This document shows positions 1 through 64,000 of a DNA stretch of 64,000 nucleotides, one piece after another. The notes under the pieces are model-generated. The model saw only the letters and a program-made list of their open reading frames with translations. It searched no databases and had not been told where the DNA came from. Source of the stretch: Hormiphora californensis. Lineage: Eukaryota > Animalia > Ctenophora. The DNA is taken from assembly GCA_020137815.1 (NCBI GenBank), contig CM035362.1, forward strand, positions 3,162,001 through 3,226,000. Reading direction: 5' to 3'. The stretch's first letter is position 1, and the number at the start of each line of letters is the position of its first letter. The position numbers and the translations under genes were made by a program.

Positions 1-60
1 CTACTTTGTGTGCCTTAAACCACAGATTATTGTCCCTCACAAAACACCTTTCCACTTCAG

Positions 61-3000
61 GGAACGAAGGATAATTCTGTTATTAGTGGCGCTCGCTCTA
101 ACTGCTACTGTTGCAGAGGTAAATACATTTTAGCAGTGCTTTACCGGATTATCTACCATCTCTGATTCTTTTTTTCTATTATCTCTGATTCTTTATCTCC
201 CTTGAAGTTGATCTGTTCAGGGGAGACAAAGATCTTTGTTTCTATCTTTACTATCTAAATCTTTATCTCCCTGATCTCTTTATAGTACATCATCCTTTTC
301 CATCACTTCTCTCTCCTCAGATCTATATTTTTCTATCTCCCACCCTAGGCGAACAAGAAGAACAGGGGTAAGAAAGCCAAGGCTGCAACCCAGATCCTAG
401 GTGAAGCTGACCCTTATGGAGCTGACCCTTACTATGATCCTTACTATGGCGGATCATCCTCAGGTAATTAGGGGTAATTAGGAGTTAATAAGTAGGTAAT
501 TAGGAGTTAATTAGTAGGTAATTAGGAGTTAATTAGCTAGTAATTAGGAGCTGTAGTTAAGAGGTAATTAGGGGCTGTAATTAATAGGTAATTAGGAGCT
601 GTAGTTAAGAGGTAATTAGGAGCTGTAGTTAAGAGGTAATTAGGAGCTGTAATTAAGAGGTAATTAGGAGCTGTAATTAAGAGTTAATTAGCTAGTAATT
701 AGGAGTTAATAAGTAGGTAATTAGGAGTTAATTAATGTTGGTCGTCCGCGTCAATGTCAAATAGTTTTGACCCCACCCAAAATTGTTGTACAAAGAGTTT
801 GAGTAGTATCCCAAATTGTTATTGTTGAGCTAACAATGTATCTTTCAGGTCAGGCACCCTCTCAGGATCAGCTACTAGCTGAGTACTACGCCTCCTTCCC
901 CAAGGACCCCAAATGTGAGAACTGTGAACAGCGTCCTTACATTGTGAAGGGAGATGCTGGTGCCCCCGGAGAGGCTGGTTTCCCTGGCCCCATGGGACCT
1001 GATGTGAGTGTGTTCCCCTGACTAGGTTTTAGAAAAGAATAGAGTTAGGTGGGGTATCCTAGCAACCGAAGAATGCAAGTAACAGTTAGTAACATGTTTA
1101 TATCTGCAGGGAGAGCCCGGTTCACCCGGTCGAGCCGGGTCTCGAGGAGCACCCGGTTCCCAAGGCTCTGATGGTCTCCGTGGACCTTCTGGAGAGATTG
1201 GGTCCCCTGGACCTGCTGGAGAGAAAGGTAACGAATTCGTATACCACCTCAAATATCAATTTCATCCCACTCACGTAATGCTTCCTCTCGAATCGATTCG
1301 CCTCCCTCTTAAGTATAATAATTAAACCCTGATAATAGAACACTGATACTTTAACCGAAACTCAGCCCCCAAGCTAGAACCCTGATCCCAGCCCCGTTTC
1401 AAACCCCCACCCTGAATCAGCCCATTAGCTAGGCCCAGCTAATCCTAACCCCCTGTTCCTCACAAACCCCAACCTAAGCCCAGCCGGGCAGCCCCGGTTC
1501 AAGAACCAAAACTCAGCCCATTAGCCCAGCTGATCCTACCCCCCTGTGCAGGAAACCCTGGATCCCGTGGAAGGCCCGGTGTTCCCGGACGACACGGTAT
1601 CGATGGTAACCCTGGTCAAGCTGGTGTAGACGGTTGCAATGGTACCCGGGGAGAGTTTGGAAACCCCGGACGAAATGGTGCCCCCGGTAGTCCTGGTCCT
1701 TCCGTAAGTTAACCATTTAAAGGTACACCTCGGCGAAATTTTTGTCGAGTGCCCGCTTAGCTCTCCATATGGGGTTGTAGGGCATACCAAGGGGTAGTCC
1801 TGGTCCTTCGGTAAGTTAATTCCATTTAAAGGGGACTGGGGTAAAGCACACTCCCATAATTGTTGCACTAGTGCCAAAAACAGTGCCACTAACACCACCC
1901 AGTAATGGACACATGGAATATAACTGCTACAAATTTATATGTTGTGACACTCAGGGTTCCCCTCTTAACACTATCTCTAAGACTATCTCTAACACACATC
2001 TCTAAGGGGATGTCCGTGATTTTTGGTCATTTTTACCCGCCTCCCTCCCCCTTGTCCAGATATGTCCGAAATCGGCTACTTCTCCCTACCCCTACCCCTG
2101 GAAGTCCTTTTTGAATCGCCCCGAACACACATCTCCAGCTCCTCCCACACTCTAACACATCTTCTAATATTGTGATACTCTAGTTTCTAACAGCAAACCC
2201 TCTCTAACCCCTCCCACTCCACCAGGGTGACCCTGGTAACTCTGGACGTGCTGGTCTTCCTGGAACACCCGGAAACCGAGGATCCCCTGGTGAGCCCGGT
2301 CGAGACGGACAACCCGGAACTGACGCCTTCGGAGGAGCCCCTGGTGAGCCCGGACGGGATGGATTACCTGGTGCCAATGGGCTCCCAGGACTGCCCGGAC
2401 GAGGCGGAGAAAGGGGAGAACCCGGCGAGCCTGGACGAGCTGGTGGAGTCGGAACCCCCGGGTATAGGGGAGAACCTGGTACTGATGGCCGAGATGGTCA
2501 ACCTGGCCGGCCTGGTGGTATGGGAGAGATGGGATCTCTTGGTGCTGCTGGTGAGCCTGGCGAACCTGGACGAGATGGTATTCCCGGAAATCCCGGTGGT
2601 AGTGGCGAGCCTGGAGAGGGTGGACGAGATGGACGACCTGGCCGAGATGTAAGTTTCTAAATTGTAACCCTCTTTTTCCTTTTACTAATTCATCTGTTTC
2701 CAAGAATTTAGATCTAGATCCGTTTACAATCGCCTAATTACCACTGTCAAACTCTGCTCCTAATAGAAAAGAACACGATATCCTTTGATTAAATTGATTC
2801 CCACTTCTTCCCAATCTATAACAATAATTAATTAACAATAATTAACGATAATTAACAATAATTAACAATAATTAACGATAATTAACAATAATTAACGATA
2901 ATTAACAATAATTAACGATAATTAACCTTTTCACAGGGTCAACCCGGACGAAAAGGAGCGAGGGGTGCACCCGGACAGAGGGGACTGCCAGGAGCTACTG

Positions 3001-6000
3001 GAGAACCCGGTGTTGGAAAGAAGGGAACAAGGGGAGAACCCGGTCGAACACCCACCGGAACTCCACTAAGGGGACGACCCGGATATAGGGTAGGTTTAGG
3101 AACTTGAACTGAACCATGATAACAGTTTTCGTGGTAACCATGGTAACCATGGCAACAGTTACCACGGTCACCACGAAACCACTGTTATTAGTGTTAATGC
3201 TAAAATTGTTGTTCAAAGAAACAGATCTGTGTCACACAAAACAACACCTGCATCTCTCACAGGGAGACGATGGTATCCCGTGGTAACCATGGTAACAGTT
3301 ACCACGGTTACCACGACATAAAAAATTAAACAACACCTGCATCTCTCACAGGGAGACGATGGTACCCCGTGGTAACCATGGTAACAGTTACCACGGTTAC
3401 CACGACACACAAAATTAAACAACACCTGCATCTCTCACAGGGAGACGGTGGTATCCCGTGGTAACCATGGTGACAGTTACCACGGTTACCACTACATAAA
3501 AAATTAAACAACACCTGCATCCCTCACAGGGAGACGATGGTATCCCGTGGTAACCATGGTTACAGTTACCACGGTTACCACGACATAAAAAATTAAACAA
3601 CACCTGCATCCCTCACAGGGAGACGATGGTATCCCGTGGTAACCATGGTGACAGTTACCACGGTTACCACAACATAAAAAATTAAACAACACCTGCATCC
3701 CTCACAGGGAGACGATGGTATCCCGTGGTAACCATGGTAACAGTTACCACGGTTACCACGACACACAAAATTAAACAACATCTGCATCCCTCACAGGGAG
3801 ACGATGGTACCCCAGGAACTAACGGAGAACCCGGCCGAGGAGGAGAGAGGGGAGAACCCGGCACTGATGGAATTGCAGGACTTCCTGGACTGGCAGGACG
3901 ACCCGGAAACCCTGGAGAGCGAGGAAAATCAGGTGGTTTTGGACGACCCGGAGGTCGAGGAGAGGCCGGAACCCCAGGAGGCCGAGGAGAGCCCGGTGAT
4001 GCTGGAACCCCTGGACTTCCCGGACGAGGTGGAGAGAGAGGGTTACCTGGACGACCTGGTGAGACCGGATACGCCCTACCTGGATCTCGGGGAGCCCCTG
4101 GAGAAGATGGTGCCCCTGGTGCCCCTGGACTCCCTGGAGCCGGTGGAGCTCCTGGACTGCCTGGTGAGCGGGGAGGTGCCGGACGACCTGGGTTACCCGG
4201 TGAGCAGGGTGCTAATGGGCAGGATGGTGTCAGTACCAGTGGACTACCCGGCATGAGGGGAGATGATGGTGCTGATGGGGATAATGGTGCGAGGGGTGAC
4301 GCTGGTGCCCCTGGATCTCCCGGTATTGATGGTATGGCTGGGCTACCCGGTGACGTTGGTCTTCCTGGACTTAACGGCAGAATGGGAGAACCCGGAACAC
4401 CTGGTCTGGCGGGTGCACCCGGACAGGCTGGTGAGCCCGGTACACCCGGACGAGATGGTTTGAACGGTGCCGCTGGACAGAAGGGAACCAGTGGAACTAA
4501 CGGTATGGATGGACGACCTGGTATGCGGGGTCTTCCCGGTAACCCTGGGCGACGGGGTGAATCTGGTACTCCCGGAGCTATGGGAGAGGCTGGTGCTGCG
4601 GGAATGAGGGGTGCCGATGGGCGTCCCGGATTCCCCGGACGAAAGGGACAACCCGGAGAGAATGGAAGGAATGGAAACTCCAGGGCAGGACGACCCGGTG
4701 AGAGGGGAGATGACGGTACACCTGGAACCCGAGGTGAACCCGGTGCTGATGGTACCCCCGGAAAGGCTGGACGACCTGGTCTGGATGGGTCCCCTGGACT
4801 GAACGGAAGGAGGGGAGAGAGGGGAACCAATGGGCTACCCGGACGTGATGGAAACCCTGGAACACCCGGAGAATATAGTTATGTAAGTAAACAGCTCTCT
4901 TACTTTTATTCGTAATTTCACTCGTATTTCACTTTTAATTTCACTCGTAATTCCGCTCAATCTTATAAAAAGTCCCCCACTTCTTCACTCAATGTGGTAT
5001 TTTCACCCACCAGGGCGAGCCCGGTAAAGATGGAGCCCCCGGACGTGATGGTAACGCTGGACGACCCGGATTTGGTGGAAGGCCCGGTGACCGAGGAGCC
5101 CGAGGAGCCCCTGGTGCTGATGGAAACCCCGGAACCCCTGGTAAATAACCTTCAATTAGTAATTTTATTAGTTAGCTAACTAATAAATTACTAACGTTAG
5201 TTGATTAATTAAATCACTGGTGGATAAGGGATTTAGGAGTAACTTCTTCTTGGGAGAGGGGAGGGTTGGTTACGAAGTTACCAAAGGTCGCCCGGCGAGT
5301 GTGAGGTGTCTTCGATACCAAGGGGGAGGGGGGAATTCCAACCAGCAATATATCAGGGATGGATCCCCAAGTTTAGTGTTTTCAGACTTTTAGCCTTGGA
5401 AGTTGGTTACGAAGTCAACCCTATTACGCTGTATGAGGGAAGGAAGAATAGCCAATGTTTGTATTGTTCATACTATATACCGTAATCTGGGGTAACTTTG
5501 TTTTGCAGGGTAACTTTGGACACTTTCAAAATTTGGCTTTAGTCCAAAATTACCAACAGATAACGACAGATTTGGCATAATTTTTGGGTGTACAAGTAAT
5601 TGACCCACAAATGTCTAACTAACGGTACAATTATTTTTTTCAATTCTATGCTAATTAGCTCCTAATTAGGGGCAAACATAATTGATGTCAAAATCGCTAA
5701 AAATGTTCAAATCAAAATGGGTACCATAGATTTGACCGGGCTAATGACCGAATCAAGTTTGCTCCATAGAGTGGAAGGGTTTCGATCAAATAATTCGGGG
5801 CAACATTTTTCAAACCCGATCAATTACTTTAATTGCGACTAATAGGGGTGGCTAATGTTACCCCACCATTTTTTGAATTTTGGGGTAACTTTGGACGGGG
5901 TGCCAAAGTTACCCCACACTACAGGTTTTGAACTTTTGATGTCTGTAGAGTTGCTTGAGACCCTCTCTGAATTATTTAGGGCCATATAACCAAGATTCAG

Positions 6001-9000
6001 CCCACTCCACGCCCATTTCCATCCATATATTAATTTTGGACTATTCTATGGAGCTAAATCACAGAAATCCGGCCTGAAACCCATCAAACTTCAATAATTT
6101 GGGGTTCCTCATCCATCCTGTAGCTTGTTAGATGGTATTGGATCTCTAGGCGAGTGTTCTAGTTCTTGTAGACAATCTATGCAGGAGCACCTTTATTTAG
6201 CCAGTAGTCCAGTACCCATAAGTAGACCACTTCCTGTCTATCCAATTCAGCAAAAAGAACTAACACACTCGCCTAGAGGGCCAATACCATCTACCAAACT
6301 ACAGGATGGATGAGGGACCCCAAATTACTGAAGCTTGATGGGTTTCAGGCCGGATGTGGCAACCTCTAAATCAAGTCCGATTGAGCTGAAATTTTATTTG
6401 GTGGCTAGTTTCATCATTCCTCACACCCAAAAAAGTTGAGTCGAAATCAACAATTTTTTTAAAAATCATGGGGCGTTTGGCTAACCCTTTTGTTCTTTTT
6501 TAATTTATTGACCCATTTAAACCCCATTTAAACATTTTAGGTTCATTTATTTATCATTGCAAAATGTTCGGATTTATGTTTGTTCCAATATTACTATCGT
6601 GGGGTAACTTTGGACGGGTGTCCAAAGTTACCCCACCCTCATTCCAAAGTTACCCCATGCCCTAAAACCCCACTTACACTAAAATACACGTTAATTAATG
6701 TAATTAAATGAGAGGGGACCAAAAATTTCACTAGTTATATCTGGTGTACTAGGTCTGGAACGGGATTATTTGGTTCAAAAATTTTCGAGTGTGGTTCTGG
6801 CAAGGAGTTATTTTAGGAGAATGCTAAAAAGTGGTACAAAGTTACCCCAACTTACGGTACCCGCGGGGCGGGGGGGGGGGGGGGGGGGGGGCGCGGGGGA
6901 GGTGCAACAGCACAAGCCAATGTGACTCAAATATAATGTTTGTAACGGGCTATAATATTCCTCCACTAGGTGCCCCCGGTAAAGATGCATTTGACGGAAC
7001 ACCCGGAGAACTCGGAACACCCGGCCGAAACGGTCTACCCGGTCGAGATGGATCCCCCGGACGACCCGGTCTCCGTGGTAACCCTGGAACTCGGGGAACA
7101 CCCGGTAATGCTGGTGCCCCCGGATCCCCCGGAGCTGCTGGACTTGATGGTGAGCCTGGTATCAGCCGGGCAGGTAACCCCGGAGCTAGGGGTGATCCTG
7201 GTGAGCCTGGAAATCAGGGAGAACCTGGAGCTGATGGGGAGCCTGGACGAGATGGAAATCCTGGACGGGATGGGTATCCTGGACGAGGTGGAAGCCCTGT
7301 AAGTACCTAACAACTCCCTAACAACTCCTTAACAACTCCCTAACAACTCCCTAACAACTCCCTAACAACTCCCTAACAACTCCCTAACAACTCCCTAACA
7401 ACTCCCTAACAACTCCCTAACAACTCCTTAACAACTCCCTAACAACTCCCTAACAACTCCCCCCACCCAGGGTGACCGTGGAATGCCTGGTACTCCCGGT
7501 AAAAATGGAGCCCCCGGTGTCCCCGGAGAGAGGGGGACTCCTGATGTACGTGCCGGAGCCCCCGGAAGGCCTGGACAGAGCCGCACTGGATATCCTGGAC
7601 GACCTGGAAATAGGGTAAGGGTCAAAAGTTCCAATATTTATTTGAGGGATATAATTGGGAGATAAGAGGGAATTGGAAATAGAACTGATGGTTGCCATGA
7701 CGATCAACACATAAACCTCTTCTCATATTACAGGGTGATAATGGCGCCCCTGGTGCCGCTGGTGAGCCTGGTGCCCCTGGAGACAGGAAGGAGCTCGGTC
7801 CTGGACCCCCTGGACGAGATGGCATGCCCGGTCGACCTGGACCCCGGGGTGACCCCGGTATGGATGGACCTGCCGGACCCCCTGGATCTCCTGGTATGGA
7901 TGGTATCAGCAGGAATGGATTCGATGGACGACCTGGAACTCCCGGATACCGGGGCGATCCAGGAAGGAATGGAGCACCTGGTGCTCGAGGAGAGAGGGGA
8001 GATAATGGTGCCCCTGGTGGCCCTGCTGTTAGTATCAACAATGGCCTGCCCGGTCTACCCGGTCGAGATGGTAACCCTGGACGACCCGGTACCCGAGGTT
8101 ACCCTGGTAACCCTGGTCGCCCTGGCAACCGAGGTCTGCCTGGTGATGCTGGAGCTGATGGAACGGCAGGATTAGCTGGTCCTGATGGAACCCCCGGTTT
8201 GCCTGGTCGGGCTGGGTATCCTGGTCTACCTGGAGATGCGGCCTATGGAAACCCTGGAACTCCCGGAAACAGGGGTGAACCTGGTGACGCTGGTATTGAC
8301 GGAACACCCGGACTTGATGTAAGTCATAATGTTGTTTTGTATCTGTCACACTCACACACAAGAATTAGAAAAACTGTTGCAACTCCACACCTCGACTCTC
8401 TATCCCGAGTTTCTACCTCGCTTCTATCTACCCCTTCTCTAATACTCCTCATTTCAACATTTCTCCTTCCTCCAGGGAACCCCTGGAACCCCTGGCCGAC
8501 CCGGTAACCGTGGTTACCCTGGTGACGCGGGTGCTCCTGGAAAATCTACCCCTGGAACCCCCGGAAACGATGGTACTCCCGGAGCCGCTGGAGCTAAGGG
8601 CGCTATGGGTGCCCCCGGACGAGACGGGTATGCTGGACGACCTGGTACCCCCGGAATGAGGGGAACTAATGGTAGCCCCGGAGCTGCTGGAAAACCCGGT
8701 GCAAGGGGCGATCCTGGTCTTGATGGAATGGCGGGACGAGCCGTAAGTTTATTGTAGTTTTTAAAATTATGATTGGCATTGTAGTTGTATCCCTGGTCCA
8801 CAGTTACTGTGATGCAGGAACCGACCGGACCAAGTAAACAACCAATCAGAACTCGTTATTTAGGTCACGTGACTGGTTATCAGCCAATCAGGGACCAGTA
8901 TTTCCTGATTCGGTCGGTTCCTGCTGTGATGGTTACCATGGTTTAGAGAAACTGACTCCCGCTAATTTTAGGGATACCGAGGACCTCCAGGCAACCCTGG

Positions 9001-11764
9001 CTCCCCTGGAAAGGCTGGAACCCGAGGTGAACCCGGAACACCCGGAACTGATGGATACCCCGGTCGGGATGGAACACCCGGAACACCCGGATACCGTGGA
9101 GACCCCGGTAACCCTGGTAACCCTGGAACTCCCTCTTACAGGGATGGAAACACCGGACCTGCTGGACCCCCTGGACCCCCTGGACCTCCCAGTTATGCTC
9201 CTCCCGGACCTCCCGTAAGTGATCTCGAGACGAAATTATAGTTTACTAGATCTCAAACATTCCAAATTATTCAATATTCAATTAATGTGTCGTGATTACT
9301 GTGTATTACATATCCCAACTGGTGATTCCAAAACATGCTTATATGCCATGATACTGTGTTACCCCAAATTCCCTCAAACTCCCGAAATAACTACCAATCT
9401 CCCTCAAATAACCCCCGATACCCCCACACAGGGACCCTCCGGAAGGCCTGGATCTAAGGGACCCCCAGGAGATGCTGGTGCCCCTGGTAAGCCCGGTGAG
9501 GAGGGAGAGTGTGGTGCTGACGGACCTAACGGAATATGGATTGTAAGTTGTTTGTTACTGTTTGTTGTTGTTACTTTTCTAGTTTATAAAGGGATTGTAC
9601 AGGGAGGAGGACCCAGTAGTGGCTTGTTCTCTTAGTTAAAGTAACAAACTCTCTGCTTGTTCTCTTAGTTAAAGTAACAAACTCTCTCTCTCTCTGATCA
9701 CCACCACTTAATTACAGGGAGGAGGCCCCAGTAGTGGCCGAAAGGGGCCCGCCGGAGAAATGGGACCCCCAGGAGCTACCTTGGATACGACCTACGCCCA
9801 GGTCAATCAGTACACCATTCACTCCCAGACCATGTTCCCTCCCGACATTCCTACCGGCCGAAACATCCCAGGTGAGTGCCACACCCCACTTGCCGGTAAT
9901 ATATTACCATATATGGTGAGTCTGCACTCTTTAAGGTGGCATCGCGCTCAACCTTTCTCTTGAAAAACCTTCCAGATACAGTATGTGGTTGTTGTTATTA
10001 TATTGTCTGGTAGTTCCGCCCAGCTATAATTATATAGTACCCTATAGGCCCATTGCCACATTAATTCAGACAGGCCGGTAAGATAGGTTGCCTATTATAA
10101 ACAAGCTAAATCTCTGTCAGGCCAATAATTGACCCCAATATTTCTCCAGGATGGACCGACTTCTCCGAAGGTCGAGTGGACTTTGCTGCCAAGGTTATGG
10201 AGGGTTTCAGTAGCAGCTACTTCGGAACCTCTGATGGATCGGGTACTGGACAACCCCTCAGTTCCAGTGGATCTTGTATCAGACAGTTCAAGATTCAGCC
10301 TCATGTTGAGTGTACCAATGAAGTGTGCGAGGTATGTTAACGTAACAAACTCTCCCCGTTTGTTCTCTTAGTTAAAGTAACAAACTCTCTTTGTTCTCTT
10401 AGTTAAAGTAACAAACTCTCTTTGTTCTCTTAGTTAAAGTAACAAACTCTCTCCCAGGTCAATGGTGATGATTACAGTGTATGGATGAGCATTGCTCCTA
10501 ATGATACTTCAAAGACATTCGGAGAGTTCTACCCTCAGGAAGAGATTCTTTACGAGACTGGATTGGAGACCAGGGTACGAGTTAATCAGTTAGATTAATA
10601 CGTTTAATTAGACTAATTAGATTAATTAGTCTTACCTAACGATACTTTTTTCTGAAATGCAACCAAGTGCGTTCTTTTATAACCTTCTTCCCTCTAAGAT
10701 AAATAGGATCTTACTTCTCTAGATAATTACTGAAAGTTTATTAATTTTAACCCCGAATTAGTTAATCAATTAATGTATTTCGCAGGTAACTGATTACATT
10801 TCTCGGTGTATTGTTGTCGACTCAATCTACCCTTGGCTTGCCATTCACAGCTTCACCGATGAGGTCCCATCTTGCCCCCAGGGAAATAGCTACGGATACA
10901 GGTACATACTAGTAACTAATTAGTTAGTTAGTTAATTAGTGGAGTTAATTAGTGGCTACTGTTAATTAGCGGGGTTAATTAGTGGGTACTGTTAATTTGT
11001 GGGCTTAATTAGTTGGGGTTAATTAGCGATGTTAATTAGTAAATAAGTTACTAACTAACGACTACAACCCCCTCTCTCTCTCCCTGCAGGTTCGAATCCT
11101 ACAAATTGTGGGAGGGATACTCCCTAATCTCTGAGATGGCCGATCAAGGCAAGGCATCCAGTCAGGATCTCACACTGCCTGGATCTTGTATCAAGTAAGT
11201 GCAATCTGAAAATTAATTACCTAACTAATTAATTAATAAAATAATTAGTTAATTAATTGGCTAATTAATTAATTAGCTGATCATTTTCTACTGCAGTATA
11301 TAACCATAGCTTAACCGAAGACTGACACCGAAGACTTTCAAGTAACTACTAACCCCTTCCACTAACCGCTAACCCCGCTAACCCTTTTCCAGGAAATTCG
11401 TGCCTCTGTCAACTGCTCGATGTTCTAATTCGGGAGCCGCTGGCAAGCCCTACTGTAACTTTGCCCGATCTGGTGCAGTGAACCTCTATGTTAGGAACAG
11501 CAAGTGTACCAGTGAGGAGACAGAGGTAAATTTCAAATCCAGGATAGAAACTTTCCTTTGGAGTTTGAATAAAGCTTCATAACATGGATTAAAACTTAAA
11601 GTTCTAGTCAGCATTTTTAGTAAAAACTTTAGTGAAATTAGTAAAAATTGATTTAACACTTGGTGTAATTTCAGACGGTTGGACCTTATTCGTACGGAGA
11701 TCAGAGAGAGGACATGGATTATTACGTATCACGATGCGTCGTGTGTGTGATTAAGGGAAATTAA
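61..11764 (+). CDS. Type IV (basement-membrane) collagen alpha chain, about 1650 aa, 22 exons in window; first two bases of the first visible codon lie upstream
   Basis: Exons, all GT-AG and phase-consistent: 61-118, 349-463, 849-1003, 1110-1227, 1552-1703, 2226-2648, 2937-3089, 3797-4882, 5014-5140, 6970-7298, 7471-7614, 7734-8318, 8476-8742, 8972-9214, 9432-9542, 9718-9871, 10150-10331, 10458-10574, 10786-10901, 11090-11194, 11393-11525, 11675-11764 (TAA). Signal peptide [19 protein letters not shown], 7S-type motif DGCNGTRG, interrupted Gly-X-Y, and two C4/NC1 repeats (HSQT; [10 protein letters not shown]; YISRC; AIHS..VPSCP; LWEGYS; QDLTLPGSC; YVSRCVVC). Confidence 0.93.
464..735. repeat. 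Intronic minisatellite, about 23-bp unit (GGTAATTAGGAGCTGTAATTAAGA-like)
   Basis: Tandem units starting at the exon-2 donor. Confidence 0.85.
2820..2926. repeat. Intronic 10-bp tandem repeat (ATTAACRATA)
   Basis: Directly visible. Confidence 0.9.
3232..3810. repeat. 89-bp tandem repeat, about 6.5 copies, each containing the collagen splice acceptor and the exon start
   Basis: TCACAG|GGAGACG recurs with the AG ending at 3262, 3351, 3440, 3529, 3618, 3707 and 3796. Confidence 0.95.
5480..6857. mobile_element. Non-autonomous Tc1/mariner(pogo)-like DNA transposon in a collagen intron
   Basis: TIR CCGTAATCTGGGGTAACTTTG / CAAAGTTACCCCAACTTACGG, TA on both sides, internal GGGGTAACTTTG repeats in both orientations, no transposase ORF. 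Confidence 0.75.
7307..7460. repeat. Intronic 11-bp tandem repeat (CTAACAACTCC)
   Basis: About 14 copies fill the intron. Confidence 0.95.
8815..8923. mobile_element. 109-bp hAT-like MITE
   Basis: TIR CAGGAACCGACCG / CGGTCGGTTCCTG, 8-bp TSD CTGTGATG. Confidence 0.85.
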
Positions 11765-12036
11765 ACGTTATAATTAAATATTCCCCTTGACATATTTATT
11801 GTTAGATGTTTGAGCTTCCCCCGTTGTTTTTTGAGTGAAATTTATTCTTTATTTGTGATTTGACTTTGGATAGTGTAATTATATTTGTTGGGTTCTTTTG
11901 TTATGACGTTAAGAACTTTATATTATTTTCGCAAAATTAGACAATTTAAATTTGCTTAAAAACGCTCATAATAATAATAACAGAATATATTAGCTACAAA
12001 CAACCCAAAAACAAACAACAACAGCATCATGTAAAG

Positions 12037-13277
12037 TAGTATTAGTATAATAGTATAGTATTAGTATAATAGTATAGTATTAGTATAATAGTATAGTATT
12101 AGTATAATAGTATAGTATTAGTATAATAGTATAGTATTAGTATAATAGTATAGTCTTCGTACTCGTCTCGTCTTCGTCTCCTCGTCTCGTCTTCGTACTC
12201 CTCGTCTCGTCTTCGTCTCCTCGTCTCGTCTTCGTCTCCTCGTCTCGTCTTCGTCTCCTCGTCTCGTCTTCGTCTCCTCGTCTCGTCTCGTCTCCTCGTT
12301 CGCCTTCGTCTCCTCGTCTCGTCTTCGTCTCCTCGTCTCGTCTTCGTCTCCTCGTCTCGTCTTCGTCTCCTCGTCTCGTCTTCGTCTCCTCGTCTCGTCT
12401 TCGTCTCCTCGTCTCGTCTTCGTCTCCTCGTCTCGTCTTCGTCTCCTCGTCTCGTCTTCGTCTCCTCGTCTCGTCTTCGTCTCCTCGTCTCGTCTTCGTC
12501 TCCTCGTCTCGTCTTCGTCTCCTCGTCTCGTCTTCGTCTCCTCGTCTGTCTTCGTCTAATAGTATAGTACCTCGACCAAACGCGGAGTTTTTACGTCAGC
12601 CGACCCGAAACCGGATTAAATTTTGCCACCCGCTGGTCTCAGGGCCTCCAAATATGTCAAAATATGTCTGAATTGTCATTTGGGGTCATTTAGACCTTTT
12701 AATTACATGTAATTACCCTTTAATTACATGTAATTACATTTTAATTACATGTAATTACTTCCAATTACATTCCAATTACTTCAGCACCTCGAGAGCTTTC
12801 GAACGCACCCTAGAACACCTTTCTACTCCTTCTAATTGCCGAGTTCTGTATACCCCTTATTTTGACTGTTTTTCGCGTCCTACCCCTTATAGGTTTGGGT
12901 ATGGCCATCGCCACACCCCCTATACGTCGCGGGACCTCGAGACCTTTCCAACGAGCCATAGAACACCTCTCTACTACTTCAGCGGGCTTCAAAACTTTCA
13001 CTCTAAAAATATCTATGGTTATGGTTATGGTTATGGTTTTATGGTTTTATGGTTTTTTTTCATCTGGTATTAAGGGCCTGTCGGCTCGGCCCCGTTGTTT
13101 TAGTTTTAGGGGGGATGTTTTAGGGGGGATGGATTGAGTTTGGGTTATATTCGGGTCGGGGGGCCTTGCCAGGCCCCGAATTAGTATAATAGTATAGTAT
13201 TAGTATAATAGTATAGTATTAGTATAATAGTATAGTATTTAATAATAGTATAGTATTTAATAATAGTATAGTATTTA
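12037..13277. repeat. Composite repeat: (TAGTATTAGTATAATAGTA)n arms, a (CTCGT/CTTCGT)n tract and a unique core with a 3' GC hairpin
   Basis: Arms at about 12037-12153 and 13181-13277; CT-rich tract 12154-12557; hairpin GGGGCCT-TGCC-AGGCCCC at about 13161-13178. Confidence 0.7.
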
Positions 13278-13471
13278 GCTTATTCGGATAGAGATTAGAG
13301 ACTAGAAAGGATCCTCTCAAAACTTCAAGCCTATAGTGATGAGTCCTCGATATACAACCAAGAGTAGGGTGATAAATGGTTGATGGTAAAAGCTATAGGT
13401 AATATGGGAAATTTGGTAAAATGGGAAATTGGTTTTTTGAAAAGATTGGCCATGTTACAGGCTCATAAATA

Positions 13472-13868
13472 CTGTAAAACTAGATATTTTCGAGGCAATT
13501 AATTTTCGCGATTCGATCAAAATTTACTATTTTCGCGATTTTAATTTTCGCTAATCCCACTGCTACCCCCATTTCACGGTCCTAGTTTATTGTCTAATTA
13601 CGCCAAGAGTGCAGTCATCATTGCCATGAGACACTAGACCTGCTTGGCGTAGACCAATGAAATGTGAGCAATTACAATTTCTGATCTGATGAACCGATTG
13701 TCGTTGACTTAGTACTAAAAGTAAAAAATGTGTCATCCTGAAATAACTTGCACGAGCTATTTCTGTAAAAATCGTCCAAAATATTTTCGCGGAATTAATT
13801 TTCGCGGATTTTCCAGCCAAAAATAAAGAGCGAAAATAAAAATCTCACGAAAATTTCTAGTTTTACAG
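13472..13868. mobile_element. TA-flanked MITE (Tc1/mariner-like)
   Basis: TIR CTGTAAAACTAGATATTTTCG / CGAAAATTTCTAGTTTTACAG, TA on both sides. Confidence 0.75.
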
Positions 13869-15185
13869 TAGTTAATAACTCTTATTAGTGATCTTAGATT
13901 AGTTCTGAAACCGTTTATAGCCTTGATGGGAAGTGTTTAGATGGTACACTAGCACCCTCGTCATCTTAAAATACGGAAAGTAAAAATTCAGGCCACTTTT
14001 TTCATTTGGTACACACGTCTCTGTTTCTTTGAGAAATTATCGATTGGCTTAGTTTATGAGCAAGATATTTATTAGCGATACCTGAAGAGATCAGAGCATC
14101 AGAATGAACGTGTCTAATTATAATTAGCTAATTATAAAAACTCATGATTTTGGTATAATGGGATACTTTTATTTTACTGAAATGGGATACCCCATTTTAC
14201 CAAATTTTCACTATCCCATTTTTCCAAAACATGTTTTTGAAAAATGGGATACTGAAATTTTGGCTGTTTAAACGGTCATTTTAAACGCAAACTTCTCAGT
14301 TACGATTATTAATATAGCCTATTTCGTTCATAACTCGAAAAAACTTGTATTCTCTGAAAAGAATGCATCGAGTGACAACTGCAGAATACGACTACACGTG
14401 TGGATATAATTATTCAATTCTCATTAATCTAATCTTCTATTATAGACACCAAAAGGTTTCTGGTATCCGTGTAGCTTTCTTAGTTTAGCAATTACTAAAT
14501 ATTATCCACATTTATGTGTTAACGATCAACTCTTTGGTCCCCAATTCTTTAGCAAATTTTAGAGAATTTCTAAATGTTGGACCTGTCTGAACTTAAATAT
14601 ACAGGTAGAACCCCGCTAGGAAATGAACCTATTCACGCTTTTACCCCTCCTGTTGAACTTAGTAGTGTAAAATGAGGCTTTAGGGACCCGTTGGTGAAGA
14701 AATTAGGTAGCTTGTTCCTAACTTTTCATGATTTCACGGCTGCCGGCTATTATAGGGCCTTCAGACCATTTACTTATTATAAACAAAACTTAAATACCAT
14801 TACGAACTAATTTAATCCAAGCAAAGTGCAACTTAAAGTTACCATATTTTGAGGAAAATTAATTTTTATAAAATGGGATACCAATTTTTTGATAAAATGG
14901 GATATCCCATTTTCGTTAAAAATGGGTATCCCATTTCACCAAAATAAAATTCCACTGCAAATTTTCAAGGTAATATGGGATAGTGCCAGATCTCCGTTGT
15001 GGAGCATTCGTTGGGGTAATTTTGGTGGTTATGTGTTAGCCTGGTCCAAATAAGGCACACCTATGAAGACGGCGTGACTTTATTGTCATCTGAAAAAAAA
15101 TTATGGCCAAAAGTTGTTAGGTATCCCATATTACCTGTGGCTCCCCTACTTATGATAATTATAGGGGGGTTTATCAAGTCCTATA

Positions 15186-18100
15186 TCAATATTTTGGAGT
15201 TGGTTGCTCTGATTTCTGCATTTTTCCGTAAGCTGAATGGACTGAAATGCTGATAGCAGGCAGCTCGATATAATCCTCCTCTTCCTCCTCTTCATCTCCT
15301 TCTTCTATCTGAAAACAAGGTTTAGAAGTCAGGGTTTGGGGTCCAAACAGTGTGGGGGTTGCGAGTCAGTACATCAGGGATTTGTAGTCAGGGTTTGGAG
15401 TTAGGGTTTGTAGCTTAGACAGGATTAGGAGTAGGGGTTTGGAAACATTAATGTTGGGGTTGGGAGTCGGGGTTTGGAGACATTAATTGGGGTTTAGAGT
15501 CAGGGTTTGGAGATATTAATTGGGGTTAAGAGCCAGGGTTTGGAGACAGGGTTGGGGTCAGGGGTGGGGGTTGAAAGTGTGCGTCATAGGCGAGGTTGCC
15601 CCATCCCCCCCCAACCAACCAACCAACTACTCACTATATTGGGCTGGTTATTCTGCCCCCCCCCCCCAACCAACCAACTACTCACCATGTTTAGCTGGTT
15701 ATTCTGACCACTAAACACGTTGTTCTCACTAGGTAGCCCTGATTTGGGTGGATGGGTATACCGAAACAGGTACTGGTACAGCAAACTGAACCGCTTCTCC
15801 GACATGGCAAACCTGGAAATGAAGCACGTGACACACAACACCATATATGGGCATCACGTGACACACAACACCATATATGGGCATCACGTGACACCCGAAA
15901 CAGGTACTGGTACAGCAAACTAAACCGCTTCTCCGACATGGCAAACCTGGAAATGAAGCACGCTTGTGGAGATTTGAGGAGTTGAGGGTGACAACTGCAA
16001 AAATCATAGAGCTCACTGTTGGGGGTCATTTGACATTTCACATTTGGAATAAAATGACAGGTTTTGGTGTTATTTTTACCTGCAGAATGTAGGGCAGAAG
16101 AGAATGTATATGATGGGTATGAATATACTGCCCATACAAAACAAAATATTAGCTATCTGAACTAGATGTCTGTTTATTGAATACAAGGAACCATCCATTG
16201 CTATCAGCGAGATTCTGAAAGAGATATTTAGGGGTCATATTATGTAAAGTAAAACCCAAACTAAAAAGGCCCTCACTTGGGTTTTTGTGAAATTTCCCAC
16301 GGTCATGGGACACTACACACATTTTCGGTCACACTTTTTCCCTAATTAGGCCAATCCTGTAACGCGCGATCGCCCAAATGATTGACAAGCACACTGTCTG
16401 GCATCTTTTCCGCACTGCGCGCACTGTGCGTGTGTTCCGTCTCATTTCCACACATGTGTGTTTTACTTTTGTGTCTCTGCTATTTGACCACGTGTACCTC
16501 TCAGTTGTCTGTCTGGCGGTGTCGAGCCGATATATGCGCTTACTTAGAATCAAAACGGGGTCGGCCAGACGTGTTGTACACCCAATTTAGTGCTTATAGT
16601 TGCCTTGAATTTCAGACGGTAGGTTTGTTTCTTCAAGGCCCGACTTCCGTTCGTTACAAAACATTTGGAAACTTAGTTTAACTACCGTCGCGTCTGTTCC
16701 GGATACGGGTTTCTGCCGTAACTATAGTCTGACATTATAGAAATTACTCACACAGAATATGGGAGTGTTGTAAGACAGAACATGATACTAAGCGCTGCAG
16801 TTGTTCTGTTTCTCCTCCAAACATGTGTCTCCACTAGAATCCCTTCCTCGGCCTTCATTCGTGAGACAGTTATTGCTAGCCTCCTGTTGCCCTCCTCCTT
16901 GAATAGCAGTACCATGTACCTAGAGAGAGGGATGGGATGGAGTCAGGAGTGAGATGGTGAGAGCGGCAAAGGATTCAGTCAAATGTGAATTGTGCCTACA
17001 AGCTTGTATAAAATGTGTTGTATGAGTGGGGGTGGGGGTTATATCAAAATCGGGACGTGAAGAACGAGTTTTGATGCTGGGAGTCAGTAGAACATAATTT
17101 TCCAGATTTATGAAAGCTAATCCCAACCGAGTTATGTATAATAGCTATGTACATATAATAGTTATAGCTACTCAGCTGTACTCACCACACAATAAGTATG
17201 CCGAGCGGGATGATAAGAAAAGTAACCACACACTCGCACAGCGAGGACAGGTCTCTGTAGAGATAACTCTGAAAACAACCACCCCAGAGAGGTTGATAGA
17301 GGTAGGGGTCGTCTTTCTTGAGTAACAACACTGGTACAACCTGGGAGGGGTGTAATGGGGTAGGGGGTATAGAGCAGGCAGCAGTAGGGGGTAGGGAGAT
17401 GGAGTAGGGGGTAGAGAATCTCTCTAGAGATGAAGTAGGGGGTAGGGAGATGGAGTGGGGGTATAGGTAGGTGTCGTCTTTCTTTAGTAACAACACTGGA
17501 GATGGGGTAGGGGGTAGGGGGATGGAGTGGGGGTAGGAGACGTCGAGTGTTTTATAGTTAACTCGCGTCGTTTAGGTGCCTGTTTTTGTATTATTTAATT
17601 ACTTAATTTCAGGAACCGACCGAATCAGGAAATACTGGTCCCTGATTGGCTGATAACCAGTCATGTGACCTAAATAACGAGTTCTGATTGGTTGTTTACT
17701 TGTTTCGGTCGGTTCCTGCTTAATTTAATTTACCTGTGGTAAGACTCCAATCATCCACGTATGAAATGCTATCTTCTTGCTTAGCGAAACAGATATCGCT
17801 ACCCTCAAATTACTGTATCTACAAGAAAGAAAGGTGCACTTTGTAACAACTTACAAAGAGAGGTGTAACAACTTACAACCCTATTATAGTTACCCCTTAT
17901 CACCCTGAGCTACCTTTAAAACTACCCCCGGTTACTCCTAGTTACCCCCTCGTTACCCATATAGTTACGCCTCGGTTGCCCCTAGTTACCCCTCGGTTGC
18001 CCCTAGTTACCCCTCGGTTGCCCTTGATTACCCCTCCGTTACCCTTCCGTTGCCTTTAGTTACCCCCTCGTTACCCATATAGTTACGCCTCGGTTGCCCC

Positions 18101-21100
18101 GGCCCTAGTTACCCCTCGGTTGTCCCTAGTTACCTTGCAACAGCGCTATCGAACACGAGCAGCATTATTTGTAGAAAGTACACGTTGTTTAAGTAACACG
18201 ATAGAATTCCCATTGCGAAACAGGGTGCTATGTGGAGTTCCCAACTACTGGCTACCACCGAGTATGCAACCACTGTTTGGGGTAAATAGTGGGGTTACAA
18301 AATAGTTAGATAATATTGGGGTTAGATACTAAAGTCGGATTTTTTGAAACTGTCGCCTCCCCCCCCCCCTTTCACGCGCGGCTTCGTATTTGCGTGTGAC
18401 AGCCCCCACTTGCTCTCACTTTTCGGCAAAAAACCGCATATCATCGGAAAGAGCATAATTTTGTGAGTCCATAAAACTTTGGTTTGACGAAATTGGTCAA
18501 GAAACAAAGGCGTGAACGCGAAAACAAGTTTCCGACACGCATATAAAAACTCGCGTGCCACCCAGGGGGGCGACAGTTTCAAAAAAAAATCCGACTTTAG
18601 CTGTTGGGAATGCTAAATTCATCAATCACACACTGCAGTCTGGCGGCGCCACATCTCGCATCACTCTTTTCCATCCCAAAATAGGCTGTGCCATCATATA
18701 CGGTATGGTCAAAGTAGTGTATAAAATGGAACCGCTGTTTAAACTTCAATAAAAACCAACAAATCTATCATTTCAAAATTTATATTAAAAAAAACTATTG
18801 AATCGCGGATCTTGCTTTTTACTTCCGTAGAGGAACCGACCGAATCAGGATATACTGGTCCCTGATTGGCTGATAACCACTACCAGTCACGTGACCTAAA
18901 TACCGAGTTCTAATTGCTTGTTTACTTGTGTCGGTCGGTTCCTACTTCTGAACTTACTAGAGTGTATGTGGAAGGCAAGGAAGAAGTGATTGAAGGAAAG
19001 GGAAACACAGAAAACGAACGTAAAATTATCAACTTCCTTCCACCTGAGAAAATAAATGATAAATTATGAAAAGTTTTGAAAATGCAATTATGAAGAAAAC
19101 TTTCATGATACGAACCCAGGACTTTCAGCTACCATAGAAATGAAAAACCTAGGGTTAAAAACTAAGTGGATCTAAAATCATGAAAAAGTGACCAAAAAGG
19201 TGACCAATACTGACTGACCAATTTACAAAAAATTTTGAAAAAAAGGATACTGCACCGGGGATTCCCAGGCGGTCACCCATCCAAGTACTAACCCGGCCTG
19301 CGGTTGTTTAACTTCCGAGATCGAACGAGATCGGGTGCATTCAACCGAGTATGGCCGTATCCGACATTCAACAATTTCACACCCCTTTATACCTATTCCA
19401 ATCTTCAAATTACCCGTCCCCCAATTGTGTAAACCCCAATTTTCCGGAAGGAAACACTCAGAACACTGCAAAGAGACATTTTTATACGAACCACCATGAC
19501 CTGACTGTCGACTGAGACTGAGAGAAATCACACAACACACACGGACCCCATGACGATTCTATTTTACTATTTTCAATTTATTATCGCCCTCCCGATGGGA
19601 AGGCAGACCAAAAGGAAGTGTTACCGGTCTCCGAAGAGAGCCAGTTGAACACTAGAACTCAGCTTACCTCAAATTAATTTGTTTAAAGTAGTGTTGAAAA
19701 GTTTGAAACTGCTGATGGAGTCTCGGACCTGCCTCCCATCCCCCAGTATGCTACGAGTCCCGTGCAGGTGACCTTTCCAAATATGGAATAATTCAACTCA
19801 AGAAAGCGTACCACGTGACCCTGTCACGTGCTTCATTGAGGCCAATCGCCAACCACCTGCGCCGGCAAGGGGCTTGGAACATGTTTGGCGCTGACAAGGG
19901 CCCACATTCGCGATTGTGATTTCTGTGTGTTAGTGATGTCACCCCTATCACATAACATGCACCAGGTGTTCTGATATACTCCAGTGATTTACTAGAAAGG
20001 AACAGAACAGCGGGTAACAGAACAGAACAGAAATTACAAAAGTGCACGACTCAAATATCACATTATAAATTACCAACACATAAAAAGACAAATGCAAATT
20101 AAAACCGTGCCAGGTGTATTGATAAAGTGTTACCGAAACACAGGGAATTTTGAAACTTTTTATTTGTAAAACAAATTAAGAATGGTTTTGTTTAAAAAAA
20201 TAATAAAATTAAGTTCTTTCAACTTTAATTTTCATCTTTTAAATCTTTTAAAAGTAGTAACGTCTTTTCAATAACACTGAAAATATTTGCAAACTCTTCA
20301 GTATATTTTAGAAACAATTTTTTAACATCTTCAATGCTCTTCTTATCAATTATTTTAATCAATTTTCGTTCTTTTGCGTTCAATCTTATTCGCTGGAAAA
20401 CAACAAGTGGAATCACCCCATACTTTAAACCAGTAAACAAAGTTTTAAAAGATTGTAAAAGTTGGTTATTACGTGCCACTTTTGTAAATTTCTTCTGAGC
20501 AATCAATTGACTGAGTTCTAGAAAATCAGCTATGCTTTTATCATTAATTATTGAATTGGAAAAATCGTTAAAAGTACTGTCCTTAAAATTAGTTATAAAT
20601 TCATCAATTTGCTTTTCAAACATTTTAATGCGACTCAAATGCTGTTTCGACTCCATCAGCTTTGTTTTGTATAGACGTTCAAACTTGCGAGCCTGTTGAT
20701 CTCGCAGTTGGTACAACTCCTTGTAATTTGGAATTTTTGTAGCTTCTATAATAGTGGAATTTTCTTTTTTGGTATCCATATCTCCAGGTTTGCCTTGACT
20801 ACCATCGGCTGTAACGCAATCATTGGTACCGTCTAATGTAGTATTTTCAATAGGGTTTCCGTTATAATGATCACGGTTTTTGTGGTCAAGGAGTTCATAA
20901 AAGAAGGGAAACGATTTGTCGCACAAGTCACAAGCTTTCATGGTGTGAAGAAATGCGTCAATTGCCTCCTTATATACCCCATGAGTTGAAAATTATTTAC
21001 TGCAATTAGGGCATGTATTTTCACATTCCGGAAACAACTTGTTCATAATATTATTAACCAATTCTGGATTCTGATTTAGCAATTCCCGAATTTCAAATAA

Positions 21101-24100
21101 TGACATAGATTCCTTAATGGCATTCACAAGTAGAGCTTCGCGCTCTGTTAGTTCAGCAGTACTGAGACCAACGTCAGTAAGATCATGTTTCAAAGCAAAA
21201 CAATGAAGTAAGCTTTGATATTTTGGGACAGAAAATTCATCATCCGATACATTTGAGAGTGAGTCAGATTCTGAATCTGACATGTGCTCTGAACCCATTT
21301 CCTCGGACATTTCAAGTTGACGCGTTTTTGAAATAGACATGATTGGAAATGAGCTGAATACAATTTGCACTTGCTTTTATAGTCCCAATTTACATGATTA
21401 AATTTACACTTTTTCCAGTGCTATATTTTGAAAGTTACAAAATTAATGTTGCAGCGGCGTTCCATTCTAATTTGTACTGTTCCTGTGTAATATAAACGCG
21501 TTCCGTCGAACTTAGTTGCTGTTCCTTTCTAGTTTGTACTGTTCCTTTGTAATGTAAAACTGTTCCGTCGAACTTAGTTGCTGTTCCCTTCTAACTTGTA
21601 CTGTTCCTGTGTAATGTAAAACTGTTCCGACGTTCCGTCGAACTTAGTTGCTGTTCCTTTCTAATTGGTACTGTTCCTTTATAATATAAAACGTGTTCCG
21701 TCGAACTTAGTTGCTGTTCATTTCTAATTTGTACTGTTCCTGTGTAATGTAAAATTGTTCCGTCGAAATAAGTTGCTGTTCCATTCTTATCTGTACTGTT
21801 CCTGTGTAATGTAAAACTGTTCCTTTCTAATTTGTACTGTTCCTGTGTAATTAAAAAGTGTTCCGTCGATCCTTGCTGTTCCAGTGCTGTTCCTTTCTAA
21901 TTTGTACTGTTCCTGTGTTATGTAAAACTGTTTCTTCGAACTTAGTTGCTGTTCTTTTCAAATTTTTACTGTTCCTGTGTAATATAAACGTGTTCCGTCG
22001 AACTTAGTTTCTGTTCCCTTCTAATTTGTACTGTTCCTTTGTAATATGAAACTGTTCCTTTTTAATTTGTACTGTTCCTGTGTATTGTAAAAGTGTTCCG
22101 TCGAACTATGTTGCTGTTCCTTTCTAATCTGTACTGTTGCTGTGTAATGTAAAACTGTTCCGTTAATCTTAATTGCTGTTCCAGTGCTGTTCCTTTCTAA
22201 TCTGTACTGTTCCTGTGTAATGTAAAACTGTTCCGTCGAACTTAGTTGCTGTTCCTTTCTAATCTGTACTGTTCCTATGTAATGTAAAACTGTTCCGTCG
22301 AACTTAGTTGCTGTTCCTTTCTAATTGGTACTGTTCCTGTGTAATGTAAAACTGTTCCGTCGAACTTAGTTGCTGTTCCTTTCTAATTTGTACTGTTCCT
22401 GTGTAATGTAAAACTGTTCCGTCGAACTTAGTTGCTGTTCCTTTCTAATCTATACTGTTCCTGTGTAATATAAAACTGTTCCTTTCTAATTTGTACTGTT
22501 CCTCTGTAATGTAAAACTGTTCCGTCGAACTTAGTTGCTGTTCCTTTCTAATTTGTACTGTTCCTGTGTAATGTAAAACTGTTCCGTCGAACTTAGTTGC
22601 TGTTCCTTTCTAATTGGTACTGTTCCTGTGTAATGTAAAATTGTTCCGTCGAAATAAGTTGCTGTTCCATTCTTATCTGTACTGTTCCTGTGTAATGTAA
22701 AACTGTTCCTTTCTAATTTGTACTGTTCCTGTGTAATTAAAAAGTGTTCCGTCGATCCTTGCTGTTCCAGTGCTGTTCCTTTCTAATTTGTACTGTCCTG
22801 TGTTATGTAAAACTGTTTCTCGAACTTTTGCTGTCTCTACTTGTCGTTCTTGTAAGAAACTTTTTCCGACGTTCGCGACTAGTTGCTGCCTTCTAATTGT
22901 ACTGTTCCTATATATAACGTGTTCCTCGAACTTAGTTCTGTTCATTTCTAATTTGTACTGTTCCTGTGTATGTAAAATTGTTCCGTCGAAATAGTTGCTG
23001 TTCCATTCTTATCTGTACTGTTCCTGTGTAATAGTAAAAACTGTTTTCCTTTCTAATTGTACTGTTCCTGTGTAATAAAATGTTCCGTCGATCCTCTAGT
23101 GCTGTTCCTTCTAATTGTACTGTTCCTGTTGTAAACTGTTCTCGACTTAGCTGTTCTTTCTTTTACTGTTCTGTGTAATATAACGTGTTCCGTCGAACTT
23201 AGTTTCTGCCTTTAATTTGTACTGTTCCTTTTAATCCTGGTTTTATTTGTACTGTTGTTATGTAAAAGTTTCCGTCGAACTTGTTGCTGTCCTTTCTAAC
23301 TGTACTGTTTGCTGTTAATGTAAACTGTTCCGTAATCTAAGCTGTTCCAGTGCTGTTCCTTCTAATTGTACTGTCCTGTGTAATGTAAAAACTGTTCCGT
23401 CGAACTTAGTTGCGTTCTTTTAATTGTACTGTTCCTATGTAATAAAACTGTCCGTCGAACTAGTTGCTGTTCATTCTAATTGTACTGTTCTGTTAATGTA
23501 ACTGTTCGTCAATGTTGCGTTCCTTTTCTATTGTACTGTTCTGTATAAATGTTCCTTCGCTTCGTTGCTGTTCTTTAATCTATACTGTTCTGTGTATTAA
23601 ACTGTTCCTATTCTATTTGTACGTTCTCTGTATGTAAAACTGTTCGTCGAACTTAGTTGCTGTCTTTCTAATTGTACTGTTCCTGTGTAATTAAAACGTG
23701 TTCGTCGAACTTAGGTTTGCTGTTCCTTAATTGTACTGTTCTGTTGTAATGTAAATTGTTCCGTCGAAATAGTTGCTGTTCCATTTTATTGTCTGTTTGT
23801 GTATGTATAAAACTGTCCTTTTAATTTGTACTGTTCCTGTGTAATTAAAAGTGTTCCGTCGATCCTTCGTTCCAGTGCTGTTCCTTTCTAATTTGTACTG
23901 TTCCTGTGTTATGTAAAACTGTTTCGTCGAACTTAGTTGTGTTCTTTTCAAATTTTACTGTTCGTGTAATAAAACGTGTCCGTCGAACTAGTTTTCTTTC
24001 CTTCTAATTGACTGTTCCTTTGTCTATGAAATGTTCCTTTTAATTTGTACTGTCCTGGTTATGTAAAAGTGTTCCGTCGAACTATGTTGCGGTTCCTTTC

Positions 24101-26485
24101 TAATCTGTACTGTTCTGTGTAATGTAAAACTGTTCCGTTATCTAATTGCTTTCCAGTGCTGTTCTTTCTAATCTGTACTGTTCTGTGTAATGTAAAACTG
24201 TTCGTCGAAACTTAGTTGCTGTTCCTTTCTAATCTGGTACTGTTCTATGTAATGTAAAAACTGTTCCGTCGAACTTAGTTGTGTTCCTTTTATTGGTACT
24301 GTTCTGGTAATGTAAAAACTGTTCGTCGAACTTAGTTTGTCTGTTCCTTTCTAATTTGTACTGTTCCTGTGTATGTAAAACTGTTCCGTCGAACTAGTTG
24401 CTGTTCCTTTCTATCTATACTGTTCCTGTGTATATAAAACTGTTCCTTTCTAATTTGTACTGTTCCCTGAATGTAAAACTGTTCCGTCCGAACTTAGTGC
24501 TGTTCCTTTCTAATTGTACTGTTCCTGTTAATGTAAAACTGTTCCGTCGAACTTAGTTGCTGTTCCTTTCTAATTGGTACTGTTCCTGTGTAAGGTAAAA
24601 TTGTTCCGCGAAATAAGTTGCTTTCCATTCTTATCGTGTACTGTCCTGGTAATGTAAAACTGTTCCTTTCTAATTGTACTGTTTCCTGTGTAATTAAAAA
24701 AGTGTCCGTCGATCCTGCTGTTCCAGTGCTGTTCCTTTCTAATTTGTACTGTTCCTGTGTTATGTAAAACTGTGTTCGTCAACTTAGTTGCTGTTCTTTC
24801 AAATTTTACTGTTTCCTGTGTAATATAACGTGTTCCGTCGAACTTAGTTTCTGTTCCACTTCTAATTTTGTACGTTCCTTTCTGTAATATGAACGTTCCT
24901 TTATTAACTTCTGTTATTGTAAAAGTGTTCCGTCGACTATGTGCTGTTCTTTCTAATCTGTACTGTTGCTGTTAATGTAAAGCTGTTCCGTTAATCTTAT
25001 TGCTGTCCAGTGCTGTCCTTTCTAATCTGTACTGTGCCTGTGTATATGTAAAACTTTTTCCGTCGAACTTAGTTGCTGTGTCCTTCTAATCTGTACTGTT
25101 CCTATGTAGTAAAACTGTCCGTCGATCTAGGGTTGCTGTTTCTTTCTAATTGTATTTCCTGTGTAATGTACTGTTCCGTCGAACTTGTGCGTTCCTTCTA
25201 AATTTTACGTTCTGTGTATGTAAAACTGTTCCGTCGAACTTAGTTGCTGTTCTGTTCTAATACTGCATAATAATGTCTGTGTATATAAACTGTTCCTTGT
25301 TAATTGTACTGTTCCTCTTGTAATGTAAAACTGTTCCGTCGAACTGTAGTTCTCTGTCCTTTCTAATTTGTACTGTTCCTGTGTAATGTAAAACTGTGTC
25401 TCGTCGAACTTAGTTGCTGTTCCTTCTAATTGGTACTGTTCCTGTGTAATGTAAAACTGTTCCGTCGAACTTAGTTGCTGTTCCTTTCTATTTGTACTGT
25501 TCCTGTGTAATGCAAACTGTTCCGTCGAACTAATTGTTTGCTGTTCCTTTCTAATCTGTACTGTGCTGTGTAATGTAAAACTGTCCGTTTAACTAATTGC
25601 TGTTCCAGTGCTGTTCCTTTCTAATTTGTACTGTTCCTGTGTAATGTAAAATTGTTCCGTCGAACTTAGTTGCTGTTCCTTTCTAATCTGTACTGTTCCT
25701 GTGTAATGTAAAACTGTTCCGTCGAACATAGTTGGTGTTCCTTTCTAATCTGTACTGTTCCTGTGTAATGTAAAACTGTTCCGTCGAACTAGTTGCTGTT
25801 CCTTTCTAATTTGTACTGTTCCTGTGTAATGTAAAAACTGTTCCGTCGAACTAGTTGCTGTTCCTTTCTAATTTGTACTGTTCCTGTGTAATGTAAAACT
25901 GTTCCGTCGAACTTAGTTGCTGTTCCTTTCTAATCTGTACTGTTCCTGTGTAATATAAAAGCGTTCCGTCACCCTCTCTCTATTATTTTGGTAAAATTAT
26001 CTCTCTATCTCTATCTCTCTGTCCCTCCCTCTCGATAATACAATACTGTATGAGTCGAGTGCTGTAAATACACATATTTTGGGTGACAAGTCCCATGTTC
26101 ACAGTAAACAGTTGTAGTACATGTTAATATTGTTCTTTTGTGTGAGATTTCGATTGGGAGTTCGCAAATATGCTTGTTGTTGCATACTGTTGTCTTCCTT
26201 TCTCTTTTACCATCTGTCAGGCCAATGCTCTGACCACAGTTCTCGCACGAGAATGGGTCAGGCAATGCTTTGACAGTTTACCATAGTCCATATAAGTTCA
26301 CTTGAATTTTGATTCATTTATCAGTGGTAATTGGCTATTAATAATAGCAGCCGTCAAGCATTAGAGTCTTATGTTGAGAGGAAGAGAGGCATACCCATAA
26401 GAGAGAAAGATATTGAGTTTGTGTGCATCATGTTACCTACTGCAGCAGGTGTGGAGAGGGACAGAGAGAGAGAGGGATGTTAGAT

Positions 26486-26520
<35 letters not shown>

Positions 26521-26697
26521 AGACGAGAGAGAGAGAGAGGCGAGAGAGGAGGAGAGAGAGTAGAGAGAGAGAGACAGGAGAGAGAAGGGAGAGAGAGAGA
26601 TAGAGAGTAGGGGAGAGAGGGAGAGGAGAGGAGGAGGGAGAGGGAGAGAGGAGAAGAAGGGAGAGGAGAGGTGACGAGAAGGAGAGAAAGCGAAGAG

Positions 26698-26778
<81 letters not shown>

Positions 26779-26850
26779 CGAGAGTGAGAGAGAGTGAGAA
26801 GAGAGAGAGGAGAGGAGAGAGAGAGAGAGAGAGAGAATGTGTGTGAGAGA

Positions 26851-26884
<34 letters not shown>

Positions 26885-29800
26885 AACAGCAACTGGAAGA
26901 TGAGATCATCATTTGAGTAGTGATCCAAGATTCCAAGAGGTATAGATCAGAGAAGTAGACAATTACAAGTCCGGAATGCTGGCTCCTACTACTGCAAGGA
27001 GAGAGAGTGAGTCGTTGTGTGATGTTTCCCTCACTCTCAGTCAGTGGTTCACAAATGTATTATATGCTTGACATGTTCCTCGTCTGACTGTCAGCTCTGT
27101 CACAACGGAAATTCAGTACATTGGCCATTGGGGGACGGATAATTTCAGGAATAAACAAAGTATAAAGGGGTTCGAAATTGTTGAATGTCGGATACGGCCA
27201 TACTCGGTTGAATGCACCCGATCTCGTTCGATCTCGGAAGTTAAACAACCGCAGGCGGGTTAGTACTTGGATGGGTGACCGCCTGGGAATCCCCGGTGCA
27301 GTATCCTTTTTGATTTTTTTTTCAAATTTTTAAAAGATCGGTCACCCATCTTTTTGGTGACTTTTTTGGGTCATTTTCACGTTAATTCCTATGATCTGGA
27401 ATGACAGCGAGAATCTCACAGAGAATCTCACAGATTTGCGAAGAGTTGCTGCAGAGCTGGTAGAGCTAGAGCTGACATGTGAGGGCTAGAGAGGCTCGCG
27501 ATTGGCTTTGAAGATCACGTGACAGGGTCACGTGGTTCCGCTGCACTTAGCGTTTGGAATTATCCATATTTGGAAAGGCCACCTACACGTGACTCGTGGC
27601 GTACTGGGGGATGGGAGGGAGGTCCGAGACTCCATCAGCAGTTTCAAACTTTTCAACACTACTTTAAACAAATTAATTTGAGGTAAGCTGAGTTCTAGTG
27701 TTCAACTGGCTCTCTTCGGAGGCCGGTAACACTTCCTTTTGGTCTGCCTTCCCATCGGGAGGGCGATAATAAATCGAAAACATTAAAGAGAAGATCGTGG
27801 GGTTCGTGTGCGTTGTGTGATTTCTCCTCCATCATCTCAGTCAGTGGTTCGTATAAAAATGTCTCTTTGCCGTGTTCTGAGTGTTTCCTTCCGGAAAATT
27901 GGTTCACATTGGGACGGGTAATTTGAATTGGAATAGTATAAAGGGGTGAATTGTTGAATGTCGGATACGGCCATACTCGGTTGAATGCACCCGATCTCGT
28001 TCGATCTCGGAAGTTAAACACCGCAGGCCGGGTTAGTACTTGGAGGGTGACCGCCTGGGAATCCCCGGTGCAGTATCCTTTTTGATTTTTTTTTTTAAAT
28101 TGGTCATCAGTATTGGTGACTTTTTTGGTCATTTTCAAGTGATTACTATTCCTTCTCTGGAATCAGCGAGATCAAGAGAATCTCACAGATTGTGAGTGCT
28201 GCTGCAGTAATAAGCTGGGGCTGACATGTGAGGCTAGAGAGCTTGCGATTGGCTTGAAGCACGTGACAGGGTCACGTGGTACGCTTTCTGGTTGAATTAT
28301 TCCATATTGGAAAGGCACCTACACAGGACTCGTGCTACTGGGGGATGGGAGAGGTCCGAGACTCCATCAGCAGTTTCAAACTTTTCAACACACTTTAAAC
28401 AAATTAATTTGAGGTAAGCTGAGTTCTAGTGTTCAACTGGCTCTCTTCGGAGGCCGGTAACCCTTCCTTTGGTCTGCCTTCCCATCGGGAGGGCGATAAT
28501 AAATTGAAAATATAAAAGGAACGTCGTGGGGTCGTGTGTGTTGTGTGATTTCTCTCAGTCCATGACAGTCAGGTCATGTGGTTGAAAAAATGTCTCTTGC
28601 AGTGTTCTGAGTGTTCCTTCCGGAAAAATGGTTTACACATTGGGGGACGGATAATTGAAAGGAATGTATAAAGGGGTTGAAATGTTTGAATGTCGGATAC
28701 GGCCATACTCGGTTGAATGCACCCGATCTCGTTCGATCTCGGAAGTTAAACAAGCAGGCGGGTTAGTACTTGGATGGGTGACCGCCTGGGAATCCCCGTG
28801 CAGTATCCTTTTTTTCAAATTTTTTTTAAATTGGTCAGTCAGTATTGGTGACTTTTTGGTCACTTTTCAAGTGAATTGACTGGTAGTCTTTTCCGATTCT
28901 TGGAAAGGTCAACTAAGAGAGAATCTCACCGATTTGGAGTGTGCTGCTGCAGCAGTATAGACTGCAGCTGACAGTGAGGCTAGAGAGCTGCGATGGCCTT
29001 GAAGCACAGTGACAGGGTCACGTGGTACGCTGCTTGCGTTGAATTATTCCATATTTGGAAAGGCCACCTACACGGGACTCGTGCTATGGGGGATGGGAGG
29101 AGGTCCGAGACTCCATCAGCAGTTTCAAACTTTTCAACACTACTTTAAACAATAATTTGAGGTAAGCTGAGTTCTAGTGTCAAATGGCTCTCTTCGGAGC
29201 CGGTAACACTTCCTTTTGGTCTGCCTTCCCATCGGGAGGGCGATAATAAATTAAAATATAAAAAGAAGAACTCATGGTCGTGTGTGTTGTGTGATTTCTC
29301 TCATCTCAGTCGATCAGTCAGCATGTTTTATGTATAATGTCTCTTTGCAGTGTTTGAGTGTTCTTCACGGAAAATTGTACTTATGGGGGACGGGTATTTG
29401 AAGAATAAAGTATAAAGGGGTTGGAATTGTGAATGTCGGATACGGCCATACTCGGTTGAATGCACCCGATCTCGTTCGATCTCGGAAGTTAAACAACCGC
29501 AGGCCGGGTTAGTACTTGGATGGGTGACCGCCTGGGAATCCCGGTGCAGTATTCTTTTTCAATTTTTTTTTAAATTGTCATTCAGTATTGGTGACTTTTG
29601 GTCACTTTTTCAGTGAATTGACATGATTTCCTATTTGGAAAGTCAACAGAGAGAGAATCTCACAGATTTGTGAGCTGCTGTGCTCGTGCAGTATAGCGGG
29701 CAGCTGAAATGTGAGGCTAGAGAGGCTTGCGATTGGCCTTGAAGTCACGTGACAGGGTCACGTGGTACGTTTTGAGTTGAATTATTCCATATTTGGAAAG

Positions 29801-32800
29801 GCACCTACACGGGATCGTGCTACTGGGGGATGGGAGGAGGTCCGAGACTCCATCAGCAGTTTCAAACTTTTCAACACTACTTTAACAAATTAATTTGAGG
29901 TAAGCTGAGTTCTATGTTCACTGGCTCTCTTCGGAGCCGGTAACACTTCCTTTTGGTCTGCCTTCCATCGGGAGGGCGATAATAAATTGAAAACTTACAA
30001 AAACGGAAGTGCGGTCGTGGTTGTGTGTGATTTCTCTCATCTCAGTCCAGTGGTCATGTGGTTCTATAAAAAGTCTCTTTGCAGTGTTTGAGTGTTGTCC
30101 TTCGGAAAATGGATTTACCATTGGGGGACGGGTAATTGGAAAATAAGTATAAAGGGGTGAAATTGTTGATGTCGGATACGGCCATAATCGGTTGAATGCA
30201 CCGATCTCGTTCGATCTCGGAAGTTAAACAACCGCAGGCCGGGTTAGTACTTGGATGGGTGACCGCCTGGGAATCCCCGGTGCAGTATCCTTTTTTTCAA
30301 ATTTTTTTGTAAATTGGTCAGTCAGTATTGGTGACTTTTGGTCACTTTTCAAGATGATTGATGGTAGTCTTTTAGTTCTCTTTGGAAGGTCAACTAGAGA
30401 GAGAATCTCACAGATTGTAGCTGCTGCTGCAGCAGGAATAAGCTGGGCAGCTGACATGTGAGGCTAGAGAGCTTGCGATTGGCTTTGAAGCACGTGACAG
30501 GGTCACGTGGTACTCTTGGTTGAAATTATTCCATATTTGGAAAGGACCTACACGGACTCGTGCTACTGGGGGATGGGAGGAGGTCCGAGACTCCATCAGC
30601 AGTTTTAAACTTTTCAACACTACTTTAAACAAATTAATTTGAGGTAAGCTGAGTTCTAGTGTTCAACTGGCTCTTTCGGAGCCGGTAACACTTTCTTTGG
30701 TCTGCCTTCCCATCGGGAGGGCGATAATAAATTGAAAACATTAACAAACGGAAAGTATGCGTGTCGTGTGTCGTTGTGTGATTTCTCTCTCTCAGTCGAT
30801 GCGTCAGTCATGGTGGTTCGTATAAAAAGTCTCTTTGCAGTGTTCTGAGTTTCCTTCCGGAAAAATTGGTACACATTGGGGGACGGTAATTTGAAGAATA
30901 AAGTATAAAGGGGTGGAATTGTTGAATGTCGGATACGGCATACTCGGTTGAATGCACCCGATCTCGTTCGATCCGGAAGTTAAACAACCGCAGGCCGGGT
31001 TAGTACTTGATGGGTGACCGCCTGGGAATCCCCGGTGCAGTATCCTTTTTTTCAAATTTTTTTTTAAAATTGTCAGTCAGTACTTGGTGACTTTTTTGGT
31101 CACTTTTCAAGATGAATTGACATGGTAGTCTTTCGTTCTCTTTGAAAGTCAACTAAGAGAGAATCTCACAGATTTGGAGTGCTGCTAGCAGCTAAGACTG
31201 GCAGCTGACATGTGAAGCTAGAGAGCTGGATTGGCCTTGAAGACACGTGACAGGGTCACGTGGTACGCTTCTGCGTTGAATTATCCATATTTGGAAAGGC
31301 ACCTACACGGGACTCGTGCGTACTGGGGGATGGGAGGAGGTCCGAGACTCATCAGCAGTTTCAAACTTTTCAACACTACTTTAAACAAATTAATTTGAGG
31401 TAAGCTGAGTTCTAGTGTTCAACTGGCTCTCTTCGGAGCCGGTAACACTTCCTTTTGGTCTGCCTTCCCATCGGGAGGGCGATAATAAATTGAAAATATA
31501 AAAGAAGTATGGGGTCGTGTGTGTTTTGTGATGTCTCTTCTCGACAGTCAGGTCATGTGTGTATAAAAATGTCTTCTTGACAGTGTCTGAGTGTTTCTTT
31601 CGGAAATTGGTTCACATTGGGGGACGGATAATTGAAATGGAATAGTATAAAAGGGTGTGAGAATGTTGTGAATGTCGGATACGGCCATACTCGTTGAATG
31701 CACCCGATCTCGTTCGATCTCGGAAGTTAAACAACCGCAGGCCGGGTTAGTACTTGGATGGGTGACCGCCTGGGAATCCCCGGCAGTATCCTTTTTTTAT
31801 TTTTTTTTTTAAATTGGTTCAGTCATATGGGACTTTTTGGTGACTTTTTGTGATTGACATGGTAGTCTTTTCCGTTTCCTCTTGAAAGGGTCAATAGAGA
31901 GAATCTCACAGATTTGTGAGCTGTGCTGCAGAGTAATAGTGGGCAGCTGACATGTGGAGGCTAGAGAGCTTGCGATTGGCCTTGAAGCACGTGACAGGGT
32001 CACGTGGTACGCTTTCTGGTTGAATTATTCCATATTTGGAAAGGCCACCTACACGGGACTCGTGCTACTGGGGGATGGGAGGAGGTCCGAGACTCCATCA
32101 GCAGTTTCAAACTTTTCAACACTACTTTAAACAAATTAATTTGAGGTAAGCTGAGTTCTAGTGTTCAACTGGCTCTCTTCGGAGCCGGTAACACTTCCTT
32201 TTGGTCTGCCTTCCATCGGGAGGGCGATAATAAATTGAAAATATAAAAAAGAATGTCATGGTGTGTCCGTGTGTGATCTCTCAGTCTCAGTCCAGTCAGG
32301 TCATGTGGTTCGTATATAAAATGTCTCTTGCCGTGTTCTGAGTGTTCCTTCCGGAAATTGGTACAGCCATTGGGGGACGGGTAATTTGAAGATAAAAGTA
32401 TAAAGGGGGTGAAATTGTTGAATGTCGGATACGGCCATACTCGGTTGAATGCACCGATCTCGTTCGATCTCGGAAGTTAAACAACCGCAGGCCGGTTAGT
32501 ACTTGGATGGGTGACCGCCTGGGAATCCCCGGTGCAGTATCCTTTTTTTTCAATTTTTTTTGTAAATTGGTCAGTCAGTATTGGTGACTTTTGGTCACTT
32601 TTCAAAATGAATGACATGGTAGTCTTTCCGTTTCCTCTTTGGAATCAGCAGATAGAGGGAGAGAATCTCACAGATTGTGAGCTGCTGCTGCTGCGCAGTA
32701 ATAGTCGGGCAGCTGCTCGTGAGAGCCTAGAGAGCTGGTTTCTAGCGAACAGCTCTTGTCAGCGCCACACAATTTTGGTAATTAGAAATCACGTGACATG

Positions 32801-34391
32801 CTCATACAATATTAAATATGTACCACGTTTTTAGGTGACGACAAAGTACTATTTTATCTACTACTACCAATACTGACTGACCAATTTACAAAAAAATTTG
32901 AAAAAAAGGATACTGCACCGGGGATTCCCAGGCGGTCACCCATCCAAGTACTAACCCGGCCTGCGGTTGTTTAACTTCCGAGATCGAACGAGATCGGGTG
33001 CATTCAACCGAGTATGGCCGTATCCGACATTCAACAATTTCACACCCCTTTATACCTATATTCCAATCTTCAAATTACCCGTCCCCCAATTGTGTACACC
33101 CAAATTTTCCGGAAGGAAACACTCAGAACACTGCAAAGAGACATTTTTATAATACGAACCACCATGACCTGACTGTCGACTGAGACTGAGAGAAATCACA
33201 CACGACACACACGGACCGGCCATGACGGTTCTATTTTACTATTTTCAATTTATTATCGCCCTCCCGATGGGAAGGCAGACCAAAAGGAAGTGTTACCGGT
33301 CTCCGAAGAGAGCCAGTTGAACACTAGAACTCAGCTTACCTCAAATTAATTTGTTTAAAGTAGTGTTGAAAAGTTTGAAACTGCTGATGGAGTCTCGGAC
33401 CTGCCTCCCATCCCCCAGTATGCTACGAGTCCCGTGTAGGTGACCTTTCCAAATATGGAATAATTCAACTCAAGAAAGCGTACCACGTGACCCTGTCACG
33501 TGCTTCATTGAGGCCAATCGCAAGCTCTCTAGGCTCTCACATGTCAGCTGCCCGAATATTACTGCAGCAGCAGCTCACAAATCTGTGAGATTCTCTCTCT
33601 AGTTGACCTTCCCAAAGAGGAAACGGAAAAGACTACCATGTCAATTCATCTTGAAAAAGTGACCAAAAAGTCACCAATACTGACTGACCAATTTACAAAA
33701 AAATTTGAAAAAAAGGATACTGCACCGGGGATTCCCAGGCGGTCACCCATCCAAGTACTAACCCGGCCTGCGGTTGTTTAACTTCCGAGATCGAACGAGA
33801 TCGGGTGCATTCAACCGAGTATGGCCGTATCCGACATTCAACAATTTCACACCCCTTTATACCTATATTCCAATCTTCAAATTACCCTATGTCGCTTAAA
33901 AAGTCTTAAATATGCCGAAGGTACCGGGTTCGTATCCTTGTTTTTTCCTATGATATAACTGAATGAAGTTGAACTAATACGATTTACTATTCTTATTTTT
34001 ATACTATCATGAATGCTTTTCACTAACCTCTCAAGTATGGCGCTGATAATGACTGCTACATTTGAAAATGCTGCTACGAATGTGATCCCAATAAACAGCA
34101 GACACAGACCTAGAAAGGTTGAAATAATCTTACTTTCTTTTCTCGTTATTACTATCATTCGAAAGTAGAATACGGCACAGTTATTCGATAAAATTTTACT
34201 AGTTTTCTCAAGTTTTATTTAGGCCGGTACGTCTGTGAACCCCGTGTTTACAATCAAACAAATTGTTTACCAGTTGATTCCCATATGGGTCTCGTTAAGG
34301 AGCTGTTAAAACTGGCCATCATTTGTTCCGTGTCCAATACTGCTAACAGCGAGTCACCAGGGGCGGGCTGGAATCGCCCTGTCAATGTCAT
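15186..34391 (-). CDS. Divergent class-A-like 7TM GPCR, at least 9 exons, with a 15-kb second intron
   Basis: Exons in transcription order, all GT-AG and phase-consistent: 34391-34271 (MTLTGRF..FNSS..WEST), 34109-34028 (TM1 LCLLFIGITFVAAFSNVAVII), 19043-18958 (TM2 FVFCVSLSFNHFFL), 18272-18134 (W..C, TM3 ..LLVFDSA), 17818-17734 (TM4 TWMIGVLP), 17340-17186 (ECL2 Cys, TM5 FLIIPL), 16919-16752 (TM6 FCLTTLPY), 16214-16080 (TM7 IFIPIIY). The tail is ambiguous (acceptor at 15946 or 15812; probable last exon starting at 15308). The start codon is also uncertain. Confidence 0.8.
17610..17718. mobile_element. hAT-like MITE, same family as 8815
   Basis: Same TIRs, 8-bp TSD CTTAATTT. Confidence 0.85.
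17885..18133. repeat. Intronic GTTACCCC/GTTGCCCC minisatellite
   Basis: Directly visible, degenerate units. Confidence 0.75.
18329..18600. mobile_element. MITE with about 30-bp TIRs
   Basis: CTAAAGTCGGATTTTTTGAAACTGTCGCC ... GGCGACAGTTTCAAAAAAAAATCCGACTTTAG; TSD not clear. Confidence 0.65.
18830..18944. mobile_element. Degenerate copy of the hAT-like MITE
   Basis: AGGAACCGACCGAATCAGG ... TCGGTCGGTTCCT. Confidence 0.75.
19245..19362 (-). rRNA. 5S rRNA
   Basis: GGATACGGCCATAC...GATCTCGGAAGTTAA...GTTAGTACTTGGATGGGTGACCGCCTGGGAA...GTATCC followed by a T-run; terminal stem pairs. Confidence 0.95.
19586..19710 (-). ncRNA. Spliced-leader (SL) RNA gene; leader exon 19710-19668
   Basis: AGTTTCAAACTTTTCAACACTACTTTAAACAAATTAATTTGAG|GTAAG, UUCG hairpin, Sm-like CCTTTTGG, 3' hairpin. 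Confidence 0.9.
20225..20941 (-). CDS. Intronless 238-aa ORF with one N-terminal C2H2 zinc finger and a probable coiled coil; function unknown
   Basis: CDLCDKSF..FYELLDHKNRDH; TATATAA about 30 bp upstream; AATAAA at about 20160 downstream. Confidence 0.6.
   Translation of the reverse strand: MKACDLCDKSFPFFYELLDHKNRDHYNGNPIENTTLDGTNDCVTADGSQGKPGDMDTKKENSTIIEATKIPNYKELYQLRDQQARKFERLYKTKLMESKQHLSRIKMFEKQIDEFITNFKDSTFNDFSNSIINDKSIADFLELSQLIAQKKFTKVARNNQLLQSFKTLFTGLKYGVIPLVVFQRIRLNAKERKLIKIIDKKSIEDVKKLFLKYTEEFANIFSVIEKTLLLLKDLKDEN
20993..21340 (-). CDS. Intronless 115-aa acidic/Ser-rich ORF with C-terminal CxxxCxxC; function unknown
   Basis: First ATG at 21340 (MSISKTRQ); TATAAAA at 21381-21375; tandem with the 238-aa ORF. 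Confidence 0.45.
   Translation of the reverse strand: MSISKTRQLEMSEEMGSEHMSDSESDSLSNVSDDEFSVPKYQSLLHCFALKHDLTDVGLSTAELTEREALLVNAIKESMSLFEIRELLNQNPELVNNIMNKLFPECENTCPNCSK
21455..25970. repeat. 62-bp satellite built from three CTGTTCC-led sub-units, about 4.5 kb
   Basis: Unit CTGTTCCGTCGAACTTAGTTG-CTGTTCCTTTCTAATTTGTA-CTGTTCCTGTGTAATGTAAAA; the middle is indel-rich. Confidence 0.95.
26455..26885. repeat. Degenerate (GA)n microsatellite
   Basis: Directly visible. Confidence 0.9.
27190..27306 (+). rRNA. 5S rRNA (array copy)
   Basis: Same sequence as the 19245 copy, T-run after. Confidence 0.9.
27640..27764 (+). ncRNA. SL RNA gene (leader 27640-27682)
   Basis: Leader, GTAAG, hairpins. Confidence 0.9.
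27963..28078 (+). rRNA. 5S rRNA (array copy)
   Basis: As above, small indels. Confidence 0.9.
28372..28494 (+). ncRNA. SL RNA gene (leader 28372-28413)
   Basis: As above. Confidence 0.88.
28695..28808 (+). rRNA. 5S rRNA (array copy)
   Basis: As above, small indels. Confidence 0.9.
29121..29241 (+). ncRNA. SL RNA gene (leader 29121-29161)
   Basis: As above. Confidence 0.88.
29438..29554 (+). rRNA. 5S rRNA (array copy)
   Basis: As above. Confidence 0.9.
29858..29977 (+). ncRNA. SL RNA gene (leader 29858-29899)
   Basis: As above. Confidence 0.88.
30174..30290 (+). rRNA. 5S rRNA (array copy)
   Basis: As above. Confidence 0.9.
30601..30722 (+). ncRNA. SL RNA gene (leader 30601-30643)
   Basis: As above. 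Confidence 0.88.
30931..31045 (+). rRNA. 5S rRNA (array copy)
   Basis: As above, small indels. Confidence 0.9.
31357..31480 (+). ncRNA. SL RNA gene (leader 31357-31399)
   Basis: As above. Confidence 0.9.
31677..31791 (+). rRNA. 5S rRNA (array copy)
   Basis: As above, small indels. Confidence 0.9.
32103..32225 (+). ncRNA. SL RNA gene (leader 32103-32145)
   Basis: As above. Confidence 0.9.
32427..32542 (+). rRNA. 5S rRNA (array copy)
   Basis: As above. Confidence 0.9.
32908..33025 (-). rRNA. 5S rRNA
   Basis: 118 nt, matches the 19245 copy; TATAAA about 30 bp upstream; T-run after. Confidence 0.95.
33258..33382 (-). ncRNA. SL RNA gene (leader 33382-33340)
   Basis: Clean copy with leader, donor GTAAG, two hairpins and Sm-like site. 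Confidence 0.92.
33484..33518 (-). promoter_or_regulatory. Putative SL RNA distal promoter: paired E-boxes and a CCAAT box
   Basis: CACGTGAC-CCT-GTCACGTG inverted repeat 100-120 bp upstream of the leader, CCAAT 11 bp further; recognisable in all SL units. Confidence 0.55.
33715..33832 (-). rRNA. 5S rRNA
   Basis: 118 nt, 807 bp from the previous copy, which gives the clean unit length. Confidence 0.95.
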
Positions 34392-34864
34392 CTCGTCTGT
34401 TATAGGGATAGAGATTTCAGAAGGGGATATATCTGCAAGGATAGACGGGGATTTCAGTAAGCAGAGTGAGAGAAGGTAGAACAAGGCAAGAAAAGCTCAA
34501 ATATATATTTATTTGTACAGTTATAAAACGAATCCGACTCAGTTTTTAGTATTTACTTTTTAATGTATACAGTGTATCAGTATACTATACAGTTACTAAT
34601 AGTAAATACTGATAAAACTGTCGGAGTTGTTTCAAAACTGTACAATGGAAGCCCATAAAATTAACAGCAGAATTCCCAATGGTCGGCATGGCTTCAATTA
34701 CTTACAGCTGCAATTAATTCCCAGGCAATTCTTTAGAGCTGCTGAGTATATTTAGGCAACATGGTACAGCATAACTAAAATAGGTTTCAAATACACATAG
34801 TACTGCATGTTTGTTATGTTCTAACCCTCCGGGCAGGGCGTGGTGACACAGGGTTTGAGCAATA

Positions 34865-36759
34865 CAGGGTGTCCCACTGTCTTTGCATCACCTGCGATAT
34901 TGGGTCATGACCGGGCTCCATTAAACTAACCAAAACTGATCGAAAAATTGGTCAAAATGGTTCTAACAAAAACCAGTGTTCTAGAGAATTGTCTGGCGAA
35001 CATTTTGGTTGCAAGATTGATTTTCCAAGTCTTACCAATCGTCAGATATATGAGGCATAAACTCTTGCCAGTGGCGCGTTATTTCAGATACCTTTCTCCC
35101 AGCGCGCCGCTGGGAGAAGGTAGCTGTAGTTTATCCGCCACTGGCGGATAAACTGGTTTAAATCACGACGACGATCCCGAGGCGTAGCCGAGGGAGAGGC
35201 GGAGGGGTTTAAACCTATAACGCGTCTGTGGCAAGAGTTTATAGGTTATATACCCTGCTTTAGTTGTTTGTTACAAGTATTACACACTAACAAGAGAGAG
35301 AACACTAATCAAAACACACAAAGAGAACTGAGAAACAGTCAAAAACATCTCTCAATTGAGTGTACATTGTTTGGTAACAGTTACTAAGGAGAGAGAGAAA
35401 GAAATAACAAGATATGGGGCATGCCAGACATAACACAGAGGAATTGAGATAGTGAAACAAAAGGGAAGATAAAGAGAGAGTAATTGGCGGAATGTGTTGT
35501 TTCTTTCTCTCCAATTTAGTGTGTAACTCTTCCAAACAGTGTTCCCTCTGTATTTCAGTAAGAACTGATCATTTACACACACTTTGAATGTAACATACTA
35601 CATAGGAGTTAAAAATAAATAACCTGCCAGTGGGAAATAATCTGCCGCTGGACTGGCTGGTTATCGAGAGCGCGCTAGTGGGACTTCTCGCCACTGGCGC
35701 ATTATTTAAGTTAGCAGGGTATATATCGTCGTAAAGTCAAAATTACGTGTTCATGAAATCCGACCGGGGTTCACGTTTTGAAAAATTCACAAGTGCAAAG
35801 TTGCTCGGATCACATTGCATCCCTCATAAGAGTTGTAGGAAATTGTCTGGCGGTCATTTTGGTACCCGGGTTTTTATCCTAACTCAATGTTTAGAGTGTC
35901 TTATGACTGTCTAAAGACGAAATTCAACCAGCATTTTTGAGGGGATCACGTGTCATCAACAAATGGGTAAAATGATTTGAAATTTACAAGAGCTTCATTG
36001 GAATCGTCTAAGGTTCATCTTGATACCATGGTTTTTTTCATAGCTCTACGTTTAAGTTGCGTTATGACTGTAGGAACATGAAGATTTTTCTATGCTGAGT
36101 CTTAGTTGGTATCGGCTCACAACCCCTAATTAGGTGGCTCGGTGTCGTGTGTAATCCCATGATAATCAGCACATATCGTCTCAATTTCATCTAGACACTT
36201 GACAGGGTTGTTATGACGATTTGGCAAGGCCCCTGTTAATGTGTAGGATACGCAAGTGGTCTATCTCAACCCTATCATGCACTAAGCTGTTTGAATAACA
36301 TCTTAGTGCATGATAGGGTTGAGAGCTTCATAACAGGGCAAAATGCAATGCGATACCTGAAATCACTTTTGGGAAAATTCCAGTTCTGACAGTCATAAGA
36401 CATTCTAAACATTGAGCTAGGATAAAAACCCGGGTACCAAAATGACCGCCAGACAATTTCCTACAACTCTTATGAGGGATGCAATGTGATCCGAGCAACT
36501 TTGCACTTGTGAATTTTTCAAAACGTGAACCCCGGTCGGATTTCATGAACACGTAATTTTGACTTTACGACGATATATCTGACGATTGGTAAGACTTGGA
36601 AAGTCAATCTTGCAACCAAAATGTTCGCCAGACAATTCTCTAGAACACTGGTTTTTGTTAGAACCATTTTGACCAATTTTTCGATCAGTTTTGGTTAGTT
36701 TAATGGAGCCCGGTCATGACCCAAACTCGCAGGTGATGCAAAGACAGTGGGACACCCTG
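34865..36759. mobile_element. Tc1/mariner-like foldback element with about 370-bp TIRs; left arm interrupted by an insertion at about 35050-35722
   Basis: TA|CAGGGTGTCCCAC ... GTGGGACACCCTG|TA; 34865-35050 plus 35723-35910 is the reverse complement of about 36390-36759. Confidence 0.85.
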
Positions 36760-38051
36760 TACAAGACAAACATGATACATACCATGATGGATGGATTACT
36801 ATTATAAAACTGAAATATACTACTCAATACTCATGTTTACCTGTTTATAGAGTAACAAGAATGGGCAGCAATTGTAGTTAGACTATTCTAGATGTTAGTA
36901 CTTCTAACTTCAATAGATCATCGGAGCTTTATTATTGTTGGTAAACACGGAACAATGACTATATATGACTATGAGCTCCTTTCATTCTCTTATGATCCAA
37001 ACGCTCCTGCCTATAATTATAACACTCAAATGATGTGGGCTTTGAAAGTAAGGCGGAAGTGAGTCTATATATTCCAAGGAAAATATATTGCCTGTTCGAC
37101 CTCCTCTCTTTTCACAAAAACACTAGGAGAATAGTACACGAGTAGAATAATTAATGAGAGAGCGGTGCATCTTGGAATACTCGTATAAACCCTTGAAAAA
37201 TAAAATATACATGCAGTTCTAAACCGCGAAATGAAAAAGATTCATTGCACAACATGATGATCACAACTCTGCAGCACAGATCTCTTCCTTGAAAGACTAA
37301 ACAAAGATTTAGGCAAATTAGATTAGAGCAATCTCTCATGTGGAATGTGTTTATGGAAGCCCATATAATAGATGGATTGTCCACAACTGGTACGGTAGAA
37401 CAATGTGCAATAGTACTGGGAAAAGAAAAGGTAGCCCATCCAATTTGGATCCCAAAAACAATAGTCGATCGAAAAACGCATGGAATCGGGAACTATTATA
37501 TGTAATTCATGATTACGATCAGTTATATATTGGTTTTTAAATCTTCACAATCCCAGCGCGGATCTATGAACACACTCGTTAAATATGAAATAGCAAGTGT
37601 ATTATAAACAGTTGCAGTTTTCACAACATGCGAGAGCTGTCACAAGGTAGAGGCTGTACCACACACATATATTGGAGAAAAGGGGGACTAACGACGTGTT
37701 AGATGTTATATATACAGCTACACTTTGTGTATTATTATCTTACACAATGGATGCATAACAAGTTTATGAATAATATTAGTAGTGAATATTACGATATAAG
37801 TAAACACGCTTGCCGCGTTAGGTGCTGTTAGGTAAAAAAAAAGCTAGCAGATTTGAGCAAACCTATTTGTAAGCATGGTAAAACATTTCTTCAAGAGTCA
37901 TTTTTCAAGAGTCAATTATGTAGAACAAAGAGTCTAAAAAGCATCCTTACATTTCAAATGGCACGTTCCAAGGTACATAGCAGCTTCAGTGAAGCAGTTG
38001 AATCAGCTTGGCTTCCGGGATTCGCGGTTTATCCCAAGTGATTTATTGGAG

Positions 38052-38171
<120 letters not shown>

Positions 38172-39104
38172 ATTGGTACTTGAGAGAGAGTTGAGAATGT
38201 AACGTCTTTGAGGGAAGCTGGTTCGTGTATATAATACCCTCTCGGAAACCAATGGCATTCACGGACAGCTAATATCTTTTATATGATCTGTGCAGCTGAG
38301 CAATATATCAAGCTGCTAAAGGAGCTATATTTGCTGATGCCTGGCATGGTATTCCCTGCAGTGGGCTTGCCGAGTTGGCACTTGAAAAAAGAAGAAGAAA
38401 CTGCTTCATTCGCCATAAGAGTCGCAACATTGTATGATCATAAACGCCAGCTATAAGTTATTATTATTAGTTGGTATTAATGTTAAACACACAACAAAGA
38501 GGATCGCTATATGTTCCACATGGGATAATATCAAGGCTAATATATATCAGCATAATATTGAATCCCTCTTGCACCTATCTGTATTAGAGACCAACCGGCA
38601 ACATATAAAGCTATGCTATAATAAAGTTATATAGGTTAGGGTAAACTAATCAGTGATCATCGATTATGGTACGCGAGGGAGAAAGTGTAATTTGATGACA
38701 GATATCGTTTCGTGCGTTCGGATATAAGATATATCGTTAATGTTTTAAATAACTATCTAACGTGCTATAATTACTAATAGAAAGTTCCACAAATTACATC
38801 ATGTAATTCACCACAACAAAGCACTAAGGAAGAAGCTGTTTAGAAATTATGTTTAGAATAGTGATCTGGAATTAAAAACACAGTAAAACTAGGTGTCTTG
38901 GCATGTACTATTTAGGATATATACACTACACTATATATTATATAGTTCTTATAAAACTGTATGTATAAAACACACTGTTCTCTGCACCTGCCTCCACCCA
39001 CATATTGGTACTATTGGGAACTACAGCAGATCTCTTAGATCTTTACACACTATCTCATGTATAGCGTGTAACACACAGCTTGTCAAACCAACATTTGCAT
39101 ATAT

Positions 39105-39213
39105 CAGGAACCGACCGAATCAGGAAATACTGGTCCCTGATTGGCTGATAACCAGTCACGTGACCTAAATAACGAGTTCTGATTGGTTGTTTACTTGTTT
39201 CGGTCAGTTCCTG
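39105..39213. mobile_element. hAT-like MITE
   Basis: 8-bp TSD GCATATAT. Confidence 0.85.
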
Positions 39214-39348
39214 GCATATATTCTTCAGTCGGGGTGATAATGGAGATAGTAATAAAAATATTCATAGATTGACACGCGTCAATCGTCGTATGATGTGTCG
39301 TAAAGAATACCAGGAAATTGACCCATGGTCAAAATAAAGTGGAACCGG

Positions 39349-39441
<93 letters not shown>

Positions 39442-39661
39442 GGAAGGAGAGCGGGAGAAAGAGTGGGAGAGAGAGAGGGAGTGAAAGAGATGGAGGTATA
39501 GGGAGAGAGATGGAAGGAGGCAGAGAGACAGAGAGCGATGGCTATGTGGAACTCTGCAGAGTCTGCTTAAATGTATGACTCAATTCACCACAACTCGAAA
39601 AGTGTAGTTGTCAAAGGCTCAACGAGTGTTTGCCGATGAATTTCATCAAAATACTATAAAA

Positions 39662-39885
39662 CAGGATCTGACCGACACAAGTAAACAACCAATCAGAACT
39701 CAACATTTAGGTCACGTGGCTAGTTACCATTGACCAGTATTTCCTGATTCGGTCGGTTCCTGCTATAAAAAAGCATCAGGAAACGACCGAATCAGGAAGT
39801 ACTGGTCCCTGATTGGCTGATAACCAGTCACGTGACCTAAATAACGAGTTCTGATTGGTTGTTTACTTGTTTCGGTCGGTTCCTG
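39662..39885. mobile_element. Two adjacent hAT-like MITEs in opposite orientation (39662-39762 and 39777-39885)
   Basis: TSDs CTATAAAA and AAAAGCAT/AAATGCAT. Confidence 0.8.
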
Positions 39886-40192
39886 AAATGCATCCCTCCA
39901 GATAGTCCATACCATTATAAATTATCATGTAGATTGTGTCATGTTTGTTGTATAGGATTACCAAATACCAAACACGAGGTAAACCGCCGTATCTTTATCA
40001 ATCGTTGCATTTGCTTCACGGTACTGTAAGTGTAACAAATCATTTTAAATATTTTGAATCACAGTTCGAGATTTTCATCACAGTACCATGACTCACACAT
40101 CATAACAACCCTATTTACTATAGCTGGGAGTTCGATGTGGCGTGACGTGTGTGTGTCCCAGATGTTTACTGTCTCGATATATAGTGCAGACA

Positions 40193-40250
<58 letters not shown>

Positions 40251-41088
40251 GAGAGATAGAGTAGGTAGACGAGAATGATCGGTATCAGTAACTTAGATTT
40301 CTTGGAATGTTGTTTCAATTTCAATGAAATTTTATTGACGTTTACTTTCACATGACGTTCAATTTAACCACGCCCACTGTCCACTTGAAATCACGAGCTA
40401 CATATGATTTTTCCTCTCCTTGTCTCACTCACAGGTGGACAATAGTGAGATCTTACTATGGGAGAGAAAAGTTCTTCACCGCGGCCACAAAGGTTCCTTC
40501 ACTTTGTGAAACTCTCTAGATAAGTGAATCGTCACATGAATTCTAGTATCGTATAGCAACCACCACCTGGGGCCCTGGAATGTTCTTAGTTTTAGTAGTA
40601 TTATCTGATTTCCCATCTTTTCCTTCTTAGACCAGCTATATGAAATTTTCTTCTCTAATTCTCCCTTCCAATTATATGGCGTTTCATAATCTCGCCTCGC
40701 TCGACTTTGCCCAACCACCACCGCACCAGATGTTGAATCCCTTGTAGTGGTAGTCATGGTCTACGTTGTACTGTACTAAATTTAATTCTGATATACCACG
40801 TGAAAAGTGCACGTGTCATTGTAATGACATCATCTGACGTCATTATTCAATTTCACATCAAAATCACCGGCGTGGGATTACGGAGTTGAGAAGTCAGCTG
40901 TTATTACTGATCACTTGAAGTTGAAGAATTGTTCAGGGTCTCATATCAATCCGAATCGTTGAGTAAATTACCTGTAGAGCATAGTCTTATAGTGTGCCCC
41001 CTACACTCACGTGTTTTGGTATCACGTGCTCAGTTGTTAGGTTAACACTCACGATGGATTCTCTCTCTTAGTTTAGTGTTTTCAGCAG

Positions 41089-42334
41089 ATGTTTCATCTC
41101 TTTGTCCTCCTTCTTCTCGGTGTCCTATTGCCTCATCACACCAAAGGTATATATTATTTATTTTAAGCCAAAATAATGGTTTTTGTACACATAGTTTTTA
41201 TTCCAAATGATATACTAGATATTCCAAATACACACCTGATACATTTTCCAGAGTTTTATTCTCGTGCTTGTTTCCAGGGTTACCGAGTTTTATTCTCGTT
41301 CTTGTTTCTAGGGTTACAGAGTTTAATCTCGTTCTTGTTTCCAGGGTTACCGAGTTTTATTCTCGTTCTTGTTTCCAGGGTTACAGAGTTTTATTCTCGT
41401 TCTTGTTTCCAGGGTTACCGGTCGAGGTTCATGTTAACGAAGTTGATGATGGGGTTGTTGACAACTCATACATCGTGGACTGTCTCAGAAATAGTCATTT
41501 ATCCTGGTGGGTAAACGCTATTATAGAGTTTGGTCTTTATCGCAAATCTTAATCTTTACCAGTGATAAAATCGCAAAACAATTAAACAGCCGCGAGCCAG
41601 GTTGAAACTAAGAAACTTTGTTTTTAAATAACAAGTTCATTCTTATGTTGTTCCTGATCCTCGTATCTCTCTTTAGGAAGATTATGAGTCGCTGGAGTGA
41701 CAAGCTAAGTGAAACGTCAAGAGAACAGTTAAAATTGAAAACTGATCTTTGCAGAAGTAAGTTACATTATTTTGTTAATAAGCTGCAAAACGCTACTAGA
41801 CTTTCTAAGCGAACCTTTAGCTTTAAAAGTCTTAGGGTATGTCCTTATATCTTATAACATATGTCTCATATCTCTGTCAATTCACAGAGGAGAAAGGAAC
41901 GCTGGACGCCCACTTGGTTACCCTTTGTACCACCTCTCGGAATGATCACGACTGCACAAAGTTTTTTACACAGTGGCTTGATACCTTCCCCGAGTAAGTC
42001 ATGAATCAGGAAATGCTGGTCCCTGATTGGCTGATAACCAGTCACGTGACCTAAATAACGAGTTCTGATTGGTTGTTTACTTGTTTCGGTCGGTTCCTGT
42101 CATGAATATAATTCAAGTGACCTTCCTATGAATTATACCCTATACGGTATATACGAACAACAATAACAATAACAACCATTTCTTGATCTTTTGATCCTTA
42201 CGGATAGTCGCTCACTTTTTTGGTCAAAGTATATTCATGCTTTTAATCCCAGGTTAAATATCAACGAGGGGGGATGCGGTGCAAAATCTATTCACGGCCA
42301 CGAGCTCATGATGTGTACCTATAACACCAAGTGA
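41089..42334 (+). CDS. 139-aa secreted Cys-containing protein, probably a divergent CAP/SCP/PR-1-like domain
   Basis: Exons 41089-41146, 41413-41506, 41677-41756, 41888-41993, 42253-42334, GT-AG and phase-consistent; signal peptide MFHLFVLLLLGVLL; LRNSH..W..KL and GCG....LMMCTY motifs. Confidence 0.72.
41251..41419. repeat. 34-bp tandem repeat, 5 copies, each containing the splice acceptor
   Basis: GAGTTTTATTCTCGTTCTTGTTTCCAG|GGTTAC, AG ending at 41277, 41311, 41344, 41378 and 41412. Confidence 0.9.
42007..42099. mobile_element. Shortened hAT-like MITE
   Basis: Begins at an internal CAGGAA; 8-bp direct repeat TCATGAAT on both sides. Confidence 0.8.
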
Positions 42335-42541
42335 AGTGATGAAAACACATTTTGAAGATTTGAAGAGGGGAGGATGGAAAACACATTTTGAAGATGGAAA
42401 CAGTGTTGGGAACAGTGAACAATATATACCAAAGCTGTGAAATTATTGTCACTCTATATCTTCTGGTTATTTGTTTTTAACCTTTTCGGAAAGCTTCGTG
42501 TTTGGTGCAGTAAGCAGCTCTTTCCAATGAGCGAAGTTTAA

Positions 42542-44404
42542 CCCTTTGGAGACGATTGGGTCACAGGTGACCCACAACTTTGAACCCGTATTACGGTGGC
42601 AGATTCCGGCCAAGAGTTTTTTAAATCAAGTGAAATATTTTTGTTTGAAGTTTTATAAAAATTTTATTTCAAAATAAAAATATATATGTCGTTAAAATTA
42701 TTGGCCGAAATCTGCCACGCGGGTGGCAGATTCCGGCCAAGATTCTCAAAAAACCTTGGCCAGAATCTGCCACGCACGTGGCAGATTCTGGCCAACCAAC
42801 TAAAACTTGTTTATATCAAAGCGAAAACCACTGTACCCGACTAATTTTGATACGCTGAATCACGTTAGATACTTTTCCAATCCCTCAGAGGTCGGGAAAG
42901 TGTCATAATTGACCATAATTAGGTCTAATTGACCCCACTTACAACTTTTCACCTTAAAACGATAGACGCTTATGTGAAGGCACTTTTCCGACTAATTTTG
43001 ATACGCTGAATCACGTAAGCAACTTTTCCAAGTCCTCAGAGATCGGCAAAGTGCCCTAATTGAGCAATTTAGGCTAATTAGACCCAATTATACCCAATTA
43101 AGGCATTTTCCCGACCTCGGAGGACTTGGAAAAGTTGCTTACGTGATTCAGCGTATCAAAATTAGTCGGAATAGTGCCTTCACATAAGCGTCTATCGTTT
43201 TAAGGTGAAAAGTTGTAAGTGGGGTCAATTAGACCCAATTATGGTCAATTATGACACTTTCCCGACCTCTGAGGGATTGGAAAAGTATCTAACGTGATTC
43301 AGCGTATCAAAATTAGTCGGGTACAGTGGTTTTCGCTTTGATATAAACAAGTTTTAGTTGGTTGGCCAGAATCTGCCACGTGTGTGGCAGATTCTGGCCA
43401 AGGTTTTTTGAGAATCTTGGCCGGAATCTGCCACCCGCGTGGCAGATTCCGGCCAATAATTTTAACGATATGTTTATTTTTATTTTGAAATAAATTTTTT
43501 ATAAAACTTCAAACAAAAATATTTCACTTGATTGAAAAAACACTTGGCCGGAATCTGCCACCGTACCCGTATAGCGTCTTTCTAGACCATATTTGAAAGT
43601 TTTAAATCGTTTCCAGGGTTGAAACATACATTTTTCTAGCATTTTGAGGTCGTTTTGAGCCTCTGAAGTTGTCGACTTTGGAAAACAGGGCTAAAACAGT
43701 GCATTTGGTAGGCAAAATGGGTAGTTTAATGGCCATATATCAAAATTGGTACGAGTATACTTAAAATGGACTTGGAAAATGCAAGAAAAGTGTGTATTTT
43801 ACCCCGGGGTAAAGTTTCAGGGTGATATTCCAAATTTTGTGCCTCTCAGAGGCCTTCAAAGTGCTGGGTCACCTGTGACCCAATCGTCCCCTAATGCTAA
43901 AACAGGAATTTGCATTTTACGAGCATTTCTAAAGGAATGGCCCCCGATAAAAGTCTAAAACGGCATTTTTTAAACAGGTGCTAGCGACTAACCGACTCCA
44001 TCATTGTTATCTCAACATCTTAGAGAGTCGATGAAAAAAATTTTGAGATCCGTGCTCCTTCAGAAAATTTTTCATCTCGGCCAATTTTGAAATTCTAAAA
44101 TCGGCTACAGATGAGATAGAGAGGCCCATAGGGTGTGCAAACTGTGCAGAATGGCTGGGTTTATATAAGTGTTATGAACAAACATAGGGTCTAAAATGAA
44201 CGGTTTTCGAGTTATCGGGCAAAATAGCGGCAAAATCTCAATTCCTATTTTAGCGTTAGGGGACGATTGGGTCACAGGTGACCCAATAGAAATACAGGTG
44301 GTAGAACCAAAATTCTTTGTCCTGCGTTCAAGTAGGTTCAAAGTGAGTGTCTCCAGAAAGTTTTAGAGAATTCTGTCGACAGGGGGCTTATCGTCCCCAA
44401 AGGG
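42542..44404. mobile_element. Non-autonomous piggyBac-like element
   Basis: TTAA|CCCTTTGGAGACGAT ... ATCGTCCCCAAAGGG|TTAA. Confidence 0.8.
42594..43563. mobile_element. About 970-bp near-perfect palindromic foldback element nested in the piggyBac-like element
   Basis: TA|CGGTGGCAGATTCCGGCCAAG ... CTTGGCCGGAATCTGCCACCG|TA; arms about 465 bp. Confidence 0.85.
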
Positions 44405-45810
44405 TTAAATTGCGACACGTGTGGAGTATATCTGATTGGAGCTTGTTGTGCGAATTGTGTTGATGGATCATGGCTAGCACAATATATAGTCAGTCTCACT
44501 ACGACATGGTATATCACACGTATACCCCCAGCAAGATTTATATTTCCAACTGTCGATTACCAATTTCAATGAGTGATTGGATTCCTGATGACGCAATTCA
44601 GCAGCTCTTATATTGCAGATAGCTATAGAGTTCTAGTTGTAGAAAGGGCGTGAATCTCCAGAACTATTTCCACTAATTGGTTCTAGAATCTCCTAATTGC
44701 AGAACATTGCTTGTCAGGTAGTATACTGTGTGGCTCCTGCCAACAACATCGTATATAAATGCCGAATGAAGGAGAATGCATACCCAGCGCATTCCTAGAC
44801 TTTCAATTCAGTGTTTTGATCAGTTTTGGTACTTTTTTCAGTTTAGAACCCCATCTAATTTAGTGTTACAGATGCGGAATGATGATTAGGTTAGGAAAAC
44901 TAGTTAACAATGGACTATGGAGACTATTGTGAAAAGTGAAATGAAGTCTATATATATGGAGACATGTGAAACAATATAGGTCACACAATCCCACTCACAA
45001 CGCACAGCTGTGTTATAAGTTGCTATATAAATAAGTTGTAACAAAAGTTTCAGTAACAGTCATGATGGGACACACAAATATCGAGTTTCACACTTTCACA
45101 ATTCTGAATTGCGTAACGATTGAGGAAGGATCTAGAGGACTCTACTAGGGTATATATTAGGGTTTCTTGTTTCCCATTTGTATGCAAATCGTGCTTCCCA
45201 AATGATCTGCAATCGTAAAGTGTTTCTGGTGTTTCAGTTTGAACCAGCTGTAAATGTTATTGTCCACAATTTGGGATCTTTACTAGCGGAGCCTACCACA
45301 TCATAGCGGGGCTTGCTACCCCAGACAGTCTAGGGTATACCCGGGTAGTGGTACAAACTGAGACTCCGGATTCCTCGAATGAGTACCCATACAAACATTG
45401 TGTCAAAATATCAGAGTGATGGGAGTTAAGATTTGGGAGATATGAGGCTCGGCGTACCATGTCTTTTTTTGGCCCAGGCGGTACAAACAATGCCTTGTTA
45501 TTGTGATCAGAAGCTTCCACCTGGGGTCTAGTTGATGTTAACGTGTAATGTGTATCGAATGATTCGATGTCACCTGTATGGCGGCGCCATACCCCAGTTG
45601 ATTCGACAGTGCGCTCAGATGGGTCGCGGCGCCAGACAGGATGTCACGTGGTCAAGTATTATGGGCAGACGAACAAAGCCATTACTACACACTCTTGGTG
45701 TGTGTGTTCTACTTTTAAACGTAAAGAATCTTTTTATAGTTTGCAGTTTTTATAGTTGGACACTGTCTGTAGTTTAAATCCAAGCTGTGTTTTTCAACTA
45801 TTTGAAATTA

Positions 45811-46212
45811 CAATCGGACCCCTATTTACCGGGCCCTGATTTACACAGGGGATTACGGGGGCGCATTTCACTACACTTTCACCACACAAAACAGACGAGC
45901 GTTTCACGCATGTGACGCGCATGAGCCTTTTGTGTGGTGAAAGTGTAGTGAAATGCAATGCGCAAACCAAACGTCCGGGATCGCGTACGGGCATCTGGTA
46001 GGGGCGATTCTTTCGGGCCCCCGTAATCCGCTGCCTTACCGTGGGCATCCCTATATATTTACCGGGAAAACCCTTCCCCCCGACCACCCCAGTAATTCGG
46101 GGTCACCTTATTTTTACCAGGCAAAACCCTTATCCCACCCGGTAATTCGGGGTCACCTTATTTTTACCAGGCAAAACCCTTATCCCACCCAGTAATTCGA
46201 GGGATCTGACTG
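45811..46212. mobile_element. TA-flanked MITE with a nested GGATTACGGGGG-family element (about 45845-46038)
   Basis: TACAATCGGACCCC ... GGGATCTGACTGTA; the inner element resembles 57731-57960 in reverse orientation. Confidence 0.55.
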
Positions 46213-49200
46213 TATTCTCAATGTGAATTCCTTCACTCCAGTGTGATCATGAAAAGACCAATTACATGTGTATGGCCGATCTAATGACAACACGCGATCA
46301 TAGTTCGAAAAACAGGCCATGTGGTCATTACAATTGTCATTTAATTTAATCACTATAAACAAGTAAGATAAACGGAGTGATCTGGACCACCTTTTTTCAT
46401 TAATTAGTATGAATGAGGGTTTTCTTTAATCATACTCTTGGTTTGTTCTTGGTGATGAAATCCCCTTCGCAGGCTTCGTTTAGCCGCGCTGCACGCGGCT
46501 AGTGTAGGGGTGACTGCGTCACCAAGGTTTGTTCTTATAAGGCGATCACGTTTTGCCATTGAAATCATTCCGCTTAGATTGAAAGATTTGATATCACAGC
46601 TTTTATATTTGAATTATGTAGCCATGTCCAGCACTTTGCAAATTAGAAACTAACAATAATAATAATAATTACAAATTATGCCTGCAGTACTATAAGGAAA
46701 TGCTTGTTAAGTGATTTAAACTGTCAATGTCATCTGTTACATGATGATTATACGTTTTATGCAGTATTACTGCATTCATGCAGCTTCGACGGTACGGGAC
46801 AATTCGTGGTGCTAATTTTACTTATTGATTCAGCTAATTTTACCTTCAATTTGTTAATTCGGGGGCAGTTCTGCAACAAAATCCCTTCCGGTATCGGCAT
46901 ACTCCGCGATAATGTGTTAATTCTGGAAGAAAAGTCCTTCCGGCTGGTATCTATAAGTATAATATCGGAATATTTTTTAGAATCTTATGTTATAGAAAAG
47001 CAAATATGAATTTTTTCTATCGATTGGGTGCTATAATAGTTGCTATATAATTATACAAGTTCTACCAGTAAATATAATTATACTCAGCTACCACCATCTT
47101 TAATTATCATATGGCAATATCATTATGGGGGCACCTTGTTCTTGGTCAAGGTGGTAATGAATCATTATATCATCTTGGCCACATCCTTGGTTACTTGGTG
47201 AATATTGTAGAGAAGGAGCTCTTTGCGGAGGACAAAGTATAGTATTGTCCTCCGCAATCACAATATTAATGTGATCATATGATTAACCAATAACCACCCC
47301 AATGTGATCATATATTATTACCCCTATATCTGAGATATGGACCACATAACCCCTTGATCATGTTCATATGCTGCAGCAGTGGTTATATTAAGACGCACTA
47401 GGGATCTAATTACCATATGTCCAGCAAGCGCCAAATCCGTTCTCGAGCACGCCAGCTTTCAGAAAGAAAGGGTCAAGGCACGCACTTAATAGATTGTTAT
47501 TTTGCACTTTTTATATCTCTGCAGCAACTGCTCCTGAGCTTCTAATTCATTTTCACTGTAATTCAGGCCACCCTGCGCAGTACAAGAGGAATATTGTGAT
47601 AAATCAATAATGTTCTGTTCTTTTGGTTCCTTTTGAGTTTGTTCTATCCTTGGAGTTGGACTCAACAATTCGATCCATAACCTTATTCATTCTTGTACTC
47701 AACAAATTCATTCTTGAATATCCGTTCATCCCTGTGTCTCCTGAGATTGTTATAATTCTATTTCAATCCTCTTTGATGTCCTGTACTTATCACAGCCGCA
47801 CGACCCTGCTAGCAATTATTCATTGAGTGGTGTGGTTATGGCGCGGTATGGGCCTTTGAGGGTTCTATATCATGTGGTATTTGACATCAGCAGCAGCAGC
47901 TGCACAGTAATTCCTAATAAGCTCATTAAATGAGTGAGAGTCTTTGGTAATCCTCGCGGGATCAAACCACCTGTCAGTGAAATTTATCCGCGATTCCAAT
48001 TTCATCATGCAGCCAAATAATCCCCAGGCCCTTCTCCTTCTCACGTCATTTAGAGGCCCATCCCGATTATAATTCCCCGTCAATTATCCTAATATATCCT
48101 ACTAGAGATCTTCTCTCGTCATACTCCGGCGATTATCCTAATATCCTAGAGACCTTTTCTAGACAGTAGAGATCTTTTCTCACGTCATACCCCGTTACCT
48201 ATGCTATGGCAAATCGTGATCCCACATCTGGGTTCCTATTTAACAGCTCTCCGCCTCTCCACAAAATTGACATACTCTCAACAGCTCTCTCACGATCTTC
48301 CAGTATTTTCTCATTTCATCGGGGGGAATTTAATCTTTTTTTCTTCCCAAAGTGGGTCCTCTATTTTTTATAGCCACATCCCCCACACACAGCTGTGTGT
48401 TATATAGTCTCGTTTCAGAATTTCAACTGAGATCGGACGACACCAGCAAACATTCTTTCTCAATTATTCTAATTGAAATTTTAGCTAATCAACTGCATTC
48501 CTCCTGTGAAAATACTGTTCGTCATCCTGTGTATAATTGTAAAATCGCTGTACAATCACTGTAAAATCACTGTACATTCACTGTACAATCATTGTACAAT
48601 CGTTGTACAAAATCTGATGTACACATTGTACAATCGCACTGTACAATCTGATGTACACAATGTACATGGAAGATGATTTTACCTACTTCCGTCTCCAGGT
48701 GATGACCAGTTATAATGAAACCGCATGTATCTAATCTTCACAATTATACACTATATAGAACATTGTACGCGCTTCAAGCTATAGAATTTATTAATTAGGA
48801 TTGTTGTATATCACTTTGCTGTTGTTACATTGTCCATCCCTATTGCCTAGTGTACATAACTCTCGAAGTGATATAATGGTCTTGCAGATAATTATAATAG
48901 ATATGTATATGTAAAAACTGTCTGCCTGTAATATGATCTAAAGATATGAGAAATGTGTCTGCCTGAACTACTTGTCTGAATATAATCCGTCAGCTGTCGA
49001 ATCTATAGCTGCATTATAGCTCTCATTCAATAGATATATATCTCTTCCTCTGCAGTATCTCGAGGTGTTGAGTTGTCTTGAAAAGCTTCTTTCACTCTAC
49101 TTTTAAGAGCTTTCAGGTGCTCTTTCCATATAATGTGTTACATTTTTGTAAAATCGTTCTTTTCCATCCTTTCAAATATTGCACTGGCTCCATCTAAACG

Positions 49201-50692
49201 CGAAGTGTTGCATTATAGCTATTGTGACGTTGAATGTGTGAGTTGCGACAATGGTGTAAGCGCAACTCCTTTGTCCATATAGTGCACACATTTGATACTC
49301 TTGATTGAGAGGGAGAGAGATGGGAGAGATGTGAGAGGTGTAGGGAGGGGAGCTGGTGTCTATTGGGCGTCGTTTTATAGTGCAAGTCTGATCCCTTAAA
49401 CAATTGTGATCCCTAAAAGGTGGAAATTTGCTGAGTCTATAAAGTGCTTTCTCAATTTCTTAAGTGCTATGAATATTGTTCATTGAACAAGGGAAGGCAA
49501 GGAGTTAAAGAATTTGTCCGTAATTCTGGATAAAAAAGGATGAACAGAGAGAGTGCATAACATAATCGTTTCTACTAAGATATTAGAGAGAGTATGTAAT
49601 GAAGTCGTAATGATGGCCCTCATGGTAGTTTAGCAAATAGTCAGCTATAGACTATTTTATGAAGGAGTCAAATTACTATAGACTCGTTTTATAAAGGAGT
49701 GAGGTACCTTTAGACTATTTTATGAAGGAGTCAAATCCCCTACTACTCTAAGTAGAATTTAGTTTATGAAGGAGTTAAATGTCCCGTTTGATTATTCTTT
49801 ATAAGGCGCCACATAGCTTTTATGTTAGTTTATGAAGGAGTTAATCAGGGTACTATGTATTTTGTTTTAGTTTTAAGAACTATTTTACGGTTCGTTTTGT
49901 CCTCTCTAAAGTACGCTCAGATCGGGTCGGTGGCGCCAGAAAGTTTATGAAGGAGTCAGGTCATTGTCCTCTTCTCACCACTCAACTTTTCCTAGAGCTG
50001 TCATCAGTTTAAAACGCTTAGCAATTATACCAACATCTAGTGTCAATATAAATCTCTACAAAATGACGTCTTGGTTTGCGATTACGTAATCTAATTGTCT
50101 CTCCAGCTGGAATCTGCAGATGTTTATAGCGTCTTTATATAACAATGCTAATGACAGAGAAACCCTAGCTATTTAGCAACCACCATATTATGTCGGCTTT
50201 ATTTCAAAGTTTTTAGAGTGTGGATGAGAAACTTTTGAAAATTCTCCTCTTCTTTTGTTTTAGGTTATTTGATCCATTCCATTTTGATTTATATTCCTCG
50301 TAAATACTGGGGCACATGGTATGAACACTTGTCCACATTGTACATGAAGTATATGAGGGTCTCTTATTCCTAAACTATAGATTATCTATGTATATATGTA
50401 ATAGATAATATCATTTAAACGGAATTCAAAACATATCATTTTATTTTGTTGAGTACAAGCTTTGTATTGATAATCGTAAAATCGCTTTCCTGTATATGAC
50501 GTGGATATTTCCGTCGGCGACATTTGATCGGGGATAATCCATTGATAATTGGATACTTTATCTTTGATAATTGGATACTTTCTCTTTGGAATAAAATCAT
50601 AGTTATCCCTGAACTCTCACCCATTTATCAACTGTGAGGATTCTTGATCCCATCATATAGATCTGATTCAAGCGATTCAAATAATATTATTA

Positions 50693-51294
50693 CAGTCGGA
50701 CCCCGATTTAACGGCCCCCGATTTAGCGGCACCCCGATTTAACGGCAGGATAAATTTCCCCCAAAAAATTTTTGAAAATTTTTTTGAAATTTTTTTGAAA
50801 ATTTTTCAAAGGTGTTTCAACCACGTCCGAATCGTGTTTCGAATCGGTGGATCTTATTGCATGTCTTGCCGGTAATTAGACGGTTCGAAACGAACAGATA
50901 TGTGATCCCCATGAGGCCCATCGAATCGCAATTTTGACGCTTGTTAAACTGGCCCCATGGGGATCACGTATCGGTTCGTCTCGAACCGTCTAATTAGCGA
51001 CAGGACGTGCGATAAGATGCACTGATTCGAAACACGATTCGGACGTGGTTGATATGCCTTTGAAAAATTTTCATAGCTTTTTTTGATTTTTTTGAAATTA
51101 TTTTCTTTTTCTAATCAGAAATGATCATTTAATCAATACATGGCATTGCATTTAACACTTAGAGGTGTTTTAGTATAGCATTTTGGACAAAAATAGGGTT
51201 TTATGTGCCAAATATGCTCTACCCCGATTTAACGGACACCCCGATTTAACGGACAAAACCCTTTCCCCCGAGGGTGCCGTTAAATCGGGGGGTC
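50693..51294. mobile_element. pogo/Tigger-like MITE, right end truncated
   Basis: TA|CAGTCGGACCCCGATTTAACGG ... CCGTTAAATCGGGGGGTC; internal inverted arms. Confidence 0.7.
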
Positions 51295-51637
51295 ATGATA
51301 ATCGTGGTCGTAGAATCGCTTTCCTGTATGACGTGGATATTTCCGTCGGCGACATTTGATCGGGGATAATTCATTGATAATTGGTAACTTTCTCTTTGGA
51401 ATAAAATCATAGTTATCCCTGAACTTTCAACCATTTATCCACTGTGAGGATTCTTGATCCCATCATATAGATCTGATTCAAGCGATTCAAATATTATTAT
51501 ATATGGCTTTGGATTGCACCACTGATCATTGTTTACAGATAGCTATATTCGTGATAATAAGTATCATTCAAAGAACAAGAGTATCCCTGATCGGCTTCTC
51601 TCTCTCTCTCACTCTCTCTCTCTCTCCTTCTCTCTCT

Positions 51638-51719
<82 letters not shown>

Positions 51720-53068
51720 TTCTCTCCCTATCACTCTATCACCCCTCTCCGATCTCTCTCCTCTTCCTTTCATTATATAAGGACAGTAGCATTATAATAC
51801 ACATCTTGTTGATTAGAGGGGGCCATGCATTTCCTTCGTGGTCTCAGCTGTATTCTTCTTGGATACGGGCATCTGGTATGGGCGTCTCATCCGGGGCCCC
51901 CGTAATCCGCCGTGTAACTCATCAGTTGTTTTGCAAATATACATACAGTAATACAGACTCGATTTACCGGACGAATAAGTTTAGCATTTTAAGTGGAACA
52001 AAACCTCTGCCTACCATTTACCTCGATGAGCCATTCTTTCCACGAGGAGTCCGGTAAATCGAGGTCTGACTCCAGTACTAAAGGCAAAATAGTCTTTGAA
52101 CGTCATATCAGAAAAGACCCAAACTAAGTTTGACGTACTTTGTATTTCCTGTGAACTGAACTTGCCAAGTTCAGGAAAATGTTCAGTTCTTGCGATTTAT
52201 TCCACTGACTAATGACCCGACACCTGCCGTTTTTTCTTCTTGATTTCTGCTGACTCTTCCCTCCTTATATTCTCAGCTCCCTCTCACTCAGTCTCTGTAA
52301 ACGACGGCGACTAATGCAAGGAGAAAACACCGCACGACCTAACAAAGCGATCCCCGCCAGATGACACTCACTCCATCATTTGAAGTCATATATATTGTTT
52401 ACCAGATTCAGATATGTGATCAAGTACATAGATACGTGGAGGACATGAATGAGAGCTGTGCAGACAGAATTGAGAATATATTGCTGAAACATTTACAGCT
52501 ACTGTCAGCAAAATTATTCAAATAGTCACCATGCACACTGTAGCACAGATGATAAACGGTGACATTTAACAGACGCATACAGAAACAAAAACAGATACAG
52601 ATACATAGACAGACAGATACACATATACACATATAAACAGTACACAATACAAACAGACAGACATATAAACAGTACACATATATAAACAGTACACAATACA
52701 AACATACAGACAGACATACACGTGGAGCTGTATGGTACACATACATTACACTAGGTGTATTGCACAGATCACACAGACACACTAAACGTCTAAATGGTAT
52801 TATCGTGGCCTGGTTTTTTGGGTAATTGTTCAATTGGTGTGCCGTCTAGGTGTAGCCAGCGAATCTTGACAACTAGAATATATGTGGTACTGCAGACATA
52901 TGCCAATAAGTTATAAGTGCCAGCGAATTTCCTGATCCTGACAGCCTCCTATACACTCATAATTAGCAAACTTTTGTCCTTTTTGTCGGCCTTAATTTCC
53001 TGCCTTGGTATGAGCAATATTCGCCTAAGTTAAATTGATTTAAATTAATTATTCGCCATCAAATAAGC

Positions 53069-54332
53069 ATGTCAGAAATTCGGGAGGATTATGAGGGTTA
53101 CCAAAGAACGGATGTGGAAAGCTGGATCCTCCTACTTTGGACTTTCTTTTCGTTTTCTATGGGTAAGTAATTTCATTTTTTGCTCCTTCATAAACATTTT
53201 TGTTTGGGAAAACAATTAAATTGCTCCTTCATAAACTACCCCATCTTTCTACACAGGTATCGTTGGAAACATGACGATCATAATAGCCGTCCCACGGAAG
53301 GGAATCAACCTTGATAAACTCTCGCTCATCCTAATCCGTAACCTGGCCGTATCTGACCTTCTCTTTGCCCTGATTTGGATTCTTCCAACCCTCATTTCCC
53401 TCCTCGCCGGAGAGATATGGGTCATGGGGACAGGCCTGTGTCATGCTACCACGTATCTCCAGTACACCACAGCCATTGTTACTATCTGTCTCATCACCAT
53501 TCTGGCTAGTAACCGGTATGTGAGGTGTGCGTGGCCCCTAAAATCGTGGAAACCCACCACTAAAACAGCCTGGCTGATAACCGTCGGGAGTTGGATTGTG
53601 GCATTCATCCACCCCGGAACTTACTTTATTTCAAATCTGATAAGAGAGAGTGATAAGAGGGAAATTAGCTACTATCCTCCAAAATCCTCCTGTGATTACG
53701 GTTTCCCAGCAACCCTATCACCCTACTGGACGAGTGTGGATATGATCATGGCGATAGTGTACACTTTCATCCCCTCAGCTACCATGATGCTGGTGAATGG
53801 TGCCCTTCTAAAACTCGTCCAGGGCAAGACTCACTACAACAAGTCTAATCTCTTTTTGACGGTTATTCTCACCGCCATGTTTTTACTTTCTTACATGCCC
53901 TTTGCAATCAGATACACTCTCATACTAGCAGGGTTGGATCATGTTATTAACAATCAGTTCCGAACTCTCATGAACTTTATGCTCTACACCAACTCGTGGT
54001 CCAACATATTCGCATATTACTTCACCAATGAGACTTTCAGGAGATTCATTGGATGTGTGGTTACCAGGAAAACGTTCATTCCTCGTCGTCCCTCCCTGGT
54101 CACATCAGTCATAATAGAAAACACTACACTGGAGCTGTTAAAAAGCCGGAGTGCTTCGCTGGGGAATGTGCTAGCTGTTAATTTTCGAAGGGGTTCTAAT
54201 GTCAGTAGTTTGGGGAGTCTGACACCACGGGGAATGAGGAGTATGAGCGTGGTTGATGCACCCTCACCCGGGATGGGCAGGATTCTGAGGATCAAGGGGT
54301 TGGAGGATATAAAGGATGAATTAGAGTGCTAG
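53069..54332 (+). CDS. Class A (rhodopsin-like) GPCR, 389 aa, 2 exons
   Basis: Exons 53069-53162 and 53257-54332; GN (TM1), NLAVSDL (TM2), W..G..LC, NRY, FLLSYMP, NIFAY. Confidence 0.92.
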
Positions 54333-55375
54333 ATTAGCTGCTGGACCAACTGACTTCAGAATTATAGTGCTTGATAAGAGAGGGAGCATACAAGCTGATA
54401 TCAAGTGTGTAGTATCATGGGAGACTGCTGTTATAGTTGGCTGGTATTTTGGTAAATTATTTACTGACGTAATTGATTAAATTCAGTACTTCGTAACCTT
54501 ACTTTACTTACTACCAATTTATAATCGTTTATAATGTCTTCATTATCTAGTGTATGGTTGAGTGGTCCCCCAAGTCCATATAATCTCACAGCTGAGGCCC
54601 CAAGATCACAAGTCGTCAAGTTGAGGTGATATAATTGGTGTGCAGCTGTTATATGTGTGATAATTATACTGTTCAATCTAGAACGTCTGACCATATACTA
54701 GAACAAAATTATTTCGAGAAACCTGTTGAAAAATTATTCCATGAATAATTTTTCTAGTACCATTTCAAGTTACTGGAAAATTAAACGGAAGCTGTTTTTT
54801 ATTAAAAAAGATACTGGTTATGCATACATAAATAGCCAAGGGGCACCATTCTGTTCTCTCTCACACAAGTGATTGGGATAATCAGTTTGGGAGTCACCGC
54901 GTCACACCGCTCAAAGAGCTTGGTAGAACGTCGGCTTAGTATCACCAACCAACCAACCAAATACATAAATAGAGTTATGTAAACACATAGAGTCAAGATT
55001 CTATACACAATATTATTGCAGTGTAATATAATTCTATATAGTTGTATGTAATCAGTAATAGTAACAACGTCAGATCAAATCACGTGACATAAGTTACATG
55101 AGATACAGAAGTATCGAAGGATAAAATATAAGAGAAGGGGAAATAAACACGGGGCCGATATAGGGCTTTATAATGGTCTTACTGCCACGTTTCACTAGCT
55201 TATAGTTGTAGGAAAAGTAGTGAAAAGTAGTGTACTGTATCCACAATCGATTGGAGCACTACGGGTTTCAATCAATCAAAATTATCGAGTTTATACTGCA
55301 GTATAAAAGCTACATAGTTCGACACACTTCCATCTGCAGCTCATACTTGAACACAGTGTCAGAGCACAGTCCAGC

Positions 55376-56962
55376 TCATACCTCATTCTCTCCAACCAGG
55401 GCTGTTGTCATGAACCCTGGTTTATTCTCCTGAATAACACTCATTCTAGTGTTGTTATTGGCATACACCGCAGTCCCCTTATTACCTCCTCCTCCTCTCT
55501 CCGCTCCAAACACGTTCTTCCCCCTCAGGTGATACACCAGGGGGTTTAGTGCACCGCTAGTATACGCCACCAGGTATATCCAGGGCATGATATTCACATA
55601 GTGATCACCAAATACGCCGTTATTCCCCGTGTAATCTATGATAATGAAAACACAGAACGGGAGATATGTTAGAAGGTAGATGCCAGAGAGGATCACCAGG
55701 GTAACGGATGCGGATGTTTGAGCCGAACGGTGCTCCCTCGTAGCGCTCATATTCCTGTTTTTATAGAGAATGATCGCCACGATGCTGCTACACACCACCA
55801 TTAGGGTGATCGCCAAAAGTCGAGGGAGCAGGAGGCCAAGGAGGTTCACCAGGTCTGCTTTGGGTGTTGTTCCAGTTTCCCCGGTGATTTTAGGGAGCAA
55901 GTAGTCGAATTGACCAGAGGCGACCAGGTAGAAATATTGAGAGGAGTAGAAGAAGGGGAGAAGGGAGAAAATGAGGGGGTGCAGGCAGACCATGGCCATC
56001 AGCACAAAACACCTGAAACATAGTTCACGACGAAATAATGTAACTGTATTTTGGTTCATATATATAATAAGGTTGTTTAACGTTTTTTAAGGCTCATCTT
56101 CAATTAAAAACTTATGGAAAAACTGATATAAATGTAATTATAATCGACTATAATTGTAGAGACGAATTTAGTTTAATACACAAGATTTAAGTTAAATCGA
56201 CCAGAAATTAACTCACTTTTTAAATGTGAAGATGAACTTGTAGGTAAATGGCCGTAGGACGCACATACACCGACTAATTGACATGAGTGCCACAATATTG
56301 GGGCCAGCCAACATTGACAGGACCTGGAGTACTCCAATAAAGTTAACCCAACCTGCCAACTTATCAGGCAAATCCCTGAAAATGATAATTTTATGAAGGA
56401 GCAGTACAATCTAAGATGGTAACCATCTCTCTGAAAATGATAATTTTATGGGTCAATTCTGAGAAGGGGTCTCGACGAAATGGCTTCCAATGTAAATGCT
56501 ACGCCTAAGGGTACAAAATTCAGCAATATTTTGGACATCACATGGATAATCAATGTATTAATTAATAATTAGTTGCACGTACGAGGAGCAATAGTATAGA
56601 GGGCGTGTACGGGCAAAGGCATATCCACAAGCCAATGAGACGATACCTCCCATCAGGTCAGTCACAGCAAACCCGGAGTAGAAGATTTTACTGCTCGAAA
56701 ATCTGGATGTATCTGAAACAATATGGTCTTTGAAAAAAAAACTTAACTAAATCTAAGATAATGCATATGGTCTTTGAAAAAAAAATCTTAACTAAATCTA
56801 AGATAATGCATTTACAAATTTAGGATCCTATAATTAATTGACCCTTTTTCCAACATGTCTAAAGCACCTACCTATTCTAACAAAAAAGTAGATTGCAAAG
56901 ATGTTTCCAAGGATCGCAGTTCCACCAATGATGGTGTAAAGAATCGCAAGAGCTCTTTCCAT
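55376..56962 (-). CDS. Class A (rhodopsin-like) GPCR, 338 aa, 4 exons
   Basis: Exons 56962-56872, 56712-56583, 56375-56217, 56012-55376; GN, FAVTDL, SRC..LRPFTY, TYLP, NPLVY. Confidence 0.9.
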
Positions 56963-57014
56963 CTGAAATGAAATTAGTTTCACATGACATGTATGGATTT
57001 TCTGAGAACGATCA

Positions 57015-57236
57015 CAGTGGTCATCCGACATAATTGCCATATCTCGACGTGAACTTCGACGTGGAATTCGACGAGGAATAGCAGGCGTTTGTAGTTATGA
57101 ACGCCTGCTGTGCGCGGCACATTGGCACGTGCGGCATGGGCAGCAGGCGTTCATAACTACAAACGCCTGCTATTCCTCGTCGAATTCCACGTCGAAGTTC
57201 ACGTCGAGATATGGCAATTATGTCGGATGACCACTG
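57015..57236. mobile_element. Palindromic MITE with 3-bp TSD (PIF/Harbinger-like)
   Basis: TCA|CAGTGGTCATCCGACATAATTG ... CAATTATGTCGGATGACCACTG|TCA; arms about 96 bp. Confidence 0.8.
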
Positions 57237-57730
57237 TCATAATGTGATCCAAAACTCTTTTATTAAACTACTAAACTCGTATATTAAACTATTAAACTCT
57301 TATATTAAACTAATAAACTCTGATATTAAACTAATAAACTCTGATATTAAACTAATAAACTCTGGTATTAAACTATTAATCGGAAAAACTCACATCGCTG
57401 TTGTAGAATGTGAACCGAGCAACTAATATTTCTTCTACTGTGAAATTTACACTTCTACAATGGCTTCCAAAAAACACGGACATGATCCCACGCTCTAAAA
57501 TATAGGGGAAATAAATTAGGGTTAGAATTAATTGAACACATAATAGGGGGAAATAAATTAGGGTTAGAATTAATATCGTGACGTTAGCTTTATGCTATTT
57601 TAATAAAATTAGCACAGTATAAGTTGACAAATGGTTTTCATGATCATGTCTGTCAGATACACAGGCAGCTGCAAATCGCACGTTTCTGGAGCTGCTGTGC
57701 TGGAAGTCCATTCTAGTAGAGTTACCCTAA

Positions 57731-57960
57731 GGCAGCGGATTACGGGGGCCCGGATGAGACGCCCGTACCAGTCGCCCGTACCAGTCGCCCGTACATTTGC
57801 TTTGCGCATTACATTTCACCAAACTTTCACCACAACAAAACACATGCACGTAACACGCATGTACCTTATTTGTGGTGAAAGTGCGATGAAACGTAATGCG
57901 CAAAGCAAATGTACGGGCGACTGGTACGGGCGATCTATTCGAGCCCCCGTAATCCCCCTG
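57731..57960. mobile_element. GGATTACGGGGG-TIR MITE (Harbinger-like); relatives at about 51864-51912, 63155-63540 and 63931
   Basis: TAA|GGCAGCGGATTACGGGGG ... CCCCCGTAATCCCCCTG|TAA. Confidence 0.65.
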
Positions 57961-57966
57961 TAATTA

Positions 57967-58690
57967 CAGTGGTCATCCGACATAATTGTCACAGCTCGAC
58001 GAGAAATCCGACGAGAAATCCGACGTAGAATGCGCTGCACATTCGTAGTGAGAGAGACGTAAAGACTAAAGGGGGAGACACACTGAGGTTGGTCGCGCGT
58101 GTTCAACTCTCAACCTCGCGACACACACTGAAGTTCGAAGTTCGAAGTTTCGCGGAAAAGTTCAAAGTTTCGCGAAAACCCATTTTCGGCTGAGAAATTA
58201 TTTGTAAGATGCTATTTTATTTACTGGTACATCTCTCGAGGTGTCCTTTATCAATACCGGGTCAATTTCACCGTTTTTAAAATTTTTGGTGAATTGGGAC
58301 AACTGGGACCGGATTAGCCAAAAATTTCAAAAACGGTGAAATTGACTCAGTATGGATAAAGGACACCTTTAGAGATGTACCAGTAAATAAGTTAGCCTCT
58401 TACAAATGATTTCTCAGCCGAAAATGGGGTTTCGCGAAACTTCGAACTTCGAACTTCAGTGTGTGTCGCGAGGTTGAGATTTGAACGAGCGCGCCTAACT
58501 TCAGTGTGTCTCCCGCCTAACGAGAGAGAGGAATTGAAGCGCGACATCATTTGCTTAGTGCTGCGCGTCTCTCAATTTCAACAAGCGTTCATAAATGAAC
58601 GCCTGCTAATTTGAAGAACCAACCAAACTTTTCACGTCGGATTTCTCGTCGGATTTCTCGTCGAGCTGTGACAATTATGTCGGTTACCCA
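57967..58690. mobile_element. Longer palindromic member of the CAGTGGTCATCCGAC family
   Basis: Same left TIR as 57015, degenerate right TIR, long internal inverted arms. Confidence 0.7.
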
Positions 58691-58809
58691 TACTCTCAAG
58701 ACAACTTAAACTGTTGAGCCTAATGACAAAGCTGACGTAGGAAAAAAATTGCGACACGAAGACATTTTAAACACCCCAATCTAAGGCCAGAGTGCAAGAG
58801 AGAAACGAG

Positions 58810-58888
<79 letters not shown>

Positions 58889-61126
58889 ATTTTGCTCAAC
58901 AAGTGTTAGATGCATGTCTCAAAACCGCACCATCTGTTCAGTACTGCACATATGTAGCGGGATTGAAGGAAAGGAGAGGGGAAGGAAGGGAGAGGGGAAG
59001 GAAGGAAAGGTGGAAGGACTTTAATTGGCGACAAAAACACATCAAATACATGTAACCAGCCGGGTCTCATATGATTATGAAGTTAGTATAAGGGACGGTA
59101 TGAAACATGTATAAAGTAACGTGTAACATGTTTAGATGGACTAGGAATTCAAAATGTTATGATTTTACAAAGGAGAGGAACTCTGGCAGCTCATGAATCA
59201 ATGATTCCTATAAGGAAGAGTTTTTATCCTAAGAAACCACAAGATCAGATTCTTCATGATCTTGTGGTTTCTTGGGACAAAAACTCCTCCTTAGGATACT
59301 ACACGACTTCATCTTTGTGTACAATACAATTAGTACACAGTAGCTTCGGCGAGGAGAGTATTTTGTGAGAAAACTAATAACCTTTTCTTGACGCATTTGT
59401 GTGAACCCTCATTATGAAATGCACATCATAACATTAAACAGATCTCTGGCAGCTGGTTGCTCACGAGTCACGTGCGATGTTTTAAAGCGTCTCGTGTGAC
59501 TAGTACTTAAGTAAGTAAGTGATTAGTATCTAACCGATCATAACCTCACCGCTCAAGGCTGGATGCATGCGTGATGTCTCGAGTCGCTTGCCGACTAGCG
59601 CGTTTCTGTAAGTTAGGAGTAACTATAACAACGAACAAGGTTCTTATAAGTGACGGCAGGTAAAGAGGCATATTCAGTCATGGGTCAAAGCGTCCTTTCC
59701 AGTTCCTGATCATGTTATAACACATGCAGAGTGTATTTTGTAGAGTGTTCACGTGTCATGGATTTGGTCAAAGTTCAGTGCTTATAATATAATAGAATCA
59801 AAGTGCATCTCCAAAATGTGACGCCGCCTGGCAGGTATCACACTGACCCTTTGGGGGAGACACACCGCAGTTGAGATCACACATTGAGCTCTCTTCAACA
59901 TGGCACAAACCCTTTCTCGTGCGCTCGGAGCGAAGAGAGCTGTGGCCAGGCATTGTGCTCACAGAAATGATGGTAAATCAAGGTATCATGTGAGTGTCGG
60001 TAGATGGAACAGTTGACAATTTGAAGCAGTAATTCCTGCCGAAAGGCTACAGTAAACGGTCAAATTACGAAACAGGTATCGATCACACCGGGACCCACCA
60101 CACATTGAGTAAGGGACGTGGAACTCAACAAAATAGAGTGTCCCTTACTTAACAACTGCAGGCTCTGCACCACAAGTCAGCCCATAATAGATCGATTAGA
60201 GCATTGCGGTTGACCCTGTTCTAATTATTACCAGAAAGACAATAACTTTACAGTTAAATTATATAGTGTGTGTGCAATATATGAACATATCAAGTGATAT
60301 ATATTGCCTTTGTGATGTCATACATTCAAATCACGTGACTTCTTGGGGACGCTTTCAGAGAATAATAAGGCCTGACCCTATATTCTCATTTCTTCAAGCG
60401 CGAGAACCGCGGTGATCAGAGCATTGTCCTGACAGTGAGGACGAAACATGTGTGGTGGCACCTCGGAGCTGCAGATCATCAAACGTATTCCCTCAAAGTT
60501 TCAGTTAAGTATATGCAGGTTATATGATGTTATTCTCGAGAATAATACTGACTCTTGAGGCTAATAACCGAGTTGGATCTCGGTGCTATTATTGGTCTCA
60601 ATTCTCAGTCACACTGACGACGCTCAAAATGAATTATGTATCAAGATAGAGAGGTCAGTATGTGTTATTGAAATATAAAGATGGTAAGAAATCAGGCGAC
60701 TACAAGTACCAAATGAATTTACAAGAAACATATATTGTGCACAGAGATATTCCTTGGCCTTTCACAATTTATACAGTGTGTATAATATTTCACAACACAA
60801 CCAAGTCTGAAGATCTTTATGCGATCTAAAATTGAGCTTTCTGTGCCATATGCTGTAGAGTTGACACGACACTGTGAGAAAAGAGGGAGATGAAGAAGGA
60901 AATATAGAACTCATTAGTTGAAATCCTATTGAGTGGAGGTGAATTCTCTCTAGATTACAAGGGAATTTGTCGTTAGTTTTGCACTACTTCACAGGCACTT
61001 ATCTCTCTCTCTTCATAGAACTCTAGGGCACAGAGGTGGTAAATCGAATGCGATTGATATGTATCTGGCAAAATTAAGCCAACAGCTGCAGGGGCCGTAT
61101 TCGCGAAGCAAGGGTGACTGGGAATT

Positions 61127-61203
61127 AGGAACCGACCATAACAAGTAAACAGCCAATCAGAACTCGTTATTTAGGTCACGTGACTGGTTATCAGCCAATC
61201 AGG
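61127..61203. mobile_element. Partial hAT-like MITE
   Basis: AGGAACCGACC..CAAGTAAACAGCCAATCAGAACTCGTTATTTAGGTCACGTGACTGG. Confidence 0.7.
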
Positions 61204-64000
61204 GGCCGTATTCCCGAAGGGTGACTGGGAATTATAGGATCACTATTGTAGAAGACAATGATATATCGATTATAGAAGATCTGCACCAGATAGCTATCTG
61301 GCACGTGATTCCGATTAACCCGGGGCCGGTGCAGATCTCGATCAACAAACACACCTGCTGTTTTTTGCGTTATCATAATTTTAGGAAAAGTATAAACGAC
61401 AATATCAGACATAGACTATGCGAGCTGAGAACTCTATGAAAAAAAAAAGAATAAAGTTTATTTGGAGCAGATGTAAAATAGTGATAAGCCGTGAGTAAAG
61501 ATCTAATTGTGCAGGAATTGGTGCTATATAACTGGGGTTATATAACTGGTTTGTTTTCTGTTCATATCCAACGCGACGGTAGAAACTAAAACGGTTTATA
61601 ATACTGAACTTGAAGGCCTCGATATTTGCTACAGACTCAGTACAACATTGTGCAAATTTCAAAGAGCCTCTCGTCTAATTGCGGGAAATGAACTCTGGTA
61701 GTTGCACCTGGTGATCTCGTTGCATCTTTTCCAACTATAGATCTGCAGATCTCACAACAAATAATTCTCATGGGAAATTCTATCATGAGATATGTATCAT
61801 AAAATATAAAATCATGGGCAGGATATTCGTCACACCTGTCAGAGCATTGTCCTGACAGCGTCACACTGCAAATGAACATTGCGAAATATGCCCCCTTATG
61901 AATAAAAATGAATGCATTCTGTACAAGGATCCAACATACTTATGGAGAACGATCTCAATTAAGAAATTTCCGAATACTATAGTATCCTTGAGAACTTCCA
62001 AGTTCTACTTGGATAGGCCGCCAAACATCACCTTAAACGCTCCAAGGAGTTATGACTCCTTGGAGCGTTTGAGGCGATATTTTTTGCATCTAATGCATCT
62101 ATAGTCCAAATCGCAGCACTAACAAACAAGGACATCTCTAGGACATTATCGAATACTATAGAGTGTTGTATGAAGAAGAGAATATAACTGTCTGGGCTGT
62201 GACACATGCCACCTAGTCGGATAAATATCACTGATTTATTAGGGGATCCACCCCTCCTACGCATTAACGTCATTCTGCCAAGAGTCGTGACTCAAGAATA
62301 GAATCAAATCTATGAACTTCATTTTAGTCGAAAGGGCTTTGAATCTATCATAATAAATGTAAAATATATTCCACCGGATGGAAAGGACAAAAAAGTAAGT
62401 ATTTTGTGACTGTGCAACAAGCTCCCTCATGCTAGCTTTGGTGAGACATCCCTGACACATTCTAATGTAATGAGAGGGTGGCCATCCGTAGCTTAAATTG
62501 GGGCAATAACTCTCCCCAGCTCTCTACCATCCTCCTACAGCTCTTGAATGAATATGGTAACTCTCCTTCTCTCTCTCTCCTCTTTTTCTTTGCCTCTCAT
62601 GTTCGGTTCTCTCCCTTCCCTCTGAGTTAACGAATTCTCTGATTCAATTAAGAAAAGTATAGGCTAGAGGGAACAGGGGGACAGCTATAACAGCATGATT
62701 TATTTAAACAACAGAACCCTCATTGAGACAACAAAACTATATGCTTGGTAAGAAACAGAAAGTGAAACAACCTGATGTTACAGGTATGAATTACTGAAAA
62801 CTGAGTTTCAGTCACGGCTGCTTCCCCCATTGTCTCCAAAAAACGCGACACTGAAACCATATAATGCTTTAAGACGTGAAGTTGAAATAACTTTAAACTT
62901 TTCAAGAAAATAAAGTTTTTCATGCGTTTTCTGCAAGAAAGTATGTTATAGATGGAATTGTAACAATAGAATTTCTATTAGAGATCAGACAGTGATATAA
63001 AACATTGCAGGTGTTATAGAAGCAAAGTTAAAACACCACATCAACACAGACTGGATTGCACTTGCAGTGGGTTGTGAACATTTTGTCATGAGTAACAAGG
63101 CTGCTTGCAGTAGGAAGAATTAGGTATCGTTTAAATACTGTACCAGAAGCTGAAGGGCCCCCGTAATCCGCTGCCTTAGGCAGCGGATTACGGGGGCCCG
63201 GATGAGATGCCCATACCAGACGCCCGTACCAGCAGCCCGTACATCTGATTTGCGCAATAATGAAAGGTCACGTGATAAGACCTAGTGCACAGGGATAGCC
63301 TGTGACTGCGCACATGTGATAGATAACAGCCAATCAGAATGCAGCTAGTGAGTGAGAGAGAGCAAGATAGTAACACGCGGCGCATTGGCACGTGCATCTT
63401 GGGCGCTGGCAGGATTTTACATGCTGTAACATATTACAGCCAATCAGAATGCAGCTAGTGAGTGAGAGAGAGCAAGAGAGTACGGGCTGCTGGTACGGGC
63501 GGTTGGTCCGGGATATTTTTCTGCCCCCGTAATCCCCTGACTAAGTATATAATTCACCTTTAATTTGATCTCCCATTCTATTGTCTGGTATCATATGATG
63601 TATGTGGTTGATTGGACCACAAAGACCTGTGAATTAGTTATTGATTAGAAAGATATCATCAAAATGTTCTGAATATGGAGGACCCGATAGTGATTTAACT
63701 TTCGTTCCATTCAACCAAGATCTTGATTGTATCATAATTGAACCACAAAGGTCGGGAAAATAGCTAAAATATGGAAAAAGTAAAACGAGTTTCGTTTTGA
63801 GGTAACGCTGGTTCAGCACGAAAATGTGAAAAGAAAAACTTCTTTACATGAATAATAGATAACGATAGATATCTGGGACACTCTACAGTCTACTCTTTGC
63901 CACACAACAATGGATTGAACCAAAACATCTAAGGCAGCGTATTACGGGGTCCCATCTGTAAGAACAGGAGTTATAAGCCAAAAAAGTGAAAAATCGATTG

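Follow-up and report, generated by a model that had tools for sequence, protein, structure and literature searches.

Linkage of spliced leader (SL) RNA genes to 5S rRNA genes occurs in nematodes, Hydra, Oikopleura and some protists, and SL-5S units are also known in Caenorhabditis briggsae. One review places most SL genes near 5S genes (PMC3795323), and it has been hypothesized that SL RNAs arise from snRNA genes sitting in 5S arrays (PMC4233971). In C. elegans, the 5S rDNA-SL1 cluster is described as more than 100 tandem units of about 1 kb that each combine a single Pol III 5S gene with a single Pol II SL gene (10.64898/2026.01.07.698080). Calanoid copepod slRNAs have leaders of 44-47 nt, genes that are tandem or clustered with 5S, and a relaxed Sm site, RR(U+C)6-12RR (PMC4664967). 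The Hydra SL-B type leader is 46 nt and the Schistosoma leader 36 nt; both RNAs have deviant Sm sites, that of Schistosoma being long, pyrimidine-rich and ending in UUUGG (PMC7986045). The same sources show the SL RNAs of Schistosoma, Ciona, Hydra and copepods to lie off the Sm consensus (PMC7986045, PMC4664967).

For ctenophores, PMC8527503 gives a trans-spliced leader of Hormiphora californensis that consists of the 43 nt found in our sequence plus one extra 5' G. In this species it found the leader on 56% of Iso-Seq reads and counted 718 genomic copies; it cites Derelle 2010 for the ctenophore leader, the 2010 work being an EST study without genomes. Its main text deals with the leader only and mentions neither an SL RNA gene with its donor, intron and Sm site nor 5S; the strings "5S r" and "ribosomal" are absent from that main text. 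Full-text literature searches, with several key sources outside their scope, brought up no account of an SL RNA gene in ctenophores or of a link between it and 5S, and we see about one chance in three that the ctenophore linkage is already in print. The leader, its trans-splicing, its published genomic copy number and SL-5S linkage as the usual arrangement elsewhere are already known. The surprise of the linkage is modest because a specialist would expect SL-5S pairing. The SL gene itself, its deviant Sm site and leader-headed retroelements appear to be undescribed.

We analyzed a 64-kb stretch of H. californensis DNA (the window), to which all positions refer (Table 1). An Rfam search, proposed as a check in the first-pass annotation of this sequence, found 11 full-length 5S rRNA genes in the window (RF00001, model 1-120; 81-106 bits against a cut-off of 38), 8 on the plus strand (27190 to 32543) and 3 on the minus strand; no tRNA genes were found within the 64 kb. 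With the clean SL block of about 135 nt as the blastn query, 9 copies were recovered in the window, 7 on the plus strand (27.6-32.2 kb) and 2 on the minus strand (33251-33385 and 19579-19713). By blastn and Rfam, every SL block is co-oriented with its 5S neighbor in the 9 units. The units run head to tail, each with one SL gene and one 5S gene, and the 5S gene starts 357 nt past the start of the leader. Two clean minus-strand 5S genes are separated by a period of 807 bp, with 174 of 175 positions identical (blastn). A 23-nt leader probe allowing up to 3 mismatches matched 8 of the 9 SL copies and nothing in 100 shuffles, which excludes chance; the remaining copy was missed because of a 1-nt deletion. 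The SL block is 96-100% conserved across copies, whereas the unit spacers vary, and plus-strand units are 732-773 bp long and 84-90% identical to the clean unit. Summed contig depth in run X5 was far above the flank over the unit, a sum that was taken as neither copy number nor expression level.

The earlier counts of 9 SL and 11 5S copies, including an outlying unit at 19.2-19.8 kb, agree with the blastn and Rfam results, and the stated unit length of 807 bp in clean copies is borne out by the clean 5S spacing. The placement of the SL block and 5S gene on the same strand was likewise confirmed in all 9 copies. The description of 27000..33887 as one tandem array needs revision. The SL-5S units stand, but the single run is replaced by two opposed blocks, plus at about 27000-32736 and minus at 32866-33888, with approximately 130 bp of other DNA between them. 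A 62-bp satellite and a GA repeat neighbor the locus. An ORF at 20228-20992 had weak C2H2 support (Pfam E 0.011; best Atlas value 0.88, under the reliable range).

Table 1. Positions of the SL RNA gene, 5S rRNA genes and associated features in the 64-kb window.
Feature	Position	Strand	Basis
43-nt spliced leader (exon), clean SL RNA gene	33340..33382	-	published leader match; RNA contigs
Splice donor GTAAG	33335..33339	-	sequence; GU predicted to pair with leader in stem I
Stem-loop II, UUCG loop	33290..33324	-	predicted fold
Putative Sm-like site, pyrimidine-rich, non-canonical	33280..33289	-	between hairpins II and III
3' stem-loop III	33258..33276	-	predicted fold
Predicted RNA end, giving 125-128 nt	~33255-33258	-	prediction
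A/T-rich block past hairpin III, candidate 3'-box	33242..33257	-	near-identical in 9 aligned copies
Upstream conserved blocks, candidate Pol II snRNA-type promoter	33383..33521	-	conservation in X7, X16
5S rRNA gene with T7 Pol III terminator	32907..33025	-	Rfam 106 bits; T-run
5S rRNA gene, 807 bp upstream of previous 5S	33714..33832	-	Rfam, blastn
TATA-like motif by upstream clean 5S gene	33855-33862	-	
Clean block, 1.27 units (5S-spacer-SL-spacer-5S)	32866..33888	-	
Error-rich head-to-tail run, ~7.6 units	27000..32736	+	
SL block, leader start 27640	27637..27771	+	blastn 99%
SL block	28369..28501	+	blastn 97%
SL block	29118..29248	+	blastn 96%
SL block	29855..29984	+	blastn 96%
SL block	30598..30729	+	blastn 96%
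SL block	31354..31487	+	blastn 99%
SL block	32100..32232	+	blastn 99%
5S rRNA gene	27190..27307	+	Rfam
5S rRNA gene	27963..28079	+	Rfam
5S rRNA gene	28695..28809	+	Rfam
5S rRNA gene	29438..29555	+	Rfam
5S rRNA gene	30174..30291	+	Rfam
5S rRNA gene	30931..31046	+	Rfam
5S rRNA gene	31677..31792	+	Rfam
5S rRNA gene	32427..32543	+	Rfam
Non-unit DNA separating opposed blocks; first ~70 nt part of another repeat	32737..32865	.	
Outlying 0.8 unit: promoter blocks, SL gene, 5S gene, terminator	19177..19849	-	97.9% to clean unit
Outlying unit, leader start	19710	-	SL 100% to clean unit
Outlying unit, 5S rRNA gene	19362-19244	-	5S 100% to clean unit

The 8 plus-strand 5S copies together contain 17 deletions, 0 insertions and 2 substitutions, a spectrum that points to uncorrected long-read sequence and not to evolving genes. 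The 7 plus-strand SL copies together contain 17 deletions and 6 substitutions, and the plus-strand run looks like uncorrected long-read sequence. A plus-copy spacer bin, 32260-32341, was covered in 0 of 4 DNA-type runs, compared to 4 of 4 for the roughly matching clean bin; contigs that fit both bins go partly to the better place, so that this contrast is supporting and not decisive. The possibility that the plus copies are degenerate pseudogenes was rejected on the excess of deletions over substitutions in 5S and on this one uncovered spacer bin. Most DNA contigs differ from the clean copies at 8 listed sites, including 33300, 33403, 33421 and 33424, so that both clean copies have the minority allele there. 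At the four sites named, comparison by eye shows the plus copies either with the majority letter or with one base missing from the run that this letter creates, which indicates that they were read from real array DNA. Their exact sequence and layout probably reflect assembly noise superimposed on real units of the majority type.

These features bear on the alternative that survives best, namely that the SL-5S repeat is real but the local copies are silent orphons or partly misassembled, with the working array elsewhere. The opposed orientation of the two blocks around 130 bp of foreign DNA, the deletions without insertions in plus-copy 5S genes, the bin without coverage and the adjoining satellite and GA repeat all fit this explanation, as do the truncated units and the minority allele of the clean copies, which may for the latter reason be orphons rather than part of the active array. 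Against it, the plus copies carry majority alleles and are hence real array DNA, and the clean SL gene retains an intact upstream region, donor and hairpins. We consider such an origin of the local copies possible, though we lean the other way; it touches the locus only and not the nature of the unit.

The unit was also found outside the window. In X7, an independent marine metagenome, a 421-nt contig (contig 19) holds an SL part (33236-33369, 3 differences) and a 5S part (32935-33057, 2 differences); their order is that of the window, and the spacer between them cannot be aligned. A second X7 contig of 381 nt (contig 18) joins the 3' end of 5S to the next upstream region (25 differences, 7 gaps). 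Together, the two contigs indicate that the tandem unit is shared by a diverged relative. In organism B (X9), both the SL and the 5S genes are present, with no bridging contig among those listed. Likewise, no SL-to-5S bridging contig was among those listed for organism A, whose contigs are short and include 8715 further pieces. The SL-5S linkage is real: all 9 units have it, including two clean copies that lie 13 kb from each other, and so do the contigs of the relative.

The SL block begins with a leader of 43 nt (33382-33340) that contains no ATG, and GTAAG lies directly 3' of the leader in 9 of 9 SL copies, which supplies a GT donor. Folding of a 139-nt stretch gave -41.8 kcal/mol (z -3.89), and 0 of 200 shuffles were as stable. 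The predicted fold has three hairpins, with the GU of the donor paired with the leader in hairpin I; such a structure would allow the spliceosome to transfer the leader. Hairpins II and III are separated by a 9-nt pyrimidine run that ends in GG, approximately 50-60 nt past the donor. The minimum free energy structure pairs this tract, mostly by weak G-U pairs; the three-hairpin form is obtained when the tract is forced open, at a cost of 4.4 kcal/mol. The first-pass annotation had listed an ATG-free 43-nt leader, a GTAAG donor, a hairpin with a C(UUCG)G loop, a pyrimidine-rich stretch and a 3' hairpin; the leader, donor and pyrimidine tract are seen in the sequence, and the fold prediction recovers the two hairpins. 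Six natural substitutions were mapped on the fold. Four are in unpaired positions, one keeps or improves stem II, and one removes a terminal U-G pair. The commonest natural variant, at 33300, keeps or improves stem II. Two of the four unpaired-site substitutions are inside the Sm-like tract, both from one X17 contig of a relative (depth 2), which speaks against the tract as an Sm site.

No canonical Sm consensus (AT4-6G, or AC?T4-6G for nematode SL) was found 20-60 nt past the donor, and comparison with Sm motifs by eye showed that two C's interrupt the U-run of the intron tract. We propose that the pyrimidine tract may be a non-canonical Sm-like site, which would set this unit apart from C. 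elegans SL1. The unit further differs from the C. elegans cluster in that its SL and 5S genes are on the same strand, compared to opposite orientations in the worm, and its 43-nt leader compares with one of about 22 nt, with homology limited to a terminal TTTGAG (PMC7986045). RNA size, a long leader and 5S clustering are shared with copepod slRNA, but the leader sequence is unrelated; the copepod Sm site is flanked by RR, whereas the tract in the window is preceded by CA and thus by only one purine. Hydra SL-B and Schistosoma share long leaders and deviant Sm sites with the unit, but their RNAs are shorter (107 and 90 nt) and the sequences unrelated.

Pol III terminates at T-runs. In the SL block, T4 runs occur at nt 11 and nt 98 but none closes the block, so the SL gene is probably transcribed by Pol II, as a T4 run would stop Pol III. 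In contrast, the clean 5S gene ends in a T7 run, an oligo-T Pol III terminator. Upstream of the SL gene, blocks at about -82 to -70, -60 to -51, -36 to -22 and -16 to -1, along with paired CACGTG palindromes, are nearly free of substitutions among those listed for the relatives X7 and X16; the region also contains a reverse CCAAT, and the block at about -36 to -22 is G-rich. These blocks are a candidate Pol II snRNA-type promoter, judged by their conservation. We infer that the conserved upstream blocks would direct RNA polymerase II to make a capped RNA of about 125-130 nt, that Sm proteins would likely bind it at the pyrimidine tract that separates hairpins II and III, and that the resulting snRNP would donate the exon to pre-mRNAs at AG acceptors. 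Transcription of 5S rRNA by Pol III would be separate and stop at the T7 run. The most likely effect of the linkage is that the SL gene is amplified and homogenized together with the 5S array, and a regulatory role would not be required.

The match of the leader to the ctenophore SL, given in the first-pass annotation, proved right, as PMC8527503 contains the same 43 nt. The base 5' of the leader is C in 9 of 9 genomic copies, which suggests that the first G of the published leader is probably non-templated. A gapped leader pattern found at least 121 loci in JGI-type metagenome contigs, 41 of them with short flanks only. Among the matches listed, the leader core was 22 nt or less from the contig end in 103 of 121. 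All 70 contig-terminal loci listed with 900 nt or more of downstream sequence had an ORF of 100 aa or more in the sense direction; each of these ORFs began within 200 nt and exceeded every antisense ORF in length. Among the downstream sequences of the 121 listed loci, no more than 5 pairs were similar. The exact leader core of the window occurred in 9 of the 121 (8 of the 9 contig-terminal), and one other leader variant in 105. The SL intron of the window followed the leader in 0 of the 121 loci listed, and blast found no intron, 5S or promoter match in them. Comparison of the 121 listed downstream sequences with the genes of the window gave no blastn match and, with tblastn, collagen-repeat similarity only. 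A leader plus donor pattern found nothing in viral_contigs or genome_contigs.

The sequencing runs were all assembled contigs, which are uninformative on RNA start, end, strand or level, and no small capped RNA was seen in them; X18, X20 and X21-X24 were left out of this analysis. In RNA run X19, contigs reached a depth of 2184 over the leader bin and left the intron and 5S bins at 0; they departed at 33336-33340 with loose, unrelated ends. X16 had loose ends at 33338, together with contigs covering the gene, its promoter and 5S whose origin may be DNA. In X15 and in X17, one contig each lay over the SL gene. The leader is therefore joined to the 5' ends of unrelated mRNA-like contigs, as the earlier annotation had expected, in both the ORF-bearing metagenome contigs and the X19 and X16 departures at the donor. 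Its proposal that the block is the genomic source of the trans-spliced leader is supported by the leader identity, the donor and the mRNA-like contigs. Because of the GT donor, the leader on unrelated ORF contigs without the downstream part, the linkage and the period, we conclude with high confidence that the 807-bp tandem unit carries a ctenophore SL RNA gene linked to a 5S rRNA gene.

The leader was internal to the contig in 18 of the 121 listed metagenome loci, and in 11 of these 18 it headed retroelement-like sequence. At locus L020, the leader is followed by a LINE ORF1 and the start of an endonuclease, and L011 is similar at E 3e-17. At L043, the leader heads a protease-RT frame, and other leader-headed loci have PHD-like or 2OG-Fe(II) ORFs. 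The L044 ORF was matched in PDB by its PHD finger only, and no longer homologues were found for the L030 ORF. L019, L039 and L054 are one leader-headed family with three unrelated upstream flanks. Among the matches listed, these loci carry the leader variant of another species; the type of the window occurs in L107 only, a locus of unassigned nature. This pattern suggests that retroelement RNAs were trans-spliced and then reinserted, the leader forming their 5' end. Transposable element transcripts are trans-spliced in Hydra (PMC12220107), and leader-tagged retrogenes are known in dinoflagellates; literature searches found no report of leader-headed retroelements in ctenophores.

Such elements in ctenophore-type DNA contigs raise the question of whether the SL block is itself a leader-derived SINE or retroposed fragment carried passively in the 5S spacer. 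The retroelement copies of the leader lack the intron part, whereas in the window a donor comes after the leader, along with a structured block that is conserved in relatives with diverged spacers; the SL block also has no poly(A) tail or ORF. We therefore regard a retroposed origin of the block as very unlikely.

U1, U2 or U5 are linked to 5S in other animals, and the architecture of the block, with a pyrimidine tract between hairpins, is snRNA-like. An Rfam scan of the SL block, however, gave no family at gathering score, snRNA and snoRNA included, so that the known snRNA family named as a counter-explanation in the first-pass annotation did not appear; the spacer scan at E<=10 gave 8 matches, all far under the cut-off (best E 0.34). 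The 5' part of the block is moreover spliced onto mRNAs, and the idea that the 5S-linked block is one of the known snRNAs or snoRNAs is largely refuted and exceedingly improbable. It is scarcely credible that the linkage is an assembly artefact of a noisy, repetitive region, since order and spacing are the same in the 9 units and in the distant clean copies, and since single contigs of the independent metagenome X7 hold it.

The preferred reading of the unit as an SL RNA gene can be extended to three joint statements: that ctenophores, a lineage placed as sister to all other animals, have a hitherto undescribed SL gene with a 125-nt RNA, a non-canonical Sm site and a same-strand 5S gene; that the ctenophore leader is also the 5' end of reinserted LINE and Gypsy-like elements; and that part of the 718 published leader copies are retroposed elements and not SL genes. 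We hold the three as a whole tentatively, as a close call that falls slightly short of even. Ctenophores trans-splice more than half of their mRNAs, and the full gene makes the SL snRNP testable in its size, cap, Sm binding and polymerase. The region upstream of the SL gene is a candidate for a strong, compact promoter in a model phylum. The unit is also a data point for whether SL RNAs arise repeatedly from snRNA genes in 5S arrays. The leader-headed retroelements are a more surprising lead than the linkage, and bear both on the counting of genomic leader matches and on the way in which these elements establish their 5' ends. If the joint reading is true, trans-splicing would set the 5' boundary of these retroelements.

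Among the matches listed, 11 of the 18 metagenome-contig loci in which the spliced leader lies internally had retroelement-like open reading frames (ORFs) headed by the leader inside DNA contigs (L011, L019, L020, L025, L030, L039, L043, L054, L067, L098, and L105). Two contig-terminal loci, L001 and L044, were of the same kind. The leader at these retroelement-like loci was a variant from another ctenophore-type species. Since the sequence following the leader was common to L019, L039, and L054 and the flanks preceding it were unrelated, the leader is, as judged from this sequence comparison, the boundary of the element in these 3 loci. Our literature search turned up no account of such leader-headed elements in ctenophore genomes; trans-splicing of transposable element transcripts is known in Hydra (PMC12220107).

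The coding content of the loci varied. Downstream of an ORF1, L020 contained the first part of an endonuclease (PF03372, E = 3.6e-4), truncated where the locus ends; L043 had an aspartyl protease over the cut-off and RVT_1 at E = 2.9e-6. A 2OG-Fe(II) domain was found in L030 and L001. Several leader-headed ORFs had PHD-like fingers with weak Pfam scores, and Pfam gave no match for 2 of these ORFs (L019 and L025) or for ORF1 of L020. ORF1 of CR1/L2 often carries PHD (PMC4120745).

For the remaining internal-leader loci, L121 is a fold-back artefact, L063 is probably a chimeric transcript, and the leader match in L115 is probably due to chance. L089, L104, L107, and L111 were not assigned to any of these classes, and the leader of L107 was of the window's own type.

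Many contigs from the DNA-type sequencing runs X1 and X5 diverged from the window exactly at the donor, at positions 32145 and 33340 (10 + 13 contigs in X1 and 14 in X5). These contigs may represent leader-headed genomic copies in the window's organism too. Alternatively, X1 and X5 may be RNA libraries.

At 19849 and 32736, two array ends broke at nearly identical points of the unit, no more than approximately 2 nt apart and immediately ahead of the reverse CCAAT box. GGTT was present at both junctions, and the DNA beyond one end was directly joined to that beyond the other in X5 contigs. We speculate that whole SL-5S units could have integrated into a different repeat, with a short stretch duplicated, and could later have been inverted or misassembled.

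Features surrounding the array and motifs within it
Feature	Position	Strand	Remark
Multi-exon collagen gene	1536-9635		Judged by eye
AT-rich intronless reading frame, one internal stop	20225-21376	-	C2H2-like finger
4.5-kb satellite	21459-25970		Period ~62 bp, 20-21-bp subunits
GA repeat, 430 bp	26454-26884		After satellite
G-rich motif upstream of 5S	33078-33088	-	
G-rich motif upstream of SL	33404-33417	-	
Seven-transmembrane-receptor-like ORF	53235-54332	+	Judged by eye
Seven-transmembrane-receptor-like ORF	55376-56086	-	Judged by eye

The intronless frame, which sits between the outlying SL-5S unit and the satellite, is possibly part of a mobile element; its Atlas leads were weak and pointed to unnamed zinc-finger clusters, some of them viral. 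Both ends of the satellite were clean and its middle was degraded.

The G-rich motifs upstream of the two genes were similar, and could be a candidate factor site common to the 5S and SL genes. This would resemble the case of ATTF-6 in the C. elegans 5S-SL1 cluster (bioRxiv 10.64898/2026.01.07.698080).
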